Shown here piece by piece: positions 1 to 64,000 of a stretch of 64,000 nt of DNA. The DNA lies in the NCBI GenBank assembly GCA_000004985.1, contig GG738849.1; one strand, written 5' to 3'. The first letter of the stretch is position 1, and the number at the start of each line of letters is the position of its first letter. The notes under the pieces were generated by a model that worked only from the letters and a program-made list of their open reading frames with translations, ran no database searches and had not been told where the DNA came from. This DNA is from Naegleria gruberi. Lineage: Eukaryota. The translations under genes were made by a program, and so were the position numbers.

Positions 1-44
1 TATCTTTCGAATAATGTCCAAGTTGCAGTTTTATTACTATTCAA

Positions 45-2537
45 TTACAATTTATCACAATAATCAGTGTAGAGAGGAATTTCTTCCTTCAAGCCCTTTC
101 TTATTCTAACATCTTTGATGAGTTGGTTTGCTTTAGATTGAGGATTGTAAACATCATCTTGCATAACTTGCCAATGACTGAATCTAAATTGAGAAAATGT
201 TTGATTTTGAGATTCTTCTCTCAGTTTCTCGTCCCATCCAAAACTTTCAATCACAGGGAGGTAACCAGAAATGACCACAAGGGGAGATGGATTAATTATT
301 GTTGTGTTAATTATATTACCTCTTCTGTTAAAAATATCTCTGTAAACTGAACTTGTGAATGATTCATTGGATTGAACCTCAAAATGATACATTGGTTCTA
401 CTAATTTTGGTTCAGCTCTCAGTTGACTAGCGAGCATGAGTTTAGCGCTAACTCCAACCAATTGACCTGCTCCTCTGTGAATGGAATCGGCGTGCAAATG
501 ACAATCATGTAATTTGAAAAGAACACCTCTCATGACCTCATCACACAAACCACCCGAAGCAGTACTTATTTGAAAACCTATCGTTACATATTGCTGAATT
601 TCATTAAGATAGCTAGTTGATTTGGATGCATTGACGAGTATGTTGGTTCTAGAGTGTGTATCTGGGCCGAAACTCCATATATTCTTTGAAATAGTCTTGT
701 CCCATCCAAAATCATTTTCCATAATTTCAGCTATCTTTTCTTGTTCATCCATTGGAAATTGATCTCCACTTATTAATTCTATCAAGTCTTCACTAATAGG
801 TTCCGCTTGCATGTATAGACGGTTGTGTTTGTTGGGACTTTTCCTCATTAGCATTTCTTCACTAGGATAACTAGAAACAGTTTCATGAAAATTAACGAAA
901 TACGGTGATTTTTTGATCTGAATATCCTTTGTGAATTCTTGCAAATGACACGTTTCTAAATGGTATTCACTTTCTGCACCTAGAACACATTGTCCTGAAT
1001 CATTGAACTTGCATGATAAATTAACATTGCTCTGTATGAGTTGTTTCAAACGCTCAACAAAATTTGGCAAATCTGAAGGGTTGGTTGGCTCAACACTCAT
1101 CGAAACAATAGGACTCATATATTGTCTTATACCCTTAATTGGCATACATGCAACTCCACCTTCTTCTGTGAATGTGCACGATTTGATAAAATACTTATCC
1201 AAACCAACAATACCAATTATTGAGCCACAATACGCTCTATCAATACACTCAATGTTTGTACCAGATAGCAATAATAATCTTGCAGCACTTGTATGAAAAA
1301 CATCCTTCTTGGTTTTAAAGTTGGGGCCCAATATTCTAATTGTTGTCGATTGAGAGAAAGAACCTGAAAAGACACGAGCCAAAGCAATTGAATCACCACT
1401 GTATGTGCATTTTGGTGGTAACATCTTACTCACATACACAACCAATGGTCCATATGGATCACATTCCTTGATTCCAGTTGCATACGGATCTGTCAAGTCT
1501 TCACCAGTGTAGAGAATATCATATTTGGTTTTTTGAGCTTCCTTGGGAGAAGGCAAATGATCAATAATCATTTGAATGAGTGATTTCCGAAGAGGAAGAA
1601 ACTTTTTCATAATGACCTCGATGAGCTGTTTCGAATTTCCTTTCTTTTCCTCTCGAGAAAGGTGGATTAATAGTGTATCTAGAGTTTGTTCAAATCCAAC
1701 TGATAACATGCCTTGATCAGAGGGAATGTGGGCTCGAGCAAGATTGAAAATCTTAAAAATTGGTGCCAATATAAATTCAGAGAAAGTATGGTTCAATTGT
1801 TGACCTGTTGTGGACGAATAGGGTTGTCTTGTGAACTTTTTAATTGACCTGTCATAGTAATAATCTCCCCACAACTTTTTGATTAACTTTTCTCTTGAAA
1901 TGTTAAATTTTGAACTGTAGAATTGAGCAAAGTTATTGAGATTGAAAGCCCAACCCATCCTAGCAGAACCAAACACAACATTACAATCAACTGGATCAAG
2001 AAGATAACTATTCGATTCTTCATTGGAATATGCAGAAAGAGTGACATTAACAGACTCTATAATTCTAACAATAATTCGATAGCTTTCCTCCTCAGTCAAT
2101 TGTAACTCATTAATGAGACGGTCAATCTTGTTAATGAAAAGAATAGGTTTTACTCTTTCTTGTGCAACTTGTCTAACCAATGTTTGTGTTGGACTATGAC
2201 CCTCAACTGCATCTACAACAATGATAGTTCCATCACTAATATTCATTGCACTGACCGTTTGATAATTCATAAAAGCAGGACAATCAATCAAGTTGACCAA
2301 ATGAAGATCATCTTTTTTGGTTGGATTTTCATAAATCAAACTATAATCATTTGATAAATTATTCTCAATTTCATCATGATTTGCTTCCAAATCATCTGCA
2401 AACTTATTTTCTTCAATCAATTTCCGAGTTAGGGTTGATTTACCATGATCCACATGAGCAATGATACTAATATTTCGAATATTGTCATAATTTCGTAATA
2501 GATGATCAATCTTTTCTTTTCTATTGTTGTTGATCAT
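45..2537 (-). CDS. elongation factor-like GTPase 1 (EFL1/Ria1 family, 60S ribosome maturation)
   Basis: Continuous ORF (track 45..2597, 850 codons; the track start is GTG, the first ATG is MINNNRKEK at about 2537). Motifs seen: P-loop AHVDHGKST, G4 NKID, 'IIVVDAVEG' and 'WGDYY', which are characteristic of EFL1 rather than EF-2. TAA stop at 45-47. The G3 motif reads DCPAF instead of DxPGH, verified in the DNA (GAT TGT CCT GCT TTT). Confidence 0.8.
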   Translation of the reverse strand: MINNNRKEKIDHLLRNYDNIRNISIIAHVDHGKSTLTRKLIEENKFADDLEANHDEIENNLSNDYSLIYENPTKKDDLHLVNLIDCPAFMNYQTVSAMNISDGTIIVVDAVEGHSPTQTLVRQVAQERVKPILFINKIDRLINELQLTEEESYRIIVRIIESVNVTLSAYSNEESNSYLLDPVDCNVVFGSARMGWAFNLNNFAQFYSSKFNISREKLIKKLWGDYYYDRSIKKFTRQPYSSTTGQQLNHTFSEFILAPIFKIFNLARAHIPSDQGMLSVGFEQTLDTLLIHLSREEKKGNSKQLIEVIMKKFLPLRKSLIQMIIDHLPSPKEAQKTKYDILYTGEDLTDPYATGIKECDPYGPLVVYVSKMLPPKCTYSGDSIALARVFSGSFSQSTTIRILGPNFKTKKDVFHTSAARLLLLSGTNIECIDRAYCGSIIGIVGLDKYFIKSCTFTEEGGVACMPIKGIRQYMSPIVSMSVEPTNPSDLPNFVERLKQLIQSNVNLSCKFNDSGQCVLGAESEYHLETCHLQEFTKDIQIKKSPYFVNFHETVSSYPSEEMLMRKSPNKHNRLYMQAEPISEDLIELISGDQFPMDEQEKIAEIMENDFGWDKTISKNIWSFGPDTHSRTNILVNASKSTSYLNEIQQYVTIGFQISTASGGLCDEVMRGVLFKLHDCHLHADSIHRGAGQLVGVSAKLMLASQLRAEPKLVEPMYHFEVQSNESFTSSVYRDIFNRRGNIINTTIINPSPLVVISGYLPVIESFGWDEKLREESQNQTFSQFRFSHWQVMQDDVYNPQSKANQLIKDVRIRKGLKEEIPLYTDYCDKL

Positions 2538-2617
2538 GTTGTGATTTTCAAAAAGTACTGCAAACTCCTCCGAAATTGTGAATAATTGTGTGCACACAAG
2601 TTGAAGAGCTATTTTTT

Positions 2618-4096
2618 TTAATGCTTCAAATTCAAAATTGAATGATTTTTACACCACAGAACACAAAGAAATGAAAAATTGAAAAGTATTACAACTTTAT
2701 ATTCTTCATCATTAAAATCAGAAAGCTCCTCCTGATCAAATATGATATTATCCTCCTCATCGAGAATCAATTCTTCTTCATCTTCAATATCAAAATCTTC
2801 ATCTCTGTAGAACTCGACAACGTCATCTGCTTGCCACAAATTCTTGAAGAGCAATTTGTGGCTGAAACCTTTCATTTCAAAGTGGTTCTTCATTGTATCA
2901 AAGCTTTCTTCCAAAAGTTTGAGATTTTGATTGAGGAATTGACCGCTGACAGAAGAGTTTAGAGTTTCTTGGTATTGGGAAATGACTCTTGATATGGTTT
3001 CGTCTTTTCCAATGAGTTCTTGGTAGATTTCAATGGCATGTTTGACATTTTGTAATGCAAATTCAATGTTGGCTTTCAAACCTTCAAGGATGTAGGTCTC
3101 AGTTTCGAATATCATTAATTCTTTAGCTACATTTCTATCAGTACTATTTCTGTCTTCAAACAACTGACCAAGTTTCTTCATTGATTCGTTAATTTGTTGA
3201 ATAAATGTTTTGGAAGCTTCTTCTCTCAAATAAATGCATTGATTAGAAACGGAATCAATTCTTCTTAATAATCTTTCGAATATTATTCCAAGTTTCTCAT
3301 CTTCCCATTTAAAGGTACCAAATTGTTTAGATGGCTCATTAATAATTTTTTCTTTCATTTCCTTAATGAAAATACATGCATTCGGAAACATGCATTCTAA
3401 TCTTGCTCTCAAAATCTTTACAATAATTCTATTTTGACGTGTGGTCATAATTGTGATTCTTCTAAGCTTTGGATTGGCGATTTCACTCAAAGTTCCAGTG
3501 TTTAATCTAATGAATGTTTCTGGAATGACAACATGTTCAAAAACCGATATTTTTCTCATAATTTCATCTAAGGATAAACTACATTCCTCATTTAGAATGG
3601 TCAAATCAGAAACTTTCAGATTGGATGTATCTCTAATTGTCCATGGTGGATATTTTACAGTGATGGAAGAGCACAAACTGGACGATTCTTCAAAAAGCTC
3701 CAACTCGTCAATTCTGTTGAGAAAGAGTTTCTTTAGAGGTCTTTGATTTTTGTAGAATGAAAATTTGTTAATACCAAAATCTGTCAAATTTGAATAGTTA
3801 TTGGGATTGACACTTGTTAAATTTTGTTGATCAATGATATGTAATTTTTCCAAGCCATTGATTTTGCACTTTTTACAGAACTCGACCATGTCATTGGTGT
3901 CAATGATGGTAAGGGATTTGAAACATTTCACTATTTCTCTAGCAGATGTTCTATCCCAAACTCTTGCTTTTTCTTTAAATTCAATAGCATTACACTTATC
4001 AATGATGAGCTTGTTGATTTTGCTTTTTCTTGGATTTAACATTGAATGAATATCAGAATATTTCAAATTAATCTTGGAACTTTTCAAGCAAATCAA
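2618..4096 (-). CDS. F-box/LRR-like hypothetical protein with acidic C-terminal tail
   Basis: 492-codon ORF with cysteine-containing leucine-rich-repeat-like periodicity and a D/E-rich C-terminus. A same-frame 88-codon ORF (4097..4363) lies immediately upstream, separated only by one in-frame TGA at 4097-4099. The first ATG inside the 492-codon ORF is at about 4045. The 5' end is uncertain. Confidence 0.45.
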   Translation of the reverse strand: MICLKSSKINLKYSDIHSMLNPRKSKINKLIIDKCNAIEFKEKARVWDRTSAREIVKCFKSLTIIDTNDMVEFCKKCKINGLEKLHIIDQQNLTSVNPNNYSNLTDFGINKFSFYKNQRPLKKLFLNRIDELELFEESSSLCSSITVKYPPWTIRDTSNLKVSDLTILNEECSLSLDEIMRKISVFEHVVIPETFIRLNTGTLSEIANPKLRRITIMTTRQNRIIVKILRARLECMFPNACIFIKEMKEKIINEPSKQFGTFKWEDEKLGIIFERLLRRIDSVSNQCIYLREEASKTFIQQINESMKKLGQLFEDRNSTDRNVAKELMIFETETYILEGLKANIEFALQNVKHAIEIYQELIGKDETISRVISQYQETLNSSVSGQFLNQNLKLLEESFDTMKNHFEMKGFSHKLLFKNLWQADDVVEFYRDEDFDIEDEEELILDEEDNIIFDQEELSDFNDEEYKVVILFNFSFLCVLWCKNHSILNLKH

Positions 4097-4498
4097 TCAG
4101 CTTATTGTCAAATAGTCAATATTCATCAAACGAATCTTGAGTTTGGCTGACTCGTTTGAAATATGCATTGGTAACATTGCACTCAAAACTTCAATATCCT
4201 TAATACTCGATACAATAACACCTTCTCTTCTGTTAAGTAACTTAACTAATTCCCATTGAGTAGCACTCAAATCTTCATCGAAACCTATTTCAGTAGGTGG
4301 ATGTAATGCAAAGTGCTTTCCGCCACCAAGAGAATACAAACAACCAGCAATTGCTGAGTTCACTACTCTTTAAAATATTATTACACCGAGTGAGGAACAA
4401 AATTGAAAAATAGTATTTGTAAACTTTCTTTATATAGAGCTCACATGCTTGTTTGGTTAAATAAATTGTAATTGTAAAAACTGCACATTAAAAAAAAA

Positions 4499-6274
4499 AT
4501 GTTTGGAAAACTATTGCTCACTGTTTTCATCGTCATCTTTATGGCACAGGAAAGCAGCGGTTGCACTCTTCAGAATTGGCGATATGAAAAGAACACGTAT
4601 GGGAAGCTAACAGTTCAAGAGAATAAGAGCAACAAAACATACTTGTTCAATATTGTTGATAATCTCCAAATGTTACATGTCAGAAAACACACTGTCTTTT
4701 TGTCATTCTTTGATATATCCTACTTTGATCAGAAGATTAACATGAATTTGAGTGGAACATCAAATTATTTGGATGTCATTCAACAAGTGAAAGGATGTTT
4801 CGATACTTCCTTGGCTGAACTGTTCATTTGCTATGCCATTTCCAACAGAAGATTTGAATGCTTTTTAGTGAAGGAGCAAAGTATTGAACATCCAACCATT
4901 AAACAGCTCAATTACATCCCCTACTCGATTATCATTTTGATTCAATTTTCCATTTCCGTTTTAATAACAATTTATATGGGATGTTGTAATAAGAAAATTT
5001 ATGGTACAACTAAACAAACTCAGAAAAATACCAATCCAGAACCACAAACCAAGAAAAAACCCCTACAGAGGGAGAAGTCCACGCCGCCTTCAACAAACAA
5101 TGATGACATTGAACTAGATGAACAACAGGTCCAACAAACACATGAACATGGTGAGGATGATGGTGAGGATGATGCGGCTCAAGACGAAACAAATTTAATA
5201 GAAAGAACCACTACCTCTTCCACAGAACAAGATGAAAAACCTACCTCTTCCTTTTCCACTTTTTCCGTTGTTGTCTTGTTTTTAATATCAAGAACGCTAC
5301 GCCAGAAAATCCCTTTTGTGAGCAAGTTGAACGAAAACACTTTCACAGGAAAAAACATGTTTTTGTGGGTGGGCTGTTTTTGTGTTGGATGGTTTGTTTT
5401 TATGGAAGATTTTTTTCCAGAAACCATTATCCCCATCATTTGTGGAATAGTATTAGCAAAGCTTGTGGTGAGTTTGATTTTGGACTACACATCCAATGAG
5501 CGTTTAACAGAGTGGAGTGAAGTAATTTATTTTTTATGTAGGTGTATGATGGGTGCTATTTTTTTGATTGCAATTGTTATTTACATGATCACCAGAACAA
5601 AAAAATTTTACGGGTACAGTGAAAATATGATTGGTGAAAAATTAGTCTATTGAATTGATTTCTCTTCCTCCATTGTGATCATTATTGCTTCTTGTTTTAG
5701 TTGGCTAATTTATTCAGAATGGAATTCATATAATCATCAAGAAAATCCTTTTTTAAATGTCTTTAAAGACTTTATCCGCCAATCGCAAATCACTTCCACC
5801 TTATCTGGATTTTTCATTGTAATTGTAATTAGAGAAATATGTGAGGATTCATATATTTTGTACTCATTGGAACTAGTTAACCCTCTGGTAATCCCCTTAC
5901 TAATGATTATCGTTGAGGGTTACTTTTTTCATAAAATCAGTATAAAAATGCTTGTAACAGCAGAGGAAAAGTTGAGCAATAAGAATTACAATATGATGCA
6001 TGCAATGTATGAGTGCACAATAGATAACCTCGTCAAGCTGTTGGCCATTACATTATCTGTATGCTTATTGATAGTCATGGTTATTTTCTCTGTCTACCAG
6101 TTTAAACTCAAAGGAATGGAGTTTGTTAGTTCTCTCATAGTGGGTGCTCATGTTTCCATTCAGTTTTGGATGGATACTCATGAAGAAAGTTATAGTTCAG
6201 AAGTTTCTAAAACGGTTGAAAAATACTGCGCAGAAACCAACCATCATCATGATCAGATATTAAAATCCATCTAA
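4499..6274 (+). CDS. multi-pass membrane protein (signal peptide plus several TM helices), function unknown
   Basis: ATG at 4499 in an aaaaaaaaaATG context. ORF 4499..5653 and same-frame ORF 5675..6274 are separated by a TGA. A short GT..AG intron (donor at about 5614 or 5619, acceptor at about 5700 or 5716, T-rich polypyrimidine tract) joins them in frame. Both halves are hydrophobic and TM-rich. Confidence 0.45.
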
Positions 6275-6463
6275 TCAATCCAAGCCAATCTCCCATGTGG
6301 CATTTGAAAATAAATATGAATTTCTTATAATCCTTTCTGAGCTCAATGACAGAAAGTTGCTCCCAACGCTTTTCCAAGAATATGCCAAGTGCTCACCCTT
6401 GAACATGTGGTTTTGTTCAAAGAACACCTTATCAAATTTGCTTTCTTTCTCGCCCTTTGTCAT
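6275..6463 (-). CDS. small ORF (62 aa), hypothetical
   Basis: Starts with a genuine ATG at 6463 and sits in the spacer between two genes. No recognisable domain. May be spurious. Confidence 0.15.
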   Translation of the reverse strand: MTKGEKESKFDKVFFEQNHMFKGEHLAYSWKSVGSNFLSLSSERIIRNSYLFSNATWEIGLD

Positions 6464-6965
6464 TAATTAAGGCACTCAATAATGGAAACCTTTTTTCAAG
6501 TGTTGTATTTTATCATGTCAAGTACTTGGGAAACTCGTTTGATGTAGTGGAAGATCCACTAGTAATTCAGTAAGTAACAAATCTATCTAATTTGTAACCC
6601 AGCATTTCTGAAAATGTCGAATTCATTGTAAAGAAATTAAACCACATTCAAACTTAATGAATCGTTCCTGATGCCATCCCAGCTTGATATGGAATTAAGT
6701 AATACCAATAAGGTGATTTTCAAGGCACTCTATACTGACATCCAACCAAGGGTTGATTCAAAATGAAAAAAGGAGCAATTTGGAGAAGCCATTTCGAAGC
6801 TAAGTGAAATAATTCAATTAAGGGAGAAGGAAATCTGTGTCTCTAAAAAATATTTGAAAAACAAAAAAAAATCAAGAATAAAATCAAACCTGAACTGGAA
6901 GAACAAAAGATCAGATCATCAAAATCAAAGTCTCAAGCTCAGTTCAATGAGGATTTTGAGATATA

Positions 6966-7010
6966 TAATGAAGAACATTGATAGATCGATCGATTGATCG
7001 ATCAATTAAT
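6966..7010. repeat. cluster of overlapping perfect palindromes built on ATCGAT/AATTAATT
   Basis: gatagatcgatcgattgatcgatcaattaattgataaaatt contains the self-complementary words GATCGATC, TTGATCGATCAA and TCAATTAATTGA. It is followed by degenerate CGATCATT repeats up to about 7080, in an intergenic spacer. Confidence 0.6.
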
Positions 7011-7450
7011 TGATAAAATTCTATGTTTCATCCATTCAACCGATCATTTTCCATCTCGATCATTCATCGATTGGTAAAAAAATTCCATCGAAAAATTTAT
7101 GTCATAGTTTCTCGAAAACTACAATATAAAATATGAAAACGATTTAATTGATTTTCTACTACATTTTTATTCCTGATATTTCCAAATTCGAGAATTTCTA
7201 ATTCTGTGGGTGGATGTATCAGCAATGTATTCTTCCTCATTGTGGAATGATGTAAATGAATAGGGAATAGTCAGAGCTGCTTCTTCAGCTTTGGCTCCAT
7301 CACATACACCACCTGAAGTAATATTTGAAATAGAGTCGATAAATCGTGTTCTAGAGTTAGTAAAATGGTCAGCCAAATGAGAACTACTACTTAGAGGTAA
7401 GCTTTCATCTGATTGTGGAAACTATTGTACCAGATTGAATGGAATTTTAA

Positions 7451-8758
7451 CTAATAGCGGTGTAGAGCAAAATCTTTGAGGTATAATTGGATTGCCAATT
7501 TGGATGCTAAACTTTTACGTTTTCCACTCAACCAAGCACTAAAATTACATGGGTCAATATTAAAAATTTTACAAAACTCGTTTTGTGTTGAAGTCCAAGA
7601 CAATTTCCACAGTTGTATCAAATCAATATCATTCAGTTCCATAATATGTTCAGGCAATTCTCCTAAACTCGATATAACAAACTTCTTAACATCTTCTTTG
7701 GGTTTGTACACAATTGGTGTTGTTTTCGAGTCTGTTAAGAATAATTTTACAGACATTTCTGACGATAGACTTTCGTGTTTTCCTCTCAACCAAGCACTAA
7801 AATTACCTATGTCAATATTATAAACATTACAAAATTGTTTCTGTGATAATTTCCAACTTTCTTTAAAATACTGTATCAATAACGCAGTATTTAGATAGTC
7901 TACATCAATCAAACCGTGTCCTTCATCTTGCTTTTGTGATGCTATAAAGTTTAAATGTTGAAATAGAGGATCCAATTCAGATGAGTTTTCACAATAACAA
8001 AGAGAAATTTCATTCAACAAATCTTGCCATTGAATTTTTCTTCGTTTTCTTTCTGTAATTATTTCTACTAAATCAAGGGTGAGTTCAAAACCAGTGATGT
8101 ATTTAAATACTGGCTTTGCCAATTCAAAATGTTGAACATCTTGAATTAGAGAATACAAGCCAGAGTTTTCTAAAGGATATCCTGTTCTTTTCTCAAGAAC
8201 TTCTGAATAGGCATAATCGACAGATTCTTTTAGATAGTATTCTTGATCAGTTTTTGATTCAATGCATAGTTTCAAGTTATGAATGCAATCATAATAAAAA
8301 TCTCTAGAATTAATTCCCAATCGTTCTCTCACTATTAATTCCCAAATATTTCTAATATCCAGTCTCGATATTTTGATGGTGCTGGAATTACATATTTTCA
8401 CTAACAAGTGCAAACTATCCTGATAACTATACGAAGAACTGCACCATGGAAACCAAGGCTTTTCTAAACAAACTTCTAACATTCGCTTTTCATCATGGAA
8501 AATAACAAAAGACGAATGAAGAGAAAATAAACCACTTTTTAGAGTGAGAGAAAATTCTTGTTCCGACTGATCTTGTTCTTCCCTTAAATCACATTCAATA
8601 ATATTTCCATCCCGCTCAACTCTAAGCTCTTTCGCTGTTCCAAAGCGATAGAAAGTGAGAGTAACAGATTTGAGGCTCGTAGTTTTTTGTTTGATGCAGA
8701 GATGGGATGCTTCTTTGACCACTTTGTCAGCGGAACTGATTGAGCGTAACACAATCAT
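7451..8758 (-). CDS. hypothetical protein with two tandem C-terminal Cro/C1 (XRE)-like helix-turn-helix motifs
   Basis: ATG at 8758, TAG stop, 435 codons. The C-terminus has an internal repeat (…QKQFCNVYNIDIGNFSAWLRGKHESLSSEMSVKLFL… and …QNEFCKIFNIDPCNFSAWLSGKRKSLASKLAIQLYL…) that fits the XRE-type HTH pattern (Q.eF....i....fS.W..GKr.s......l). Confidence 0.6.
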   Translation of the reverse strand: MIVLRSISSADKVVKEASHLCIKQKTTSLKSVTLTFYRFGTAKELRVERDGNIIECDLREEQDQSEQEFSLTLKSGLFSLHSSFVIFHDEKRMLEVCLEKPWFPWCSSSYSYQDSLHLLVKICNSSTIKISRLDIRNIWELIVRERLGINSRDFYYDCIHNLKLCIESKTDQEYYLKESVDYAYSEVLEKRTGYPLENSGLYSLIQDVQHFELAKPVFKYITGFELTLDLVEIITERKRRKIQWQDLLNEISLCYCENSSELDPLFQHLNFIASQKQDEGHGLIDVDYLNTALLIQYFKESWKLSQKQFCNVYNIDIGNFSAWLRGKHESLSSEMSVKLFLTDSKTTPIVYKPKEDVKKFVISSLGELPEHIMELNDIDLIQLWKLSWTSTQNEFCKIFNIDPCNFSAWLSGKRKSLASKLAIQLYLKDFALHRY

Positions 8759-8911
8759 TTTTTCCTAGTCTTCAAATTTTTAGGTGGCTTAGTACCTTTT
8801 ATTGAATTGATCACAATCTTTGAATTATTTTGAATGCTTATTTATCATTTTTTTACTGCAACACCTCTTAACTTGTTTCAAGTTTACAACAAAACAAATT
8901 TCCACTAATTT

Positions 8912-11263
8912 ATGGTTCCCGCCAAGGCAAACTTGTGGAAGCTTTCAAAAAAAATGAGCCCAAACCAAATGATCATTCAACCATTCAATCAATGTATCTA
9001 TATGATTCATCATGCCACAACTGATATTGAAGAATTTTACATGATTGATGCATCGGATGCTGATAATATTGTTAAACGCCTGATTGCAACAGTTAATTTA
9101 AACGATTTGGCTAATGTTTCAACAGAAAATGCTCCTATTTGTAGGCTTGAACAAGTCATTTTAGATTGGGAGAGTGATTTGATGAATCAACTTGTTGGAT
9201 CACAAAAATTAATCAGAGGTTTCGCCAAAACAGTCAAAAGAAGTGAAAATTACTGTTCTTCTTATCGTTCCTGTTTCGTATGGAATAGTGTGAACGATTT
9301 TGATGTGAAAAATATTGTTATTGCTGATATCAATGAAGATGGTATTTCATTTGTTGACGGTTTCATGCTCATGTCATATAATAGAGCTCCAAGTCTTGAA
9401 AAGAGTCAATCTGTTAATTCTCTCAAATTGGAACCATGCAACGAGATTACAATGCCACAATCAGATATCATGTCAAGAACGGAATCTGTTGCAATTGTTA
9501 TTCCTTGCTCAAATGTTATCAAAAGAGATTACTCACTGAATGGTTTTTTTGATGGAAAAGACAAGGTTTATTTATTCGATTTGAAGAGTGGAAAATTTGA
9601 CCTTTCAGTCACTGGTGTTTCATTTGGTGCCACTTTCGTGAATTCTTCTTGTGGAGTTTGTAATGTACCATTCTTGGAGGGTGAGAGATTAAGAGTCTTC
9701 TTGCTTCTAAGTTTTAGATTGTATGAAATTGTTTGGAAAGGAGAGGAAAATAATAGTGATCTAATCTTAATCAGACATTTGGAATGGATTGAAAGAATCA
9801 ATTCTGTCACAAGAATGGATAATTTTGGTTTATTGATTCAATCTAGGTCAAAAGATGGTACTCAATATTATGTCTATTGTCCACAACCTTATAATACAGA
9901 GAATTTGAAAAAGGAAGGGAAATTGATAGAATTACCAAAGAGTGTTTATGAGAATGTTACAGATATAGTGTACGCTCCTAAATCCAAGCGTCTCTTGTCT
10001 GTGAAAGATGTAAATCTTTCAAAATCACTCAGTTTGGAAGAAATTCAAGTATTACCATCAAACATAATCAAATCAATTTTCAATGAAGAAGAATATTTGG
10101 AAAAGTTAAAGTTTGACACTTCATTTAAAACATATCAACCAAGACTCATAACTGATGCATGTGAAGTGGTAACAACAATTCCCAATCATCCAAGAATTAG
10201 TCGAGCTTATCAAATTCTTGAAGGAAGACACAATGAAATTGAAATTGTTGCTGGTATTGGATGTAAGAATTATATTGACAAGTTGGGAGATTTAATTTCT
10301 AATGATTATGTAGAATTGAATATTGAGGATTTGGCTGATTACCTTGGTGCTCCAGTAATTTATGAACAATATTCTATTGTAGAATATACTTATTTTATCA
10401 AAGATATGGTTGATGGATTAAGATCTTCAAAAGCTATTGAATTTTCTCGTGTAACAAGAGGAGGAGGAGGAGGATATGGTTCCTCCTATGCTTACTTTAA
10501 TGATGATTTTTCGTCCCCAAAGTTTATTGGCATATTATCATGCAGACCAAAGCAACCAGAAGAAGAAGAAGATGATGAAATGGAGGATGAGGAAGAGAAA
10601 ACTGAAAAAGAGTACGAACAATTGTTCAGAACAAAAGAGTTCAAAGTTGAGAGTACTTCAATGGTTGTCATTGATCCATTTACAACAAACTCTGGCGTAA
10701 TCATAAAGAATGTAAGACCTGGTATTTGGAATTGGAAAACTACTCACAAATCCAAAGATCATGTGGATGGAGGTTATGAGGACCATTTTTTGACAGCTCA
10801 AATAGTTGCCATTCATCAAGATTATTATGAAGAATTAAGTTCTGATCCAAAACTTTGGTTAGTTCCAAACAATGTCTACAGAAAATTGGAGAGAAATCAC
10901 AAAGTTGAAAGGGATGAATACTATGATGATGAAATTGAGGGAGGATGGTTTGTTATGAAATTGGGTGTAGGGGTAGACGTTGCCATGGCTGGAATCTTTG
11001 ATGAAAAGTACTTTAATGATGAAAAATGTTTGGAATTGAAGAGAAAACCAAAATCCAAATTTGAAGCTTCTTGCAAGCTTTCGTTTAATTCAGATTGGCA
11101 AGATTACTTTTTCAAAAAGATGGAGCAAGATAACTATCCTTCAAAATTAGCAGCACCTTTTGGAATTATTACTTCAAGTGGATATGGAGATGGATGTTAT
11201 GCTTGTTTATTCAAGAAATCAAAAGGAGGAGATGTTATTGCTGTTCGTCTTGTATTTTGTTAA
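8912..11263 (+). CDS. hypothetical protein, C-terminal DUF4241-like domain (tentative)
   Basis: ATG at 8912, 783 codons, TAA stop. It has Gly-rich (GGGGGYG) and acidic (EEEEDDEMEDEEE) low-complexity tracts. C-terminal motifs 'GVGVDVAMAGIFDEKYF' and 'SSGYGDGCYACLF…GGDVIAVRLVF' resemble DUF4241. Confidence 0.6.
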   Translation: MVPAKANLWKLSKKMSPNQMIIQPFNQCIYMIHHATTDIEEFYMIDASDADNIVKRLIATVNLNDLANVSTENAPICRLEQVILDWESDLMNQLVGSQKLIRGFAKTVKRSENYCSSYRSCFVWNSVNDFDVKNIVIADINEDGISFVDGFMLMSYNRAPSLEKSQSVNSLKLEPCNEITMPQSDIMSRTESVAIVIPCSNVIKRDYSLNGFFDGKDKVYLFDLKSGKFDLSVTGVSFGATFVNSSCGVCNVPFLEGERLRVFLLLSFRLYEIVWKGEENNSDLILIRHLEWIERINSVTRMDNFGLLIQSRSKDGTQYYVYCPQPYNTENLKKEGKLIELPKSVYENVTDIVYAPKSKRLLSVKDVNLSKSLSLEEIQVLPSNIIKSIFNEEEYLEKLKFDTSFKTYQPRLITDACEVVTTIPNHPRISRAYQILEGRHNEIEIVAGIGCKNYIDKLGDLISNDYVELNIEDLADYLGAPVIYEQYSIVEYTYFIKDMVDGLRSSKAIEFSRVTRGGGGGYGSSYAYFNDDFSSPKFIGILSCRPKQPEEEEDDEMEDEEEKTEKEYEQLFRTKEFKVESTSMVVIDPFTTNSGVIIKNVRPGIWNWKTTHKSKDHVDGGYEDHFLTAQIVAIHQDYYEELSSDPKLWLVPNNVYRKLERNHKVERDEYYDDEIEGGWFVMKLGVGVDVAMAGIFDEKYFNDEKCLELKRKPKSKFEASCKLSFNSDWQDYFFKKMEQDNYPSKLAAPFGIITSSGYGDGCYACLFKKSKGGDVIAVRLVFC

Positions 11264-11357
11264 TAGAAAGTCTCAAATGTTGTAAACTAAGAAGAACATC
11301 TTTTGAATTGATCATTTACTATTTAATTATTTTGAAATCAAAAGTTTATTATAGAAA

Positions 11358-13592
11358 TTATGGTCCTTGATTAGTGACTGATTTGATGTATTCCTTCCAT
11401 TTTCTAGAATTATTAAATCTGTAATAGGAATCCATTAAATTTTTGTAAATTTCATAACTTAACGAACTGAATACTGCTGGGTTACAAAGATTTTCAATCA
11501 ATGGTTTCATTTCTTCCTCTTTTGTCAGATCAATATTTGGAAAATATCTTGTTTGTGAATCCTTCACAACTCTTTTAGGTAATTGATTTACCTTAATATT
11601 TTCCTGATTGAGTAAAATGAGTAATTCTCTATACTCTTTCAATTCACTATTGATCACCCTATTGGAAATGTTAACTTCAAATACTGAATCTCCCTCTGAA
11701 AGATATAATATTACCATTTCCTTAATTTTTGATATTTTAGATCTCAAATGACTTGCACTAATCTTCCTCAATAAATGTAAATCTTCATAAAAGAGTAAAT
11801 TCTCAATCGAATATTCATTTTTCAAGTATTGATAAAATAATTCTCGTTCCTTTTTGTGTAAAATTACATAGTCAATTGTAGCTGAGTTAATTGGAGAGGA
11901 TATTAATTGTTGAATATTCTCAAATACTATATCATTGGTATTGTCTGTTTGTTGGTTTCGTTTAGATTTATATGCAAGGTAATAATTCCACAATGTTCTT
12001 AGAATGGTAATTCCAGGATTGCCTGCAGAGCCACCAAGGAAATTCAATCCAAGAACAATGAACAAGTTTCCAATAAGATTAATTATTGGATTGTCAAAGT
12101 AGGGAGAAAGAAGAATGTAAATCAATAAGGAAAATCCACTTATTGTGAGAACACATGTACTTTCTATTCTATATACGAAAGGATCAGATTCATAATAAAT
12201 GTAAATGAAGAAATTCGAAGTCTTTTCTCCTCTTTCCGTATTGTTTCGTCTTTGTTTCTTATAATGGTAAAGAGAAATGAAAAAATCGCTGATTAACAGA
12301 ATTGGAATGACGAGAAATATTGCAATCGATAGTCCAGCATCCATGAAAAAGATTGCACTTCTATCCTCTTTTCTGCAATATCCACTATACGAATCCCAAT
12401 TATGGAAAAGTGAACTCCACTTGTCTGGCTTGTGACTTGCTATCTGAACACTAATCATAACATACCAAATAATTACACAAAGAGAAACGAAACCAATTTC
12501 TATAATTCTAAACTTGATGACTCTCTTTAAGAAATTCACCAATTTTCCCCTATTCGAAATTACATCAAGATCAGAATTTGACACGCCATCATCGAAATCC
12601 AATGCAATATCTTCATACAATGCATTTGCTGCTTCAATTTCAATGCTAGCATTCTTTCTTGAACTTCTCGCAGATAAAGGTCTCACTTGTGTTATATTCG
12701 AAACATCTGATGCTGATGATACATTCGTACTAGGTACAGAACTCAAATCAAGAGCCAAAACACCCTTCAAAGATTGTGAAGATCGAGTAAGGCTACTATT
12801 CGATCTCGACAATTCCAAATTAGAGTTGGAAGAAGTATCAGAAATTTTCTTATTCGAAAGGGCACTCGCATTCATCTTTTCAAATTGTTTCTTTTTAAAT
12901 TCTTCCATAGTTTTCACAATTGACTGTCTCATATTCCTAATGATATTCAGTAGTATGAATTTGGCTATCTGAATCGCATATAACGAAACACTTCCAATAA
13001 TTAAACCATAAATGACATATTCACCAATGAAACAGTAAACATTCTCAAAGGTTATGTAATTTCCTAACCATGTGGGTAATCCATTCGAATCTAGATTGTT
13101 CTTGTAGAAGGTTTGAGCATCAAGAGATGGATTAATTGACCTTTCGAATATAAATTGATTCCAATAACTTTCAAAATAAACTCGGATGAATGGAATTGTG
13201 TCGAGTGAAGCAGGTAAATGACAAATAACATTAATTGTAGTCAATACAAACGAAATAAACAACTTTGACTTGAGTGGTTCATAATCTCGCAATGCAAATA
13301 TGCAAATAAACAAAAAACTGTCAAAAATCAACGCAACACAAGCCCTGATAGGTATCAACACGGAAGGGAGGAATTTACTCGAGCTGGTCATGACAATTTC
13401 CGCCTCTGCCTGTGTTAAATTACTTGTTATATTGCTCAAAAGAATTGCAAACTCTGTCGTGTTGTAATTTGTTAAAGTGACATCTGAAGGTGGTTCCAAT
13501 TGACTGGCAGAGTTGACAAAGCAAAGAAAGAGGCACAATACTAGCAAGAGAAATTTAACACCAGCAGCAGCAGGTGCTTTTCTGTGGTGCAT
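11358..13592 (-). CDS. multi-TM receptor-like protein with C-terminal RGS domain (7TM-RGS type)
   Basis: ORF 11358..13622; the first ATG (MHHRKAPAAAG…, signal-peptide-like) is at about 13592. At least seven hydrophobic segments are followed by an RGS domain (…ERELFYQYLKNEYSIENLLFYEDLHLLRK…). TAA stop. Confidence 0.7.
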   Translation of the reverse strand: MHHRKAPAAAGVKFLLLVLCLFLCFVNSASQLEPPSDVTLTNYNTTEFAILLSNITSNLTQAEAEIVMTSSSKFLPSVLIPIRACVALIFDSFLFICIFALRDYEPLKSKLFISFVLTTINVICHLPASLDTIPFIRVYFESYWNQFIFERSINPSLDAQTFYKNNLDSNGLPTWLGNYITFENVYCFIGEYVIYGLIIGSVSLYAIQIAKFILLNIIRNMRQSIVKTMEEFKKKQFEKMNASALSNKKISDTSSNSNLELSRSNSSLTRSSQSLKGVLALDLSSVPSTNVSSASDVSNITQVRPLSARSSRKNASIEIEAANALYEDIALDFDDGVSNSDLDVISNRGKLVNFLKRVIKFRIIEIGFVSLCVIIWYVMISVQIASHKPDKWSSLFHNWDSYSGYCRKEDRSAIFFMDAGLSIAIFLVIPILLISDFFISLYHYKKQRRNNTERGEKTSNFFIYIYYESDPFVYRIESTCVLTISGFSLLIYILLSPYFDNPIINLIGNLFIVLGLNFLGGSAGNPGITILRTLWNYYLAYKSKRNQQTDNTNDIVFENIQQLISSPINSATIDYVILHKKERELFYQYLKNEYSIENLLFYEDLHLLRKISASHLRSKISKIKEMVILYLSEGDSVFEVNISNRVINSELKEYRELLILLNQENIKVNQLPKRVVKDSQTRYFPNIDLTKEEEMKPLIENLCNPAVFSSLSYEIYKNLMDSYYRFNNSRKWKEYIKSVTNQGP

Positions 13593-13936
13593 TATTTTTG
13601 AATATTTTCTGCTATCCTTCAATTGTCTTTTTGGGTGTTAAATATTCATGCAAGTCAACTTTGAAAAATCTCTTGAAAAGGTTTTCGCCCCAAATTTGAA
13701 AAATGGTGGTGAGGAATTGGAACTCTGTATCATTTTTCACACACTGACATTAAATTAAACAAAAAACATTCGATTGCATTTGCCGACATTTCCTTAGACG
13801 ATAAAACACAATTTTTTGATAAACATCTACAAGCTTCTCATTATTCACAAAATATCATCTCGAGCATGTGTAGGAGAAATGAATTTAGCTCAAATATTCA
13901 TACATCTCGTATTTGATAAAGAAATATTATTCGAAT

Positions 13937-15679
13937 TTAAATTGAAAATGCTGAATTGATTGTACTGAAATAGATTTCCTGTTTTGCTTTTCTAAACATT
14001 TCTGGATATTCAGAATTCATTCTTGTCATCATTTCATTCATATCCAATAAACAATGAACTCTCAATTCTTCTAATAATTCATCAATTTTTGTTTCATTCT
14101 TTTCTTTAATTAGGAAAAGCAGCTCATTGTGAAGAGAATCAATTTTGGGAATGTTTAGTTCGAGAGGAGAATTTTTTGAGAGAAAGGTTTCTAATATATT
14201 GTTGGCTATTTTCATTCGAAATGTCATTCGTCTACTTTTTCTGTAATTTTGAATAGTGTCAAAACAGAGAACTGGTTCAGAACTGTAGGAACGTCTTGAA
14301 AAATCTAAAATTGCATTAAAGGTTTCTCTTTCGGATAACAGTTTCTCATAGAGACTTGGTTCTTCATGTCCATTTCCAGATAATCCATTCATTTTCCTCT
14401 CTTGATAAATGGCTCTAATAGTTGGAATGGTGATTAATATCACAAGTTGACCAATACTATAAATTGACAAAATCATCTGAATTGGAAAAACATAATCAAC
14501 CAGATTCGTCAAAACTGAAACTCTAGGAAGTGTAAAACTGAGAATTACACATAAAATCATCAAGATTGTGGTAATTGATGTTTCAATCTTAATGAACCAA
14601 GTATCCCTTTCTGAAATTACTACCAAAATTAGAAATATTAAGGTAATCAATCCATAGAATGAATAGAGTGCAACGTAGAGGGTCATTGAATTGGGTCTAA
14701 CTTTGCAACCATATTGGAAATTATCAAATCCTGAACTAAGGTAAGTATCAGAGAAATTCTCTGGTCCAAAAATTTCTAATAATCCAATAATTAACCACAA
14801 GAGAGAATGTAGACTAAACAGAGATAGTTCAATAATAAATAGGAATTTGTTACTGAGAAGAAACTTGTACAGGATCAATAATCGTTTCTGATTTTTGGTA
14901 AATGGCTCTTTCAGTGATAGTGAACTTTCTCCACTTTCTTGAGAAATTAAATCATTCACCACTTTTTGAACTTGTGGACTAATTACATTACTCACAGTAG
15001 GAGTAGGACCGCTTGAATGCTGAGTTAATAGACGAAATAATCGATTCCTTATCACGAATGCAAAACAAGAATAAAGTGATGGAAGAGTCATGGCCCAACA
15101 CATGTTTATTCCCATGAAGGAGAATAAAAAACAGGGAAATAAGTCTCTTCCAATAAGCCATCGCAAACATGGTATGATAACATGTATGGAACTGGCGAGA
15201 ATTGTCGATGAAATCCAATAAATGCCTCTAGATTGAATGTGTCCACTGTTTCGTTTAAGAAAAACGAAAATGAAAGTGAAGAATAGTATAGGAAGAAAGA
15301 TGATAAGGAGAAGAGTCGAAAGAATAGGAATAATGATGGTATCGGGACAAACACTTGTTTCATTAGAAAGACGAAGTGGACTAAAGTCCCTCAGAGGTAT
15401 TCCCAATTCGAACAACAATGGGTCGCATAGAAGAGACAGAGTTGAGTTCATTCTTTTTTTTGTTTTGGAAAGAATTATCTCTCTTTCGGTGGTATTAAAT
15501 TGATGAAAGGCGTAAAATTGTCTAAGTAATATCAATATAAGGATCTGAAGGATTGATTTGTGGTGAGATAATGGTTTGCATATTGTTTGCCTCTTCCTTT
15601 TGCTTATCATTTCAATCATCAACATGTGTTCTGCAGAACGAATAAACTTTTTCCAATTATTCAAATTTTCAACAATCAT
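13937..15679 (-). CDS. multi-TM protein with C-terminal RGS domain (tandem paralog of the upstream gene)
   Basis: ATG at 15679, 580 codons, TAA stop. It has a TM-rich body and a C-terminal RGS-like segment (…FDTIQNYRKSRRMTFRMKIANNILETFLSKNSPLEL…). Same orientation as, and directly adjacent to, the 11358..13592 gene. Confidence 0.65.
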   Translation of the reverse strand: MIVENLNNWKKFIRSAEHMLMIEMISKRKRQTICKPLSHHKSILQILILILLRQFYAFHQFNTTEREIILSKTKKRMNSTLSLLCDPLLFELGIPLRDFSPLRLSNETSVCPDTIIIPILSTLLLIIFLPILFFTFIFVFLKRNSGHIQSRGIYWISSTILASSIHVIIPCLRWLIGRDLFPCFLFSFMGINMCWAMTLPSLYSCFAFVIRNRLFRLLTQHSSGPTPTVSNVISPQVQKVVNDLISQESGESSLSLKEPFTKNQKRLLILYKFLLSNKFLFIIELSLFSLHSLLWLIIGLLEIFGPENFSDTYLSSGFDNFQYGCKVRPNSMTLYVALYSFYGLITLIFLILVVISERDTWFIKIETSITTILMILCVILSFTLPRVSVLTNLVDYVFPIQMILSIYSIGQLVILITIPTIRAIYQERKMNGLSGNGHEEPSLYEKLLSERETFNAILDFSRRSYSSEPVLCFDTIQNYRKSRRMTFRMKIANNILETFLSKNSPLELNIPKIDSLHNELLFLIKEKNETKIDELLEELRVHCLLDMNEMMTRMNSEYPEMFRKAKQEIYFSTINSAFSI

Positions 15680-15702
15680 TTTATTTCCTTTTTCAATGCC
15701 GC

Positions 15703-18700
15703 TTAACTGAGGTGGAAGGCGTTTTGACCCTCTTGAATTGCCTTGTACAATTGTTCCTTCATGATTGTCTCTGAGGAGTACTCTGGTAATTTCAAGTAGT
15801 TTGTACAGGTCATGACAGATGGAAGGTACATATCTGAGGTCTTGCCAGCATCTGCCTTCTTCAAAACAATAGTCAACTTTGGTCTAAGACTCATAATACC
15901 TCCTGAAGGCAATCTTGGAGCTCCAGTTACAAATCTTAAAAAGTCTCTCTTCTCTGAAGGTGTCATTTGAAGAAGAATCTTGAAGAATGTCTTAATTACT
16001 CTAGAAGAGTGAGTATAACCATGGTCACATTTTGTTGCTTCAACCAATAATTGCTCAGTCCACTCTTCATCAGCACCAACAAAAATATCACTCAACTCCT
16101 TGATGGAGAAACATTTCAGAGATGCAATGGAATTGTGTCCCATTACTGAATTGAATCCATTTCTGATCATTTCCACTTGTTGAATAATACCGTCATGGAG
16201 AATGGTATTAGTAACCAGTCTAAGGTATTCCTCGAGATTTTGCAGGGTAACCTCCCTATCTGACCCTCCTTCTACCAACTCAATATCTGTTCCCATTACA
16301 GTAAAAGACAGACATAAATCCTCTAACCTTGTTTTACCATCATCTCCAAATGTAATTTCTAACAAGTGAGCAGCTGTCTCTTGATCAGATAATGATTTGG
16401 ATTTAATCTCATTAACCTTTTGACACATCTTTTGTAATTTACAGAATTGTTGGTAAAGTATTGGATCTATTGTTTCAATATCATAGAAAGTAAGCTTTTC
16501 TCCTCTTAAAAGTTTGAGTAAAGCATCAGAGAATGGAATGTCTAATACTCTTCCATCATAAATGGCTCTTCCCAAAAATGTTCCAATAAAGTAATAAAGC
16601 TCTGCATCTTTTTCTGGAAGCTTTCCATCGACAAGCCTCTTCAATCTAGGATAAAGCCCTGTCTTGGTTTCAACAAGTCTGTCAAACTTGTCTGCTTCTT
16701 TTTGTTCACCTACAAATTCATCTCTGAAAATAGTCAATCCACTCTGTTGTAAAGCTCTGGAAACCAAGTTATAACACTCTACAGTTGGACCCAAACCTGT
16801 ACCAATCTCATTTTCAAAAATAAATTCAACGATTCTATCTGTATCCAAGTTAATAAGACCTTTGTATGCGCTTTGTAAAATATTTGGAGATCTGGACAGT
16901 TTGATCTTTTGTTTTCCTATTTGAATCAATCTTGCCTTTCTGTCTCTGGATTTGAAATATCTATTTTGTATGGTTAAAATTGCTCTTGCAATACCCTTGG
17001 TTGTCAAGTCAAAGTATAATTGTCTTACATCAAAAGTGAATAAAAATCCATAGTCCTCGATCAAAAGTTTTAGCCAATGAGGGAAACAGTTTCCAAAAAG
17101 ATAATATGGATCTTGAATAGATCTTACAATCTTTGAAGCCAATTTAGGGTTAAGGAATATCTTGGATGAAAGTAATACTCTCTTCATGCCTCCAGTGTGA
17201 GGCAATACAATAGCTAACTTGCTAATAAAGTTCATAATCTTAAGAAGCTCGAGAATATCAATAGCATCCTTGTCAATACCTTCCTTGATTAACGTATCCT
17301 TATCACTCGTATGACTGAAAATGTGAGTGAGAAGAACATCTTCTTTAGATTGTAATAGTTCATTTGGTTCACTCATTGTAGCGTCTTTCACTTCTTCAGT
17401 TAAATCAGAAATCTTGAAAGACAAATTTTGAGTAGTATCACCCAAGTTGAGACCAGATGGATGGTTATGAGTACCCTTTCTGTAAAAAACTTCAAATAAT
17501 GTCATGTTAGGGTTGAGAACCTCACCATTCAAAATAATTGAGTATTGTTTGGATGGTTTATCATCCTCCATAACTGCCTTGTCTTCAAGTAAGTAAGAAG
17601 TATCTTCATCTGATTTTGGAGTCTCTACTTCAATATTACCAATATTTCCGATAAATTCGTCATCATCATCTCTTTCATTAATATGGAAATAGCTGAAATC
17701 TGGAATTTGAATGGTTTGAGCTTCGGTAGATTGCTCTTTTTCATCACTGTAATTATCTTGCAAATAGTTAATGACATCTCGTACTTTACAGAGAGAATTT
17801 GCTTGCAATAGAACTACCTTCTTGTTTTCATCATTTGTCATGGATAACTTGAAATACTTTAAAAATTTACGAAGAACTGATCCTACACCAGTTAAAAGTG
17901 TGATAGACTCAGAGTAGTTAACATTCAGGTTTTCTACAGAGTTGAAAACATCAATTAGCTTTCTTACAAACTCGGAAAGATATGTTGGATTGTCATTAGC
18001 GTTTGATACTGAAAGAGAAATTTCTAAATCATTACTTTGCGAGAAATTCTTTGATTTACGAGACTTCTCCTTTCCTGCAGGGATGGATTGATCGAAAATT
18101 TGAGCAAAACGGTAAACTCTCGATTTTCTATCGTGTGTATCAGCTGAAAGATATTCAATAAGCGTTGGAATGATATTACTATTGATAATTTCAAAGTAGG
18201 TAGCAGAGTCATCAATAATCAACAAATCTCTCAATTCTGTCAATAGTTTTTCTTCCTCTGATTTGCAAGTAAGCAACTGTTTACCAATAGCCTGCAAGGC
18301 AATAAAACCAGAACTTTCCATTTTCATATCTTTTGTTCTGGTAATGTAATCCTTGTAAAAAAGTTGAGCTTTAGTTACAGCATACACTGCAAGCTCATTA
18401 TTCTTGAATGATGCCTTCTTGCTTCTTTCAGTGTACAATCTTGAGGTTTTTGGTATTTTTGGATATTCAACATGAGGATGAACCCAAGCAACAGAAATTT
18501 TTTCAGGGTCTTCATACTTTTCCTCTTCCTGTGGGGTCTCTCCTTCCTTGACTTCTTGAGGTGGTTGATTTTCTCTATTCTTAATTCTTTCATTCTTTTC
18601 TATTGCTTGCTTTTTCTGATTTTCTTCTTTCTCTTTTCTTTCCTTTTCAGCTTTTTCATAGGCAGCAATAGTATTCTTTTTCATCTTTTCTAACATCAAC

Positions 18701-20636
18701 TCTTCCTTTGATTTTTCATCCATTCCTGAAATATTTTTGATTCTATAGGTGACACCTTCTCGCAAGAAATAGAGATCAAAAATGTCTGGTAACTTTTTGG
18801 AAAGCATTTCACAAATTTGCAATGCTGTTGTAACTTTACAAATGTCATCGCTGGAAAGAAGGGAGGCCAAAAATGTTGAAAATGGAATATTCTTCAATGT
18901 TTCTGTTAACATAGTAGCAGAAGAATGGTAAACAACAGTACCAATAATCTGCAATACTAAATTATTAACTGAGTCATTTTGACTTGATGAAAGCAAGTTA
19001 ATTAGTGGTTCTAATAATACATCAGTTGCTGTTTGTAACAAGATAGGCTCTTTTTCAAGAAGTGACTCTATTTGAGAGTCCTGTACAGTATCAGTTTCTG
19101 GTAGTGATTGGTCATTTGGTGGTTTTACCCCGGTCATCTTTACCATTAGCTTTTTTCTATTGGAGTGAGAGAGTTGACAAACTAATTCTTCATTTCTAGG
19201 CATCTTTGGAAGTAGTGCTAGTATAAAGTACATTATATCTAAAAAGCATTCATGAAGTCCTCTTTCATGAAGCAGTAAACCAGGTATTAAATTAATCAAA
19301 CCTTTGGAATAAATCTCTTTGGCAATTTCATTATTTGAAGAAACACTCTTCAACATTTTTAAAATCAAATTGAGTGAATTCTTTGAAGTTTTTTCATTAG
19401 AAATAATATCAATAGCCTGATCAATTAGAGAACAAGAGTTAATAAGTTTTGACAATTTTTCAGATTCCTTCAAGAATGGATGAGTTATTCTTGTTAAACT
19501 AACAATTGCATTTTCAACCATCAATGGATCTGATGCTGTTAAAAATCTTGAAATATTTGGAAGAATGTCACAAACTAGTTCAAAATCTGCTTTTCCAATA
19601 TTTTTAGATAAATTGGCAGCAATTCTTAAAATTTTCTTTTGCATATCTACACCAAAGAAATCAATATATGTTAATGAAGCCATTAAAACGCCTTCTTTGA
19701 GAAGTGCAGCACCATATTGATGAGAAAGGTGTTCAATAATTTGTAAAGATATTTCTGCCAAATCGATATACTCAATAACGAGTACCTTTGAGGAAATAAT
19801 TGAAATACCTCCATTAGAGGAAACAAATGAGCACGATGCAGGATAAATGTCAATCATATTTAACAATGTTCTAGCAGCAAATACCATCAAATCATATCTA
19901 TCGTCACTATTAGCCATAATGTTTAAAAGTTCTGGAATGAATCTATCTACTCCCATTCTACTGAGAGCTTGTTCATTAGATATGGAAACTATATTGCACA
20001 AATCTGAAACTGCATCGAATTGCTTTGTTGGATCACAATAGTCTTTCAATCCTTGCAGAATTTCTTCCATTCTTTCTGGAGGCAAATTACCACCTCTCAC
20101 GAATTGATTTCCATAATTTTGAATAATGTTCTCAAGAGTAAGCCCGCCAGTAGAGGTAAATGTTTGATCCGAATTTTGTTCGCTCATTTCTTCTTCGTCG
20201 CTAGAGTCTTCTTGATCAGAATCTATGTAGCTATTTGTTATTGTTGTTGTGCTTTGGTGATGATTGCTTTCTCTGCTGGTTGAACTCGCTTCAGCAATTG
20301 TTGTATTTTTAGAATGTGTTTTTTTTTGTTTGAAGGTTTTCGGAAAGAAGCCTTTGAATGATTTCACTACTCGCCAACTAGAATTTCCAGAAGTTGGTTT
20401 TAATGTTGTTGCTGTATTGTTGTTATTATTACTATTAACAATATTAGAACTAGTTGTTGTGTTTCTTGAATTATTATTTACAGATGAAGAGCTGATTGTG
20501 ATTTGTTGATTTGAAAGCCTTGTTTCCTCTTGATGACTTTTTGATCTAAAAATAGTTTGATTGTCTGATGTTGAAGGTGTTGGTGTAACAGTGATGCTTT
20601 CAGATTGTTTTCTTTAATGTTATTCATGATAAACAT
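15703..20636 (-). CDS. HECT-domain E3 ubiquitin ligase (TRIP12/UFD4-like)
   Basis: Main exon 15703..20431 (1554-codon ORF in the track) ends with the canonical HECT C-terminus (…LPSGGIMSLRPKLTIVLK…NAFHLS). It has an N-terminal armadillo-like region and a K/E-rich coiled segment. The main ORF has no ATG for about 80 codons upstream. I infer a 5' exon 20482..20636 (ATG at 20636) and a 50-nt GTAAAT..TAG intron (20432..20481) that joins it in frame. TAA stop. Confidence 0.8.
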
Positions 20637-21632
20637 GTTGATAATCGGATTGAACCTACCTCTTCTTATTCTTCTTGTTTTGATTTCTTCTCTTTCTCTT
20701 TGTACTACTCCCTTGCATAATATTGTTGAGTAAAGAGTTTTTTTTTAGTTTTGTAAATCCAACAAAATCTGGAAGCAAGCCTAATTTTGTGTTTGATTGA
20801 ACAAGAATCCATTAAGAAAACAAATTTTGAATGAAGCCAACACCAAAATAAAACAATTCAATTTATTAATACCTAACAAGTCGATGTGCTATTAATGAAA
20901 ATTTGCTAGTAACATTCTAATCCACTTCCATCCATTGAACTCTTCACAAGCATTCCCACAAGGAGTTATAAATAACTTGGATAACTCGTCTAAATACCTT
21001 GAGTTTTTCCAATAAGTCAAATACAATAGCAGCTGTCGAAAGATAAAACAAAAAGTCCTCATTGCTACCACCGACTTTCTTGCTACACCAGCGTTTTAAA
21101 TAGTTTTTCATAATAATAACAGTAACTTCATCAGTTAACTTTTTTGAATCAATTGTAGCATATTTTATTCCGACTCGAAAATCCCTCCCTCGAACTCTTT
21201 AATACATCGCTCTCATCACTAGCACTCACAGCTTTTCATAATAATATTACGCTTGGAGGAACTTGAGTCTTGCTGCGAACATCATCAACTCAAAAAAATC
21301 ATCAACAATCGATTAACTCTTCGTGATTTTGGTTACCTTTTCCAACTGTACTAGTATTTGACCATAGAATAGATTTTCATAGGTTTTCTGCTATTATCAT
21401 CATTAGAATTTAATCTCGTAATTTGGATCATTTTCTATTAGAGAAAGCGGAAATAACATACAGCTTGGTTAAAAAATCAAAATTTAAACTATTATTTAAA
21501 CACTAACTCAAACTCTAAAGTTAGATTATATTGGAATTTAAAGATCAAGAGAAATTCTTTCTTTTAACCGACGAATTATTTCTAAATAGGATCATCTTTT
21601 TTATTCTGATGATAATTTCGGAACGACCAACA

Positions 21633-23472
21633 ATGCAAATATCTTGCTCAACATCTAACACATCAGGTTCTTCTAATTCTTCTTCATCGAAGAAAAAACC
21701 ATACAAATCAGCTCTCCGTGAGGAGATGGCAAAAACATTTAACAAATTTATAGTTCAAGAAAGAGAGCAGAAAGTAAATGGAGAATCAAAGGCTAAACCT
21801 CTATTTGTAACAACACCATTAACCGCAGTATGCCCATCAAGTAATATCTTTCAACAAGGCTTATCTCAAGATACACCACATTCTGCTAAAGCCATCGGTA
21901 GTTTTAATCAAAGTATATTTGATTCATTATCATCACCAACTCCAAAACAAACAACAGAAATTAATTCATTCCAATATGTAACATTCTCAGAAGATGATGA
22001 TGAATACGCAAAACCGATTGATGATCTAAATAGTTTTATACAAACATATTTATCAGCAATAATTGATGATGAAGAAGAATATGATGATGGAGATGGTTTT
22101 TCTCTCATTACATCAAAACCAAAACCTTTAAAAACAAATTTTGACCTTGATTCAACAACAAGTACAATAAGCACAACAACAGATTATTCCTTCGATGATG
22201 AACCACCAACTCCAAAAACAAAACCAAATATTTCCACGTTTGGAGGTTGTGGTGGATTTGGCTTTGATTTTACTAGTTTGCCACCAAAAAACACATTTTC
22301 ATTTTCTGATGATCAAGGAGAATCACTGAAAAAACCACACAGTTTCACATCAACAACAACAAAGCAATTCCCTAAAAAAGCCAGTGTTGATCTCTTTGCA
22401 AAACCAATTCAATATGACAGATTAGATGATGAATTTCAAGTAAGTATTATTATTTTGTATTATTTCTGATCTAGTTTAATAGTCACTCAAAAAATTTGAA
22501 ACAAGATTACAAAGAAAGAGTGGAATGCATACAAGTGCATATAGACAACATAATTTAACAAAGAATAGGTATAAAAACATTCTTCCAAATGAGAATACAA
22601 GAGTATTACTCCAATCAAAGGAAAGATGTGAACCTGGATCAGATTATATCAATGCAAATCATATTATTACCCAAACAACTCAAAATTTCAAAAGAATTAA
22701 ATTATCCCCTCCACCTACCTATATTGCCACTCAAGCCCCTTTACCTTGTACATTTGCTGATTTTTGGAGAATGATCGTTGAGCATAATAGTACAATTATT
22801 GTAATGCTCAGTAGTGAAGTGCTATCTTCAGATTCAGAGAGTGATGAAAGTAACAATGCTGATCAATTTGATCAATGTTTTAATAAGAACAAGGTGAATA
22901 AGTATTGGCCTTCACTCTACGAGAAAAAACTTTATGGAGATATTGAAGTTGAAACAATTTCGGAAGAACAAACAACTTATGATTTCGTTTATAGACAATT
23001 TTTAGTTTTTGGAGATGGTCTGCCTGATTCTGGTAAGAAGATTCATTTCTATCAATATACAGGTTGGCCTGATATGGGAGTTCCAGATAGTACAGTTTCA
23101 TTCTTTAAATTAATAGAGTGCATTGACAATCTGATGACACAACCAAATTACCCAAATGGTCCAATTACTATCCATTGGTAAGTAGTAATATTTTTAATTT
23201 TCAATAATTAATAATTTAATATTAGCTCGGCAGGTGTTGGTAGAACTGGAACATTTTGTACAATACATATTCTCCTTTCTCAGTACAAGGAGTACCTAAG
23301 TTTACCAAAAGAAGAGCGAGATAACGATAATCCGTTTGATTTTAACATTTATAAAATTGTAAAACAACTGAAAAATTTGAGAGTAGGAATGGTGCAAAGA
23401 AAGGAACAATATAGATATTGCTACTATGGTGTTCGGGATGGAATTAAAGAAATACACTCACAATTTTTTTAA
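21633..23472 (+). CDS. protein tyrosine phosphatase (classical PTP domain) with S/T/N-rich N-terminal region
   Basis: Three exons: 21633..22439, 22483..23177, 23226..23472. Introns are 43 nt and 48 nt, GTAAGT..AG. PTP motifs seen: NRYKNILPNENTRV, FWRMI, KYWP, YTGWPDMGVP. The catalytic HCSAGVGRTG motif is reconstituted across the second intron (…ITIH|CSAGVGRTG). Confidence 0.7.
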
Positions 23473-23508
23473 TAATAATTATTTTAACATTAACTTTTGT
23501 GAATGAAC

Positions 23509-25100
23509 TTAAAGTTCCGGTTGAGAAATAAATGGAATGATCCATGAAAGTAGATTATTTCTCAGACATTCATTCTGCTCTTCATTGGACATGGAGCTTA
23601 GAGAACTCAGAAATGGATGCTGTAATATTTGTTCATAGCTTGGTCTCTTATTTCTATCAATTTGAAGACAACATGCCACAAAATCAATCATTTCATTAGA
23701 AGCAAAGGCCTCTCTCAATATTTTCAAAGCATTATCCACATAGAGATTGAAATCAGTATAGCAACTGACAACATCTTTTGTTGTATCTTGAGGATGCTTT
23801 CCAGTGAATAATTCCACTAATACAAGTCCAGTACTCCACAAATCACAGTTATAACCATACTTTTCCTCTCTCAATCTCTGAAATTATTGTTTTGAAAGGA
23901 ATGCAATCAAATTAAACATACCTCAGGTGATAAATAAATTCTTGTTCCACAAATTGTATCGTAGGTTGTGTCATAAATACCAGAATTTCCAATATTAAGG
24001 TTTTTACCATTCGAAAGACCAAAATCTGATATTTTCACTTCACCATATTTACTCATCAATACTATATTATATTTCCACATTAAAATTCAATATTTTGTTT
24101 CACACAATTAATAAAATTCAATATTCCAATATTTTTAAATACTACATACTATTAGAAGGTTTAACTATTCATCAATATTTCAATAATCTCTTTCTCAAAT
24201 TAAAAACAACTTACTATCTCTATGAATAATATGTTTCGATCTCAAATATTGCAATCCCTCAATGACCTTCTTAATAATAACTGCACATTCCTTCTCTGAC
24301 ATGCAGGATCCAGAAGCATATCTCTGTAGAAATACTTGTGGAAGTTTTCTAATGGTTTTAACAATTTTCTTGATTAATTCCTTATTTCTCTCATTTTCCT
24401 GCTCTGATAAACGATCCACATTCTTAACTTCACTCCCCATTGGGAATAAACTTTTTGTAGATTCGGAACGAACTAAGAGTTTTAAAGTTTTTCTGGTGAG
24501 ATCGATAATGTTCATGATGGTTGATAAACTTCCAATATCCATGTATTCCATAACCAAGTGTACAGTTGTTTCCTTGTAGAAACATTCGTATAATTTTACA
24601 AGATGAGGTGATTCACTATTCGAAATGAAGGTAATTTTACAAAATTATATTCGAAATGAAGGTAAATAATACTCACCTTGTGTAGATGGTATGAAATTCC
24701 CTCCAAATATAATTATCCTTTTCATCATCCCACTTTAAATGAATCTTTTTCAGAGCATAATACTTTCCGGAAATAGTTTTAACTTTCGAATAATTATTAC
24801 ACATAAATTTGATGAGGACCTACCCAAGAAAACAGTTCCAAATTGTCCTTTACCTATCTGTATCATTTGTCCTGTCATTATTTCCTGTACAATTTCACTA
24901 TTTCCCTTGTCAATATATTGATTATTGACAATTTGTTTAATTCCATGTTCTCCGATGGCATATATAACTTTATTCGAACTTAAATCCATAGCAGTTATAA
25001 CAGAATCAGTTTTTAATGTAACATAACAAGTATGTGTTCTAGTAGTCTCATCATCTTCCATGTCATCTGCCAAAAAAGCTGACAAGTTTGCAGGAATCAT
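23509..25100 (-). CDS. protein kinase, MAP kinase kinase (STE7/MEK)-like
   Basis: Six exons (minus strand): 24824..25100, 24677..24782, 24215..24615, 24150..24164 (15-nt micro-exon), 23922..24061, 23509..23877. Motifs seen: glycine loop IGKGQFGTVF, YYALKK, ESPHLVKLYECF, HRD|IKPSN (split by the micro-exon), DFG, GTRIYLSPERL, DLWSTG. All introns are 41-88 nt with GT..AG. About 435 aa. Confidence 0.75.
24613..24661. repeat. tandem duplication (about 22-bp unit, 'attcgaaatgaaggtaa…') inside kinase intron 2
   Basis: Two adjacent copies of ttcgaaatgaaggtaa(n)t within the 61-nt intron at 24616..24676. Confidence 0.5.
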
Positions 25101-25243
25101 TTTTTTTCAATATTTTTAAATATCACATCCTATTTTCAACCTTTCCAAATAATTTTTATTAATCAATTTCATCATCCACTTGATTTCCATCATCTACCTT
25201 CCTTTTATATCAAAATTTACAAAATCAAAAACATAAAAAAAAA

Positions 25244-26024
25244 ATGTCATCATCACTAAGAGCTTTGAGAAAAGTTGATGAGGGAGAGTTTGATTTGAGC
25301 AAGGCACATCACGTTCGTTTAATTTCCCTCATCAGAACACAAATTGCCCATCCGACTGGTGATGGAGAAATTATTAAACAAGCAACGAATGGAAATTTAA
25401 CAAAATTGAAGGAATGTCTGGAGAATGGAAGTTGTATTGATGAAGTAGGTGATTCGGGGGTGAGTTTTTAATAGTTTCAGATGATGATAATGATCAATGG
25501 AAATTTGTATTTTGCGATGGAAAATTCATGAAATTGTGTGGTAAAATTTGAAATGATTTCGAATTGAAATTGTGTTGATGGGGGTGAGTAGAGAATTAAT
25601 GCATTGATGATGGCTATTCATAAGGGACATAATGAAATGGTCAAGTATTTATTGGATCAAGGAGCTGATATGCACTATATCAATCATTCGTAAGTTGTTT
25701 TATCAAATGATTAGTGATTGAATTTATGCAATAATATATATTGGAAATAGTCCTTATTGTGACACTGCATTGCATTGGGCTGCCTATTACAAAAATCCAC
25801 AAGCTTGTAAAATGTTATTGGAAAGAGGAGCTTTGGGTGATATTCCAAATTATTCTGGAGTGACACCTTTGGATGACGCACGTAATCATTGCAAGCAATG
25901 TGAAGCTCTCATTCAGGAATATTTGGAATGCTCTCTTGTTGCTAGGAAGAGAATTGAGAAATTTAGAGAAATGCTGTTGAAAAATCCATCACTGGATGTT
26001 GAAATTATTGTAACTAACTTGTAA
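25244..26024 (+). CDS. small ankyrin-repeat protein
   Basis: Three exons: 25244..25459, 25592..25689, 25751..26024. Donors are GTGAGT and GTAAGT. Ankyrin consensus (G.TALHWAA, GH.EMVKYLLDQGAD) is continuous across the splice junctions. A-rich ATG context. Confidence 0.65.
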
Positions 26025-26211
26025 ATAATCACATTGTATATTGGACACCGAACGAATATCAAACTTTTACAATTTTAGAGATTTGTAAAACACAAGAAAT
26101 TGAATTCACATAGGTTTTTATTCTTTTGTTGAAATCTAAAAAGATTTCGTTGGAATAATTTATTTGAAATTACATAAATGCAACAAAAATTTCAGGGGCT
26201 CGCCACGTTTA

Positions 26212-26282
26212 CCGTCTCGGGAGGAATCGAACCTCCGTCAATGGATTCAAAGTCCACTATGCTACCATTACACCACGAGACG
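26212..26282 (-). tRNA. tRNA-Gln (anticodon UUG)
   Basis: 71-nt cloverleaf: acceptor CGTCTCG/CGAGACG, D-arm GTGT..GCAT, anticodon loop CTTTGAA, T-arm GGAGG-TTCGATT-CCTCC, discriminator G. Identical to the copies at 44443 and 45008. Confidence 0.85.
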
Positions 26283-26403
26283 AGCACATTATTTATATCA
26301 ACACCCCCAAGTGCTTAAATACTCTTCCATTAAGGGGATATCGTTTTCAAGCTGTTTTTCAACACTCTCCGAATTTTTGATCATTTAAATCAATTAGAAA
26401 AAT

Positions 26404-27504
26404 ATGCAAACACTCCCTATTGAAATTCTCACTGAACACATCTTTACTCTGATAATTGATTTCAATGATCAAAAATTCGGAGAGCAAATTTCCAACCTGT
26501 GTCTCGTGTGTTCGGAATGGGCAAATTGTTTCTACAATATTTCATCATCATCATCAGCAGAGAATGGTGAATTATTTTGGAGAGTCAAGCTTGACTCATT
26601 AAATAATAATAATTTAAATAATAATAATTTAAATAATCATGATGATGATGATAATTTAAAATTATTGAAAAATAAGAGAGATTTCAATTTTAGAGAATTA
26701 TTCATCCTACAAACAATTCCAATCTTGGATTTTCCATCAAATGAACGGGTATCATTTACTGGACCTGTGGGAACTGATCAGTTATTCTATTCTGGAAATT
26801 TCCAAAGTTGTAGAATTTTGAATGAGAATTCTCAAGGGCTATTGGCTCTCCATAAAAGGATAATGACGAATTGTTTACAAATTCTGCATGATGGAAAGGG
26901 GAAACACTTATCAGATTCATCTTATTCGTTAACATTTCTAAGAAATTGCAAAATTAATGCATTTTCATTGGTTGGTCAGATTGTAGATTGGAGGAGTGAA
27001 TTTGAATTTGAATATGGAAGAATTTATAATGAGAGAGTGGCGAAACCCTACTCTGAATTCATTGTTAATTGGGATGTAAGAGCAGTTCCAGGAGATTTCA
27101 TAGTCTCTACGACGGGTGATTTGATTGAACGATTGAAGAATGCAGTGCAATGTGTGGAAACTAGGAATGAAAAGGTGGATGAGTACTATTATTTTGTCAT
27201 GAGGAAAGCTCTTTATGAAACCTTACTGAATAGAAATGTGCAATTGGTAAAGATAAATGATATGACTCGATTGGATGATGAAGAGGATGAATATGAAATG
27301 AATGCTCCACAAGAGCAATTTCAAATACCATTCCCAAAAAACTTTGATGAATTGGAATCATTTCTTCAGGATAATTCAGTTTTAATATTAAGCAATCCTT
27401 TGTGCATAACATATCCATGCTCTTGTGATGTTTTTACATTCATGATATTTTCCAAAGTTCAGAAAGGACATGCAATTTTCCTGAATATTGAAAGTACTTC
27501 ATAA
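26404..27504 (+). CDS. F-box domain protein
   Basis: ATG at 26404. N-terminal F-box (LPIEILTEHIFTLI…). Poly-Asn/Asp tract (NNNNLNNNNLNNHDDDDN) coded by (AAT)n/(GAT)n at about 26590-26655. 366 codons, TAA stop. Confidence 0.7.
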   Translation: MQTLPIEILTEHIFTLIIDFNDQKFGEQISNLCLVCSEWANCFYNISSSSSAENGELFWRVKLDSLNNNNLNNNNLNNHDDDDNLKLLKNKRDFNFRELFILQTIPILDFPSNERVSFTGPVGTDQLFYSGNFQSCRILNENSQGLLALHKRIMTNCLQILHDGKGKHLSDSSYSLTFLRNCKINAFSLVGQIVDWRSEFEFEYGRIYNERVAKPYSEFIVNWDVRAVPGDFIVSTTGDLIERLKNAVQCVETRNEKVDEYYYFVMRKALYETLLNRNVQLVKINDMTRLDDEEDEYEMNAPQEQFQIPFPKNFDELESFLQDNSVLILSNPLCITYPCSCDVFTFMIFSKVQKGHAIFLNIESTS

Positions 27505-27600
27505 TACTATGAGTACTCAACTTGAGAGAATTATCACAATCAAATTATTTCATTATCTATTTCTATTTATTTACAAGTTTGTTATCAGGAACCATAAATT

Positions 27601-28410
27601 TTACCAAAATAAGAAACTAGCCAACAATGCCATAAGAACCATCACATTGACATTTCCACTAAGAGAATTTCCCTCAGAAGCTGTTGTACCATTCATTGAA
27701 ACTCCCATTTCAACATATGCATAAAATCCAGCACTGATATCACTTGATGAAATTTGCTTCAAAGTCAACATTCCTAACACTCCATTATCTTTAAAAACAG
27801 AATCAGTGGAGAGTGAAGTTCTCTGGTTGGTATTTGAAGTGTAAGGTGAAACTTTTGCAACAGCATCTGTCATTGAATCATTGAATGAAAATTGAGAGGT
27901 CAATAGAAGAGTACTATCCTGCCAAATTCTAACATGAATGTGATTGTCTCTTCCAGTGTACCATCCTGGATATATAGTTTTGAAATATGCAACTGCACTC
28001 GAATTGGTAAATTGTTTTCCTCTAAAATAAGTATTGGTGTCTGTTTTTGGGTTTGCATAATTCTTGGAAGCTTCTTCATAGTGTGAATAAATTCCCAAAT
28101 AATCACAATGCCAAATTTCAACAGTGACATTCTGTTTGGTTGGAAGACAAGTGGCCAAATCTAAAATTGTAATGTAGAGATGAATTGGGAAACCTGATTT
28201 TGATTCTGTTATATCGGCACGATAGGGCATTCCTGAAACGAAGTATGGACCTTCAGTTTCTGATGGAGAGGCAATGCATGTGAGGGAACCTCTCTTGACA
28301 ATATCTTTTGGAGTAATGTATCGTTTTGGTCCATGTCCATAACATGTGCTGGCAATGATGGACGAAACCAGAAGAAACATAAGAAACCTTGTGATTGTTA
28401 AAGAATGCAT
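27601..28410 (-). CDS. secreted intradiol ring-cleavage dioxygenase-like protein
   Basis: ATG at 28410 with N-terminal signal peptide and a C-terminal hydrophobic tail (GPI-anchor-like). Family motifs seen: CIASPSETEGPYF, IWHCDYLGIYS, YPGWYTGRDNHIHVRIW. Confidence 0.75.
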   Translation of the reverse strand: MHSLTITRFLMFLLVSSIIASTCYGHGPKRYITPKDIVKRGSLTCIASPSETEGPYFVSGMPYRADITESKSGFPIHLYITILDLATCLPTKQNVTVEIWHCDYLGIYSHYEEASKNYANPKTDTNTYFRGKQFTNSSAVAYFKTIYPGWYTGRDNHIHVRIWQDSTLLLTSQFSFNDSMTDAVAKVSPYTSNTNQRTSLSTDSVFKDNGVLGMLTLKQISSSDISAGFYAYVEMGVSMNGTTASEGNSLSGNVNVMVLMALLASFLFW

Positions 28411-29110
28411 GATGTTGTTTTTTTAACATTGTGGATATCTTTGCAAGAGAATGTTGGCTTTATATAATTGTTGATGGATAAGCAAGGATTCTTACGACAA
28501 AAGTTTCGAATTTCAAACTAGTTTCGAGTTCTTTTCCTCAAGTTCTTTCCAACTATCCAATAAATAAACTTCTAATAAGGACTGTCAAACCCTCTTGCTT
28601 CCAAAATCAAAATACCAACAAGGATAGTTTCCATCAAGAATCCTCCTAACATTGACTCGACCGTTATATTTTACATATTTAACACAGTTATTTGGTAATC
28701 ATAACAATACATTGGATTGCCATTCTTTCTATCTTATCGATTGGGTAGACGAAGAGTTACAGCAGTGATTTGTGAATGGTGCAGTAACCAACTTTCAAGT
28801 AGGTGGTTGACTTGTTAACATGAAAATCAAACCAGCTCTATTCACAATTCCTTCCTATCATTTAGGAATCCAATCTTTGTGCTACTTTTTGCAACACCTT
28901 ACTGGCAGGACAATCGATAATCTCAAAATGAGAAGTAGCAATATTACACGTTCAATTGCCATGTATTGATTGGTTCAGATTCTTACAACCTCTCATAGAT
29001 GCTACATCAGTACTATCGCCACAAACAATATGAAGAAGTGGAAAGCAAAGGTGTAATTCTGTTTAGTTTGTTTTTAATAATAAATATTTTACAGATCATC
29101 AGTAGATGAT

Positions 29111-29858
29111 TTAATCGACCATTTCATCGATCTTCTTTGATGAAGTATCCAATAAATTCAAATAATTTTCAATATCATCATCCTCATATAAAGTGAATTT
29201 ATAGATCCTTTCCAACAACAGCAACTGAACAATTCTTTGTTGTCAATTCTACATTATCTCCAGTTGTTCCTTTAAGGGCCTTCAAGGCATGAACGATAAG
29301 ATCCTTCCAATCATTTGTGAATGTATCGTAATGCTTTTCAAAGTAAGTCTTGGCACTTTGAGATCTAGCACCAATAGCAATAGCCTTATAACTATACAAA
29401 TTTCCACTTGGACAAGTTTGATACAAGTGAGCACCAGTTTCATCATAACCACCAACCAATAATCCAACACCGAATGGACGGCCTGATGAGCTTTGTGTAC
29501 TCTTTTGGGATTTATCGGCAATCTTTGATGCTAATCTTTGTACAGGAACTGGAGTTTCAAAAACATATTGATGGCTCATACATTCGTTTCTCATATATTT
29601 ACTCAATACACGTCCATCAGCAGCCAATCCGGCAATAGCAATACCAATGTGATCATCAATCTTGAAAAGCTTCTTTTGATAGCTAGAAAGTTCGGCGTGT
29701 GGTGCTCTCTTCAAAGTTGCCAATACTACAAAATCCTTTGATTTAAGTCCAACAGCAGCACTTCCTTGTTGAACGGCTTCCATAGCATATTCAACTTGGT
29801 GCAATCTTCCTTGTGGTGACCAAGTGGTAATATCAGTGTCGTATTGATTTCTAAACAT
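29111..29858 (-). CDS. proteasome subunit alpha type-1 (PSMA1/alpha-6), with a +1 frame break before the C-terminal tail
   Basis: ORF 29199..29858 (ATG at 29858) is collinear with PSMA1 from [29 protein letters not shown] through …VAVVGKDL, then TAA. The next 30 codons in the +1 frame ([18 protein letters not shown]…, ending TAA at 29111) continue the PSMA1 tail homology (human …GKDLEFTIYDDDD…). Skipping one T of CTA-TAA-A restores a single ORF. Confidence 0.8.
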
Positions 29859-29995
29859 TTTTTTGTATTAAATTTTTGATGTTGGTGATTCTATTTTTAA
29901 TTCATCATTTCCCTGCCTTGCTGTTGTTCGACTTGTAAAAAATTTGAAATGATGAAAAATTTTTTGATTCATTAGTTTTCAAAAAACTAAATGTT

Positions 29996-31144
29996 TTAAT
30001 GTTTTGATCTTTTTTGAGGAATGAAAACTTGAGCAAAGTAGTTTTCAATGTATTCTTTGGGATTGTCACCAAGAACTGAATGACCAGCTTTGGAAATTTC
30101 AATAAAATTACATTCATAATTTTTACAGAGTAAATTGAATAGTCTTTCCAATTGTTCTCGTGTTGTTACAGAGCTGTCTGCACCTCTAACGATGGAGACT
30201 TTGACATTTTGATAATCTTGCTTTGTTTCGAGGGCTTTCCATAATTCTTCCCTTAAATTTCTTTCAGTGTTTGCTGCCATATTATCAATACTAAAAGTGG
30301 TGTCATATTTCCATGTCCATAAATTTGTTTCTGGATTGCATTTCAAGGAGTATTTCAATCGAGTGGTCAAATTCTCAACACTTCTCCTTGGATTATACTT
30401 TTGAGCCCAAGCCAAAAATTCCTCAAATGTATTAAATGTTTGAGTGGATTTAACTTGTTGAGAGACACTTTGAGTTCCTTGTGGAATTATTGAATGGACA
30501 GGAATTTGATCAGGAGAAATATCAATTAATGAAATTGAATGCAAATGATTTGCTAAAATTTTCTCAAATCTTGATAAGGTTTCCGAATTGATTCCACCAC
30601 TCAATGAAAGAGTTGATTTCCTATCGGTGAGCAGAGCATTCATGAGAATAATTCCACCCAAACTCATACCAACAAATGAAACTCTATCAAATGATTCCTT
30701 CTCCAAATATCTTACCACAAACAAGATTAAATCAGCCACAAATCCATCCATACTATATTGATTTGGAGTGTGTGCAGAGTCTCCGTGCCCTCTCAAATCC
30801 ACAGAAACAAATCGAAATCTATTATTCAATGAGTGTCGTTGCAATGAATTATTTTCTTCTTTCTGATAATAATTGTAAAATTCCTCTACAAAATCATCAA
30901 AGGTATGACAAGTCTGAAATGATCCATGTAATAAAATTATTAAATGTTTTTCATCACGATTAATTCCGATTGTTTGTGGTGATGAAGAAGCTTCTTCTTC
31001 CGATTCTACTATTTGATTATTTAATAAAAGTTGAATATAATGCAATTTTCCGAGAGGAGTAAATTCTAATTTTTCATCAATTTTTGAGTGCTTCCCGTAC
31101 AGATCATGGATGAAATGATCACTAAATACAAGTTGTTGAGACAT
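29996..31144 (-). CDS. alpha/beta-hydrolase fold protein
   Basis: ORF 29996..31177; the first ATG (MSQQLVF…) is at 31144 in an A-rich context. Motifs seen: HGSFQTCHTF, DLRGHGDS, nucleophile elbow GMSLGG, C-terminal …KAGHSVL. Confidence 0.7.
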   Translation of the reverse strand: MSQQLVFSDHFIHDLYGKHSKIDEKLEFTPLGKLHYIQLLLNNQIVESEEEASSSPQTIGINRDEKHLIILLHGSFQTCHTFDDFVEEFYNYYQKEENNSLQRHSLNNRFRFVSVDLRGHGDSAHTPNQYSMDGFVADLILFVVRYLEKESFDRVSFVGMSLGGIILMNALLTDRKSTLSLSGGINSETLSRFEKILANHLHSISLIDISPDQIPVHSIIPQGTQSVSQQVKSTQTFNTFEEFLAWAQKYNPRRSVENLTTRLKYSLKCNPETNLWTWKYDTTFSIDNMAANTERNLREELWKALETKQDYQNVKVSIVRGADSSVTTREQLERLFNLLCKNYECNFIEISKAGHSVLGDNPKEYIENYFAQVFIPQKRSKH

Positions 31145-32148
31145 TTTTTTTGTAAAGAGTAAATAAGTATTGATCAATCTTTAAAGTATTGCATCATGTT
31201 ACAAAAAATCTTGGCAGTAAATGAATTCAGGACAATCTCCAAATATAAAAAACGTGTTGTTTTGAACGACCATTTTTGATCCTTATCTTCCTAATAAGCA
31301 TAAAAACCATCAATACATTGTTAAACAACATTTCTGGTAGTTACCTTAATGTTAATATTATTTAACATGATCATCAACTAGTATACTTTACAATCTCTGT
31401 AAATTCTTCAAGTAAAAGACAATATTCGGTGTCCACACAAAGCTTTCAATAGTTCAACCTTTGTGGAACTGTGTGTAAGTTTCTATTGTAAACTTCGCAC
31501 ATCGAATTCTATTGGCTTGTGGTCTTTTTGAACATCTATGTAGATAATAGCCAACGACAAAATCATTTCCAACACAAAGAACAGAGCGAGGAGAATACTT
31601 CCGATATCTTGCTATCTGTGTGTACATCCAATCGTTTAAGCGTCATTGAATATCTGCTTTACTACATCTTTACTATTGACTTTTTCAAAGTATGTTTGTC
31701 TCTCGTTTCAAAACTAGACTCAAACATGTGAAATCTCCTCTTTTTACTCTCAATGCACCCTTTAAAAAACGCCCGAATATATTAAATAATAAATATTCAC
31801 CAAACACTGGATAAGGTGTGCGAACGGTAGCAAGCCGACTCGACTTCGCTGGGCAATTTGCTGCGTTGACCTCACAATATTCCAAATAAATCCTAATTCA
31901 AGAAGGCTAAGCATTTTTATCAAAAAAAAATCACCAATTTCCAACACGCGCGCTTGTTTTGAGTGAATTGGTTCTTTGTGAAAACAAGTTTTGTGTTCAT
32001 CTCAAATAACAACAACAATCAATATATCAATATATCAACAATTATTGTGTCGTAATTTTTTAAAGGAACAACACACAATTTTTCAAAGACTAATATTCAA
32101 GTTTACTAGTTGAATTCAACTCCCGATAATAATTCATCACAATATAAT

Positions 32149-34020
32149 ATGGCTCCAATGAAGACTGCTGCTGTTACTACTCCAGCAACTACCACAACCA
32201 CAACTACTCCAGTCACTACCACAGCATTATTGCAAAATGTTCAATCCACACTTTCTAAATCCCTTGACACTTCTCTCAATGTCATTGGTAAACAACTTCA
32301 AACTCTGGGTGTTAACCTTCCACAAGATCAACAAGAAAAGCTTAGCATGGCTGTTGGTTTAACAGGAGTTGGTGCCACTCTTTATATTTTGAATAAGATC
32401 TGCAGTAAGATTATGAGAATGCTTACATTACCAAAACCAAGTTTTGCCAAGAAGGATTACGATGTAGTCATTGTTGGTGGTGGTATTGGTGGTTGTGCAT
32501 TGGGAAGTGCATTGTCTAAGGCTGGAAAGAATGTGTTGGTTCTTGAAAGAGATATGAGTGAGCCAGATCGTATCATTGGTGAATTGCTTCAACCTGGTGG
32601 TGTTCAACATTTGAAAGATTTGGGACTCGGACATTGTCTTGAAGGAATTGATGCTGCCAGAGTTTTTGGTTATCAAGTTTTCTATGGTGATGAACAAGTC
32701 AATTTGCCATACCCAGCTGATTCCAACAGTAAGGTTGGTGAAAAGGTCGAAGGTAGATCATTCCACTATGGTAGATTCATTATGAATTTGAGAAGAGCTT
32801 GTGAACAAGACGGGTAAGTATCAGTTAATTTTTTCACAAGTGTGATTGAAATATTTTATAGAGCTAAGATCTTGGAAAGAACTGTTGTTTCATTGATTGA
32901 AAAGACACCAGGTTTGATTGAAGGTGTTCAATATAAGGAAGGTGATGCCACTGTTGAAGCTACTGGTAATATCGTCGTTGTCTGTAACGGTGCTGGTAGC
33001 TCTTACACTAGACAAGTTCGTTCTGATAAGGTCGGAAGTGGTAACAAGCCATTGGTTGTTTCTCAATTCATTGGTTTGGAACTTGCTGCTTCTGCTGACA
33101 AGTTGCCAAGACCAAATCACGGAAACGTATTCCTCTTGCCAGATGCTCCTTGCTTGCTTTACCCAAATAGTACAACTACAGTTAGATGTTTGATCGATTT
33201 CCCTGATGGAGATGCCAACAAATTACCAAAGAGAGGCGAAGAAATGGCCAAATACCTGCTTGAATATATCATGCCACACTTGCCAGAAAATTTACATGAA
33301 TCTTTCAAAGCTGAAGTTGATGCTGGCAGAATTAAGGTTGTTCAAAATCGTGAAATGCCAGGTGAAACACCAGAATCACTCACCAAGAAGGGAGTTGTTC
33401 TGATTGGTGATGCCATGAATTGCAGACATCCAATCACTGGTGGTGGTATGACTGTCACATTCTCCGATTGTAAGGAATTAGTTAAGGCCATTGTTCAAAT
33501 TAAGGATTTGAACTGTGTTTCTGAAGTTGATGAAGCAATTCAATCATTCTATGTTAACAGATCTAAGGTTGCAAGCACTATTAACATTCTTGCCAACGCA
33601 TTGTACAGTATCTTTGCTCCACCATCTGGAAGCAAATCTTGGGAAGCATATAAGAGTGAAGGTAAGAAGCCAGACGCTCTCTCAAACAATGACAGCATGT
33701 CAATTATGCGTAGAGCTGTTTTCGGATATTTCAAGAAGGGTGGTATTTGTCAAACTGGTCCATTGTCATTATTGAGTGGTATTTGGCATTCACCATATGG
33801 TCTCATTGCTCACTTCTTCTCTGTGGCCGTTATTGGTTCAGTTGATCTCATTAAGGAAGGAGGTATTTTGGGTATCTTTGGAAGTATATATAAGAGTTTG
33901 AAGATGATAACTGGTGCTACTACTCTCATTGCTCCACTTATTGCTGAAGAACGTTTATTATCTTGTATTTTCCCTGGTTTCATTTGGAGAAGAAAGCCAC
34001 TTCCACACCACCAAAAGTAA
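32149..34020 (+). CDS. squalene monooxygenase (squalene epoxidase), copy A
   Basis: Exons 32149..32813 and 32862..34020. Intron is 48 nt, GTAAGT..TATAG, phase 2, and the join gives …ACEQDG|AKILERTVV…. FAD-binding DYDVVIVGGGIGGCA, LQPGG, and NCRHPITGGGMTV match squalene monooxygenase. T-rich N-terminal extension with one TM helix. Confidence 0.8.
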
Positions 34021-34379
34021 ATATCCCAAATCATTATAATCGAGTTTTTATCCTAATAAATCTAACTTAAAAATAATTAAAAAGTCTTACACATCATTTT
34101 GAAATTGGGATAGTTCAATAGCTATTTTTCAAACTGTATCTGAATAAAATTAAATTTTCTCTTCATAGCTCTTCATTTTCTTCGATTAGTTGTGGAGTTT
34201 CCTTGCGTGATTTTCACACCAGTCCACATTTTAAAATCCTTTGTAAACCGGGTTTTGTTTTGGTGGGAAAAGGGTTCGTGCAAAAGCTATTCCCGAATTG
34301 TCCGTTTAAGCAGCAATAAAGAAAAGCTAATAATCACAATTCCAACAATCAAACAGGTTTCAAAAAAACAAATCATTCC

Positions 34380-36099
34380 ATGGTAAATACCTTTCAGAAC
34401 TTTCACCTAATTGCAAACATGTTCCACCTCGAAAGTTTATTTCAACTGTTTCACACTTCACATAAGATGTGGACAATAACTGGTTGTGGTCTTGTTGGCC
34501 TAATCATTCACAGGATATTAAACAAGTTTTACAAACTCCTGACATTACCAAAACCAAGTTTTGCCAAGAAGGATTACGATGTCGTCATTGTTGGTGGTGG
34601 TATTGGTGGTTGTGCATTGGGAAGTGCATTGTCTAAGGCTGGAAAGAATGTGTTGGTTCTTGAAAGAGATATGAGTGAGCCAGATCGTATCATTGGTGAA
34701 TTGCTTCAACCTGGTGGTGTTCAACATTTGAAAGATTTGGGACTTGGACATTGTCTTGAAGGAATTGATGCTGCCAGAGTATTTGGTTATCAAGTTTTCT
34801 ATGGTGATGATGAACAGGTCAATTTGCCTTATCCAATCGTTGAGGGAGGAAGAGCAGAAGGTAGATCATTCCACTATGGAAGATTCATTATGAATTTGAG
34901 AAGAGCTTGTGAACAGGATGGGTAAGTATCAAATAGTTTTCATATCAACTTAATGAAACCGAATGTTAAAGGGCTACATTATTGGAAAGAACTGTTGTTT
35001 CATTGATTGAAAAGACACCAGGTCTGATTGAAGGTGTTCAGTATAAGAAAAACAACAACGATTCAACTGTTGATGTCACTTGCAAACTTGTGATTATTTG
35101 CAATGGAGCTGGTAGTTCATTCACTAGACAAGTTCGTTCTGATAGATTTGGAAATAAGCCATTGGTTGTTTCTCAATTCATTGGTTTGGAACTTGCTGAC
35201 AGTGCTGAAAAATTACCAAAACCAAATCACGGAAACGTTTTTGTTTTACCAACTGGACCTGTTTGCTTTACCCAAACAGTTCTTTAACAGTGAGATGTTT
35301 AGTCGACTTTCCACATCCTGATTCGAATAAGTTACCAAAGAGAGGTGAAGAAATGACCAAATACTTGCTTGAATATATCATGCCACACTTGCCAGAAAAT
35401 TTACATGAATCTTTCAAGGCCGAAGTTGATGCTAGCAGAATTAAGGTTGTTCAAAATCGTGAAATGCCAGGTGAAACACCAGAATCACTCACCAAGAAGG
35501 GAGTTGTTCTGATTGGTGATGCCATGAATTGCAGACATCCAATCACTGGTGGTGGTATGACTGTCACTTTCTCCGATTGTAAGGAATTAGTTAAGGCCAT
35601 TATTCAAATTAAGGATTTGAACTGTGTTTCTGAAGTTGATGAAGCCATTCAATCATTCTATTCAAATAGGAAAAAAGTTGCATCCACAATTAATATTCTT
35701 GCAAATGCTTTGTATTCGATTCTTGCTCCTTCATTAACAGTAGTAAGAAATGATCAAGAGAAAACAATACACAAAGATGACACAGTTTCCTTATTGCGTA
35801 GAGCTGTTTTTAGGTACTTACAAAGGGGAAGCTTTTGTCAAACTGGTCCATTGTCATTATTGAGTGGTTTGTGGCATTCACCATATGGCCTTTTATTTCA
35901 TTTCTTTTCTGTTGCCTTACTGGGTTCAGTTGATCTCATTAAGGAAGGAGGTATTTTGGGTATATTTGGAAGTTTATATAAGAGTTTGAAGATGATAACT
36001 GGTGCTACTACTCTCATTGCTCCACTAATTGCTGAGGAACGTTTATTATCTTGTGTGTTTCCTCGATTCTTTTGGAAGAGAACTGCACCGATCAAGTAG
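34380..36099 (+). CDS. squalene monooxygenase paralog, copy B (frame-disrupted; possible young pseudogene)
   Basis: ATG at 34380. Exon 1 is 34380..34921 and a 50-nt GTAAGT intron has its acceptor at about 34971. It is about 90% identical to copy A from 'LTLPKPSFAKKDYDVV' onward but has an unrelated 55-aa N-terminus. Relative to copy A it carries a 1-nt deletion near 35263-35270 (A: ccttgcttgcttt; B: cctgtttgcttt). That creates a stop (…PTGPVCFTQTVL*), after which the copy-A-homologous frame continues intact to a TAG at 36099. Confidence 0.6.
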
Positions 36100-36506
36100 C
36101 TGTAATGGTCTTATCTGCTCACTCGTGTGCCTCAACAATTATGAATAAATCTGAAATACTTACATTATTTGTTGTTCTAGAGAATCTCTTGTCCTTTGGA
36201 AAGGTCTTTATTGTTATGGTATTAGTGCTTGGGGGGTGGAAACTGTAGAACTCATTCTACACAGCATTCATGAGTTAACTGATGAATGGAATCAACGTCT
36301 ATATTATTATATAACTGTAGTTTATCTAATACCAATCTCCTTAGTTGTTGACAATGGATTTCATTGATTATTCTAAAGACGCATATTCAATACCGGGAAT
36401 TGAAATATGAGCGAAACTTTCCCGCCATTTCGAAAACCCGGACCGGATTCTATTTCCCTTAATTTAACAAGACAACATTTCCAAACAATTTATAACAAAA
36501 AACAAA

Positions 36507-37182
36507 ATGGCAAAAGCTGAATTTCTAAAAGCACCAATTCATGATCTTTACGCCTGGGCTCGTACCAGTTCATTGTGGCCAGTTTCCTTTGGCTTGGCCT
36601 GTTGTGCAGTAGAAATGATGCACACCTCAGCATCTGTAAGTTTATTGATCATGTTACACATTCTTCAATGTTGATTGGTGTTAAAAAGAGATATGATATT
36701 GAAAGAATGGGTATCTTTTACAGACCAACTCCTCGTCAATCTGATGCCATGATTATTGCTGGCACTTTGACAAATAAGATGGCACCAGCACTTCGTAAAG
36801 TTTGGGATCAAATGTCTGAACCAAAGTATTCAATTTCAATGGGATCTTGTGCGAATGGTGGTGGATATTATCATTATTCGTATCATGTTGTGAGAGGTGC
36901 TGATCAGATAGTTCCTGTGGATGTTTATGTTCCTGGTTGTCCTCCAAGTAAGTAATTGTTAGTTCAATTATAGAATACTAAATGGAATGATAGCTGCTGT
37001 GAGTATTAAAGTATTAAATAAGTGAATTAACATTCATTTAGGAAGCATTATTGTATGGTATTTACATGTTACAAAAGAAAATTAAGAGAAATCCATATAG
37101 AGCTGATGTGATTGCAGAAGATTTCAATCATTATCCAGGAAAGGTTGAAAGAAATCAAATAACACCACTCAATCAATTGTAA
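36507..37182 (+). CDS. NADH:ubiquinone oxidoreductase 20 kDa subunit (NDUFS7/PSST, complex I)
   Basis: Four exons: 36507..36635, 36689..36947, 36994..36998 (a 5-nt micro-exon 'CTGCT' flanked by GTAAGT and GTGAGT introns) and 37042..37182. Translation gives …[20 protein letters not shown]|[12 protein letters not shown]…[37 protein letters not shown]|TA|[19 protein letters not shown]…. The 'PPTAEALLYG' junction matches NDUFS7 homologs exactly. Confidence 0.75.
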
Positions 37183-37237
37183 TTCAAGTGGAGGAATTAA
37201 TGGTGAATAAATAAATATATTAAGGGTGTAGGAAATT

Positions 37238-39010
37238 CTATAAATCCCAAATATCTGGTGAAATTCCATTTGATGATTTGGAGGTTGATTGATCATTCTC
37301 TGTCATGGAGTTTATGAACTCTATTACTGAAGATAGAAAAGTATCCTGATTTTCTTGATTCCAATCCACATGTGTTTCTATAAAATCAGTCGACGAAACA
37401 ACTGTTGGAAATGGATCAGACATGACAATTTGTCTTTTTAGAATTTCACTACATTCCTCAATTAATTGCTTGTTACTTTTGTAGACATTTTTGAATCTCG
37501 CTCCTAATGATTCGAGGGCTTTCAAATCTTTTTCCAGTAATGCAAAATTATCAAATGAAATAGTTTTTCCAGATGATGTTCGAATGGATGACTTTCTATC
37601 ACGTCTTTTCTCCTCAATTTCCTTACAAAGATTCAAATGAAATTCACATGCTTTTCTTATTCCTACATCTGTGAAAGGATAGGCAAATCTAAGTTGTTTT
37701 TGAATATAAAACTGATATCAAAGAGATAGATTACATACTTGAAAAGATCATTCTCAGTTAGGAGTGTAATTCTCAGTGCAGTTTCCTCAATTAAGGATTC
37801 TCCAGAAATTTGAGGAATCTTCATAAAGAACATTAACCTAAAGCCATCACTAATAATATTTCTCACCAAGTTATCAAGATCCATATAATTCTTTGATATG
37901 CATGATTGATCCTTCATGTTGGTATCAATCACCACACTCATCTTTAGTTGATTTGCAAAACCAACTACGCTTTCTAATAAATATTTGAAAATCAAGTAAT
38001 TGGAAGAATCAGGTTGACTATTTTTCAAATAATTCCAAACTTCAGGCATTATAAAATCTTGAATCGATTTACCTTGCAGTATTTTACAAAAATTGACTAA
38101 TGCCGAAATAAGTGCAGTAAAATCTCCCACAGAATCATTATCACTCACATAGGACAAGAACAAGTATGATTGATGAAAATTTCTCTCAAATATGTCGACT
38201 ATTTCCATATCATCCTTTCTTTTCAAAAAGTATAAATCAGCATAATGTCTATAAAATCTTGTCTTCTCCTCTTGACAAGATGCTCTTAAATATAAACTAA
38301 GAGCACAACACCCCGCAGCATAATACATATTATCAAAGCACTGGAATGAATATTTGTGAATTTGTTTTTCACATAAACCAGCAGCAAGCTCTGCTAGTTC
38401 ACTATCAGCATTGAATTGATAATACAGTGAAAGCAGAGCCGAATACCAAACCAATAGACCCTTCATTTCTTCCTCTGATTTAATCAACTCATTAAATTCC
38501 AATAATTCAGTCTCCTCCACTTGTAAACACAACTCTAGACCATTCATTGTAAAGTGGGAAAACTTTTCTCTCGATAGAATAGGACACCCATTCGCTAATA
38601 TATCAAAATAAAAGTTTACCAATATCATACCATCAGGGAGGAGAACACCTTTCCATTCGGGACTAATTTTCCTCTTCTTTCTCTTTGAATTATCCAACAA
38701 ATTTGATTTTCTTCCTTTCCTTGGTTCATACTGAATTTTCATCATCATTCAAAATGTTTACTTCAAAAAGAATTTAAATAAACGTACGGAACAAGTAATT
38801 CCCCTTGTGGAGCAATAGGAACAGGCAGGTAATTTCTTGTCACACTAATTATAATTAATAAATTTAATTATTTCGGAATGAAGAATTTACCTTTTTGTGA
38901 TTGGTTTTACATTTGATACATGAAATTGGGTAAAATTGTTGTGGTGGTTGCTGTTGCTCTTCATTACTATCTGAAGTAGCAAAAGATGGGCTAGGAGGTG
39001 TTGTGAACAT
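37238..39010 (-). CDS. Zn(II)2Cys6 (GAL4-type) zinc-cluster transcription factor with fungal-type middle homology region
   Basis: Four exons (minus strand): 38891..39010, 38788..38844, 37739..38730, 37238..37688. Introns are 46, 57 and 50 nt. The N-terminus, spliced across the first intron, reads SCIKCKTNHKK|CDKKLPACSYCSTRGITC (CX2CX6CX6CX2CX6C), followed by a basic KRKKRK stretch. TAG stop. Confidence 0.7.
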
Positions 39011-39053
39011 TTTTTTTACTCATTAATTCAGTCAATTAGGGAAATCATCTCTC

Positions 39054-40112
39054 TTATAAACTAATGATGAAAGGGATATTCTTAAGCATTAGTTTGTAAT
39101 TACCTCTGAGTTCTTTTGCTCTTTTAATAAACTTTTCCTTATCTATTTCTCGATTTTCTAACCAATTCATTTGAACCTGCTTAATAAATTGGTGTTGTTC
39201 ATTTTGATCAGAAAACGTGTTTGTGCTCAACCTTTCCTGAATGTAGAGAGAGAGACCACTTTTAGGAGGTGGAACATAATTTTGAAATTGAGCCAAGTTG
39301 TTGAGAAATAGTCCTTTCCAAAACAAATCAATAAAGGCAGTTTCTTCCTTCTCGTTTTCTAATAAATTGAGACTGAAATCACGATTAATTTGTCCACTTT
39401 TGATTACTTCAATATTATTGAAACGAAGGGTTTGTTGAGAGCAATTTCTAATAAATATAGGAAGTCCATCATCTCTAAAAGTTAATATTACAGATCTAGA
39501 CAATCCAAAGCTCATTGTCATGAATCTTGTCATTTTCAGCTTGGTTAAGAATTTTTGTAATTTCATTCTCTTTTCAATATCCAACCATTCGTTCAATTGT
39601 TTCAGTCTTGGCTTGATTGCCTTAATATTCCCCTTCTCCTTCGATTGTAAATTTGCCACACAAGTCAATAATTTCCTATGAACTCCATTCTTCCACTTCA
39701 ATCCAATACAATTTCCGAGCATCCCTACAAATGCCAAAGATTCGAGTGCTTGAATTGGTTCGTTATTTTCCATCGGATCTTCTTCCGTTCTTCCCCTTTT
39801 GACTCCCATAAATTGTTCATAAGGACCATAATCAAAATTATCCAATAATGAAACTAATGAGGAGGATCTAATGTTGAACCTATTTTCTTCATTCCTTGAT
39901 ATACAAAATACATGTTCAAAGTAATATTGACAAAATTCGGAATGTATTAATGTCTGATTAAAGAGACGATTTACTAATCGGCAGCCATCAAATTCATCAA
40001 CTTGTTTTGGAGATTCATGATGAACACAAAACAGATCGCAAGGAGAGAGATAGGAAAGAACCTTCTCTAAAATTAATTCCTGTTCGTGCCACTTTAAATA
40101 ATGTAGAGACAT
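39054..40112 (-). CDS. F-box-like domain protein
   Basis: ATG at 40112, 352 codons, TAA stop at 39054-56. N-terminal F-box-like motif ELILEKVLSYLSPCDLFCV. Confidence 0.6.
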   Translation of the reverse strand: MSLHYLKWHEQELILEKVLSYLSPCDLFCVHHESPKQVDEFDGCRLVNRLFNQTLIHSEFCQYYFEHVFCISRNEENRFNIRSSSLVSLLDNFDYGPYEQFMGVKRGRTEEDPMENNEPIQALESLAFVGMLGNCIGLKWKNGVHRKLLTCVANLQSKEKGNIKAIKPRLKQLNEWLDIEKRMKLQKFLTKLKMTRFMTMSFGLSRSVILTFRDDGLPIFIRNCSQQTLRFNNIEVIKSGQINRDFSLNLLENEKEETAFIDLFWKGLFLNNLAQFQNYVPPPKSGLSLYIQERLSTNTFSDQNEQHQFIKQVQMNWLENREIDKEKFIKRAKELRGNYKLMLKNIPFIISL

Positions 40113-40354
40113 TTTTTATTGTAATCAAATGAGAAAGTTAATATTTACAAGATGATGAGTTAGATGTTTAAGAGTTGGGCCATTAGAGCTTTCAATTGCT
40201 TTTCCTTTTCAGAGTAGTCAGTGCTTCCATGCATTCCTTCTGCATACTTTTTGAGTTGAGAAATTTCACTTTTAATCTTTTTCTCTAGCTGAGCACATTC
40301 TGCCATATCCTTAGTTTCTAATAAAGTTAAATTAAATTGTGAAATGTCAATAGG

Positions 40355-42766
40355 TTAATACTTACTGAGCATTGATAATTTCTCTTGATGATTTTCTTTA
40401 AGTTGTTTAAGCTTGGAATTCAGTTCTTGATGCTTTTGAATTTGAGAGGATATTTCTTGTTGAAATTTGGTATACGAATTCTTCATCTTTTTAGCCAAAT
40501 TCATCATGGACTCCTCAACTTCCAATACGGTCTGTTTGTGTAAAGCAGCAAGAGATTCTCTTTCCTTCAACCTCTTTTTCTTTGTCTCTGCCACCATCTT
40601 TTTGATATTTTCCAAGGTTGTCTTTTTCATGCTCTCTAGCTTTCTCTTCTTTTTCTCTTGTTGTTTCTTAATTATGGTTGACATCATGGCAGTAACCTCA
40701 CTTGAGAAATCATCGCTTTCATTGTCTTCGCAGTGCTTTCTCTTGGTTCCCTTCTTGGATTTTGGAGTTGGTTGAATATAAAAAGTCTCATCAAGGTTGA
40801 GCCCTCCAAAGGTTGTATCAATACCACTAGGATCATCGAACAGTCTTCTCTCTACGAGTGGAGATTTGGAGGAATGAGAGTCAGAGTCTTCGAACACTGA
40901 AACAGTAGTGCTGTTGGTTGAGATCATATCAGGAAGAGGTGCATTAAGGAATGTTCCCCAATCAGAAAACTTTTCATTCACGTCCATAGTTGCTATGGTT
41001 GAGATACCATCACATGGTGTTTTGGATTTGTCTGGTGAGTTTACAACTTGTTCTAATAAATCACCAATCCGTGAGCTAATTGGTTGCTCTACATCCATTT
41101 TCTTTTCTTCCATCTCTTTTGACTTTTTCTTTGAGGAAGAGGAGCTCTTTTTAGTTGCTTTGGTCTTTTCTGTCTTCTTGGATGTTGAACGTGTGGTTGG
41201 CTTTTTCTTTCTAGAGTTAGTTTCCTTGTCATCCTTTTTCTTGGAGGTAGTGTTTTTATCGCTTGATGACTTTTCTTGCTTAGTTTCCTCCTCCTGTTTC
41301 TTTTCCATTTGCACTGCTTCTACTTTTGTTGGTGGAGTAAGCTCTTGACTTTGAGTAGCCTTTAGTGGAATGATGGAGGTAGAAACCTTTCTTGTTACCT
41401 CTTTGGTTGGATTAGGCTTAGCAATCTCTGGGATTGGTGGTTGATTGATGAGCTCCTCTTTTTGTTTGTTCTTCTCTCTGCAGGCAGAAATCAAACCAGA
41501 AATTGTCTTCTTAATTAATTGTAAAGATTCCTTAGTCATATCAATACCAATTATTTGAGAATCATCTGTTGCGTCATAGTATGCTTCATATCCGTCCAAC
41601 TCGTTGAATAACTGGAGAACTAGTTGACGTTGTTTGTAGGAAAGTCTCAATGTTCTAATGTTTGTGTATTCAAAATCAACAATGTCTTTGATATCATCTC
41701 CTGGTTGAGTAATGAAACAGCTCATTGAACGAGTACCAAAATCAACCCACCCAGGGAAACATTCATAAGCACCCATCTTCATCTTCTCAGTCTTGATAGA
41801 ATAGACAGTTCTCTTATCTTCGGATATTTGTTCATTCATTTCCACAACAAATGATCTAATACTCTCCACAAAAGCATCATCACCCTTGATATTATTGAAA
41901 ATGACAACAATCTTGTCTGTTGCATCACCAAAGCATTGGAAAATTGATCGAATTGCACTCTCTGTAGAATTATTCCATGAAGTCAATCTGAATAGAATCT
42001 CAGTGATGTTAGCTTGCAATCCATAGTCACCTGCTTCCATAAGGCTCTCTGCCAAAGTTGTCATCAATGATGGAGAGTTGAGTAGGACCAACTTGTTTTC
42101 CTTAGAGTGTTTCACCAATTGATTGATGTTCTCAGCTGAATGTCTCCTCACAAATACATCATACTTCTTAGGCTTTGAAATCACTCTCACTAAGGCTGGA
42201 ATGAATTTCTCTCCGAACAAGAGCTTTGCATTCGAACTTTCAAAGAAGGAGTGAGTAGTACACAAATAGTTACAGAATAGCTTCTCCCAACTATCTCGGA
42301 TTCTAGCCTCTGAAGCAGTTTCTTCCTGTTCTGATGTAATCTTCTCAAAGAAGAGTTCAAATCTGATAAACAAATCGTACATGACAGAGACGAAACTATC
42401 AACAGATAAGAGACTGGAACAAGCCTCATTCCGATCTGACAAATTCATCATGAGACGAAGTAGGATCTTGACATTTTCCACTCTGATAATTTCCTTCTCA
42501 CATTCCTACATTATCGTGACAAGCCATAGTAGTTATTGTTGAAAGATCCGATGATGAATGTTACTTACTTTGTGTAATAAATCACAAAGCCTTTCGGCTT
42601 GTTTCCTATCGAATGAAGAAGTATCCTGTTCAGTCAACTCTTCATTGTCCTTGTAAAATTCCTCCAGAAGAGCACAGGCTTTTGAGGGTGATGCATGTAA
42701 AATTTCCTCAATCTTGATTTTAGGCTTGATTGAGTCGATCAAAAATTTGAGATTACTTACGTTCAT
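40355..42766 (-). CDS. hypothetical protein with K/S/T-rich disordered region and C-terminal coiled coil
   Basis: Exon 1 is 42569..42766 (ATG at about 42766). A 63-nt GTAAGT..TAG intron joins it to the main exon (track ORF 40355..42481, extended 5' to the acceptor at about 42505); the join reads …LCDLLHK|ECEKEIIRVENVKILL…. Lys-rich tract (KKKDDKETNSRKKKPTTRSTSKK…). TAA stop. Confidence 0.6.
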
Positions 42767-42937
42767 AGTTGACACAATCGTTTTGTTTTTTTTGAAAGTG
42801 TTTTTAGAGTTTGGGAGGCAATTATTCTACAGCAAATACGCGCCAAAAATTCAAAGCCTTGGCTAAGAGTTGTGTTAGTTTCGGAATTAATTCATGAGTA
42901 GATCCTGATGAATTTCAGGTCAATTTGTAAAACTCGA

Positions 42938-44236
42938 TTACACTAATTTGTTAGAAATCATCTCAAAGCACTCTTCACAGCAAGCTCTGCAAAAGTGAGG
43001 AATATTTTCTATTTGATTGGAACTGAATTTTGGCAATTTCAAAAGAGCAATAAAGTGAATTCCTGACTTGGGTGACATTAAGGTATTACAGTGAGAGCAT
43101 GGCCTCAATCTATTATGATCCATCAAATCTTCATGAATATGTTTAGGCATTGTATTTTTGTAATGTGATTTCAACAAATCGAAATTCATTCCCTTTGATG
43201 AATGTTCGTGATATGTTGGAGCTCCAAATGAGATAGTGGATGTTGGTTGAACTTCCAAAGGTATGCTCAAATCCTGGTCCATTAAATCTTCTATTATTGA
43301 ACTATTATGCTTTTGCGTAGTTGTTGGTGGTAAATTCATTTTGCAGCAGTGACCAGCACATAGTGCATGATCAGAATTGACTATAAATCTCTTGGCCAAC
43401 TCTAATAGTGTGGTATCATGTCTCGAATACATGTTTCTATATAATCTTTCATTAATAGTTATAGTGTTAATTCTAAAAGTTCTCAATTTTAGTAGATTTT
43501 GCAACTCGAATGGCAAACAAAATATTGGATTATTCTGCAAGTATAATCTCATTAATCGTTTACAATTTTCCAATTCTCTTGGAACAGTAATTAATTGATT
43601 CCCAGAAACATCCAATTCCACTAAATTAACACATTCTCCTATATAACTCGGTAAAGAACTCAATTGGTTATTCGAAAGTATCAATCTAGACAATGAATGC
43701 ACAGGAAATGGATTTCCCTGTAGTGGCAATGCACTGATCAAATTATTATCCAACGAAATTAATCGACAATTATACAAATTCTTCCAACTTTCCTCCTTCT
43801 TAATTTCCTGAATTTGATTATCATTCAACAACAAACGTTCAACCCTCGAAAATATTGATAAACAATTCGGAACAGCACTCAACACATTCTGTCCAACATT
43901 CAGCTCCCAAATTGCATTCAAGTGTTGATCAATTTTAATGTAATCCTGCATTGAAATTTCCACAATATTCAAAATCTTGTCGCTTATCTGCATATTCGCA
44001 AAATTCAAAACTCTATATCGAAAATCAATAGCTCGTGTGATGGATGAAATGATTGAGAGAATGATTTGATTTTCCTCATCGGAAGTTGGTAATAAAATTG
44101 GATCAATTGTTGATGTGGTGAAAGATTGTTGATTATCGGAATTGTTATTATTATTGGTATTTAATTGATTTTGATTGTTACCATCTTCATCTTGAGAATT
44201 GGGTGTGGAAGATGGTGATTGATCGTTTGGATTCAT
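42938..44236 (-). CDS. leucine-rich repeat protein with Cys/His-rich C-terminal region
   Basis: ATG at 44236, 432 codons, TAA stop. N/Q-rich N-terminus, about eight LRRs (LxxLxLxxNxL, e.g. LSRLILSNNQLSSLP, LVELDVSGNQLITVP) and a C-terminal C/H-rich segment. Confidence 0.65.
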   Translation of the reverse strand: MNPNDQSPSSTPNSQDEDGNNQNQLNTNNNNNSDNQQSFTTSTIDPILLPTSDEENQIILSIISSITRAIDFRYRVLNFANMQISDKILNIVEISMQDYIKIDQHLNAIWELNVGQNVLSAVPNCLSIFSRVERLLLNDNQIQEIKKEESWKNLYNCRLISLDNNLISALPLQGNPFPVHSLSRLILSNNQLSSLPSYIGECVNLVELDVSGNQLITVPRELENCKRLMRLYLQNNPIFCLPFELQNLLKLRTFRINTITINERLYRNMYSRHDTTLLELAKRFIVNSDHALCAGHCCKMNLPPTTTQKHNSSIIEDLMDQDLSIPLEVQPTSTISFGAPTYHEHSSKGMNFDLLKSHYKNTMPKHIHEDLMDHNRLRPCSHCNTLMSPKSGIHFIALLKLPKFSSNQIENIPHFCRACCEECFEMISNKLV

Positions 44237-44397
44237 TTTTTTAGAAATTTAATTTATTACAAAAAAAATGTAAAGTATTGAACAACAAAAAACATTTTTG
44301 TAAAGTAGTTGAGTATTACAGATTTTTATGGATGAGTAATTGATAAATAATAATCAATTAATTTTTAAGTTTCATGAAGGAAGGAATAGGTTTTTAA

Positions 44398-44442
44398 CTA
44401 TGTATTTAAGGAGAGTGAAGTACTAAGATAAATTAATGTGCT
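44398..44442 (+). promoter_or_regulatory. conserved tRNA-Gln 5' flank (TATTTAAG … ATAAATTAATGTG)
   Basis: The same two AT-rich blocks sit at the same spacing upstream of all three tRNA-Gln copies. On the coding strand of the other two they lie at 26283..26340 and 45079..45135. Likely upstream Pol III elements (TATA-like). Confidence 0.45.
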
Positions 44443-44513
44443 CGTCTCGTGGTGTAATGGTAGCATAGTGGACTTTGAATCCATTGACGGAGGTTCGATT
44501 CCTCCCGAGACGG
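44443..44513 (+). tRNA. tRNA-Gln (anticodon UUG)
   Basis: Identical 71-nt sequence to the other two copies. Followed by a conserved trailer TAAACGTGGCGAGCCCCTGAAATTTT ending in a T-run. Confidence 0.85.
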
Positions 44514-44540
44514 TAAACGTGGCGAGCCCCTGAAATTTTG
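44514..44540 (+). terminator. conserved 3' trailer plus T-run downstream of tRNA-Gln
   Basis: TAAACGTGGCGAGCCCCTGAAATTTT follows each tRNA copy. The reverse complement is at 26185..26211 and 44981..45007. It ends in the T4-5 run expected for Pol III termination. Confidence 0.45.
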
Positions 44541-45007
44541 TTGAACTATGCTTTAGATATTTCAAATAATGAAAATGATTGTATATTTTTTAATTATTGA
44601 GGTCCTTTCATATGTTTGTGTATTTTATTGGTATACATTTGCTTATTGACAGCTTTAAAGGCAATTTCTAAATCATTTCTCATATTAAATTGTTTTAAAG
44701 ATTATGACAATTTATTTTCAATTGCTTATAAGGCCATTTCGTTTGTAATAAAGGATTGAAAATAGGTTTTTTCACCTGAAAAAATTGAAGTCCATTTCTA
44801 AAAGCAGTTTCAAATATTAAGCCCCTTACCACTTTATTATTGTACCTAAATTATCCATTATAATTTATCAATTAATTCTCATTCCAAGAGTTTCTTTGAT
44901 GTAAATAACACTATTTACAAAATCCATCTAATGGATTAAATTTAGCAAAACTAACCAGCCCATCCGCTACCCTTTTTAAACAAAATTTCAGAGGCTCGCC
45001 ACGTTTA

Positions 45008-45078
45008 CCGTCTCGGGAGGAATCGAACCTCCGTCAATGGATTCAAAGTCCACTATGCTACCATTACACCACGAGACG
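45008..45078 (-). tRNA. tRNA-Gln (anticodon UUG)
   Basis: Third identical copy. It is convergent with the 44443 copy, about 494 bp away, and has the same conserved 5' and 3' flanks. Confidence 0.85.
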
Positions 45079-45299
45079 AGCACATTAATTATGTTAGAAC
45101 CCCAAACTACTTAAATACCCTTCAATTAAGGAAAGATCACCCAAGTCAGCGACTACCATTCTCCACAACCAATCCTCGCCTCCTTAAATAATATGTAAGA
45201 AAAGAATGTAACAATTGACTAGAACGCAAGTTGTAGAAAGTTGGCGGGAAATTTAAAAAAAAATTGCTAAACCGTTAATCTCTATTGTCAATCAGAAAA

Positions 45300-46099
45300 A
45301 TGGTTGGATTTTTTGAAAAGCTCGGGATTAAGAGGAAACGATTAAATTTAATTGTTTGTGGATTGGAAGGATCTGGAAAGAGTACATTAGTATGTTGATA
45401 AATTAACTAGAACAATTTTGTATTAAGGAAATATTCAAACAAATTGTTAATGAATTATTCAATACAACAGGTGAATCATTTAAAGTCGACATCGGAACAG
45501 AAGGAAAATATAATACCCACAGCTGGTTACAGCCTGGAGGAATTTAGTAGGAATGGGGTAGGTTTTCAAAATGAGGAAGTGATGAACCAATTAATTCTAT
45601 CTTACTAGTTTTTATGTAGATTATTTGATTTGAGTGGAGCTGGAAAGTACAGATCAATGTGGAAGTACTTTTTCGAAAATTTAGAAGGAATAATGTTTGT
45701 GGTGGATATTACGGATACAAAGAGGTAAGGAATTATGAAAATACCAATTGACCTTCAATTTATATTGTTGAATTCAGGTTGTGTGTAGCGAGGGATGAAC
45801 TGCATGATTTACTTTCGAATAAAGCACTGCATGGAGTGCCAATACTAGTCTGTGCAAACAAGATTGATGTCGAACAAAAGAAAGTATCCCTTGCACAGAT
45901 ACACAACATTTTAAGCTTGGAAGGAAGCAATAGAGAATGGAAAATCGAAGGAACCTCAGGTAAAGAAGGAACAGGAATAGAAGAATCATTCAGATGGTTA
46001 ATTAATTCAGCAGCAACTTTTGTAAGAGCAAAGAAAGAAGCTGAAAGGCAGATCATTGTTTCTAATCAGCAAGTTCAAAAATCCGATGGCTTAAATTAA
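45300..46099 (+). CDS. ARF-like small GTPase (closest to ARL6/BBS3-type by G3 motif)
   Basis: Four exons: 45300..45389, 45471..45557, 45609..45724, 45778..46099. Donors GTATGT, GTAGGT, GTAAGG. P-loop GLEGSGKST, G3 'FDLSGAGKYRSMW' (compare ARL6 'FDMSGQGRYRNLW'), G4 ANKID, C-terminal TSGKEGTGIEESFRWL. About 204 aa, TAA stop. Confidence 0.7.
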
Positions 46100-46150
46100 T
46101 TATACAATTCTAATTTAATGTATTACTATAATTTAATTAAATTTTCCAAT

Positions 46151-46801
46151 TTAAATTAATTTCTTCTTGATAAAGTATGATCGGAGGTAGTAGATTTGTC
46201 CAAAAGCAAAACCAGCCATAAAGATGAAGAAGAAAATACCCATGTATGTGATACGTTGATTAATAGTTTCAGTGGTGTATCTCATGGCACCTTCTCTTTC
46301 TCTGAAATAAACGTATTCAGCATAGATTGAGTGAACAATATCTTCCATCATTCTAAGATTAACTTCGATTGGCTTCAAATGTTCCTTTCTTGCCAATTGT
46401 TCATAATCAAAAGTATCTGTTCCGGTTAAGATATCAAAAGTAATACGACGACGCATTCCATCATGATAAGTAGCTTTAGAACTCATTCTATTGTAGAAAC
46501 AGAATGAATATTCTCCTCCTTCTTTAGCTACAAAACTAAGATCTCCTTTTTTAATATTCTTTCTTTCCAAAACAATATTTCCTCTTGGGTCAGTCACTTT
46601 AAAATCAATCTTTTGTGAATATCCAGCACCAACCTCATATTCTCCATAAACATCAAAAGTAGTAACAATTTCTTCACGGAAACAAACATAATCTCTAGCC
46701 TTTAAATCAAATTGAAAAGCATCAACTCGCAAAATACAAATCAGCAGCAGGACAGCAGCGATTAATACTATTGATGATGAAGTTGTTGTTTGTCCAGCCA
46801 T
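46151..46801 (-). CDS. p24/emp24 (TMED) family cargo receptor
   Basis: ATG at 46801. Signal peptide, GOLD domain, coiled coil, single TM and a short basic tail (…YLRSYFIKKKLI). 216 codons, TAA stop. Confidence 0.75.
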   Translation of the reverse strand: MAGQTTTSSSIVLIAAVLLLICILRVDAFQFDLKARDYVCFREEIVTTFDVYGEYEVGAGYSQKIDFKVTDPRGNIVLERKNIKKGDLSFVAKEGGEYSFCFYNRMSSKATYHDGMRRRITFDILTGTDTFDYEQLARKEHLKPIEVNLRMMEDIVHSIYAEYVYFREREGAMRYTTETINQRITYMGIFFFIFMAGFAFGQIYYLRSYFIKKKLI

Positions 46802-46928
46802 TTTTTAAAATTTAAAAATAAAAATCACAAGTCGCCAGCTTTTTTGCTTTCGTCATCACCACATGAAAGCCTTTCAATATTAATTAAATATATTTGGCTT
46901 GCGAATTAATTGAACAGATTGATTTAAA

Positions 46929-47712
46929 TATGACAATACTAGAAGTTTGTATTGATAGTTATGAGAAGGGAGTGCAAGCTTGTTTGAATGGTGCTAAACG
47001 ATTAGAGTTGTGTTCCGATTTGGCTTTGGAAGGCTTTACTCCGAGTGAAGAATTGATTGAGGAATTTATGAGGGATGTTTTGAGGAGAAGTGATGATAAT
47101 GAAGTGATTCCCATTCATGTAATGATTAGACCTATCAAGAGGGATTCAAATATTCTCGACACATTCTGCTATGATTCGAATGATTTACAAATAATGAAAG
47201 AGCAAATTAGAATGTGCAGGAAATTAATTGATCTTCATGCAGTGGAAAAGTCAAGATTTAAAATTGAGGGATTTGTTATTGGATGCATCAAGAAGGAGAA
47301 TGGTGGAATTATTATTGATACTGAAATATTGAAAGAATTGTGCGAAACAATTCAAGAGAATAATGGACATTTCAATATTACATTCCATAAGGCTTTTGAT
47401 TTACTGACACATCCTGCAGAATCTCTCGATATTCTTTTACAGTTTGGAATTAATAGAATCCTTACTAGTTTATGTTTTGCTTACACAGACTTGAAAGGCA
47501 AAATTACTGCAGCTCTAGAATCCAATAATTCTCAAGTTGACCAATTTCTTAAACACCTAAAAGAGATTAATCAACACCAAACTGTAATGACCTTATTAAT
47601 TGGAGGTGGAGTGCGTGAATGCAACCAATTATCCATTATTAACTTTATGAACCAAAATGCAATTATTCCGTTCGAACTTCACTCCTCCACTCCCTTTTTA
47701 ACAATCAACTAA
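46929..47712 (+). CDS. cutC: copper homeostasis protein CutC family (TIM barrel)
   Basis: ORF 46894..47712 with the first ATG at 46929 (MTILEVCIDSYEKGVQACLNGAKRLELC…). Motifs IPIHVMIRP and ITFHKAFD match CutC. TAA stop. Confidence 0.75.
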
Positions 47713-47970
47713 TTATTTCCATTCCAATATATTTGGAGATGAAAAGATAACTACATTCCAATGGACTCCGTAAATAATGTTTTACCTACTCAACCAACAT
47801 TTTGAATTTATCACCCCTCCCCTCCAACTATTACTGTCACCCATTTGAAAATTGTAAAAATCTCTAACACAGATCCAAACAAGATCTTTTCTTCGATTTT
47901 TATTGAAATCTCTCGAAGGTCGTGTGATTTTCACATCCTCACAACTCCACACACAAAACACCGAAAAAAA

Positions 47971-49527
47971 ATGCAAAATCCTCCCCTCTACAATTTCACA
48001 CCTAAAAATTCATTTTCCAACAATATGATGAGGAAGAGCAGCAAAATTCTCGGAATTAATTTATTAAATTTTGTATTTATTGTGCTGGTAGCATTTGTGA
48101 TGAGCACGAATAAGTTGAGAGTTAATGGTTCTCCAACACAGCAGGAATATACTTCATCACCTGTAGAATTGGTTCACGCTTTTAATTTTGTTAATTTTAA
48201 TTTTACATCAGAAGAACAACGTCAAGAATATATGAAAGATGAAATTTACAAGCTTGTTGCTTTGGCAGGTGTCAAAGTTGATGCTAATGGAGATATTTAC
48301 GTGTCAATGCCTCGTTGGAAATCACCAAAGATCCCAGCAACATTGGCAAAGATTGTAAAGGGAGAAAATGGTCAACCAATTCTTGAACCATTTCCAAGTT
48401 GGGAATGGAATAATGTCAATAACGCAACCTTTGGTCTTCAAAGTGTTTTAGGATTTGAAATTGATGGTCAACAAAGAATGTGGATCTTGGATCAAGGAAA
48501 AGTTGCTGGAAAAGCTGCTGAAAAGGAAAGTATTAAATTGGTTGTGTGGGATTTGGAAAAGAATGAACTCATTGCTAAATATCATTTCACACCAGAGGAA
48601 GCATCACCAACCAACTCATTCTTGAATGATATTGTCGTTGATTCTGACCAAAATATTGCCTTTATTAGTGACAGTGGTATTCCAATTGATAATCCAAATA
48701 AGGATCCAACCATTCGTCCACAACCTGGTATTTTAGTTATTGATATTGATGATTTGAAAGTTAAGAGATGGTTTGATGGATTGCCTCAAGTTCAAGTTGA
48801 CCAAAGCGCATGGCTTGATGTTAATGGTAAGAAATGTCTCCAAAATGAACCAATGAAAACTGGTGTCGATGGCATTGCTCTCAGTTGTGATTACAATAGA
48901 TTGTATTGGACTCCATTGACCTCTAGAACTTTGTATGGTATTGATGCCAACTTGTTATTGATGTATCCACCAAACACAACCTTGGTTCACGATAAGATTG
49001 TCAATTATGGTGACAAGATTTCATCTAGTGATGGTTTTGCTATTTCTTCTGATTCCACATTTTATATTACTGCTATTGAAAATAACACAATTTATGAAGT
49101 GAGTGAGGAAGGTCTTGCTGATGTTTTAGAAGGAAAGACCAAAATCTCTGATTTCAAATTGAGAGAATACATGGTTGACTCTTTGAAGAATATCACCATT
49201 ACTCACCAAAATGAACTTGTCTGGCCTGATACTATTGGTATTTCCAATGATGGATACATGTACTTTGTTACAAACAATTTGTGTGACTATGTTCAAGGAT
49301 TTATCACTGATTTCGACAAGCCAAACTTTTTCATTCATAGAAAGTTTATTGGAGCTTCATCTTATGTGAATGGATGTGAACAAGCTCACTTGGAATTGGG
49401 AGCTAAGGAATGGGCAACTATCGGTACCTTGTTAGGTCTTTGGATTCTTGGATTGGTTATTATTGTAGTTTCTGTTACCATTGTCAATAGAAGAAAAAAG
49501 GCTAAAGAAACCTATACAACATTGTAA
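47971..49527 (+). CDS. MRJP/yellow-family protein with N-terminal signal anchor and C-terminal TM
   Basis: First ATG at 47971 in an aaaaaaaaATG context. The MRJP-type domain reads …DANGDIYVSMPRWKSPKIPATLAKIV…FGLQSVLGFEIDGQQRMWILDQGKV…. Hydrophobic segments lie at both ends. TAA stop. Confidence 0.7.
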   Translation: MQNPPLYNFTPKNSFSNNMMRKSSKILGINLLNFVFIVLVAFVMSTNKLRVNGSPTQQEYTSSPVELVHAFNFVNFNFTSEEQRQEYMKDEIYKLVALAGVKVDANGDIYVSMPRWKSPKIPATLAKIVKGENGQPILEPFPSWEWNNVNNATFGLQSVLGFEIDGQQRMWILDQGKVAGKAAEKESIKLVVWDLEKNELIAKYHFTPEEASPTNSFLNDIVVDSDQNIAFISDSGIPIDNPNKDPTIRPQPGILVIDIDDLKVKRWFDGLPQVQVDQSAWLDVNGKKCLQNEPMKTGVDGIALSCDYNRLYWTPLTSRTLYGIDANLLLMYPPNTTLVHDKIVNYGDKISSSDGFAISSDSTFYITAIENNTIYEVSEEGLADVLEGKTKISDFKLREYMVDSLKNITITHQNELVWPDTIGISNDGYMYFVTNNLCDYVQGFITDFDKPNFFIHRKFIGASSYVNGCEQAHLELGAKEWATIGTLLGLWILGLVIIVVSVTIVNRRKKAKETYTTL

Positions 49528-49612
49528 GTATAATTAATACCATTATTTACATTAATAATTACTATTTATTCCCAAATATTTCAAATTCCAATAATATATT
49601 TAGGCAATAAAC

Positions 49613-50518
49613 TTAGAGAGATTTAACTTCTGGAATTCTTTCAACAACTTGAAGCCAAACTTCTTGTGGCATGTGCTTCTTGAATTCAGTCAAGATGGCA
49701 TCAGCCTTAGTCTTATTTTCAGATCTGGCAGCCAAAACTTCACGAACCATAGCTTCAGTCAAATCCAAAGAATTCTTAGAGAATGAATAATAGTGAAGAA
49801 CTTGATGGGCGTTTTGGTCTGTTTCCAAAAGCTTTGCAAAAGCTTGTTCTTGAATACTTCTAAGGTCTTCCTTTGAGAGAACTTGTTCAGATAATGGCAC
49901 GACAATATTTTCCTTGGTTTGGAAGTGATCTTCAACAACCTTTCTCAATTCAGCGAGGTGATTCTTCAATTCATCCATCTTGTTGTGGGTTGGTCCTTGA
50001 TGATGTTGATGATGTTTGATAATATGTTCAATATGATTAATAGCTTGATGTTCCAAAATGTGGCTTGACTTTAAATCGGAAAGTAATTGCAAATCCTTAT
50101 GTTCCTTTCCACTTGTTGAAATAAATTCATGAATAGCAGGAACCCAACCAAGATCTTCAAGCTTAGATTGTGCCTTCAAAGAAGCCTTTAAAGCTTCAAA
50201 CTTTGCGTGGAATTCATGCCAATTAATAGTATGAGCATCCTTTCCATTGACAGAGACTGCCAATTCATCAATACTAGAAATAAAAGCTTCATGTAAATAA
50301 GTTTCCAAATACATGGCTGTTTTCATGTGTGATTTACGACTATAATACCTTGTGCTCGGAACACTCAAACATCCAAATGTTGCTGCTGGTGTTGTATTAT
50401 TGAAGGAGGAAGAGGATGAGGAGGAGAACAAGGAAGTGGCTGCTGCCCCCATTCTACTACGAGATGACTTGTTGACCAAAGCGGAGGCAACAACACTCAA
50501 TGCACGACGATTCATCAT
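49613..50518 (-). CDS. hemerythrin-like (HHE) domain protein with predicted mitochondrial presequence
   Basis: ATG-ATG start at 50518. The N-terminus is R/S-rich (MMNRRALSVVASALVNKSSRSRMG…). His/Glu-rich helical repeats (…INWHEFHAKFEAL…, …HNKMDELKNHLAELRKVVEDHFQTKENIVVPL) resemble a hemerythrin cation-binding fold. TAA stop. Confidence 0.5.
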   Translation of the reverse strand: MMNRRALSVVASALVNKSSRSRMGAAATSLFSSSSSSSFNNTTPAATFGCLSVPSTRYYSRKSHMKTAMYLETYLHEAFISSIDELAVSVNGKDAHTINWHEFHAKFEALKASLKAQSKLEDLGWVPAIHEFISTSGKEHKDLQLLSDLKSSHILEHQAINHIEHIIKHHQHHQGPTHNKMDELKNHLAELRKVVEDHFQTKENIVVPLSEQVLSKEDLRSIQEQAFAKLLETDQNAHQVLHYYSFSKNSLDLTEAMVREVLAARSENKTKADAILTEFKKHMPQEVWLQVVERIPEVKSL

Positions 50519-51028
50519 TTTGTTTTCTTTGTTGAAAAAAATGGAAAATTTTTTAAAAATGATTTTTTTTTGTGTTTAATATTTTTTTGGAGGCAACCAG
50601 AAAAGGCCCAAAATGGTAATATTAAAAAGTTTTTTAAATAAATTGTAAAGTATTTAAATATTATACTAGTGCACAATAGTATTGATAAAAAACTAGTTGA
50701 GAATCCATTGGAGTGTTTGTTGGTAAAATAGCTCAATGCCTGCTGTCCCCATCGCACAACAACTTTTCCATCATCACAACAACTTTAACAGCTGTCATTG
50801 ACGAGTTGACATTTTTAAAAAAAAATATTGGTCAACAAGTTTCCTCTCCATCATCAACGATATCCAAAACTCACACTTGTTTCCACACCAATAATAACAA
50901 CACAAACAAATTCCAAAATATTTTGGTAAGTTTTTTCATCATCAACACTAAATTTTTTTTAAAATTTACTTTTGTTGCAACGAATACGAATAACAATTAC
51001 TATTAAACTTTTTAATTACTTGACAGAA

Positions 51029-53491
51029 ATGAGTACCACTAAACAGCAACAACAACAACATCATATAGAAGAAAATGATGATCCATCACCACTTGATTTA
51101 ACACAATGGATTAGTACATTAACATCTTTGCAACCTAATTTTGAATTTTTATATCCAAATACCTGGAAGTTGGATTGTATGGCATCAGGAACATTAAAAT
51201 TAATTTCACCAACAGAAATATCACCATGGTTTAATCAGGAAGATGCCGATGATAGTGTAATGGATCAGATTCGAGTAGATTTTACACAGAAAAGTTCATC
51301 ATCACCTCATGAGGAAATTCACACGGAAACATTTAAAAAGTTAATGTCATCATATGCAATTTCAGATTATTGTGAAATTGAAGTGTTAAAGGACTGTCAA
51401 GTGTCAAATTCATTGAATGCCAAGAAGAGTCTAGTTCAATATACAAGTTATGGTAGAATTCAAATGACTCGTCATTATATTGTTACAGTTTCACTTCAAT
51501 CATGTACTTATATTTTCACATACTTGACTGAGAGTTTGAGTGGTGATAAGAATTTATTGGTATTTTACAAGTTTTTGAACAATTTTAAATTCCCTGAAAA
51601 TGGTTCAACATTTGTTTATGAATTACAAATGAATGAAAATTCAATCCTATTCGATATTCCATTTCCATATCAAGTTGTACAAAAGAGAGAATATTCTTTA
51701 ACTACCTATACTCCTTCACATGCCAAGTTTTCATCAACAGATATTACTCAACAACAATCTAAACAATTGTACTTTGATTTTCAAGTTTTTAGAACAGGTA
51801 CATCTACAATTGAAACTGTTGCTAATGAGGCATTGAATAGAACTGAAGGTGATTTTGATCAAAATTCTGCTAACTGTTATACTTTTAGTGTTTTACAAGG
51901 TGTTAAATCAACTGACCTCGTTCCAGAAAGTTTCACATTTAGTTACGAATATCAACACAATGAAGATAAGCAAGAAAGAAGATTTGTTGAAAAATATTTC
52001 ACTCCTCTCACAACAGGCGACATTTTGGTTTCAACATTTGTCAATTCATCCATTCCAAATGATATTCAAAATGAGGAATTACAAGTTTTTAAGAAGGTTC
52101 TCCAATCTTTTAAACTCGTATCTAGAAGTGAAAGAAAGCAATATTCTTCCAAGATTGTGAACAGTTCTACTCAGGTTTTGGGACAACAATTGAGTGAATT
52201 TAACATTACTGTTTATGGTGAATCAGGTGTAGGTAAATCATCACTCATTCATCAATACCTCACTGGTAATGAAGAGGTGGTAGCCCTTGCATCCAATAAG
52301 AAAGAACACAGCTATAGAAAATATGTTCCAAAATCTGAATCTCACTCTGCATTCGTTTTAAACATTCTCGACACTTGTGGAAATTATGAATATGAAAGTG
52401 GATGTCAATTTGAGAAGGCAATTAGAGCTGATGCAGTTCTTCTTATTTGCTCTCCTGATCAACAAACTTCCATTGATAGAATTGAAACATTCATTAACAG
52501 AATTGAAAGATTGAAAAAGAGAAAGTTGTCCGAAATTCCTTCACTCATTGTTTTTAACAAGTCTGATATTGAGGAAAATATTCTTGTCAAATCAGAGGAT
52601 GCTAAAAAGTTGGCAGATCAATATGGTATCACATTTATTGAATGTACCGCAAAGAAACAATCCAAGGTTAATGATTTATTTGATGGAGCTTTGATTTCTG
52701 AACTTTATTCCAAGCAATATATTTTAAATAGTATGCAATCAGACCAAAAGAAACTTTCAGAGGATATTGAAAACTTCCAATATTTGATTACTCAAAATCA
52801 AGTAGACCAAATTTCAACTCTCATTTCCGAATCAACATTCCCTCCTTCTTTGGCTTCTGAATATCTTAACCTTCCAATAATTTTCTATGGTGTCGATTCT
52901 GGTGTTGAAGGATCAACTCTCAGGCTTCTTATGGATTACAATAACAAATATGAAAAGTATAACCTCAAGAACTTTACAACCAAAGATATTAACGCCTTGA
53001 ATTTGGCAGCATTCGCTGCTACCAAAGGTAATCTAGTTGCCATCAAGGTATTGGAAGAATTTGGTATTACACTTGATCAAACAAATACTGACACTAATAT
53101 ATTGGCTCACATCCTTAATAGCTCCAGCGAAAATGACACTATTCAATATATTTTACAAAAGTACGAATCATTCCTTTCAAAGTATGTGAATGTGAGCTTT
53201 AAGGATGATGAAAATGGTTTAACCTATCCAATTCATACAGCCACCAAATCGGGATCTACATTCACTGTGAAATGGTTACTTTCACACGAAGGTTCACAAA
53301 CCATCAATGAAAAGGATAACTTGGGACTTACACCTTTGCTTTTGGCTGCTGCCGAAGGTAATGTTTCACTAGTTAAAATTCTTCTAGATTCTGGAGCTAA
53401 GCTTACAAACAGTGACGACACTTTCAAAGAATTTTTGAAAGAGAATTGTCCTGAAGACAAGTTGCCAGAAGTTTTGGCATTATTGCAATAA
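51029..53491 (+). CDS. Ras-superfamily small GTPase domain protein with C-terminal ankyrin repeats
   Basis: First ATG at 51029, preceded by a 5'-UTR intron (donor GTAAGT at about 50926, acceptor at about 51026). Poly-Q N-terminus. Central GTPase motifs GESGVGKSS (G1), DTCGNYEYE (G3 with Q replaced by N), NKSD (G4), CTAKK (G5). Three or four ankyrin repeats at the C-terminus. TAA stop. Confidence 0.7.
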   Translation: MSTTKQQQQQHHIEENDDPSPLDLTQWISTLTSLQPNFEFLYPNTWKLDCMASGTLKLISPTEISPWFNQEDADDSVMDQIRVDFTQKSSSSPHEEIHTETFKKLMSSYAISDYCEIEVLKDCQVSNSLNAKKSLVQYTSYGRIQMTRHYIVTVSLQSCTYIFTYLTESLSGDKNLLVFYKFLNNFKFPENGSTFVYELQMNENSILFDIPFPYQVVQKREYSLTTYTPSHAKFSSTDITQQQSKQLYFDFQVFRTGTSTIETVANEALNRTEGDFDQNSANCYTFSVLQGVKSTDLVPESFTFSYEYQHNEDKQERRFVEKYFTPLTTGDILVSTFVNSSIPNDIQNEELQVFKKVLQSFKLVSRSERKQYSSKIVNSSTQVLGQQLSEFNITVYGESGVGKSSLIHQYLTGNEEVVALASNKKEHSYRKYVPKSESHSAFVLNILDTCGNYEYESGCQFEKAIRADAVLLICSPDQQTSIDRIETFINRIERLKKRKLSEIPSLIVFNKSDIEENILVKSEDAKKLADQYGITFIECTAKKQSKVNDLFDGALISELYSKQYILNSMQSDQKKLSEDIENFQYLITQNQVDQISTLISESTFPPSLASEYLNLPIIFYGVDSGVEGSTLRLLMDYNNKYEKYNLKNFTTKDINALNLAAFAATKGNLVAIKVLEEFGITLDQTNTDTNILAHILNSSSENDTIQYILQKYESFLSKYVNVSFKDDENGLTYPIHTATKSGSTFTVKWLLSHEGSQTINEKDNLGLTPLLLAAAEGNVSLVKILLDSGAKLTNSDDTFKEFLKENCPEDKLPEVLALLQ

Positions 53492-53527
53492 AGTAATAAA
53501 AATCATAAAAATCTGTATAAAATCATA

Positions 53528-54870
53528 TTATTCTGTCATCTTGTAAGTCCTTACAAATCTTATTTCTTGAGGTGGTAGTTTTGGAGGTGAGGGTTGAGGT
53601 TTCTCTCCATTTTCTGATTCTTGGACGGCACCTTGTTCTCCTTCCTCATCGTCCTCATAATATTCACTTTCCTCATCTGTAGAATCAGTGAAAGATGCAT
53701 TATTGACATCATTGGTTATGTTGGAGACTTGAGGTGGAGGTCTTGGTGTAATATACTTGGAAGGATCATCATCCGCAGGTGTAATAACAGTGGAGGTGTG
53801 CTTGTTTTTGAAGAATTTTCTTCCATTCTTTTGAGAAAATGAAAGATTGGTTTTGACCCAGTCCTTTTCACATTGGTCTTTTTGTGATTGAGGTACGGAA
53901 TACCACTGAATGATCCTCTCGTAAAATCCTTCAATTTTCTTCAGGGCTGAAGGTTGGAAATCTTTTGCATTTTGTACAAACTCACACCCATGATTGGTTG
54001 ATTCTGTCACAATGTCTTTCAGTTTCAGTGCTGATGTTATAAATATGAAAAATAGGATGTCGTTCCTTGTTTCCAATACGGTGACTATACACAGTTTGTT
54101 AATTAAGAGATAGGTAAAAACATTCTGTTTTGATTTACCATCAATTGCAAAATCAACACTGGTTTTAAGTGCCAACTCGATAAATTTTCCTTCTGGACTC
54201 GATAAATTAAAATGTCTCGATCGTTTTCGCGACTTGTTAAATAAGGGATTCAGATACTCGTCAAAAATTAGAACCCTCTCTATGGCTTGCTCCGAATTTA
54301 GGAGTGCTTGTATTATATTTTCCTCAACTAGATCGTTGTAAAGGAATTCCTTGATTATTGATCCATATGCCTTGAAAACTGTGTACTTATTCACAACGGA
54401 TATTTCCACAGTTTCTTTCTCTTTAATTTTGAAAACAAAATTCTTAGTTTCTTGCTCAATTAATTGTTTCTCTAATGCTTTTAAATCTCTAAGGGGTCTT
54501 TCATACATGTTCAAGAAGTGATCAAGCACTCTTTTCATTTTCTATTAATCCACACACCGGATAAATATTGATTAAATATGAATTTACTTACCAAATGTCC
54601 CACTCTAGTGTTTGAGTTCTTTGATTTAAAAAGTGCAATGATAATATCCTCTCCATGCTCCACCACAACAGAAAAATTCTGTATAGTCATTGAGGTTGAA
54701 CTCTTGTTATTTCCTAATTGCTGTATCGAACATATTAATGTACATGTTTTTGGTACATTTAAAGCACATTCAGTGGCATACTCATCGTCTTCATAATTTA
54801 AGGGCAAGTATAACAAGCACCTTCCTAAATTCGTAAAAATCAAACAAAATTCATTCTTTTCGTCTTTCAT
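53528..54870 (-). CDS. hypothetical protein (about 430 aa) with acidic, Pro-rich C-terminus
   Basis: Two exons: 54592..54870 (ATG at 54870) and 53528..54541. The 50-nt intron (GTAAGT..AATAG) joins …TRVGHL|KMKRVLDHFLNMYERPLRDL… in frame. TAA stop. Confidence 0.6.
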
Positions 54871-55135
54871 TAATATTATAATAACATCATCATCCTGTTC
54901 TCTTCCGACAGATAACTTTTATTGTCCTCAACAAATGGAATTTTAATGATGATTTGATGAACACCAATAGTAAGCAGTTTTCCTCTGCTGACGAATCGAG
55001 TAAATTTTTTTAAATGAAACTTTAATTTGGCGCCAAAACAAGTACAACTCCCAACAACCTACAACAGCAAGATTCCTAATTGTTTTTTGCTGTTGTTTAA
55101 TAATAATAACACAGATCAGCACAAGTTTGAAAAAA

Positions 55136-57610
55136 ATGGGAGAGCTTATTGGGACCAGTATTTCCATTGAGGAATTTTTATTGATGGAAGGAGCGCATGC
55201 AACTACAGCTCTATCGGGATTACAATCCATTAATTTTGAAGCCATGTTGGAGGAGATTGATAAACGAATTGTGGAGGTGAATAAACAGTTGGATCAAACC
55301 AGTATTGTATTACCTGTAGATAATGGTAGGTGTTGTAGAAGATTTATGTGTGAGCTGTAACTATTCCTAATTTGATAAAAGATACAAAACCTAGACAGTA
55401 TAGTGATAAGGAGTTTTTGGAGGATTTAATTGTAATAATGAGATATTATCAGGAAACTGATTTATTTTCGAGTATGAATGTATTGCAAAAGATTGGAATT
55501 TTAAAAGAGGATTTTAAATACCGATGTTCGAGAGTTTTTAGAGATGAAAGATATAGGTTGGCTCCCCCTTTGGAATTGAATAATAGAAAGACTTTTGATA
55601 CAGAGTTTGAATTGGAGGAGGAAATTAATACATTTATTTATGCTATGGTTGCCTATCAAGTGAATGGAATATCTGATACACACCCAAAAAAAGATATGGA
55701 TAGGCGAAAACTATTGCTCTTGAATCTTTCATTGTCAATTGATTCAAGGGAGTTAAAGGAATTTGTAAGTGGGTTGTTAACTAATTGATCACCTTAATTA
55801 TTCCAATAGTACTATTCCCTTCGAGAAAAGGAAATTGCAGATTATGTGCCTTCTCTATCGACCGATGTAAAGCAACTGAATCTGGACATTTTCTTCAAGT
55901 TATCGAGAGATTTACTTTCCGTGATCAGAGAAGATTTTTCAATCACTTCAGAGGTGATAGATAATGAGTTTCTTATTGAAATGTTTGTATCACTGTATCT
56001 TAACAAGTATACAATAATGCTGGGTGATATTTGTTTGGATGTTGCTGAGAGTTTATATAATCATAAGGTGTCCTCAATAATGCCAAATATTATTGAAATA
56101 TTCGAGTTGGCGCTTGACTTTCAAGAAAATGTTTCAAATCTAATCAATAAGAAAAAAGGGAAGTCAAAGAAACAAGAGCAACAATTGTCTATATCTGTTC
56201 CTAAACAAGTGGATTTCTCCTTTGGTTCAAAAACCTTCATATTCGGATATGATAATTTTGTTTCATCCACTCTTAATGGAATTACAGTTGAAATAGTGTT
56301 CATATTGGGAGAGGTTTGTAATGGATTATTTGGAAAGGAAATTTCATTTGAGAGCTTTACCAAGAGTAACGAGCATCCAATCCTCAAGGATGTGAAATCC
56401 TTGATGGATAAGTTGACTCACATTATTACAATGTTCTCAAAACATGGACTTACGGATTTCAAAAATAATATTCTGAAGAAAATTTGTTACGGATTTTCAG
56501 TGTTGTTGGGGAAATTTGATGAATTTCTTTTCAAGAGTGATTTCGATCCGAAATTATTGAAGAACTTATGTAAGTAATCTAATACTGTAACTTCGTCTTA
56601 ACCTGTTCAAAGATGTTGCCTACTCTACATTATTGTACTGTTGTGACTCTGTGAGCTATTTTGGTGCATTGTACAATGAAACAATTGAGCATTGTGTGGA
56701 GGAAAAAACCTTTGATTTTACCCAAATGAATAACTTTTACAGGGAAAAATCAAAAACATTTAGGGATTTCATAATCGAGTATCATAGTAGTATAATTTCA
56801 TTATATTGTGTACCAGATGTTAGGTATCAAATGGATTGGGATACTCATAGAAAATTCTTGAATGATGATAGGTGTAGTTATGGTATCCAGATGTGGAATT
56901 ACTATATGAAATCGACTTGTAAAGAGCTCTTCAAAAGTATTCCTGACTACTTTGCCAGCGACTTGTTCAGTGAATTACTCTTCAATTCAGCAAAGGCATG
57001 GAATGAAACGTATTCCAACATTTTCCCAACAACCAAGAAGAAATCATTGCAATTTAGAAATGACATCAGCTTCTTAATCATGTATATAAGGTCATTTAGA
57101 GGAGTTTTAGATTCCAAATTTGAAAAGTCAATTAACAGGGAATGCTTAAAATTACTAGTTTACATGGCAATACTCTGTGCGCCATTTCCAGCAATTAAAA
57201 CATTTCTGCAAAGTATTGAAACTAAGGAAGGGAATCTGCTTTCTGCTAGATTCGTTGTAATCTACCAACAGTCCAAACCAGTCAAGTATATTAAGGGGAT
57301 ACCAATTCTGGTATGGAATTCTCCTAAATTCAATCCTATGTTTGAATTTGATCACTTAATAGAATATAACCGAATAGGAAATGAATCTAATGTAGGAACC
57401 AACGAAATTGATTTCTCCGAGGTTAAGAATGTTTCCTTTGACTTTCCAATACTGTTACACGGATACTACGTGTTTGGCATGTCAATACTTTCACTATGTA
57501 ATAGAATATTACTGAGATGTGAGTATAACGATAATGATTACCCTCCTCCAAGTGATGAAGAGAAAGTGATGCGAGAGGATATTAAAGGCATAATAGCCAC
57601 ACTAAAGTAA
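55136..57610 (+). CDS. hypothetical protein (about 776 aa), function unknown
   Basis: Four exons: 55136..55325, 55382..55764, 55810..56569, 56613..57610. Donors GTAGGT, GTAAGT, GTAAGT; introns 43-56 nt. Each junction restores the downstream track ORF frame. A-rich ATG context. TAA stop. Confidence 0.55.
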
Positions 57611-57611
57611 A

Positions 57612-58466
57612 TTATTGAAATTCTTTCACTTTTTCATCAAATAAATGTTCATAATATGATATGTCATCACATTGAGAGACAGACTTTAAAATATCCTTCT
57701 TGAGGTCTGATAGCTTTTTGGCGTGTTCCTTCTTGATTAAATTATGTTGGATTAAATGTGATGTTTTTTTTCTCAATGAATCATCCAACTGTTTTTTAAA
57801 AGATTGTTCGTTTTGTCTCTGGCTCTCTTCTTTCATTTCTTGTTTCATTTTGTTTAAATCTTGTAATGGTTTGGCTAGTGGGAATAGATCAATAATTTTA
57901 GAAGAAATACTATCCATTTCAGAAAAATTATCTGTATCATATTCCATGTAAATGATATTATCACTGAATGAAGATTTTCCATATTCAAACCTTATATTCA
58001 TAGATCGAATAATATCTTCTCCAACTGGTTGACTACGTTTTGCATCTCTTTCAATGCAAGTTTCCACATTGCATTTCAAAATTATTTGTATGTGAGCAAT
58101 AGTAAATTCTTGACAAATTTGCACAAATTCATGTCTCATACTTTTATAATAGAAATTATCATCCAAAATAATTATTTTCCATCCACTCTTCACAATACAT
58201 TTAAATTCATTAATGGTTTTAATTGTTTGTTTATAAATTAAATTTCTAGACTTTTTCCACTTTTCCGAAGTAAATCCACCATCCTCCAACTCTTCATTCA
58301 AAACCTCATCATAACAAAATAATTTACACTCCATCCGAATATCTTCCAAATAGGTTTGAATTTTCTTACACAGACTCGTCTTTCCACAAGCTGGCAATCC
58401 TCCAATCATCACCAAAATTACTCCATCATTCACTTCCCCACAACCCTCGCCAGCAATGTCTTGCAT
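57612..58466 (-). CDS. O-phosphoseryl-tRNA(Sec) kinase (PSTK)-like P-loop kinase
   Basis: ORF 57612..58505 with the first ATG at 58466 (aaaaaaaATG context). Walker A VMIGGLPACGKTSL. The 'IILDDNFYYKSMRHEFVQICQ' block is near-identical to the PSTK signature (LVLDDNFYYQSMRYEVYQLAR). TAA stop. Confidence 0.7.
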   Translation of the reverse strand: MQDIAGEGCGEVNDGVILVMIGGLPACGKTSLCKKIQTYLEDIRMECKLFCYDEVLNEELEDGGFTSEKWKKSRNLIYKQTIKTINEFKCIVKSGWKIIILDDNFYYKSMRHEFVQICQEFTIAHIQIILKCNVETCIERDAKRSQPVGEDIIRSMNIRFEYGKSSFSDNIIYMEYDTDNFSEMDSISSKIIDLFPLAKPLQDLNKMKQEMKEESQRQNEQSFKKQLDDSLRKKTSHLIQHNLIKKEHAKKLSDLKKDILKSVSQCDDISYYEHLFDEKVKEFQ

Positions 58467-58522
58467 TTTTTTTTGTAAACTCTTTTTCTCTTCAAAGGAT
58501 TTCAAATCTATTTTTATAAAAA

Positions 58523-60939
58523 ATGATCACTTGCCGAACTGCAAATAAATTTTTCTTAAACAAAAAAACAAAATTTCTCCCTTCGCAGTCGTCCTTGTTC
58601 GGAATCAATAGACAACAGCAACAGAGAAGATTTGTACATCAATCCTGTAATAATAATAGTAACAATATAAAATATAACACGAGAATGCCATCTTGGAATT
58701 ATCCTCAAGCTTTTAGAGATGAATCAGCCATTGATACTTATCAGAGTGAAACAAGAGGGGAGGTAAAAGTTGCTGATCCATATCGTTGGTTGGAAGAACC
58801 ATACAGTGAAAAGACAAAGGAATGGGTTTCTCAACAAGTTGATCTTTTTTCAAAATATATGATGGAAGAAGGAATTGAAGAAAAGGTTGGAGCTACAAGA
58901 GAAGAATTGGTTGATCAACTTACAAAAATGGTTAATTTTGAAAAAGTTGGATGTCCATTCAAGAGAGGTAAAGGTGACTTGACTGGATATTATTATTTCA
59001 AAAATGATGGTTTACAAAATCAAGACGTCATGTGGGTCAGAAGATCACTTGAATCAGATGAAGCTGAAGTATTCGTTGATCCTAATACATTCTCTGCTGA
59101 TGGTACTTCTTCAATTAGAAGTAGTGCTTTCACTAAGAATGGCGACTATTATGCTTATGGTTTAAGTGAAAAGGGAAGCGACTGGCAAACTATTAAGGTT
59201 ATGGATGTCAAGACTAAGGAACACTTACCTGATTCTATTAAGTTCTGTAAATTTACTTCAATTTCTTGGACTCATGATTCTAAGGGTTTCTTCTACACCA
59301 GATATCCAGAACCAAAGTCATCTGTTGAAAGTTTGGGATCTGAAGTTGACCCCAATGAAAATTCCAAACTCTACTATCACAAATTGGGAACTAGTCAACT
59401 TGAAGATATTTTAATTTATGGTGACAGGAGCCAACCAAAGTGGATGTTTGGAGGTTTTGTTTCTGATGATGGATTGTACTTGATTATTACTGTCAGTGAA
59501 AGCACTGCACCTGTAAATAGACTCTTCTTTACAAAGGTTTATAAGAATGATGAAATTGGAGGAGAATTGGCATTCGAAAAAGTTGATCCAAATGACAGTG
59601 AATCACCAATCAAAGTTGTTAAATATATTGATAACTTTGATGCTGAATATGATTATATTACCAATGAGGGAACCATGTTCTACTTTAAGACCAACTTGAA
59701 TGCTCCAAACTCAAAGGTCATTTACGTTGATGTCAACAAGCCATACACTGAAATGAAGGAATTAATTCCTGAAACTGAGGATCCAATGAGCATTGCCAGT
59801 ATTGGTAATAATGATTGCATCATTGCAAATTATGTACATAACGTTCAAGATGTTTTAAAGTTCTACAACCTTTCAACTGGAGAATATATCAATGATATTC
59901 AATTGCCTGCAGTTGGTTCAGTAGCAAGTATTTCAGCCAAAAAGGAAGACTCAATCCTCTTTTACAAGTTTGTTTCTTTCAATCACCCAGGTACAGTCTA
60001 CAAGTATGATTTCAACACAAAGGAAACATCAGTTTTTTATCAGACCAAGACTAGTGATCTAGTTCCTTCACCTGACTCTATTGAAGTCAAGCAAGAATGG
60101 TATACCTCAAAGGATGGTACACAAGTTCCAATGTTTATTGTCCATCAAAAGGAGGGATTTGAAAAGAATGGTAATAACCCAACATGGCTCTACGGATATG
60201 GTGGTTTTTCAATTTCACTTCAACCATCCTTCAGTGTAATGAGACTCTTTTGGATCAAATACTTTGGTGGTATTGTAGCCATTCCAAACTTGAGAGGAGG
60301 AAATGAAATTGGTGGTGAAAAGTGGCACGAACAAGGTATTCTCGACAGAAAGCAAAACGTTTTTGACGACATGATTGCTGCAGCTGAATATCTTATTAAG
60401 GAAGGGTATACTTCTCCAGCCAGAATTGCCTTAAACGGTGGATCTAACGGTGGACTTTTAGTCTCTGCAGTAGTTAACCAAAGACCTGACCTAATCCGTG
60501 TCGGTGTTCCAATGGTTGGTGTTCTTGACATGCTTAAGGTAAGTTTTATAATTGATTATTTTTCTAATGAAATTTCTAGTTCCACACTTGGACTATTGGC
60601 CATGCTTGGTGTAGTGATTACGGCTGTTCCAGTGATCCAAAAGGTTTCGATTATTTGAGTGCTTATAGTCCACTTCACAATATTAAGCCTCAAAAGTATC
60701 CAGCCGTGTTGGTAACAACAGCCAATCATGACGATAGAGTCGTTCCTCACCACTCTTTCAAGTATACTGCCCAACTTCAACATGTAGCAGGACCTGTAAA
60801 CGAATCTCCATTGTTGTGCAGAATTGAAGTTAATGCTGGCCATGGAGCTGGCAAGTCTTTGGCAATGTCAATTAGGGAAATGGTTGATGTTTACATGTTC
60901 GCTGCAGCTAATATGGGAGTCAAGTACACCAAGAAATAA
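58523..60939 (+). CDS. prolyl oligopeptidase (S9A family)
   Basis: Exons 58523..60538 and 60580..60939; the intron is 41 nt, GTAAGT..TCTAG. N-terminal beta-propeller and a catalytic domain with GGSNGGLL (Ser), DDRV (Asp) and GHGAGK (His) motifs collinear with PREP. 54-aa basic N-terminal extension before the 'MPSWNYPQAFRDE' core. TAA stop. Confidence 0.8.
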
Positions 60940-61431
60940 AAATAAGTAAACATTGTACTCTTCACCTCAATAAAATACATCATATTGGCAGAGGAATCTG
61001 ATTGAACTAATCTTGACTAAACCTTAAATTGTAGCAAATTCTTCTGTCTGAATCATTCTTAAATGATTAATTCTTTCATTCTAGAGCAGGTATGATTCAA
61101 CAAATGTTCAAAAGCAAATAGTTCCTTCTACTAACAGAAAAAAGGTAACAAATCCGAATATACGGTAACTGACCATTCAGATGCAATCATTATTCATACC
61201 AAACGTACCACCATATATCTATTGGATGTATCACACCAATCATGGGATGCCAATATCTTTGTGTTGATGTTTAACATATTGGTCTTTATAATTTGTATGG
61301 ATGGAGTAACTTTCCTTCCTTGATAAATGTCCACAACCAATATTATCCACAAGTCAAAAGCGACAACTGTTGAGATTCTCTAAATAGTATAAATAGTAGG
61401 ATGGTATCAATAAGAGTTTAAACGAAACAAC

Positions 61432-62982
61432 ATGAACTCATTGACAAGAATATGTGGAAAGAAACAAACAACTTTTTCACACATTCAAAAAAAAACAATG
61501 ACAAGCATTGACACAAGCCAACATGTGTCCTATGAATTGAAAGTTGTCTCACCCAATACATGTACCACCACTATTGACATCACTGAAGTCAATAACAACA
61601 ACAACCAACAATATTTAACAAAGAGAGATTCAATTCACAAGCAAAAATCACTTCCATCCTCATTGAAAACACCCCGTTCATCCTCTGTTACCAAATTCTA
61701 TAATAGAGCTTTCAAAATTCATACATGTTGTGGTGTAATGGAGCTTAACTGCCTCAAGATGACTAGCATGCTAGCTTTATTCGTTAGTTTAATTGCCTTT
61801 TGCTTATTGATGGCAGCTGTGGCATTTAACTATTCAGTTGTCGATAACTTGTACTCGAATATAGGGGCCTTGCAAACAGATGCCACCTACTATAGAGATT
61901 TGATGAAACTCTCATGCAGAGTATCTGTCGTTTCAGAATATAATCGAACTTTGGCGCTGGAATATGCCGATCTATTCATGACCTATCATGACAAGTATTA
62001 TGAAGTACTCAATGTTTTACTTGTTTCAGTACCTGAAGATGTAGTCTATTCTAAGAGAAATAACATGAGCAGAGAGGATGTGAGATCGAGAAAAGCTGTC
62101 AAGGAAGAGCTGTCAGTAATAGAGATGGTCAGGGCATCCAATTATTCACAAGCCATCACCATACTCGATTCACCATTATATCAATACTATTTAGCAGGTT
62201 ATCCTGAAGAAATTCAACCAGTTTTGGATTATGTTATTAATATGCAAGAAGTGGTTGAAGAGGAAGATTTGGGCACAACTCTGGCCTCTCTCATTATTCT
62301 GGTCGTGTCAATGGTCATTGTCGTGCCAGTGTTGATTGCGTATATTGTGCTTTCGGTAAGGAAAGATACAACTAAGGAGAAGCAATTGAGACAAGTGAGA
62401 AAGTACATGCTGATGGATACAATCAATGATTCGGCACTTTGTGAGAAATTCAAAGAATTTTGCAAGATTGAAAGAAGTGAAGAAAACTTTGCAGTTCTGG
62501 AAAAGATTAACGATTACAAAAAGTTGTGTGAAAAGAGCTTTGACATTCAAGTTTTCTTATTTGACACTGACATTTTGAGTGGCTCTGATCAATTTTCTGA
62601 AACAACAACCACCACAAGTAATGAAGATTCATCTAAAAAGAAGAAGAATATTAAGAAGGGCTTTACTGAGAAGGATTTATCCGATATTGAAAAGAGAAAG
62701 TTTGAAATTGCATTCGAAATTCACACTGACTTTTTAGATGTGAGAGGTGAACGATCTGTCAATACCAGCAAACAAGTTGCTGATAATGTGAAACAATTTT
62801 TGGATTATTTTGCAAAGGGAGAGAATGAATCTCTTCCTGAAAATTTATTCGAAATTGTGGAAACTGAAATGTGTGTCTTGATGATGGATACTCATCGCAG
62901 ATTTAAGATATTTGTCGAACAACAATTGAAGGAAAAGAGGAAAATCCTTTCTACCATTAAGAGAAAAATTGATAAGAAATGA
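61432..62982 (+). CDS. two-TM membrane protein with C-terminal RGS domain
   Basis: ATG at 61432 with a TATAAATAG box about 40 bp upstream (61387-61396). Hydrophobic segments at about aa 112-135 and 290-315. RGS-like region (…DSALCEKFKEFCKIERSEENFAVLEKINDYKKL…FEIAFEIHTDFL…). This is the only gene here that ends with TGA (62980-62982). Confidence 0.65.
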   Translation: MNSLTRICGKKQTTFSHIQKKTMTSIDTSQHVSYELKVVSPNTCTTTIDITEVNNNNNQQYLTKRDSIHKQKSLPSSLKTPRSSSVTKFYNRAFKIHTCCGVMELNCLKMTSMLALFVSLIAFCLLMAAVAFNYSVVDNLYSNIGALQTDATYYRDLMKLSCRVSVVSEYNRTLALEYADLFMTYHDKYYEVLNVLLVSVPEDVVYSKRNNMSREDVRSRKAVKEELSVIEMVRASNYSQAITILDSPLYQYYLAGYPEEIQPVLDYVINMQEVVEEEDLGTTLASLIILVVSMVIVVPVLIAYIVLSVRKDTTKEKQLRQVRKYMLMDTINDSALCEKFKEFCKIERSEENFAVLEKINDYKKLCEKSFDIQVFLFDTDILSGSDQFSETTTTTSNEDSSKKKKNIKKGFTEKDLSDIEKRKFEIAFEIHTDFLDVRGERSVNTSKQVADNVKQFLDYFAKGENESLPENLFEIVETEMCVLMMDTHRRFKIFVEQQLKEKRKILSTIKRKIDKK

Positions 62983-63034
62983 GCTCATTGTCACTACTCA
63001 AATAAAGTTGCCGAATCTCAATCACAGAAAAAAA

Positions 63035-64000
63035 ATGAAACAAGCTCTTCTTGAAAAATTGCGCACCTCTAATCTCATTGACAGCTCTCTTCTTCAACAA
63101 TTGATCCACTCGGAAATTGAAGTCATCACAGAGAGCAGGAATTTCGTTTATCATTTCAAACCTAAACTTGAAGAAGTCCTCATTCATTTTCAAGTTAATC
63201 GATAGACAAATTAGTAATCCGCTTGGAAATGTTGAGTGTATGCTCTACACTATTTTGGCAAATCAAGAATTACCACTTCCAAAATGTTTTCAAGTTGGTT
63301 CACTTGAGATTAATTCCAAAAAATTTGATTTTTTGATTTTGGAGTTTGTGAAGGGGAAAACGTTATTGGAAGCTTTAAATTCCAATATGCTTGAGTTAAA
63401 AGAGGAAGATGATGATATTCTCTCAAATTTAATGAAGGATTGTGTTGAAATTTGTGGAAAATTGCGAAATATTCCAGTGAAGGGTTTTGGACCTCTTGTT
63501 GAAGAGAACAGTTCAACCAATTTGAGAGGAAAATTCGAAACTTATTCAGAGTTTATTTCTCACACCATCAAGGAACAGAAATTTCTATTGAGCAAAATGG
63601 ACCCATCTAGAGGGCAGATATTAGAAGAAGGAATGCAACAATTGGAAGATTTCTTTTCAGAACCTCAAAATTCATTCCAAATTCTTTCCAATCAAAAAAG
63701 TTCTCTGACTATTGTTGATGTAAATCCAGCAAATTTCATCATTTCCTATCCGTCTCAAAGTATTGTCATGATTGATTTGGAAGTTCTTGTTGGGGCCAAT
63801 GAATTATTTGTGATGGGAAGTTGGATGGCCAATCTGTATGGAACTAGAGCATACTCACACTTCCGAAAGCATTGGGGATTTACTATGGTGAAACAAGAAG
63901 AAACTCTCTGTATAGCATTTGGATTGTTAAGAATTCTAAATATCATGATTCATTTGGGGTTAAATACAGAATTGGATTTGGAAGATATCAAACCATTCGG
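63035..64000 (+). CDS. fructosamine-3-kinase-like (FN3K/APH-fold kinase), frame-disrupted, 3'-partial at window end
   Basis: ATG at 63035 (cacagaaaaaaaATG). N-terminus MKQALLEKLRTSNL… aligns with the FN3K N-terminus MEQLLRAELRTATL…. Frame 0 stops at TAG 63203-63205 (…HFQVNR*). The +1 frame continues RQISNPLGNVECMLYTIL…LILEFVKG…VDVNPANFII…IDLE…, matching FN3K (…VKVNRRTQARQMFEGEVASLEAL…), to the window edge. Confidence 0.65.

Follow-up and report, generated by a model that had tools for sequence, protein, structure and literature searches.

A degenerate GTPase centre in an eEF2-derived paralog of Naegleria gruberi, a probable pseudo-GTPase

The gene situated at positions 45-2537 of the window (i.e., of the whole stretch of 64,000 nucleotides analysed here) is best explained as a pseudo-GTPase that arose, specifically in the lineage of Naegleria gruberi, by duplication of a heterolobosean eEF2-like paralog; we assign this reading a probability of roughly 0.6. 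It is located on the minus strand, as are all of its features described below, is intronless, and encodes a protein of 830 aa (stop codon at 45-47; ORF and translation) that is 100% identical to XP_002681727.1 (D2V235_NAEGR) of N. gruberi, annotated as 'elongation factor 2'. All five eEF2 domains are found by Pfam (GTP_EFTU, EF-G_D2, EFG_III, EFG_IV, and EFG_C). The flanking genes are unrelated or without Pfam match and offer no synteny or operon-like context, and tblastn detected no further eEF2-like gene in the 64-kb window. An ORF of 839 aa at 50972-53491 belongs to a Ras/Roc-ankyrin protein and is not of the EF2 type.

Few residues in biology are as strongly conserved as the catalytic His of translational GTPases. 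In the window protein, the G3 motif (2271-2285) reads DCPAF in place of DxPGH, and the codons are exactly those given by the earlier note: GAT for D85 (2283-2285), TGT for C86 (2280-2282), CCT for P87 (2277-2279), GCT for A88 (2274-2276), and TTT for F89 (2271-2273). The span of 2270-2285 given there locates the motif correctly, except that base 2270 already belongs to the codon of Met90. Within an otherwise intact ORF, Ala stands in place of the gamma-phosphate Gly and Phe in place of the catalytic His, as had been claimed, and the Mg-coordinating Asp (D85) is retained. The motif falls in the translational-GTPase G domain (Pfam GTP_EFTU, E 5e-27), and in the alignments it stands column for column over the DxPGH of all homologues. 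Among 180 fetched proteins of the eEF2 family, D[SC]PGH is present in 178 (172 with DSPGH, 6 with DCPGH), the other two being an aberrant long model and the window protein, the only one with DCPAF. A distinct family conserving PAF, which had been considered as an alternative, was not found; PAF is confined to the window gene and one allele of it (see below).

Concerning the other motifs of the G domain, the description of the remainder as intact holds for the P-loop, for G4, and for Ser191 of G5, but not for switch I or for the residues following G3. G1 (AHVDHGKST, residues 27-35; 2433-2459) is intact according to the invariant alignment columns and a motif scan, as is, according to sequence, alignment, and motif scan, the guanine-specificity motif NKID of G4 (residues 136-139; 2121-2132), and the G5 region GSA (residues 190-192; 1962-1970) keeps the invariant columns of G190 and S191. 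Switch I, in contrast, is reduced to a degenerate remnant (residues 38-63; 2349-2426) with deletions of 8 and 3 aa in the alignments: RGITIKS is changed to ENNL---S, such that the G2 Thr is missing, and the universally conserved D38, A44, G45, G, R, I, T, I, and K are absent. The rest of switch II (residues 90-99; 2241-2270) is rewritten from HVDFSSEVTAALR to FMNY--QTVSAMN in the alignments, with HVDFSSEV directly after G3 being replaced by FMNY--QT; the universally conserved D91, F92, S, E93, V94, L98, and R99 are absent here. Far outside the G domain, a motif scan finds the domain IV tip loop HADSIHRGAGQ (residues 682-692; 462-494), including the diphthamide-acceptor His687. The full G1-G5 set of a working eEF2 is hence incomplete, G1, G4, and G5 being present. 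With its G2 Thr deleted and DCPAF at G3, the protein is, judged by its motifs, an eEF2-derived paralog rather than a functional eEF2 translocase.

Paralogs bearing PGH, for which the earlier note had suggested a search, exist elsewhere in the genome: the canonical eEF2 of N. gruberi (XP_002674553.1; G3 DCPGH) and four eEF2-like copies of 854 aa (XP_002676641.1 and three near-identical ones), the latter four all with DCPGH and 59-61% identical to the window copy. Atkinson (2015) mentioned 'several versions of ... eEF2' in N. gruberi, termed 'highly divergent' (PMC4342817). A neighbour-joining (NJ) tree joins the window copy and the 854-aa copy as sisters (100% bootstrap), with branch lengths of 0.405 and 0.132, respectively, and places both inside a Naegleria/Willaertia paralog clade (100% bootstrap). 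The canonical N. gruberi eEF2 (P0122/P0188) clusters with other canonical eEF2s, whereas the window copy clusters with the heterolobosean paralogs and is thus not placed as an orthologue of canonical eEF2. The heterolobosean clade also holds N. fowleri FDP41_008200, N. lovaniensis C9374_014705, Willaertia ABK040_000356, and a paralog of Acrasis kona. These proteins, a family that appears to be uncharacterised, are the closest kin of the window copy, the shared signatures of the clade including, in the ancestors, DEIEKGITIKS and EGCR[GS]QTETV. They all keep G1-G5 including DxPGH, whereas the window copy alone is degenerate and furthermore lacks their Ser-rich insert in domain II. An orthologue of the window copy is absent from the other sequenced species of the genus, among them N. 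fowleri and N. lovaniensis; as read from the sequences, its duplication is to be dated after the split of N. gruberi from these two species.

The loss of conservation is unevenly distributed along the protein. Out of 152 universally conserved columns, 35 are lost in the window copy: 21 of 62 in the G domain, every one of them within residues 38-120, 6 of 15 in domain III, 4 of 14 in domain V, 2 of 22 in domain II, 1 of 17 in G'', and 1 of 19 in domain IV. G1, G4, and G5 are free of loss, and the sequence of G'', domain II, and domain IV, the diphthamide loop included, remains near the family consensus. In domains III and V, the losses are conservative ones, which would also be expected from a general relaxation of constraint. 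In a Tajima test, 168 unique changes of the window copy are opposed to 30 of its sister (p = 1e-22), i.e., it evolved about five times faster; the acceleration concerns every domain and is least in domain IV. The AF2 model has the eEF2 fold (mean pLDDT 86, pTM 0.70), with a G-domain core that is confidently predicted despite the lost catalytic residues. The least confident stretch, and the sole disordered part, is the switch I remnant (pLDDT of 65 and 51 for the blocks within residues 41-60). The combination defining a pseudo-GTPase, i.e., loss of catalytic residues (G3 Gly and His, G2 Thr) with retention of the fold, is accordingly found in the predicted structure.

Within the EF2 family, the window gene belongs to the eEF2 branch, and not to EFL1 or Snu114. 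In a phmmer search against PDB, eEF2 reached 608 bits (E 2e-181) in a single end-to-end alignment of residues 8-830, compared to 416 bits for Snu114 and 260 bits, in 4 fragments, for EFL1 (5anb). Snu114 was likewise inferior in the local phmmer search (350 vs. 634 for eEF2), and an N-terminal extension of the Snu114 type (acidic domain) is absent; this assignment was consequently rejected. Among the Foldseek matches of the AF2 model, eEF2 ranks first (TM 0.75-0.78) and Snu114 second (0.63), and the best 50 matches contain no EFL1. The earlier note had taken the gene for the orthologue of EFL1 (Ria1), the factor that releases eIF6 from the pre-60S subunit together with SBDS, and had presumed its GTPase to be impaired. 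This interpretation can draw on membership of the same EF2 superfamily and on a weak match to the Pfam EFL1 domain PF25118, which, however, remains with 18.8 bits below the cut-off of 30.9 and yields no significant stretch. It is hardly credible in view of the far stronger and unfragmented match to eEF2, of the length of 830 aa (instead of around 1100) without EFL1 insertions, of the presence of both the diphthamide loop and the eEF2-type C-terminus ...YCDKL, and of the nested position among eEF2-type paralogs with 100% bootstrap. With EFL1 orthology rejected, the eIF6/SBDS mechanism does not apply.

The possibility that DCPAF is a sequencing or assembly error of the reference genome has nothing but the rarity of the motif in its favour. 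The same motif, together with the switch I deletion, is kept in an independently assembled allele with 99% identity from another sample (L001/P0181; ENA metagenome ERZ929261). Moreover, three nucleotide substitutions and several in-frame codon deletions would be needed, which is not an error pattern, so that an artefact is practically out of the question. The contig of this allele is transcript-sized, reaching 115 nt beyond the CDS on its upstream side and 25 nt on its downstream side.

More weight has to be given to the explanation that the gene is a redundant duplicate on its way to a pseudogene, in which the GTPase centre was the first part to go and the ORF is still open, the protein being without function. 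It is one of at least five eEF2-like copies, its paralog being multi-copy in N. gruberi; it is restricted to this species, it is accelerated fivefold across all domains, and some of the 35 universally conserved positions lost lie beyond the G domain. On the other hand, a neutral simulation run to 168 amino-acid changes predicts a mean of 13 stops, and the ORF stayed open in none of 2000 runs. The window gene and L001 differ by 9 non-synonymous and 8 synonymous substitutions, corresponding to a pN/pS of 0.29 (binomial p = 0.013 vs. neutrality), a value obtained from these two alleles, with only 17 substitutions. The three indels between them are all in frame and all situated in the switch remnants, two in switch I and the third, of 6 nt, in switch II, where SS is present in L001. 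Reading frame and protein sequence thus appear to be under purifying selection, with moderate support from a small sample. The unevenness of the losses likewise argues against mere decay, since the switches are ablated, whereas G1, G4, G5, domain II, and the tip of domain IV are preserved. Altogether, we consider a decaying duplicate somewhat unlikely.

A GTPase that is still active by another catalytic arrangement, in which a different residue or a group of the ribosome or of a partner replaces the His, was the alternative offered by the earlier note. The intact P-loop, Asp85, NKID, and G5 do make binding of nucleotide and Mg plausible. But besides the His, the gamma-phosphate-binding Gly of G3, the G2 Thr, and most of switch I are gone, and a conserved replacement residue is not evident. 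In Ski7, GTPase activity is absent alongside a His-to-Ser change alone (PMC4933942). An active enzyme is therefore quite improbable.

The preferred reading, then, is that of a non-catalytic and probably ribosome-related pseudo-GTPase. With P-loop and NKID kept and Gly and His of G3 lost, a protein that binds GTP or GDP and is dead in hydrolysis, as the earlier note had foreseen, is still the most reasonable prediction. The intact P-loop, Asp85, NKID, and G5 suggest that guanine nucleotide would still be bound. The gamma-phosphate would no longer be sensed, nor would GTP be hydrolysed on the sarcin-ricin loop, so that the protein would not cycle as a translocase. Most likely, it would dock through domains II and IV in the factor-binding/A site of the ribosome and be a non-cycling occupant there, for example by parking or protecting idle ribosomes or by competing with active eEF2; less likely, it might be a decoy to which eEF2-recognising factors are drawn. 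The titles of Foldseek matches include solved structures of eEF2 on dormant 80S ribosomes. Nucleotide binding, ribosome binding, and the physiological role are inferred here from the pattern of retained and lost motifs.

To our knowledge, the only members of the EF2 family in other roles are the ancient duplicates EFL1 and Snu114, both of which have kept their GTPase centre. If under selection, the window gene would constitute a natural experiment in the conversion of a translocase into a non-catalytic ribosome ligand: in a young eEF2 duplicate, switch I, the G3 Gly, and the His are gone, whereas nucleotide pocket, ribosome-facing domains, and reading frame are all kept. If it is a decaying duplicate instead, the finding is an ordinary one. 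An annotation risk is corrected as well, since a gene filed as 'elongation factor 2' and read as EFL1 is predicted to serve neither for translocation nor for the release of eIF6.

GTPase-degenerate proteins of the eEF2 type are also found in Tieghemostelium (KYR02430.1), D. discoideum (KAM9958618.1), Entamoeba marina (KAL7712479.1), Arcella (A0A6B2KY08), Paramecium (XP_001433631.1), the chytrid Cladochytrium (KAI8807393.1), and Willaertia (KAL9645348.1). No description of such proteins, be it as eEF2 pseudo-GTPases or paralogs, was found in the searchable literature, and their occurrence across several unrelated protists suggests a wider, unexplored class. A more far-reaching proposal, which we regard as speculative and rather doubtful, is that eEF2-derived pseudo-GTPases form a recurrent, undescribed ribosome-associated class in microbial eukaryotes that live freely and for the most part feed on bacteria or encyst (Naegleria, Willaertia, dictyostelids, Arcella, Entamoeba, Paramecium, and a chytrid), the Naegleria copy being a young example that acts as an 80S-locking hibernation/protection factor or as a decoy. 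If this were true, the Naegleria copy would have been caught soon after the loss of its GTPase, its intact diphthamide loop could absorb bacterial ADP-ribosylating toxins or other eEF2-directed effectors, and the heterolobosean paralogs that have PGH might provide back-up translocases insensitive to toxins. Asn is present in some of these paralogs at the position equivalent to codon 717 of CHO EF-2, and those of N. fowleri and N. lovaniensis have HRN.

Compared to known systems, the window protein resembles canonical eEF2, with which it shares the five-domain architecture, the length, an identity of around 40% from end to end, the G'' insert, the tip loops of domain IV with the diphthamide His, and the C-terminal ...DKL. 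It differs from it by the deleted switch I, the change from PGH to PAF, the rewritten switch II, and a much faster evolution; furthermore, it is an extra copy in a genome that also contains canonical eEF2. EFL1/Ria1 and Snu114 have the domain set of the EF2 family as well and are likewise eEF2 duplicates recruited to roles other than translocation (PMC4342817). Unlike the window protein, they keep PGH, comprise around 970-1120 aa with family-specific insertions or an N-terminal domain, lack the diphthamide loop, and score much lower against it. The seven degenerate proteins listed above resemble it in being full-length and of the eEF2 type (with scores to eEF2 far exceeding those to Snu114-like sequences) and in having G1, G2, or G3 degenerate, with NKxD usually and the diphthamide loop often retained. 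However, their motif losses differ from those of the window copy, some lacking the P-loop Lys or the diphthamide His and none possessing PAF. In an NJ tree these proteins form long, unresolved branches only; the window copy must have originated independently of them, because its sister still has PGH. A precedent is Ski7, equally a translational-GTPase paralog with a replaced catalytic His in G3 (in this case by Ser), which has guanine nucleotide bound, exhibits no GTPase activity, and presumably acts on the ribosome in a non-cycling manner (PMC4933942). Ski7, however, is a member of the EF1 family (related to yeast Hbs1/eRF3), whereas the window protein belongs to the EF2 family, and Ski7 maintains an ordered GTP-type conformation and carries an extra N-terminal exosome/Ski-binding region, whereas the Naegleria protein has lost switch I as well.

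The gene encoding the 830-aa protein on the minus strand (45-2537) lies in a reading frame listed mechanically as 45-2597, minus strand, which holds DCPAF; the ATG at 2535-2537 is the biological start, and the 830-aa product can be aligned with its homologues from its first residue onward. Its sequence is the same, at 100% identity, as that of XP_002681727.1 / D2V235_NAEGR of Naegleria gruberi NEG-M, annotated 'elongation factor 2', and the window (32-37% G+C, few introns, tightly packed ORFs) is consistent with the N. gruberi genome. Its Pfam domains are GTP_EFTU (E 5e-27), EF-G domain 2, EFG_III, EFG_IV and EFG_C, whereas the EFL1 domain reaches 18.8 bits, under the threshold of 30.9 bits. 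Among all PDB chains, eEF2 is the top match (608 bits, E 2e-181, a single alignment over residues 8-830) and Snu114 the second (416 bits), whereas EFL1 (5anb) yields only 260 bits in four fragments. The AlphaFold2 model (pLDDT 86, pTM 0.70) resembles eEF2 structures at TM 0.75-0.78 and Snu114 at 0.63, and EFL1 is absent from its top 50 structure matches. The eEF2-specific diphthamide loop HADSIHRGAGQ is present, and the C-terminus ...YCDKL resembles the ...YYDKL of eEF2. The gene is a member of the eEF2 branch; its earlier reading as an EFL1 orthologue is not supported by these comparisons, and the eIF6/SBDS mechanism falls with it, whereas the dead GTPase centre recognized at the same time stands.

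Concerning that centre, G3 reads DCPAF (D85-C86-P87-A88-F89; window 2271-2285, minus strand, reverse complement GAT TGT CCT GCT TTT), as the earlier note had stated, with base 2270 belonging to the codon after F89 and thus outside the motif; at the same column, 178 of 180 fetched homologues possess D[SC]PGH. The damage goes beyond what had been described, yet it is sharply localised. Switch I has lost 8+3 residues, RGITIKS becoming ENNL---S, such that the G2 Thr is missing, and the stretch following G3 has changed from HVDFSSEVTAALR to FMNY--QTVSAMN. Measured against the 152 columns in which at least 97% of 171 canonical eEF2s agree and ten heterolobosean paralogs show no variation, the window protein has lost 35: 21 of 62 in the G domain, all between residues 38 and 120, 1 of 17 in the G'' insert, 2 of 22 in domain II, 1 of 19 in domain IV, and, mostly by conservative changes, 6 of 15 in domain III and 4 of 14 in domain V. 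G1 (AHVDHGKST), Asp85, G4 (NKID) and G5 (G190, S191) are unchanged, and low confidence in the AlphaFold2 model is limited to the switch-I remnant. The pattern is thus one in which the nucleotide pocket and the decoding-site tip have been preserved, and catalysis and the sensing of the gamma-phosphate have been removed.

Three kinds of eEF2-type genes exist in N. gruberi: canonical eEF2 (P0122/P0188, XP_002674553.1, 837 aa, DCPGH), at least 90% identical to its N. fowleri and N. lovaniensis counterparts; 854-aa eEF2-like copies; and the window copy. In strain NEG-M, four near-identical 854-aa copies and a 246-aa fragment (P0002, P0182, P0183, P0185, P0184) are spread over several scaffolds; DCPGH is present and switch I undamaged in all of them. 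In a neighbour-joining (NJ) tree, the window copy is sister to the 854-aa copy (100% bootstrap), and both fall inside a Naegleria/Willaertia paralog clade (100% bootstrap) apart from the canonical eEF2s, N. gruberi's own included; the duplication behind the window copy is later than the separation of N. gruberi from N. fowleri and N. lovaniensis. Related paralogs alongside canonical eEF2 also exist in Acrasis kona and among several environmental sequences. Besides canonical eEF2, Heterolobosea (Naegleria, Willaertia, Acrasis and relatives from the environment) carry a fast-evolving clade of eEF2-like paralogs (P0002-P0011 in our alignment A1), marked by DEIEKGITIKS and EGCR[GS]QTETV, and this family seems to be uncharacterised. 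In its PGH-bearing members P0003 (N. lovaniensis) and P0005 (N. fowleri), the diphthamide loop reads HSDSSHRNAGQ and HPDSNHRNAGQ, respectively, with Asn for Gly two residues past the diphthamide His, a position equivalent to codon 717 of CHO EF-2. Mutation at this codon blocks diphthamide synthesis according to the title of Foley 1992 as cited in a review (PMC10748335), which also describes EF-2 mutants of this kind as highly toxin-resistant; P0003 and P0005 may therefore be toxin-insensitive eEF2 paralogs in bacterivorous amoebae.

A sequencing or assembly artefact is excluded by an independently assembled allele (P0181, on contig L001 of ENA metagenome ERZ929261), which is 99% identical and shares both DCPAF and the switch-I deletion. 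L001 (2645 nt) corresponds to window 23-2652, spans the gene almost exactly (115 nt upstream, 25 nt downstream), departs from the window sequence over its last ~15 nt and looks like a transcript. A more serious rival is a duplicate in late-stage decay. Compared with its sister, the window copy has 168 unique changes versus 30 (Tajima's test, p = 1e-22), most domains being accelerated 5- to 10-fold and domain IV ~2.5-fold. Between the alleles, there are 17 substitutions in the coding sequence (9 non-synonymous, 8 synonymous), giving pN 0.0045, pS 0.0157 and pN/pS 0.29 (binomial P 0.013 against a neutral expectation of 79.5% non-synonymous), values from two alleles only, and so small a sample leaves room for decay. 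The three indels between the alleles (3, 3 and 6 nt), however, are all in frame and within the switch I/II remnants, and neutral simulations with genomic base composition, run until 168 amino-acid changes had accumulated, introduced 13 stop codons on average and left the ORF open in 0 of 2000 runs. Decay is the less likely reading, yet a serious one; in-frame indels, low pN/pS and the open ORF argue, within the limits of a small allele sample, that the gene is shaped by relaxed but real purifying selection.

Elsewhere in the window, six long ORFs (384-754 aa) have no Pfam match at E <= 1e-5: 2618-4096 (-), 4499-5653 (+), 7451-8758 (-), 11358-13622 (-), 13937-15679 (-) and 40355-42481 (-). The first shares the strand of the eEF2-like gene and precedes it by only 80 nt; the 5' end of L001 overlaps with the 3' end of this ORF. 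A TRIP12-like HECT E3 ubiquitin ligase (1554 aa, 15703-20367, -), a 783-aa protein with C-terminal DUF4241 (8912-11263, +) and a prolyl oligopeptidase (58523-60658, +) have no functional link to the eEF2-like gene. An 839-aa ORF (50972-53491, +), of eEF2 size but unrelated to eEF2, combines a small GTPase domain of the Ras/Roc type (residues ~412-572) with ankyrin repeats C-terminal to it. Three tRNA-Gln(UUG) genes lie within ~19 kb (26211-26283, -; 44442-44514, +; 45007-45079, -), two of them convergent and only ~500 bp apart.

When 1.84 billion cluster representatives were scanned in full with HMMER and motifs were extracted under HMM guidance, 131 representatives spanned G3, 87 with and 44 without PGH; these counts should not be read as frequencies, because divergent sequences are over-represented after clustering at 50% identity. 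Of the 44, which come from representatives P0201-P0339, many are full-length proteins (~790-880 aa) with G1, G2 or G3 degenerate, usually retaining NKxD and often the HxDxxHRGxGQ loop. Examples are found in Tieghemostelium lacteum (KYR02430.1), Dictyostelium discoideum (KAM9958618.1), Entamoeba marina (KAL7712479.1), Paramecium tetraurelia (XP_001433631.1, with a P. octaurelia counterpart), the chytrid Cladochytrium replicatum (KAI8807393.1), Willaertia magna (KAL9645348.1) and Arcella intermedia, the last a Trinity transcript and hence expressed; all score far higher against canonical eEF2 than against Snu114-like proteins. In an NJ tree including them, the window copy stays beside its PGH-bearing sister, so its motif loss is independent of theirs; the others stand in this tree on long branches without clear grouping. 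No description of GTPase-degenerate eEF2-type proteins was found in the searchable literature. If borne out, recurrent eEF2-derived pseudo-GTPases might constitute a functional class.

In translational GTPases, the catalytic His orients the water molecule for hydrolysis against the sarcin-ricin loop; binding of the gamma-phosphate and Mg2+ falls to the Gly of G3 and the Thr of G2, which also drive the switch. The window protein has lost all three residues within a modelled eEF2-type fold, with P-loop, NKxD and G5 intact and domain II and the domain IV tip preserved. From its sequence it is predicted to be an inactive pseudo-GTPase that descends from a translational GTPase, in this case eEF2; the locus is known and annotated, and its pseudo-GTPase nature appears to be unreported. 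GDP or GTP would still be bound, hydrolysis and the GTP/GDP conformational switch would both be lost, and without them no turnover as a translocase would be possible. Conservation is highest in the ribosome-facing domains, so the protein would most likely still dock at the factor site without cycling, as a ligand that might park or protect ribosomes or compete with eEF2. More speculative is a decoy role, e.g., for diphthamide-directed ADP-ribosylating toxins. Among the structure matches of the model are, by title, solved structures in which ordinary eEF2 occupies dormant 80S ribosomes together with SERBP1/Stm1; hydrolysis is not required for this role. A precedent is Ski7, a translational-GTPase paralog in which, as in the window protein, the G3 His is replaced, and which binds nucleotide and shows no GTPase activity (PMC4933942).

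Follow-up and report, generated by a model that had tools for sequence, protein, structure and literature searches.

Results and discussion

The window, the whole stretch of Naegleria gruberi DNA that was analysed (64 kb in total), has a G+C content of ~33% and is densely packed with genes of long open reading frames (ORFs) and few short introns; for the estimates given below it was counted as about 45 genes with roughly 40 kb of coding sequence. Its minus strand carries a gene for a 20S proteasome subunit of the alpha6/PSMA1 type, which falls into the following parts:

29858-29202, minus strand: zero-frame ORF of the alpha6/PSMA1-type subunit, 219 sense codons, with ATG at 29858 and CTA at 29204-29202
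29204-29201, minus strand: the stretch CTAT holding one extra nucleotide, where orthologues have TTC or ACC
29201-29199, minus strand: zero-frame TAA stop, a product of the frame break (from the ORF list and the sequence)
29200-29114, minus strand: tail of 29 sense codons in the +1 frame, predicted last beta-strand and C-terminal helix of the subunit
29113-29111, minus strand: TAA that closes the +1 frame and aligns with the stop codons of N. fowleri and N. lovaniensis

Both domains that mark an alpha6/PSMA1 subunit are found in the 219-aa ORF by Pfam, namely the Proteasome_A_N signature (PF10584, 54 bits) and the proteasome domain (PF00227, 190 bits), the latter being complete (profile positions 1-189 of 189) and ending at residue 215. 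The homologue search returned '20S proteosome alpha subunit [Naegleria gruberi]' (XP_002681735/EFC48991, 219 aa; strain NEG-M, from an 850-kb contig) with 100% identity, the N. fowleri orthologue is 90% identical and the PSMA1 chains in the PDB match the gene at E about 1e-88.

The synteny around the gene is partial (21531-29858): PSMA1, a protein kinase and a tyrosine phosphatase adjoin in N. gruberi, N. fowleri and N. lovaniensis, and N. gruberi has two additional genes between these neighbours compared to the other two species:

26404-27504: ORF of 366 aa with no Pfam match
27601-28410: gene for a secreted intradiol-dioxygenase-like protein

A TFIIS-type zinc-ribbon gene that comes after PSMA1 in N. 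fowleri and N. lovaniensis was not detected in N. gruberi by tblastx at 1e-8, and the upstream neighbour of PSMA1 is an alpha/beta hydrolase gene in N. gruberi versus a PNPOx-like gene in the other two species.

The frame break

On the minus strand the ORF ends with GGA AAG GAT CTA TAA ATT C and the protein with ...VAVVGKDL, while the +1 frame runs on from 29200 with AAA TTC ACT TTA TAT GAG GAT GAT GAT ... GTC GAT TAA; the reference sequence as assembled at 29195-29210 is GATCTATAAATTC. That the PSMA1 frame continues in the +1 frame behind the 219-aa ORF had been proposed in a first-pass annotation of this DNA and is confirmed by tblastx, as the body (window frame -3) and the tail (window frame -1) fall on one continuous frame of N. 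fowleri. The 30 further codons that had been counted there are in fact 29 sense codons and a stop.

A DNA alignment of four species, with N. fowleri, N. lovaniensis and a metagenomic Naegleria next to N. gruberi, revealed exactly one extra nucleotide in the latter (GAT CTAT AAA TTC versus GAT TT-C AAA TTT). Removing any single base of CTAT gives one ORF with L, L, H or Y as the residue at this position, and the relatives themselves differ here (F, T and P). Placing the shift 'at the stop' is, going by the alignment, one of four equivalent readings. The break had been said to lie exactly at the TAA; a stop is indeed located at or near it, but the extra base may be any of the four in CTAT. CTA is used for only one of the 18 leucine codons of the gene, namely at the break site itself, which mildly favours an original codon other than CTA. 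The longest homopolymer near the break is AAA, in agreement with the earlier remark that a long one is missing.

The canonical introns of the window are very short (41-50 nt) and have GTAAGT or GTATGT donors and AG acceptors:

22440-22482, plus strand: canonical intron
32814-32861, plus strand: canonical intron
34922-34971, plus strand: canonical intron
55765-55809, plus strand: canonical intron
56570-56612, plus strand: canonical intron
60539-60579, plus strand: canonical intron
37738-37689, minus strand: canonical intron

An intron at the PSMA1 break was considered and rejected, as had been done before: no GTA[AT]G..AG intron restores the ORF there and the weaker GT..AG candidates would delete conserved residues. 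This also bears on the idea that one base is removed at the RNA level by a non-canonical micro-intron, by transcriptional slippage or by RNA editing. Nothing more than the need to restore the frame speaks for such a correction and we regard it as hardly credible, as neither a frame-restoring intron of the type used in the window nor a homopolymer run for slippage is present. RNA editing is known from heterolobosean mitochondria (PMC5421314), but the PSMA1 gene is nuclear.

Conservation of the tail

Single uninterrupted PSMA1 ORFs are found in N. fowleri (249 aa), N. lovaniensis (249 aa), Willaertia magna (252 aa) and a metagenomic Naegleria (254 aa; contigs from JGI, ENA and Logan), and the annotated N. 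gruberi product with its 219 aa is the shortest among the 120 best homologues. Orthologues ending at GKDL had been named in the first-pass annotation as the sign of a true truncation; instead, all four of these relatives run through this position.

An open frame of 29 codons is expected by chance alone in about 11% of cases, and it is the similarity of the tail and not its openness that carries the weight for homology. From the first 24 tail residues 21 are identical to N. fowleri, the stop of the orthologue coincides with that of the tail, and N. gruberi, N. fowleri and N. lovaniensis share the end GTCGATTAA in all three aligned sequences. Mouse and human PSMA1 show VGKDLEFTIYDDDD at the position of the tail, and the earlier statement that it matches the conserved C-terminus of PSMA1 including the human protein is well founded. 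Judged by these alignments the homology of the tail to the C-terminus of the orthologues is far beyond chance.

The tail has also been under selection to the same extent as the body. Compared to N. fowleri we obtained a dN of 0.062 and a dS of 1.07 for the tail and a dN of 0.062 and a dS of 1.20 for the body, and 8 of the 11 nucleotide differences in the tail are at third codon positions. With a dN/dS like that of the body the tail must have been read in the +1 frame for essentially the whole divergence of the two species, which rules out an old truncation; the break is thus either very recent, artefactual or bypassed.

Regarding the structure, the counterpart of the tail in solved mammalian PSMA1 chains comprises residues of about 220-238, which are ordered. 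The AlphaFold2 model of the N. fowleri orthologue shows a strand at 219-224 and a helix at 226-247 with a pLDDT of 93-95 for residues 211-230. According to this model the tail is structurally integral, being the second strand of the terminal hairpin together with the C-terminal helix. In N. gruberi the terminal beta-strand and C-terminal helix that follow the ...VGKD turn in an alpha6/PSMA1 subunit are encoded in the +1 frame only.

Exact look-ups of the 219-aa product and of the three repaired 248-aa variants (with L, Y or H) in Logan, ENA and JGI returned the reference annotation only, and an exact-protein look-up of the 37-aa tail ORF was empty; a further two N. gruberi proteins encoded in the window were also missing from the gene-position index that was searched. 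Scans of metagenome contig DNA with one degenerate and one exact pattern gave no matches and have little weight, as JGI contig 3300002220 was missed as well. The degenerate pattern fits this contig by eye, which means that either the contig is outside the collection or degenerate patterns are searched incompletely. A homology search with the C-terminal 83 aa for short transcript fragments resulted in a single unrelated weak match.

A second and a possible third frame break in the window

Two further genes of the window deserve attention with respect to their reading frames:

32110-32813 and 32862-34020, plus strand: squalene epoxidase paralogue 1, intact
34380-34921 and 34972-36099, plus strand: squalene epoxidase paralogue 2, one base missing
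35260/35261, plus strand: position of the missing base, GGACCT-GTTTGC compared to paralogue 1 (one-base gap in blastn)
63035-64000, plus strand: APH-like ('FN3K-like') gene, aminoglycoside phosphotransferase / FN3K clan, ATG at 63035 and TAG at 63203-63205, then a +1 frame that is still open at the window end

As assembled, squalene epoxidase paralogue 2 ends with ...LPTGPVCFTQTVL* at a TAA (35285-35287) located eight codons past the break. Insertion of one T yields a protein of 556 aa that is collinear with paralogue 1 and 80% identical to it over 532 aa, and comparing the two paralogues gave a dN/dS of 0.20 before the break and 0.25 behind it. Like PSMA1 this is a single-base break in a conserved gene with an intact and selected downstream frame. 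It differs from PSMA1 in that a base is missing and not extra, that the break precedes the stop by eight codons and that an intact tandem paralogue exists. A correction by -1 would be required here at a site that is not a stop, and no slippery heptamer was seen at this site. The tandem paralogues show about 84% DNA identity with long stretches that are 100% identical, and these stretches suggest gene conversion between the two copies.

The situation is different for the APH-like gene, which had been described as showing the same arrangement as PSMA1. Its upstream frame ends with CGA-TAG-A and the 56 codons for the N-terminus are read in another frame than the remaining ones, but both frames stay open together for at least 30 codons, each junction that was tried results in an ORF and no orthologue places the break, so that the supposed parallel could not be confirmed. 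The match to the APH family is weak (17 bits compared to a gathering score of 23.2), and moving the junction changes it from 16.1 to 18.0 bits with the best value for a shift 9-14 codons upstream of the stop. No homologue outside N. gruberi was found at E < 1e-5 and no sequence in the PDB matched; the sole database match is a 229-aa 'predicted protein' of N. gruberi whose start is an internal Met and which lacks the N-lobe. A tblastn search with an approximate human FN3K sequence as query gave no match. On its two frames the APH-like gene may be a third frame break.

Programmed frameshifting

The headline of the first-pass annotation was a programmed +1 ribosomal frameshift in PSMA1. At CUA-UAA-A, with the P site occupied by tRNA-Leu and the stop placed in the A site, the ribosome would skip the U and go on with AAA (Lys), giving the full-length subunit. 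This would be a 'savior' recoding like that of Euplotes or antizyme, but specific to one species. The position of the zero-frame stop at or at most one codon from the break and the A as next base agree with such a mechanism, a tail kept under selection is also predicted by a long-standing recoding, and the APH-like gene also allows a reading with a +1 continuation after CGA-TAG-A. Nevertheless we regard programmed frameshifting as quite improbable, since the site is absent in all four relatives (N. fowleri, N. lovaniensis, Willaertia and the metagenomic Naegleria) and several further observations stand against it.

CTA-TAA corresponds neither to the Euplotes motifs AAA-TAR or WWW-TAR nor to the antizyme motif UCC-UGA-U nor to that of RF2. 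According to the codon-anticodon rules re-pairing of the P-site tRNA-Leu (anticodon UAG) from CUA to UAU fails, as A would face A at the middle position, and a slippage of the Ty1 or RF2 type is not expected at this site. Moreover, the 136 nt from 29215 to 29080 fold with z = -0.75, 40 of 200 shuffled sequences folding as well, and no Rfam match was obtained near the site at E <= 1.

The use of stop codons in the window also gives no sign of a weakened stop recognition. TAA closes 27 of the 34 long ORFs (at least 200 codons) and is followed by A in 9 of these 27 cases, which makes it a normal terminator, and TGA is in use as a stop as well, closing 4 of the 34. Among all stops that close coding-like frames in the window only behind that of PSMA1 does the +1 frame go on with a strong coding signal (0.52 bits per codon), and in no other gene of the window can a coding +1 continuation be placed at the stop. 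For the long ORFs of the window we determined a stop density of 0.107 per codon in the frame that follows a one-base insertion, and a random insertion is expected to be followed by a stop immediately in 11% and within two codons in 20% of cases. The squalene epoxidase break would have to be corrected by -1 where there is neither a stop nor a slippery sequence and does not fit such a mechanism either, and in the literature searched no report linking Naegleria to programmed frameshifting was found. With the wrong motif, no re-pairing, no RNA structure, no conservation and no recurrence in the window, the proposed headline finds no positive support.

A comparison with well-known systems leads to the same picture. 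In Euplotes +1 frameshifting a zero-frame TAA is likewise followed by A, the conserved protein goes on in the +1 frame and the shift needs no stimulatory RNA element. However, the codon preceding the stop is in most cases composed of A and T only in Euplotes, AAA-TAR accounting for 3,489 of 3,700 frameshift sites and mostly other A/T-only codons for the remainder (PMC4759687), whereas it is CTA in N. gruberi. About 11% of the Euplotes genes are concerned compared to one case among about 45 genes in the window, TGA is read as Cys with an altered eRF1 in Euplotes while it is a stop in the window, and TAA-A is a routine terminator in the latter. With antizyme (OAZ) and bacterial RF2 the PSMA1 site would share a shift at an A-site stop that yields a functional full-length protein. 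In contrast, orthologues share the antizyme and RF2 sites UCC-UGA-U and CUU-UGA-C, which make use of stimulators (a 3' pseudoknot or a Shine-Dalgarno-like element), whereas the PSMA1 site is absent in all relatives examined and its surroundings show neither unusual folding nor an Rfam match.

Origin of the extra base

The explanation that we favour, with moderate confidence, is a consensus insertion error in a Sanger-only draft, in which case the gene as expressed would lack the extra base. One base within CTAT (29204-29201, minus strand) would have been added by a wrong consensus or base call, and the cellular gene would be a single ORF of 248 codons, ...VAVVGKD-[L/Y/H]-KFTLYEDDD...EMVD. It would encode a normal alpha6/PSMA1 subunit in which both the last beta-strand and the C-terminal helix are present, and recoding would play no part. 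In Table 1 of PMC9928731 N. gruberi NEG-M is entered as a Sanger-only assembly.

The single-base difference followed by an intact and selected frame that such an indel should leave behind is found at PSMA1, and an indel of the opposite sign is present in the same assembly in squalene epoxidase paralogue 2. Two to three indels per roughly 40 kb of coding sequence correspond to about 5e-5 per base, which is of the order expected for a draft Sanger consensus of moderate coverage. As the two homology-verified breaks are of opposite sign, lie in unrelated contexts and are both followed by selected frames, random indels and not recoding are the most economical explanation. Going by the comparison with the orthologues, the extra base is most likely absent from the real NEG-M DNA and the PSMA1 break is most likely not real as a biological feature. 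A similar case is Ndc80 of N. clarki, a conserved gene that is also split into two frames in the genome with the rest of the ORF intact; there, indels of RNA-seq reads versus the genome restored a contiguous ORF (bioRxiv 10.64898/2026.08.18.745565).

Against an error speaks that the break shows neither a homopolymer nor a G+C-rich compression, the usual sites of Sanger indels, and that a heterozygous allele predicts the identical sequence pattern. The extra base could namely be a real and very young frameshift in NEG-M, probably in one allele of a heterozygous locus that was chosen by the assembler. One allele would then encode a 219-aa subunit that lacks the C-terminal helix and the strand before it, and the functional protein would come from the second allele. 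We consider this main rival possible but less likely than an error. One base and an undegraded tail are what it predicts as well as an artefact does, and a mutation is no less compatible with the sequence context than a Sanger error. Naegleria is described as mainly a heterozygous diploid with mitotic reproduction, heterozygosity has been reported for N. gruberi (PMC9928731) and NEG-M has been propagated axenically over a long time; moreover, the squalene epoxidase break affects a duplicated gene, which can easily cope with a loss-of-function allele. On the other hand, the PSMA1 subunit is single-copy and stoichiometric and the part that is lost is an ordered strand and helix. For real mutations, two to three recent frameshifts that all lack secondary decay would also be many in about 45 genes, and by a rough estimate the density of frameshift alleles in coding sequence is expected to be below the error rate of a draft. 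Of the three options given in the first-pass annotation, a recent truncation and a one-base insertion both agree with the single extra base, the selected tail and the second break, and only the programmed frameshift is unsupported.

Should the extra base be an artefact or belong to a young allele, the 219-aa model XP_002681735 is truncated and should comprise 248 aa, squalene epoxidase paralogue 2 is similarly mis-modelled and comparative work on the N. gruberi proteome inherits both model errors. The opposite case, in which DNA and mRNA of N. gruberi both carry CTA-TAA-A and full-length alpha6 is made by efficient +1 frameshifting as a lineage-specific 'savior' recoding, appears very unlikely to us. 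If DNA and mRNA did contain the base and the complete subunit were produced, it would be the first efficient +1 frameshift at a stop codon in a heterolobosean, and this in a core proteasome gene. Recoding would then take place in an essential housekeeping gene of a eukaryote with the standard code, and Naegleria ribosomes would tolerate or correct some internal stops.

Apparent frame breaks

Several of the short introns of the window shift the frame and mimic frameshifts in a plain ORF map. The apparent breaks at 2618 and 15703 were rejected because separate genes meet there, encoding a coiled-coil protein and an EF-G-like GTPase in the first case and HECT and RGS proteins in the second, and those in the prolyl oligopeptidase gene (60539-60579) and the tyrosine phosphatase gene (22440-22482), among others, turned out to be canonical introns.

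What the first reader, a model, noticed from the sequence alone, without database searches (positions are those of the whole stretch)
34380..36099. Tandem squalene monooxygenase duplication; copy B has a swapped N-terminal exon and a -1 frame break
Two squalene monooxygenase genes lie head-to-tail about 360 bp apart and share an intron position. Identity starts abruptly at codon 'LTLPKPSF', and upstream of it copy B has an unrelated 55-aa TM-containing N-terminus. Copy B's second exon has diverged by in-frame indels, which suggests continued selection. It also carries a single-base deletion near 35263-35270 that truncates the protein unless a -1 shift occurs. It is either a pseudogene caught early or a functional paralog with a sequence error.
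Basis: seen in the sequence. Interest (0 to 1): 0.55.

Follow-up and report, generated by a model that had tools for sequence, protein, structure and literature searches.

The report
Duplicated squalene epoxidase, one copy frameshifted
The amoeba Naegleria gruberi has two neighbouring, already catalogued squalene epoxidase genes that keep copying patches of sequence into each other, and the second copy has a one-base deletion that the public annotation hides behind an invented intron; this is ordinary gene-family evolution and a database correction.

Summary
The window is N. gruberi NEG-M. Copy A (32149-34020, 607 aa) is exactly XP_002681586.1. Copy B (34380/34467-36099) is XP_002681587.1. Both are already listed as ERG1 paralogs (Zhou 2018).

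B lacks one base at 35260/35261, two codons before the catalytic Tyr (human Y335), and the reading frame stops at 35285-87. The GenBank model bridges this with a 53-nt "intron" (35279-35331, GTTCTT donor). That segment evolves like coding DNA, so I judge the intron an artefact.

The "swapped N-terminal exon" is not supported. B's membrane helix is a diverged homolog of A's. The abrupt start of identity is the edge of a gene-conversion tract. Synonymous divergence is about 0.13 in five tracts and about 1.3 between them.

B evolves about ten times faster than A in protein sequence. It stayed under purifying selection, with omega about 0.23 in old blocks and about 0.11 for recent B-specific changes. 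A real deletion would be younger than about 0.01-0.02 substitutions per site.

One assembly cannot separate a young null allele (about 0.5) from a consensus error (about 0.4). Interest is low.

The parts
32149..32813 (+). Copy A exon 1: Thr-rich N-terminal extension, TM anchor and FAD-binding domain.
   Evidence: The spliced product equals XP_002681586.1 exactly. Pfam finds DAO and FAD_binding_3.
32814..32861 (+). Copy A intron, 48 nt, GTAAGT..TAG.
   Evidence: Splicing restores the 607-aa ORF. The position is the same in N. lovaniensis and Naegleria sp..
32862..34020 (+). Copy A exon 2: SE domain and C-terminal membrane helices, with the stop at 34018-34020.
   Evidence: PF08491 scores 229 bits. 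It aligns to human SQLE 6C6N with E = 1.9e-80.
34380..34466 (+). First 29 codons of copy B's ORF (MVNTFQ..SHK). They have no homolog in A or in the orthologs and may be 5' UTR.
   Evidence: No similarity by tblastn or blastn. The GenBank model starts at 34467.
34467..34541 (+). Copy B membrane anchor, a strongly diverged homolog of A 32350-32424.
   Evidence: The ungapped, register-fixed BLOSUM62 score is 31 against -19 +/- 11 for shuffles, reached by 6 of 1e5 shuffles. The test against N. lovaniensis gives the same result.
34542..34826 (+). Conversion tract H1 (FAD-binding domain).
   Evidence: A-B dS is 0.066 here, while A-ortholog dS in the same codons is about 1.0.
34857..35047 (+). Conversion tract H2. 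It is interrupted by the unconverted intron 34922-34971 and its flanking codons.
   Evidence: A-B dS is 0.30 against 0.7-0.8 to the orthologs. Only the first 10 nt of the intron are alike.
34922..34971 (+). Copy B intron 1, 50 nt, GTAAGT..AAG.
   Evidence: It has the same position and phase as A's intron and is part of the GenBank model.
35129..35197 (+). Conversion tract H3.
   Evidence: A-B dS is 0.29 against 0.5-1.8 to the orthologs.
35198..35340 (+). Unconverted block D3, which holds the frame break.
   Evidence: A-B pS is 0.64, dS 1.46 and omega 0.12.
35260..35261 (+). Site of the 1-nt deletion. B reads CCT|GT where A reads CCT TGC. It lies two codons before the Tyr that aligns with human Y335.
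   Evidence: DNA alignment, frame analysis, mapping to 6C6N, and the role of Y335 in PMC6327030.
35285..35287 (+). TAA that ends the upstream reading frame (..GPVCFTQTVL*).
35279..35331 (+). The 53-nt 'intron 2' of GenBank model XP_002681587.1 (GTTCTT..AATAAG). I judge it an annotation artefact that bridges the frameshift.
   Evidence: The model is reproduced exactly with this intron. The donor differs from the GTAAGT seen at all nine ORF-joining introns of the window. The segment differs from A by 6/2/11 changes at codon positions 1/2/3, with pS 0.91 against pN 0.20.
35263..36099 (+). Copy B downstream frame: the SE domain, 278 codons, open to the stop at 36097-36099.
   Evidence: ORF list. 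PF08491 scores 198.7 bits.
35341..35661 (+). Conversion tract H4 (GD..NCRHP.TGGGM region).
   Evidence: A-B dS is 0.094 against 0.7-1.3 to the orthologs.
35662..35919 (+). Unconverted block D4, with the -21 nt in-frame deletions and many B-specific replacements. These include the equivalents of human F477L and F495L, and YFKKGG changed to YLQRGS.
   Evidence: A-B dS is 1.04 and omega 0.33. B-unique changes are listed.
35920..36054 (+). Conversion tract H5 (C-terminal helices).
   Evidence: A-B dS is 0.116 against 0.9-1.3 to the orthologs.

Best explanation
**What it is.** This is the ERG1/SQLE locus of Naegleria gruberi NEG-M. A single ancestral gene was duplicated in tandem within the genus, probably on the N. 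gruberi branch. The ancestral gene had an N-terminal extension, one TM anchor, FAD and substrate domains, and one intron.

**The two copies.**
- Copy A kept the ancestral form and the slow rate.
- Copy B lost or never received the ~66-aa N-terminal extension but kept the TM anchor.
- B has since changed about ten times more amino acids than A.

**Gene conversion.**
- The duplication is old: synonymous sites are saturated wherever the copies were left alone.
- Ectopic gene conversion between the neighbours has repeatedly overwritten patches. About 63% of the aligned codons now lie in at least five nearly identical tracts.
- One tract edge produces the abrupt start of identity at LTLPKPSF.

**Selection on B.** B stayed under purifying selection throughout, including the period since the last conversions.

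**The deletion.**
- In this assembly B carries one 1-nt deletion inside an unconverted block, two codons before the catalytic Tyr.
- From this DNA, B can only give a 285-aa protein if translation starts at ATG 34380, or 256 aa from the annotated ATG 34467. Either product has the FAD domain only.
- The deposited protein XP_002681587.1 avoids the break only by a non-canonical 53-nt intron. That intron removes 18 conserved codons and the catalytic Tyr.

**Shown.** Gene identities, the duplication, the mosaic of conversion tracts, TM homology, the rate asymmetry, the constraint on B, and the false intron.

**Inferred.** I take the deletion to be a real, very young loss-of-function allele, younger than ~0.01-0.02 substitutions per site. 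It would be fixed or heterozygous in the sequenced clone. I put this last step at only ~0.5, against ~0.4 for a consensus error.
For: **Identity**
- A equals XP_002681586.1. B's model equals XP_002681587.1.
- Both are listed as N. gruberi ERG1, with one gene in N. fowleri (PMC6136796 S1 Table).
- In the fetched stretches around the gene (about 10 kb on each side) of N. lovaniensis and Willaertia only one copy is present, and the one Logan contig of Naegleria sp. (2.1 kb) carries one. The Naegleria genes share the same intron.

**Conversion**
- In H blocks A-B pS is 0.119 (dS 0.13). In D blocks pS is 0.62 (dS 1.3).
- A-ortholog dS is 0.8-1.1 in those same H blocks.
- Synonymous differences are clustered: 81 runs against 114 +/- 5.6 expected, reached by 0 of 20,000 permutations. 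The controls A-Nsp and A-Nlov are not clustered.

**TM homology**.

**Rate asymmetry**
- There are 30 B-unique against 3 A-unique residues (p = 1.4e-6).
- At sites invariant out to Willaertia the counts are 22 against 2.

**Constraint on B**
- Omega is 0.23 in D blocks and 0.12 in the block with the break. It is 0.17 upstream and 0.26 downstream of the break.
- All other indels are multiples of three.
- B-specific changes inside tracts, polarised with a 98.6%-identical strain (L004), are 15 synonymous to 6 nonsynonymous. That gives omega ~0.11 and P = 2e-6 against neutrality.

**Age bound**: 151-285 disabling events are expected per unit of neutral divergence. That gives a 95% bound of 0.010-0.020.

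**False intron**.

**Catalytic Tyr**.

**Timing of the duplication**: in D blocks, NJ bootstrap support is 99% for (A,B,Nlov) and 68% for (A,B).
Against: - No independent read, cDNA or second strain covers the deletion. Real allele and consensus error therefore stay nearly equally likely.
- The strong recent constraint on B and the single lesion are what a sequencing error in a working gene would also give.
- Block boundaries for H and D were drawn after looking at the data. The permutation test does not depend on them.
- dS in the D blocks is saturated, so the age of the duplication and omega on B's own branch are rough.
- (A,B) monophyly in unconverted blocks has only 68% bootstrap support.
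- Expression of B is unknown.
Confidence: 0.5

Rival explanations
1. Copy B is an intact, working paralog. The missing base is an error in the Sanger draft consensus, or is present on only one allele of a heterozygous clone. The true gene would encode a ~527-556-aa enzyme with ..GPCLLYPNSSLTVRC.. .
For: - B-specific changes since the last conversions are 15 synonymous to 6 nonsynonymous.
- Omega is 0.12-0.33 in old blocks.
- All other indels are in frame.
- There is one lesion in 1.67 kb, so any real pseudogene would have to be younger than ~0.01-0.02 substitutions per site.
- Restoring one T gives a full SE domain with every catalytic residue checked.
Against: - The deletion is not in a long homopolymer; it is one T of a TT.
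- From general knowledge, consensus indel errors in ~8x Sanger assemblies affect only about a percent of genes.
- B is the fast-evolving, partly degenerate copy, with 21 of 100 otherwise invariant D-block sites changed. That class of gene often carries null alleles.
- Relatives manage with one copy.
Confidence: 0.4
2. The GenBank model is right. A 53-nt intron (35279-35331) is spliced out, compensating the deletion, and gives the 509-aa protein XP_002681587.1.
For: - The segment is GT..AG and 53 nt long, within the 41-63 nt range of introns in this window.
- Removing it restores the frame.
Against: - The donor is GTTCTT, whereas all nine ORF-joining introns found in the window, and the orthologs' introns, start with GTAAGT.
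- The 18 codons evolve as coding sequence, with 6/2/11 differences by codon position and pS 0.91 against pN 0.20.
- Splicing would delete two core strands and the Tyr aligned with human Y335. It would also insert 6 out-of-frame residues.
Confidence: 0.03
3. Copy B is a long-dead pseudogene that looks gene-like only because conversion from A keeps refreshing it.
For: - 63% of the codons lie in converted tracts.
- B has many replacements at otherwise invariant sites.
Against: - In the unconverted blocks (183 codons, dS ~1.3) there is no stop codon, only one frameshift, and omega is 0.23.
- B-specific changes inside tracts are strongly biased to synonymous.
- About 50-94 disabling events per unit of divergence would be expected in those blocks alone.
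Confidence: 0.04
4. This is the first reader's structural reading: a recent duplication in which copy B acquired an unrelated N-terminal exon. The duplication breakpoint would then lie at LTLPKPSF.
For: - Identity switches from ~40-50% to 100% within a few bases at 34542.
- There is no similarity upstream of the TM helix.
Against: - There is no intron at that point, so no separate exon exists.
- The 25 residues just upstream are homologous to A's TM anchor, in register.
- The same kind of abrupt switch recurs at least nine more times inside the gene.
- Synonymous saturation in D blocks excludes a recent duplication.
Confidence: 0.03
5. The frame is restored during expression by programmed -1 ribosomal frameshifting or by transcriptional slippage.
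For: A single -1 step at 35260 would restore P-C-L-L-Y.
Against: - There is no X XXY YYZ heptamer in the 0 frame. CCCAAAC lies in the wrong frame, as the sequence shows directly.
- The 106 nt from the break fold no better than shuffles, with z = +0.15.
- There is no long homopolymer for slippage.
Confidence: 0.01

Closest known systems
N. gruberi ERG1 pair XP_002681586.1 / XP_002681587.1, as listed by Zhou et al. 2018 (PLoS Pathog, PMC6136796, S1 Table)
   Same: These are the same two genes. That table also shows one ERG1 in N. fowleri, and extra N. gruberi copies of ERG11, ERG24, ERG25 and SMT. Duplicated sterol genes are therefore a known feature of this genome.
   Different: The table gives only accessions and identities (79% and 64% to N. 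fowleri). It does not mention the frameshift, the artificial intron in XP_002681587.1 or the conversion mosaic. Part of the low 64% comes from the faulty model.
Human squalene epoxidase SQLE (PDB 6C6N; Padyana et al. 2019, PMC6327030)
   Same: - Copy A aligns over the whole catalytic domain with E = 1.9e-80.
- The equivalents of Y195, Q168, E165, Y335, H522 and F523 are conserved in A, and in B when B's frame is repaired.
   Different: - The Naegleria N-terminal extension and single TM anchor show no tested similarity to the mammalian N100 regulatory domain.
- B alone has V, L and L at the positions of human L326, F477 and F495.
Tandem or multi-copy SQLE genes in plants, for example the adjacent Ulmus minor loci UlMin_030851 and UlMin_030852
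   Same: Neighbouring squalene epoxidase paralogs on one contig appear among the hits (P0036 and P0056). From general knowledge, plant SQE families are multi-copy.
   Different: I did not examine them for conversion or lesions. The duplications are independent.
Interlocus (ectopic) gene conversion between tandem paralogs, as described for globin, opsin and many other duplicate pairs (general knowledge)
   Same: The gene shows a patchwork of near-identical tracts within otherwise old divergence. Synonymous differences are clustered and identity changes abruptly at tract edges.
   Different: Nothing differs in kind. Here one partner is the faster-evolving copy and carries a possible frameshift in an unconverted patch.

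Membership tests
Squalene monooxygenase / epoxidase (SQLE, ERG1; EC 1.14.14.17) | Pfam SE domain (PF08491) together with an FAD-binding Rossmann domain, above the curated thresholds. | tested here: met
   - A: SE scores 229.1 bits (cut-off 20.1), with DAO and FAD_binding_3.
- B: FAD_binding_3 scores 48.6 bits in the upstream ORF and SE scores 198.7 bits in the downstream ORF.
Squalene monooxygenase / epoxidase (SQLE, ERG1; EC 1.14.14.17) | Catalytic and pocket residues equivalent to human E165, Q168, Y195, Y335, H522 and F523. | tested here: met
   All are present in A, and in B's two frames taken together. Their roles are taken from PMC6327030.
Squalene monooxygenase / epoxidase (SQLE, ERG1; EC 1.14.14.17) | One uninterrupted reading frame linking the FAD domain to the substrate domain. 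| tested here: not met
   - This is met for A (607 aa).
- It is not met for B in this assembly. There is a 1-nt deletion at 35260/61 and a stop at 35285-87.
- The deposited B model lacks the Y335 equivalent.
Squalene monooxygenase / epoxidase (SQLE, ERG1; EC 1.14.14.17) | Squalene 2,3-epoxidase activity. | not testable with these tools
   It needs an enzyme assay or complementation of yeast erg1.
Pseudogene (unprocessed, by frameshift) | A disabling lesion in the coding sequence. | tested here: met
   There is a single 1-nt deletion in this assembly. It is not verified in independent reads.
Pseudogene (unprocessed, by frameshift) | Relaxed constraint: dN/dS near 1 and accumulation of further stops and frameshifts. 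| tested here: not met
   Omega is 0.23 in D blocks and 0.11 for recent B-specific changes. There is no further lesion, and the other indels are multiples of three.
Pseudogene (unprocessed, by frameshift) | No functional transcript or protein. | not testable with these tools
   No expression data were found. Exact B ORFs are absent from the protein collection.
Ectopic gene conversion between paralogs | Synonymous divergence is bimodal along the gene and significantly clustered, while orthologs show no such pattern in the same codons. | tested here: met
   - dS is 0.13 in H blocks and 1.3 in D blocks.
- The runs test gives 0 of 20,000 permutations, and the controls are not clustered.
Ectopic gene conversion between paralogs | Different tree signal in converted and unconverted segments. 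| tested here: inconclusive
   In H blocks (A,B) has 100% support with near-zero distance. In D blocks (A,B) has only 68% support, with a long B branch.
Spliceosomal intron (the annotated 35279-35331) | A donor matching the local consensus. | tested here: not met
   The donor is GTTCTT, against GTAAGT at nine of nine ORF-joining introns in the window and in all three Naegleria SQLE introns.
Spliceosomal intron (the annotated 35279-35331) | Non-coding mode of evolution. | tested here: not met
   Differences by codon position are 6/2/11, with pS 0.91 against pN 0.20 in the downstream frame.
Programmed -1 ribosomal frameshift site | A slippery X XXY YYZ heptamer in the 0 frame, followed by a stable structure. 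| tested here: not met
   No such heptamer lies in frame (sequence). The downstream fold has z = +0.15.

The most novel reading that the evidence does not exclude
Copy B is a working, specialised isoform and the deletion is an assembly error or one null allele.

- It would be an N-terminally shortened squalene epoxidase lacking the conserved ~66-aa extension that precedes the anchor in A and its orthologs.
- Its substrate pocket is remodelled at three positions (human L326 to V, F477 to L, F495 to L). These coincide with fungal allylamine-resistance sites.
- N. gruberi would then carry a naturally inhibitor-insensitive or differently regulated second enzyme, kept partly in step with copy A by gene conversion.
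Probability: 0.12. Interest if true: 0.4.

Novelty: already known. Interest (0 to 1): 0.15.

Why it matters
The value is mainly housekeeping.
- The deposited protein XP_002681587.1 / D2V252_NAEGR is built on an invented intron and lacks the catalytic Tyr. It should not be used as a second N. gruberi squalene epoxidase in pathway tables, drug-target comparisons with N. fowleri, or phylogenies.
- The 64% identity quoted for it is partly an artefact of that model.
- The locus is a clean small example of how conversion tracts can mimic exon swapping or a recent duplication.
- If copy B proves intact, its three pocket substitutions at allylamine-resistance positions would matter to anyone testing terbinafine-type drugs on N. 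gruberi as a stand-in for N. fowleri.

Tried and rejected
**Searches for an independent copy of B that would confirm or remove the deletion**
- Exact look-up of ten candidate ORFs found only copy A's full protein.
- A protein search with a 148-aa B-specific fragment returned nothing, not even B's own model. Fragment queries seem to work poorly with that index.
- A search with B's repaired exon 2 found only XP_002681587.1 and A-type orthologs at 69% identity or less.
- A scan of JGI metagenome contigs with B peptides found no relative.
- The ENA contig L004, from a 98.6%-identical strain, covers only copy A.

**Literature**
- No paper mentions either accession in its main text.
- No N. gruberi expression data for these genes turned up.
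- The genome paper is not held in the library.

**Sequence tests that gave nothing**
- Homology of B's first 29 codons or of the intergenic region to A's N-terminal extension or promoter: none.
- Similarity of the two 3' flanks: none.
- Enrichment of B's replacements in the substrate pocket: none, 3 of 16 against 21 of 100, Fisher p = 1.

**Ideas I dropped**
- I first read the shared derived Phe in PKPSF (A and B have F; strain X and all outgroups have I) as proof of conversion after the strain split. Polarised counts show the tracts are older than that split, with B-branch dS 0.09 against A-branch 0.024. The site is therefore ambiguous.
- A whole-window count of GTAAGT is not enriched over shuffles (29 against 21.5 +/- 4.6). 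I used ORF-joining donors instead.
Full report
**What is in the sequence**

The region holds two head-to-tail genes on the + strand.
- Copy A is 32149-32813 plus 32862-34020. Removing a 48-nt GTAAGT..TAG intron gives an intact 607-aa protein.
- Copy B's ORF opens at 34380, 359 bp after A's stop.
- B has a 50-nt GTAAGT intron at the same codon and phase (34922-34971), and its last frame ends at 36099.
- Pfam finds the squalene epoxidase SE domain at 229 bits in A, together with FAD-binding domains.
- In B the FAD-binding domains sit in the upstream ORF, and the SE domain (198.7 bits) sits in a separate downstream ORF.
- The DNA alignment shows one missing base in B. A reads cct tgc ttg ctt tac and B reads cct -gt ttg ctt tac, at 35260/35261.
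- After the deletion the upstream frame reads VCFTQTVL and stops at 35285-87. The frame that continues the homology is open from 35263 to 36099.
- The other indels between the copies are +3, -12, +6, -6, -12 and -9 nt.

**Whose genes these are**

- The spliced copy A is identical to XP_002681586.1 / EFC48842.1, squalene monooxygenase of Naegleria gruberi strain NEG-M, on an 850-kb scaffold.
- The best N. gruberi hit to A, P0002 (509 aa), is XP_002681587.1 / EFC48843.1.
- P0002 is reproduced exactly by joining 34467-34921, 34972-35278 and 35332-36099.
- The public model of copy B therefore starts at the third ATG, and it jumps the frameshift with a second, 53-nt intron.
- Both accessions are already listed as the two ERG1 genes of N. 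gruberi, with one gene in N. fowleri, in the S1 Table of Zhou et al. 2018 (PMC6136796).
- The same paper and table show extra N. gruberi copies of several other sterol genes.

The tandem pair is known. I found no mention of the frameshift.

**Relatives**

- N. lovaniensis (L001) and Willaertia magna (L002) show one copy in the stretch fetched around the gene, about 10 kb on each side, with different neighbours. A third Naegleria-like organism is known only from a 2.1-kb Logan contig (L003), which carries one copy.
- The two Naegleria orthologs have the intron at the same codon, starting GTAAGT. Willaertia has no intron.
- All three carry the N-terminal extension and TM anchor seen in copy A.
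- No B-type sequence exists anywhere else in the protein collection. B's best non-self hits are A-type orthologs at 68-69%.

**The abrupt start of identity is a conversion-tract edge**

A codon-by-codon map of A against B shows long runs with almost no differences of any kind. Blocks dense in both synonymous and nonsynonymous differences lie between them.

Nei-Gojobori estimates:

| Codon set | A-B pS | A-B dS | A-ortholog dS in the same codons |
|---|---|---|---|
| Five near-identical blocks (316 codons, 63% of the alignment) | 0.119 | 0.13 | 0.8-1.1 |
| Blocks between them (183 codons) | 0.62 | 1.3 | 1.2-1.7 |

- The high A-ortholog dS in the near-identical blocks means they are not under unusual synonymous constraint.
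- A-B divergence in the blocks between them is as saturated as divergence between species.
- A test that does not depend on my block boundaries agrees. Among 405 codons that encode the same residue in A and B, the 68 with a synonymous difference fall into 81 runs, against 114 +/- 5.6 expected. None of 20,000 permutations reached that value.
- The same test on A against either ortholog shows no clustering.

This is the signature of repeated ectopic gene conversion on an old duplicate. The switch at 34542 is one of about ten such edges.

**The N-terminus is not swapped**

- No intron separates the N-terminus from the FAD domain.
- Aligned without gaps and in the register fixed by the downstream identity, B's MWTITGCGLVGLIIHRILNKFYKLL scores 31 (BLOSUM62) against A's AVGLTGVGATLYILNKICSKIMRML.
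- Shuffles give -19 +/- 11, and 6 of 100,000 reach the observed score. The result against N. lovaniensis is similar.
- A tblastn of the N. lovaniensis N-terminus against B's upstream DNA picks the same segment in the same frame.
- Further upstream nothing is alike, in either DNA or protein.
- B therefore kept the membrane anchor, in a diverged and unconverted state. It lacks the ~66-aa extension, either because the duplication was 5'-truncated or because that part decayed.
- The 29 codons from 34380 to 34466 may not be coding at all.

**How copy B has evolved**

- Taking residues shared by two orthologs as ancestral, B has 30 unique replacements and A has 3 (p = 1.4e-6).
- At sites invariant out to Willaertia the counts are 22 and 2.
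- Even so, dN/dS between the copies in unconverted blocks is 0.23.
- It is 0.12 in the block that holds the break, 0.17 upstream of the break and 0.26 downstream.
- An ENA metagenome contig (L004) from a strain 98.6% identical to NEG-M covers copy A up to 33492. It lets me polarise recent changes inside the converted tracts.
- B-specific changes are 15 synonymous and 6 nonsynonymous. That gives omega about 0.11, with P = 2e-6 against neutrality.
- B was therefore under purifying selection during the most recent period that can be measured. The dS on its branch since conversion is about 0.09, against 0.024 for A since the strain split.
- In unconverted blocks B groups within Naegleria. Bootstrap support is 99% with A and N. 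lovaniensis, and 68% as sister to A.
- This fits a duplication on the N. gruberi lineage.

**The annotated intron**

- The 53-nt segment 35279-35331 begins GTTCTT.
- A scan of the window for GT..AG segments that join two open frames of at least 80 codons finds nine distinct GTAAGT donors, with first-acceptor lengths of 41-63 nt. The three Naegleria SQLE introns also begin GTAAGT.
- Read in the downstream frame, the 18 codons of the supposed intron differ from A at codon positions 1/2/3 by 6/2/11, with pS 0.91 against pN 0.20. They have evolved as coding sequence.
- The segment encodes ..SSLTVRCLVDFPHPDSNK.
- Together with the six frame-shifted residues, the model loses the LLYPNS motif. The Tyr of that motif aligns with human Y335.
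- Padyana et al. describe Y335 as contacting flavin N5 through a water molecule, and as needed for activity in the rat enzyme (PMC6327030).
- I conclude that the intron is a device of homology-based gene modelling.

**Other rescues**

- No X XXY YYZ heptamer lies in the upstream frame. CCCAAAC at 35271-77 is in the wrong frame.
- The 106 nt from the break fold no better than shuffled sequence, with z = +0.15.

**Is the deletion real?**

- From B's own codons, 5.1% of single-base changes create a stop.
- With an assumed indel-to-substitution ratio of 0.05-0.15, a neutral B would collect 151-285 disabling events per unit of divergence.
- The absence of a second lesion then bounds a real pseudogene's age at about 0.010-0.020 substitutions per site at 95%. 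The bound is 0.03-0.06 if only unconverted blocks count.
- A long-dead pseudogene is therefore excluded.
- Two readings remain, and both predict what is seen: a very young null allele, or a consensus error in a working gene.
  - For a real lesion: the missing base is one T of a TT rather than part of a long run, and B is the fast-evolving copy that relatives do without.
  - For an error: the strong recent constraint on B.
- I put these at about 0.5 and 0.4. No independent sequence of B could be found to decide between them.

**Verdict**

This is a known gene pair showing ordinary processes: tandem duplication, asymmetric divergence, patchy gene conversion and a possible young frameshift. The useful outputs are:
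- a corrected gene structure for copy B;
- the explanation of the abrupt identity boundary;
- the rejection of both the exon-swap reading and the annotated intron;
- an upper bound on the age of the lesion.

Noticed in passing
window 35243, 35722, 35818 (copy B): Copy B alone has V, L and L at the positions of human SQLE L326, F477 and F495. These are invariant in copy A, two Naegleria orthologs, Willaertia and human. Padyana et al. list them among sites of fungal terbinafine-resistance mutations. The rate is no higher than B's general rate at conserved sites: 3 of 16 against 21 of 100.
   Followed up: partly
window 35821-35835 (copy B): The motif YFKKGGIC, conserved from Willaertia to human (YFKLGGEC), reads YLQRGSFC in copy B. 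It has lost the second Gly.
   Followed up: no
L004 1-1613 (ENA ERZ929261, run ERR1078381), aligned to window 31884-33492: A metagenome contig carries copy A of a strain 98.6% identical to NEG-M, with 19 mismatches. Its two indels both lie upstream of the ATG. It shows that close relatives of the laboratory strain are present in public environmental data.
   Followed up: yes
window 36507-37182 (+): The next gene downstream encodes a NuoB/NDUFS7-like 20-kDa complex I subunit (Pfam Oxidored_q6, 86.6 bits). It starts directly at the conserved core with no obvious targeting presequence. It has GTAAGT donors at 36636 and 36948, and I could not place the acceptor of the second intron in frame.
   Followed up: partly
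window 32149-32240 (copy A), L001 and L003 N-termini: The N-terminal extension of the A-type enzymes starts with a Thr/Pro-rich low-complexity run of variable length. A conserved LLQ..STLSK.LD.S segment follows, ahead of the TM anchor. Its function is unknown and copy B lacks it.
   Followed up: no
window 29996-31177 (-) and 37663-38748 (-): The flanking genes are an alpha/beta hydrolase (Abhydrolase_1, 54.6 bits) upstream and a 361-aa ORF with no Pfam match downstream. Neither neighbour matches the genes beside the single SQLE of N. lovaniensis or Willaertia, so local synteny is not conserved.
   Followed up: partly
one search hit list (P0036, P0056): Two squalene epoxidase genes with consecutive locus tags (UlMin_030851 and UlMin_030852) lie on one Ulmus minor chromosome. 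This is another apparent tandem SQLE pair.
   Followed up: no

Follow-up and report, generated by a model that had tools for sequence, protein, structure and literature searches.

The gene and its predicted structure

In the 64,000-nt stretch of Naegleria gruberi DNA that was analysed (the window), the evidence supports a homolog of the complex I subunit NDUFS7/PSST/NuoB at positions 36507-37182 of the plus strand, here called gene C. When three short introns (53, 46 and 43 nt) are removed in silico, an open reading frame encoding 177 amino acids results, in which the second and third introns are separated by a predicted exon of only 5 nt. The features of the locus are as follows.

36507..36635, plus strand: exon 1, from the ATG at 36507; its protein ends in ...MMHTSAS, and its N-terminus resembles those of heterolobosean homologs
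36636..36688, plus strand: predicted intron 1, 53 nt, GTAAGT...AAAAAG, phase 0, placed by its length and by gap-free alignment to PDB homologs
36689..36947, plus strand: exon 2, starting with RYDIERMG and ending ...GGT TGT CCT CCA A (phase 1)
36948..36993, plus strand: predicted intron 2, 46 nt, GTAAGT...TGATAG, phase 1
36994..36998, plus strand: predicted micro-exon CTGCT, 5 nt, which would finish the codon A|CT (Thr) and add GCT (Ala)
36999..37041, plus strand: predicted intron 3, 43 nt, GTGAGT...ATTTAG, phase 0
37042..37182, plus strand: last coding exon, opening GAA GCA TTA TTG TAT GGT, with the stop codon TAA at 37180-37182
37044..37045, plus strand: distal AG within GAAG, the acceptor in the reference annotation
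36949..36979, no strand assigned: left arm of an imperfect inverted repeat, 31 nt, partner of 37010-37040
37010..37040, no strand assigned: right arm of the inverted repeat, partner of 36949-36979

An in-frame TAA lies 14 codons 5' of the ATG at 36507. Excision of intron 1 fuses ...HTSAS to RYDIERMG with no gap relative to PDB homologs, and exon 2 is 90% identical to a second N. gruberi copy, paralog A (tblastn). Putative branch points, recognised by consensus resemblance only, are TACTAAA at 36976-36982 in intron 2 and AATTAAC at 37025-37031 in intron 3, both 11-12 nt 5' of their AG. The micro-exon itself, TGATAG|CTGCT|GTGAGT, has a canonical AG before it and a canonical GT after it, and its flanking introns of 46 and 43 nt are of workable length. 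The coordinates and sequences of the introns, CTGCT and the exon ends had been proposed in a sequence-only reading of this DNA, and on re-reading the sequence all of them proved correct to the base. That reading had also spoken of "the NDUFS7 gene"; the family assignment holds by profiles and solved chains, but the gene is one of three paralogs.

Identity of the product

The spliced 177-aa product scores 91.7 bits against PF01058 (cut-off 27), 230.6 bits against TIGR01957 (cut-off 142.7) and 242.7 bits against NF005012 (cut-off 116). Residues 3-148 of the micro-exon product align without gaps to solved complex I PSST/NDUFS7 chains, and the segment vpgcpptaeallyg is identical between the product and the best-matching of these chains. 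All four cysteines that ligate the iron-sulfur cluster N2 (CC...C...CPP; CCxxE...GSC...GCPP) are kept, in columns that are invariant across 118 homologs. The profiles and solved structures of the family are thus matched end to end by the product of gene C which, like other heterolobosean homologs, has no presequence and carries a lineage-specific tail. In a protein search the nearest relatives were heterolobosean, with N. gruberi first (81%), followed by Willaertia and Acrasis. Elsewhere in the window, the ORF at 8912-11260 matches a predicted N. gruberi protein with 100% identity.

As a separate observation on this lineage, an N-terminal presequence is absent in every heterolobosean NDUFS7 homolog seen, the conserved core beginning directly (window 36507), and the heterolobosean homologs seen share a lineage-specific C-terminal extension past KKIKRNPY (window 37090-37179).

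Evidence for a 5-nt micro-exon

All GT/GC-AG models in the interval 36880-37100 with either one or two introns and an open frame as far as the conserved C-terminus were enumerated, which gave 384 in-frame models (27 with one intron and 357 with two). Just 1 of the 384, with introns at 36948-36993 and 36999-37041, produces PGCPPTAEALLYG (GCPPTAEALLYG), and the donors that it uses are the strongest of the enumerated set. The claim that a micro-exon is the only route to the conserved PGCPP-TA-EALLYG junction is borne out by this count. In an alignment of 118 homologs the residues P-G-C-P-P, Ala132, Glu133, Tyr137 and Gly138 never vary, and Thr131 is conserved to 90% or more; the micro-exon alone restores Thr-Ala-Glu-Ala, and one other in-frame model deletes Ala-Glu-Ala. 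On the two NuoB profiles (NF005012 / TIGR01957) the micro-exon product scores 242.7 / 230.6 bits, the annotated product 228.3 / 216.3 and the product with intron 3 retained 219.2 / 209.0. Retention of intron 3 does yield the divergent C-terminus that the earlier reading had offered as the alternative outcome, but that reading had overlooked a second alternative, the in-frame single intron at 36948-37045 that is considered below.

The arrangement is also difficult to obtain by chance. The interior of the 94-nt unit (intron 2, micro-exon and intron 3) was shuffled 200,000 times, and sub-introns of at least 30 nt each were required. An AG-N5-GT of any kind appeared in 11% of shuffles, one with a GTRAGT/GTATGT donor in 0.24%, and one coding Thr-Ala at a frequency of 6e-5, while Thr-Ala together with a strong donor appeared in 0 of 200,000. 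The real unit of gene C contains a single AG-N5-GT candidate, as does the corresponding unit of contig L009, which represents a third copy (paralog B, below), and the two lie at homologous positions.

The lengths of the two introns agree with those of their surroundings. A crude survey of the window for candidate introns that bridge open reading frames found 17, compared with 1-2 in reversed or complemented control sequence, almost all with GTAAGT donors and with lengths of 34, 43, 43, 44, 45, 48, 48, 48, 50, 50, 50, 53, 63, 92, 97, 121 and 153 nt. Because these window introns cluster at 43-53 nt, lengths of 46 and 43 nt are typical and a length of 94-98 nt is atypical. Many of the candidates carry a YTTAAY-like motif 10-20 nt 5' of the AG.

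For transcripts, the micro-exon model predicts the mRNA strings CCAACTGCTGAAGCATT, CCAACTGCTGAAGCA and CCTCCAACTGCTGAAGCATTATTG (junctions 36947^36994 and 36998^37042), the single intron of the reference predicts CCAACATTATTG (junction 36947^37046) and CCTCCAACATTATTGTATGG, and skipping of the micro-exon to the proximal TAG predicts CCAAGAAGCATT (junction 36947^37042) and CCTCCAAGAAGCATTATTG. RNA-seq of N. gruberi exists under PRJEB23822 (PMC6142364). The 177-aa micro-exon product was not found by exact-sequence look-up in a collection of 15 billion proteins, and a protein search for transcript-derived proteins with the junction and the C-specific tail found none, its matches being only intronless relatives. 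Taken with the comparative evidence that follows, the sequence makes the 5-nt micro-exon CTGCT the best-supported model for gene C, to which a probability of about 0.8 was assigned, and we infer that CTGCT is included in the mRNA.

Conservation in the paralogs

Cluster look-ups revealed at least three NDUFS7 copies in N. gruberi, of which paralog A is intronless and paralogs B and C bear introns. The N. fowleri and N. lovaniensis orthologs of paralog A (EFC44165, 186 aa) consist of a single exon each, and the genes of Willaertia and Acrasis are likewise intronless. Paralog B (EFC44194.1) is annotated as a protein of 131 aa that stops at ...GCPPNG. That a 5-nt exon is hard for gene finders to call, as had been remarked from the sequence, is illustrated by this model, which ends at the very spot where the micro-exon would be needed. 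Over the conserved core, identity is 88% between C and B, 86% between C and A and 90-91% between B and A.

Genomic DNA for comparison came from two contigs of the same ENA metagenome, L008 for a variant of C and L009 for B, so that the comparative support comes from a single divergent paralog and a single strain that is nearly identical. Exons 1 and 2 of L009 translate identically to EFC44194, and L009 accordingly stands for paralog B. Contig L008, a strain variant of C, matches window 35613-38205 at 98.1% identity. Inside the gene it shows 11 differences, all of them outside the micro-exon and its splice sites, intron 3 and the last exon. The introns of paralog B (55, 79 and 59 nt) lie at the same three positions as those of C, intron 1 being L009 346-400. 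At the homologous site, L009 739-743, there is a candidate 5-nt exon CTTGT that would encode Thr-Cys; the spliced product of B would have 179 aa and would end in ...LNQL*, as that of C does, and the predicted mRNA string is CCTCCAACTTGTGAAGCTTTG.

The inner splice signals of the two paralogs, TGATAG of intron 2 and GTGAGTATT of intron 3, are identical at 15 of 15 positions, as are the outer GTAAGT and TTTAG, while the intron interiors are identical at 32 of 62 positions (about 52%) with about 29 gap columns. At interior-like rates, identity at all 15 positions would have a probability of about 5e-5 (a post-hoc estimate). The comparison with related copies that had been suggested from the sequence thus turned out in favour of the micro-exon, in that the 5-nt exon and its inner signals are kept in paralog B and unchanged in the strain variant, these being the only two comparators. 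A scan of the metagenome with CCNGGNTGYCCNCCNAGTRAGT for further intron-bearing copies gave 39 matches, 0 of them NuoB genes.

Selection on the last exon provides a further argument. When B is compared with C, the first 20 codons of this exon give a dN/dS of 0.086/1.04 if read in the predicted frame, and a ratio of about 1 or more in either of the others; the values are 0.14/1.16 for exon 1 and 0.06/0.48 for exon 2. Purifying selection on the last exon is seen in the predicted frame alone. This pattern argues that B and C are functional genes, in which the frame of the last exon needs 2 (mod 3) nt after exon 2.

The second residue of the micro-exon differs between the paralogs. The Cys in B, read from a metagenome contig and not from NEG-M, adjoins the N2 ligand at a position where 118 of 118 homologs have Ala. 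Either strict conservation does not extend to the encoded residue, or paralog B is in the course of diverging.

The reference annotation and the single-intron alternative

Gene C is not unannotated, a view that could be discarded once an exact look-up found a 174-aa reference model. This model, EFC48844.1 / XP_002681588.1 (NAEGRDRAFT_30514), is present in GenBank, RefSeq and UniProt, and it is exactly the product of a single 98-nt GT-AG intron at 36948-37045 that ends at the distal AG of TTTAGGAAG, yields ...PGCPPT|LLYG... and makes CTGCT intron sequence. (The 90%-identity cluster of EFC48844.1 has a 46-aa metagenome fragment as its representative, and the entry was missed by homology search and found by exact look-up.) The 98-nt intron is canonical and in frame, an inverted repeat that bridges the outer intron ends (described below) could favour its removal in one step, and the same single-intron alternative is in frame in paralog B too; this last agreement is not independent evidence, because the GAA GCN codons by themselves bring it about.

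Against a single intron stands first the protein itself, from which Ala132 and Glu133, invariant in 118 homologs, would be removed, with a loss of 14.3-14.4 bits relative to the micro-exon product on both NuoB profiles. Spliceosomes usually choose the first AG past the branch point and prefer YAG over AAG. The single intron requires the distal AAG (37043-37045) to be used over the T-rich proximal TAG (37039-37041) that lies 4 nt upstream. Moreover, 98 nt is twice the modal intron length (43-53 nt), the internal TGATAG and GTGAGTATT, conserved at 15 of 15 positions, are left unexplained, and 5-nt exons were beyond the reach of the gene finders of 2010. Judged on all of this, the single intron is an unlikely account of the gene. 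EFC48844.1, which lacks Ala-Glu-Ala, and the truncated model of paralog B are most likely gene-finder artefacts.

The pair of acceptors resembles tandem alternative 3' splice sites of the NAGNAG type, in that gene C has two AGs 4 nt apart of which the reference picks the distal one. NAGNAG-like acceptors are, however, spaced by 3 nt, whereas the 4-nt spacing in gene C places the two sites in different frames, each needing its own upstream structure.

Inclusion of the micro-exon and possible redundancy of the gene

A different alternative accepts the micro-exon at the level of the gene and holds that it is included partly or never, so that gene C would mainly give truncated products, by retention of intron 3 or by skipping to the proximal TAG, or would be a decaying, redundant paralog while paralog A supplies the functional subunit. 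With paralog A intact and orthologs of it present in N. fowleri and N. lovaniensis, C could indeed be dispensable; the invariant Ala is lost from the micro-exon of paralog B; and micro-exons of plants often retain a flanking intron (PMC8831610). Decay is nevertheless difficult to reconcile with the strong purifying selection seen between B and C across the whole coding sequence, last exon included, in the correct frame only. The four Cys ligands and the position of the stop (...LNQL*) are kept in both B and C, and the splice signals are intact in all three sequences. An exact look-up of the products of C expected from retention, skipping and read-through, and of all tested versions of B, found none of them in the protein collection. 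Partial or absent inclusion appears decidedly improbable on these grounds, and constitutive inclusion of the micro-exon is the preferred reading.

An inverted repeat across the 94-nt unit

The unit formed by intron 2, the micro-exon and intron 3 forms an imperfect palindrome around its midpoint, with 24 of 31 positions complementary (77%). This score was reached by 0 of 3000 shuffles (mean 16.5, sd 1.2) and by 0 of 210 units built from real pairs of window introns (maximum 21). It is 25/31 in the strain variant (L008 1332-1425) and 18/31, the background level, in paralog B. In a hairpin folded with RNAfold, the micro-exon and the inner splice sites lie in the apical loop. RNA structure was rejected as an explanation, since the z score of the hairpin energy is only -1.8 in C and -1.1 in B, while the complementarity itself is statistically real.

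The repeat may have been left by an inverted duplication, may serve to set the order of splicing, or may have some other origin or role, and by joining the outer splice sites it could favour skipping of the micro-exon. One specific proposal is a selected 31-bp hairpin that either serves as a device for splicing order or for the tuning of inclusion, or is the trace of an intron 3 that arose as an inverted copy of intron 2; we regard this as rather doubtful. Its structural counterpart, with the micro-exon and inner sites held in the loop and the outer 5' splice site and the branch and 3' region of intron 3 buried, is to be taken with the same reserve. If the device were real, it would set the order of the two reactions or tune inclusion against frameshifting skipping, and if intron 3 were an inverted copy of intron 2, a concrete route for the birth of a micro-exon would be at hand.

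It might also be proposed that the 94-nt unit is one palindromic insertion (foldback or transposon-like, of the introner type), with the micro-exon as a by-product. The 31-nt inverted repeat, centred exactly on the unit and scoring above all shuffles and control units, speaks for such an insertion. A single insertion is insufficient, however, to explain why the central CTGCT codes for ancestral residues, and both introns are present in paralog B, yet the palindrome is absent there (18/31). As regards the other hallmarks of introners and transposons, no other copies of either intron occur in the 64-kb window, and the flanks of the unit show no target-site duplication. An origin by one insertion is therefore scarcely credible. 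A stwintron or recursive splicing is ruled out, as the 5 nt must stay in the mRNA.

A proposed route of splicing

If the micro-exon is spliced as predicted, the short introns of Naegleria would be recognised by intron definition, with splice sites paired across the intron, and introns 2 and 3 would each be defined separately. An exon of 5 nt is probably too small to hold a 3' splice-site complex and the U1 snRNP together, which would make sequential removal of the introns most likely; the order in which introns 2 and 3 leave is likewise something that we infer. Constitutive use of CTGCT would complete the Thr codon and add the Ala codon to give ...PGCPP-TA-EALLYG..., and the restored residues would directly follow the fourth Cys ligand of Fe-S cluster N2.

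Relation to known micro-exons

The predicted structure of gene C belongs to a rare but known class that is often misannotated. In plants, ultra-short exons have been described that include 1-nt exons in APC11 and VPS55 and an RT-PCR-validated 5-nt exon in a rice transcript, and detained flanking introns have been argued to mean sequential removal (PMC8831610). Gene C shares with the plant micro-exons (1-15 nt) a tiny internal coding exon within a conserved motif, canonical splice sites and a strong GTRAGT donor, and in both cases the exon was missed by annotation, which led to shortened or altered reference proteins. It differs from the plant cases in that it lies in a heterolobosean protist, is flanked by very short introns (46 and 43 nt) and is known here from sequence alone. 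The intronless copies differ as well: in plants they have been ascribed to reverse-transcriptase-mediated intron loss, whereas in the family of gene C the intronless state looks ancestral (PMC8831610 for the plant case).

Another example is found in the CYP621A P450 genes of Fusarium, which have a single-nucleotide exon supported by 20 orthologs and confirmed by SRA reads (PMC12940212). The same logic of phase and motif applies there, with a tiny exon between short introns and an intronless homolog as guide, whereas in gene C the exon has 5 nt rather than 1 nt and the support comes from two paralogs and one strain variant. Neither Naegleria micro-exons nor these locus tags were found in any paper in a search of the literature.

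Two reference proteins would be corrected if the micro-exon is confirmed, namely EFC48844.1, which lacks three residues beside the N2 ligand, and EFC44194.1, which is truncated there; comparative work on mitochondrial complex I draws on both. Few exons of 5 nt or less are on record, and confirmation would add a protist example to them, one handled by a spliceosome that works on introns of 43-53 nt. With three N. gruberi paralogs, two of which share introns, the family offers a compact case for the study of intron gain and micro-exon origin.

Origin of the introns

As the genes of Willaertia, Acrasis, N. fowleri and N. lovaniensis are all intronless, the intronless state looks ancestral in this family. 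The three introns common to B and C suggest either a gain in a young paralog lineage or an old paralogy that was followed by losses. An intron position inherited from a distant ancestor was considered and rejected: Toxocara has no intron near the site, and the phase-1 intron of Mytilus, 12 nt upstream, occupies a position that is not shared. The Mytilus intron (L050 15029/15907) lies inside the Gly codon of PGCPP and has the same phase as Naegleria intron 2.

The NDUFS7 models of Mytilus edulis and Toxocara canis (289 and 294 aa) each contain one exon twice in tandem, which makes the proteins longer than they should be. In Mytilus the two copies (L050 7788-8000 and 8026-8226) differ and could be mutually exclusive exons, while in Toxocara (L049 3625-3846 and 5576-5797) they match at 100% and probably reflect a duplication made in the assembly. 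Upstream of gene C, the first 464 nt of L008, the counterpart of window 35613-36077, also match window 33504-33988 with 79% identity, which suggests a local segmental duplication.
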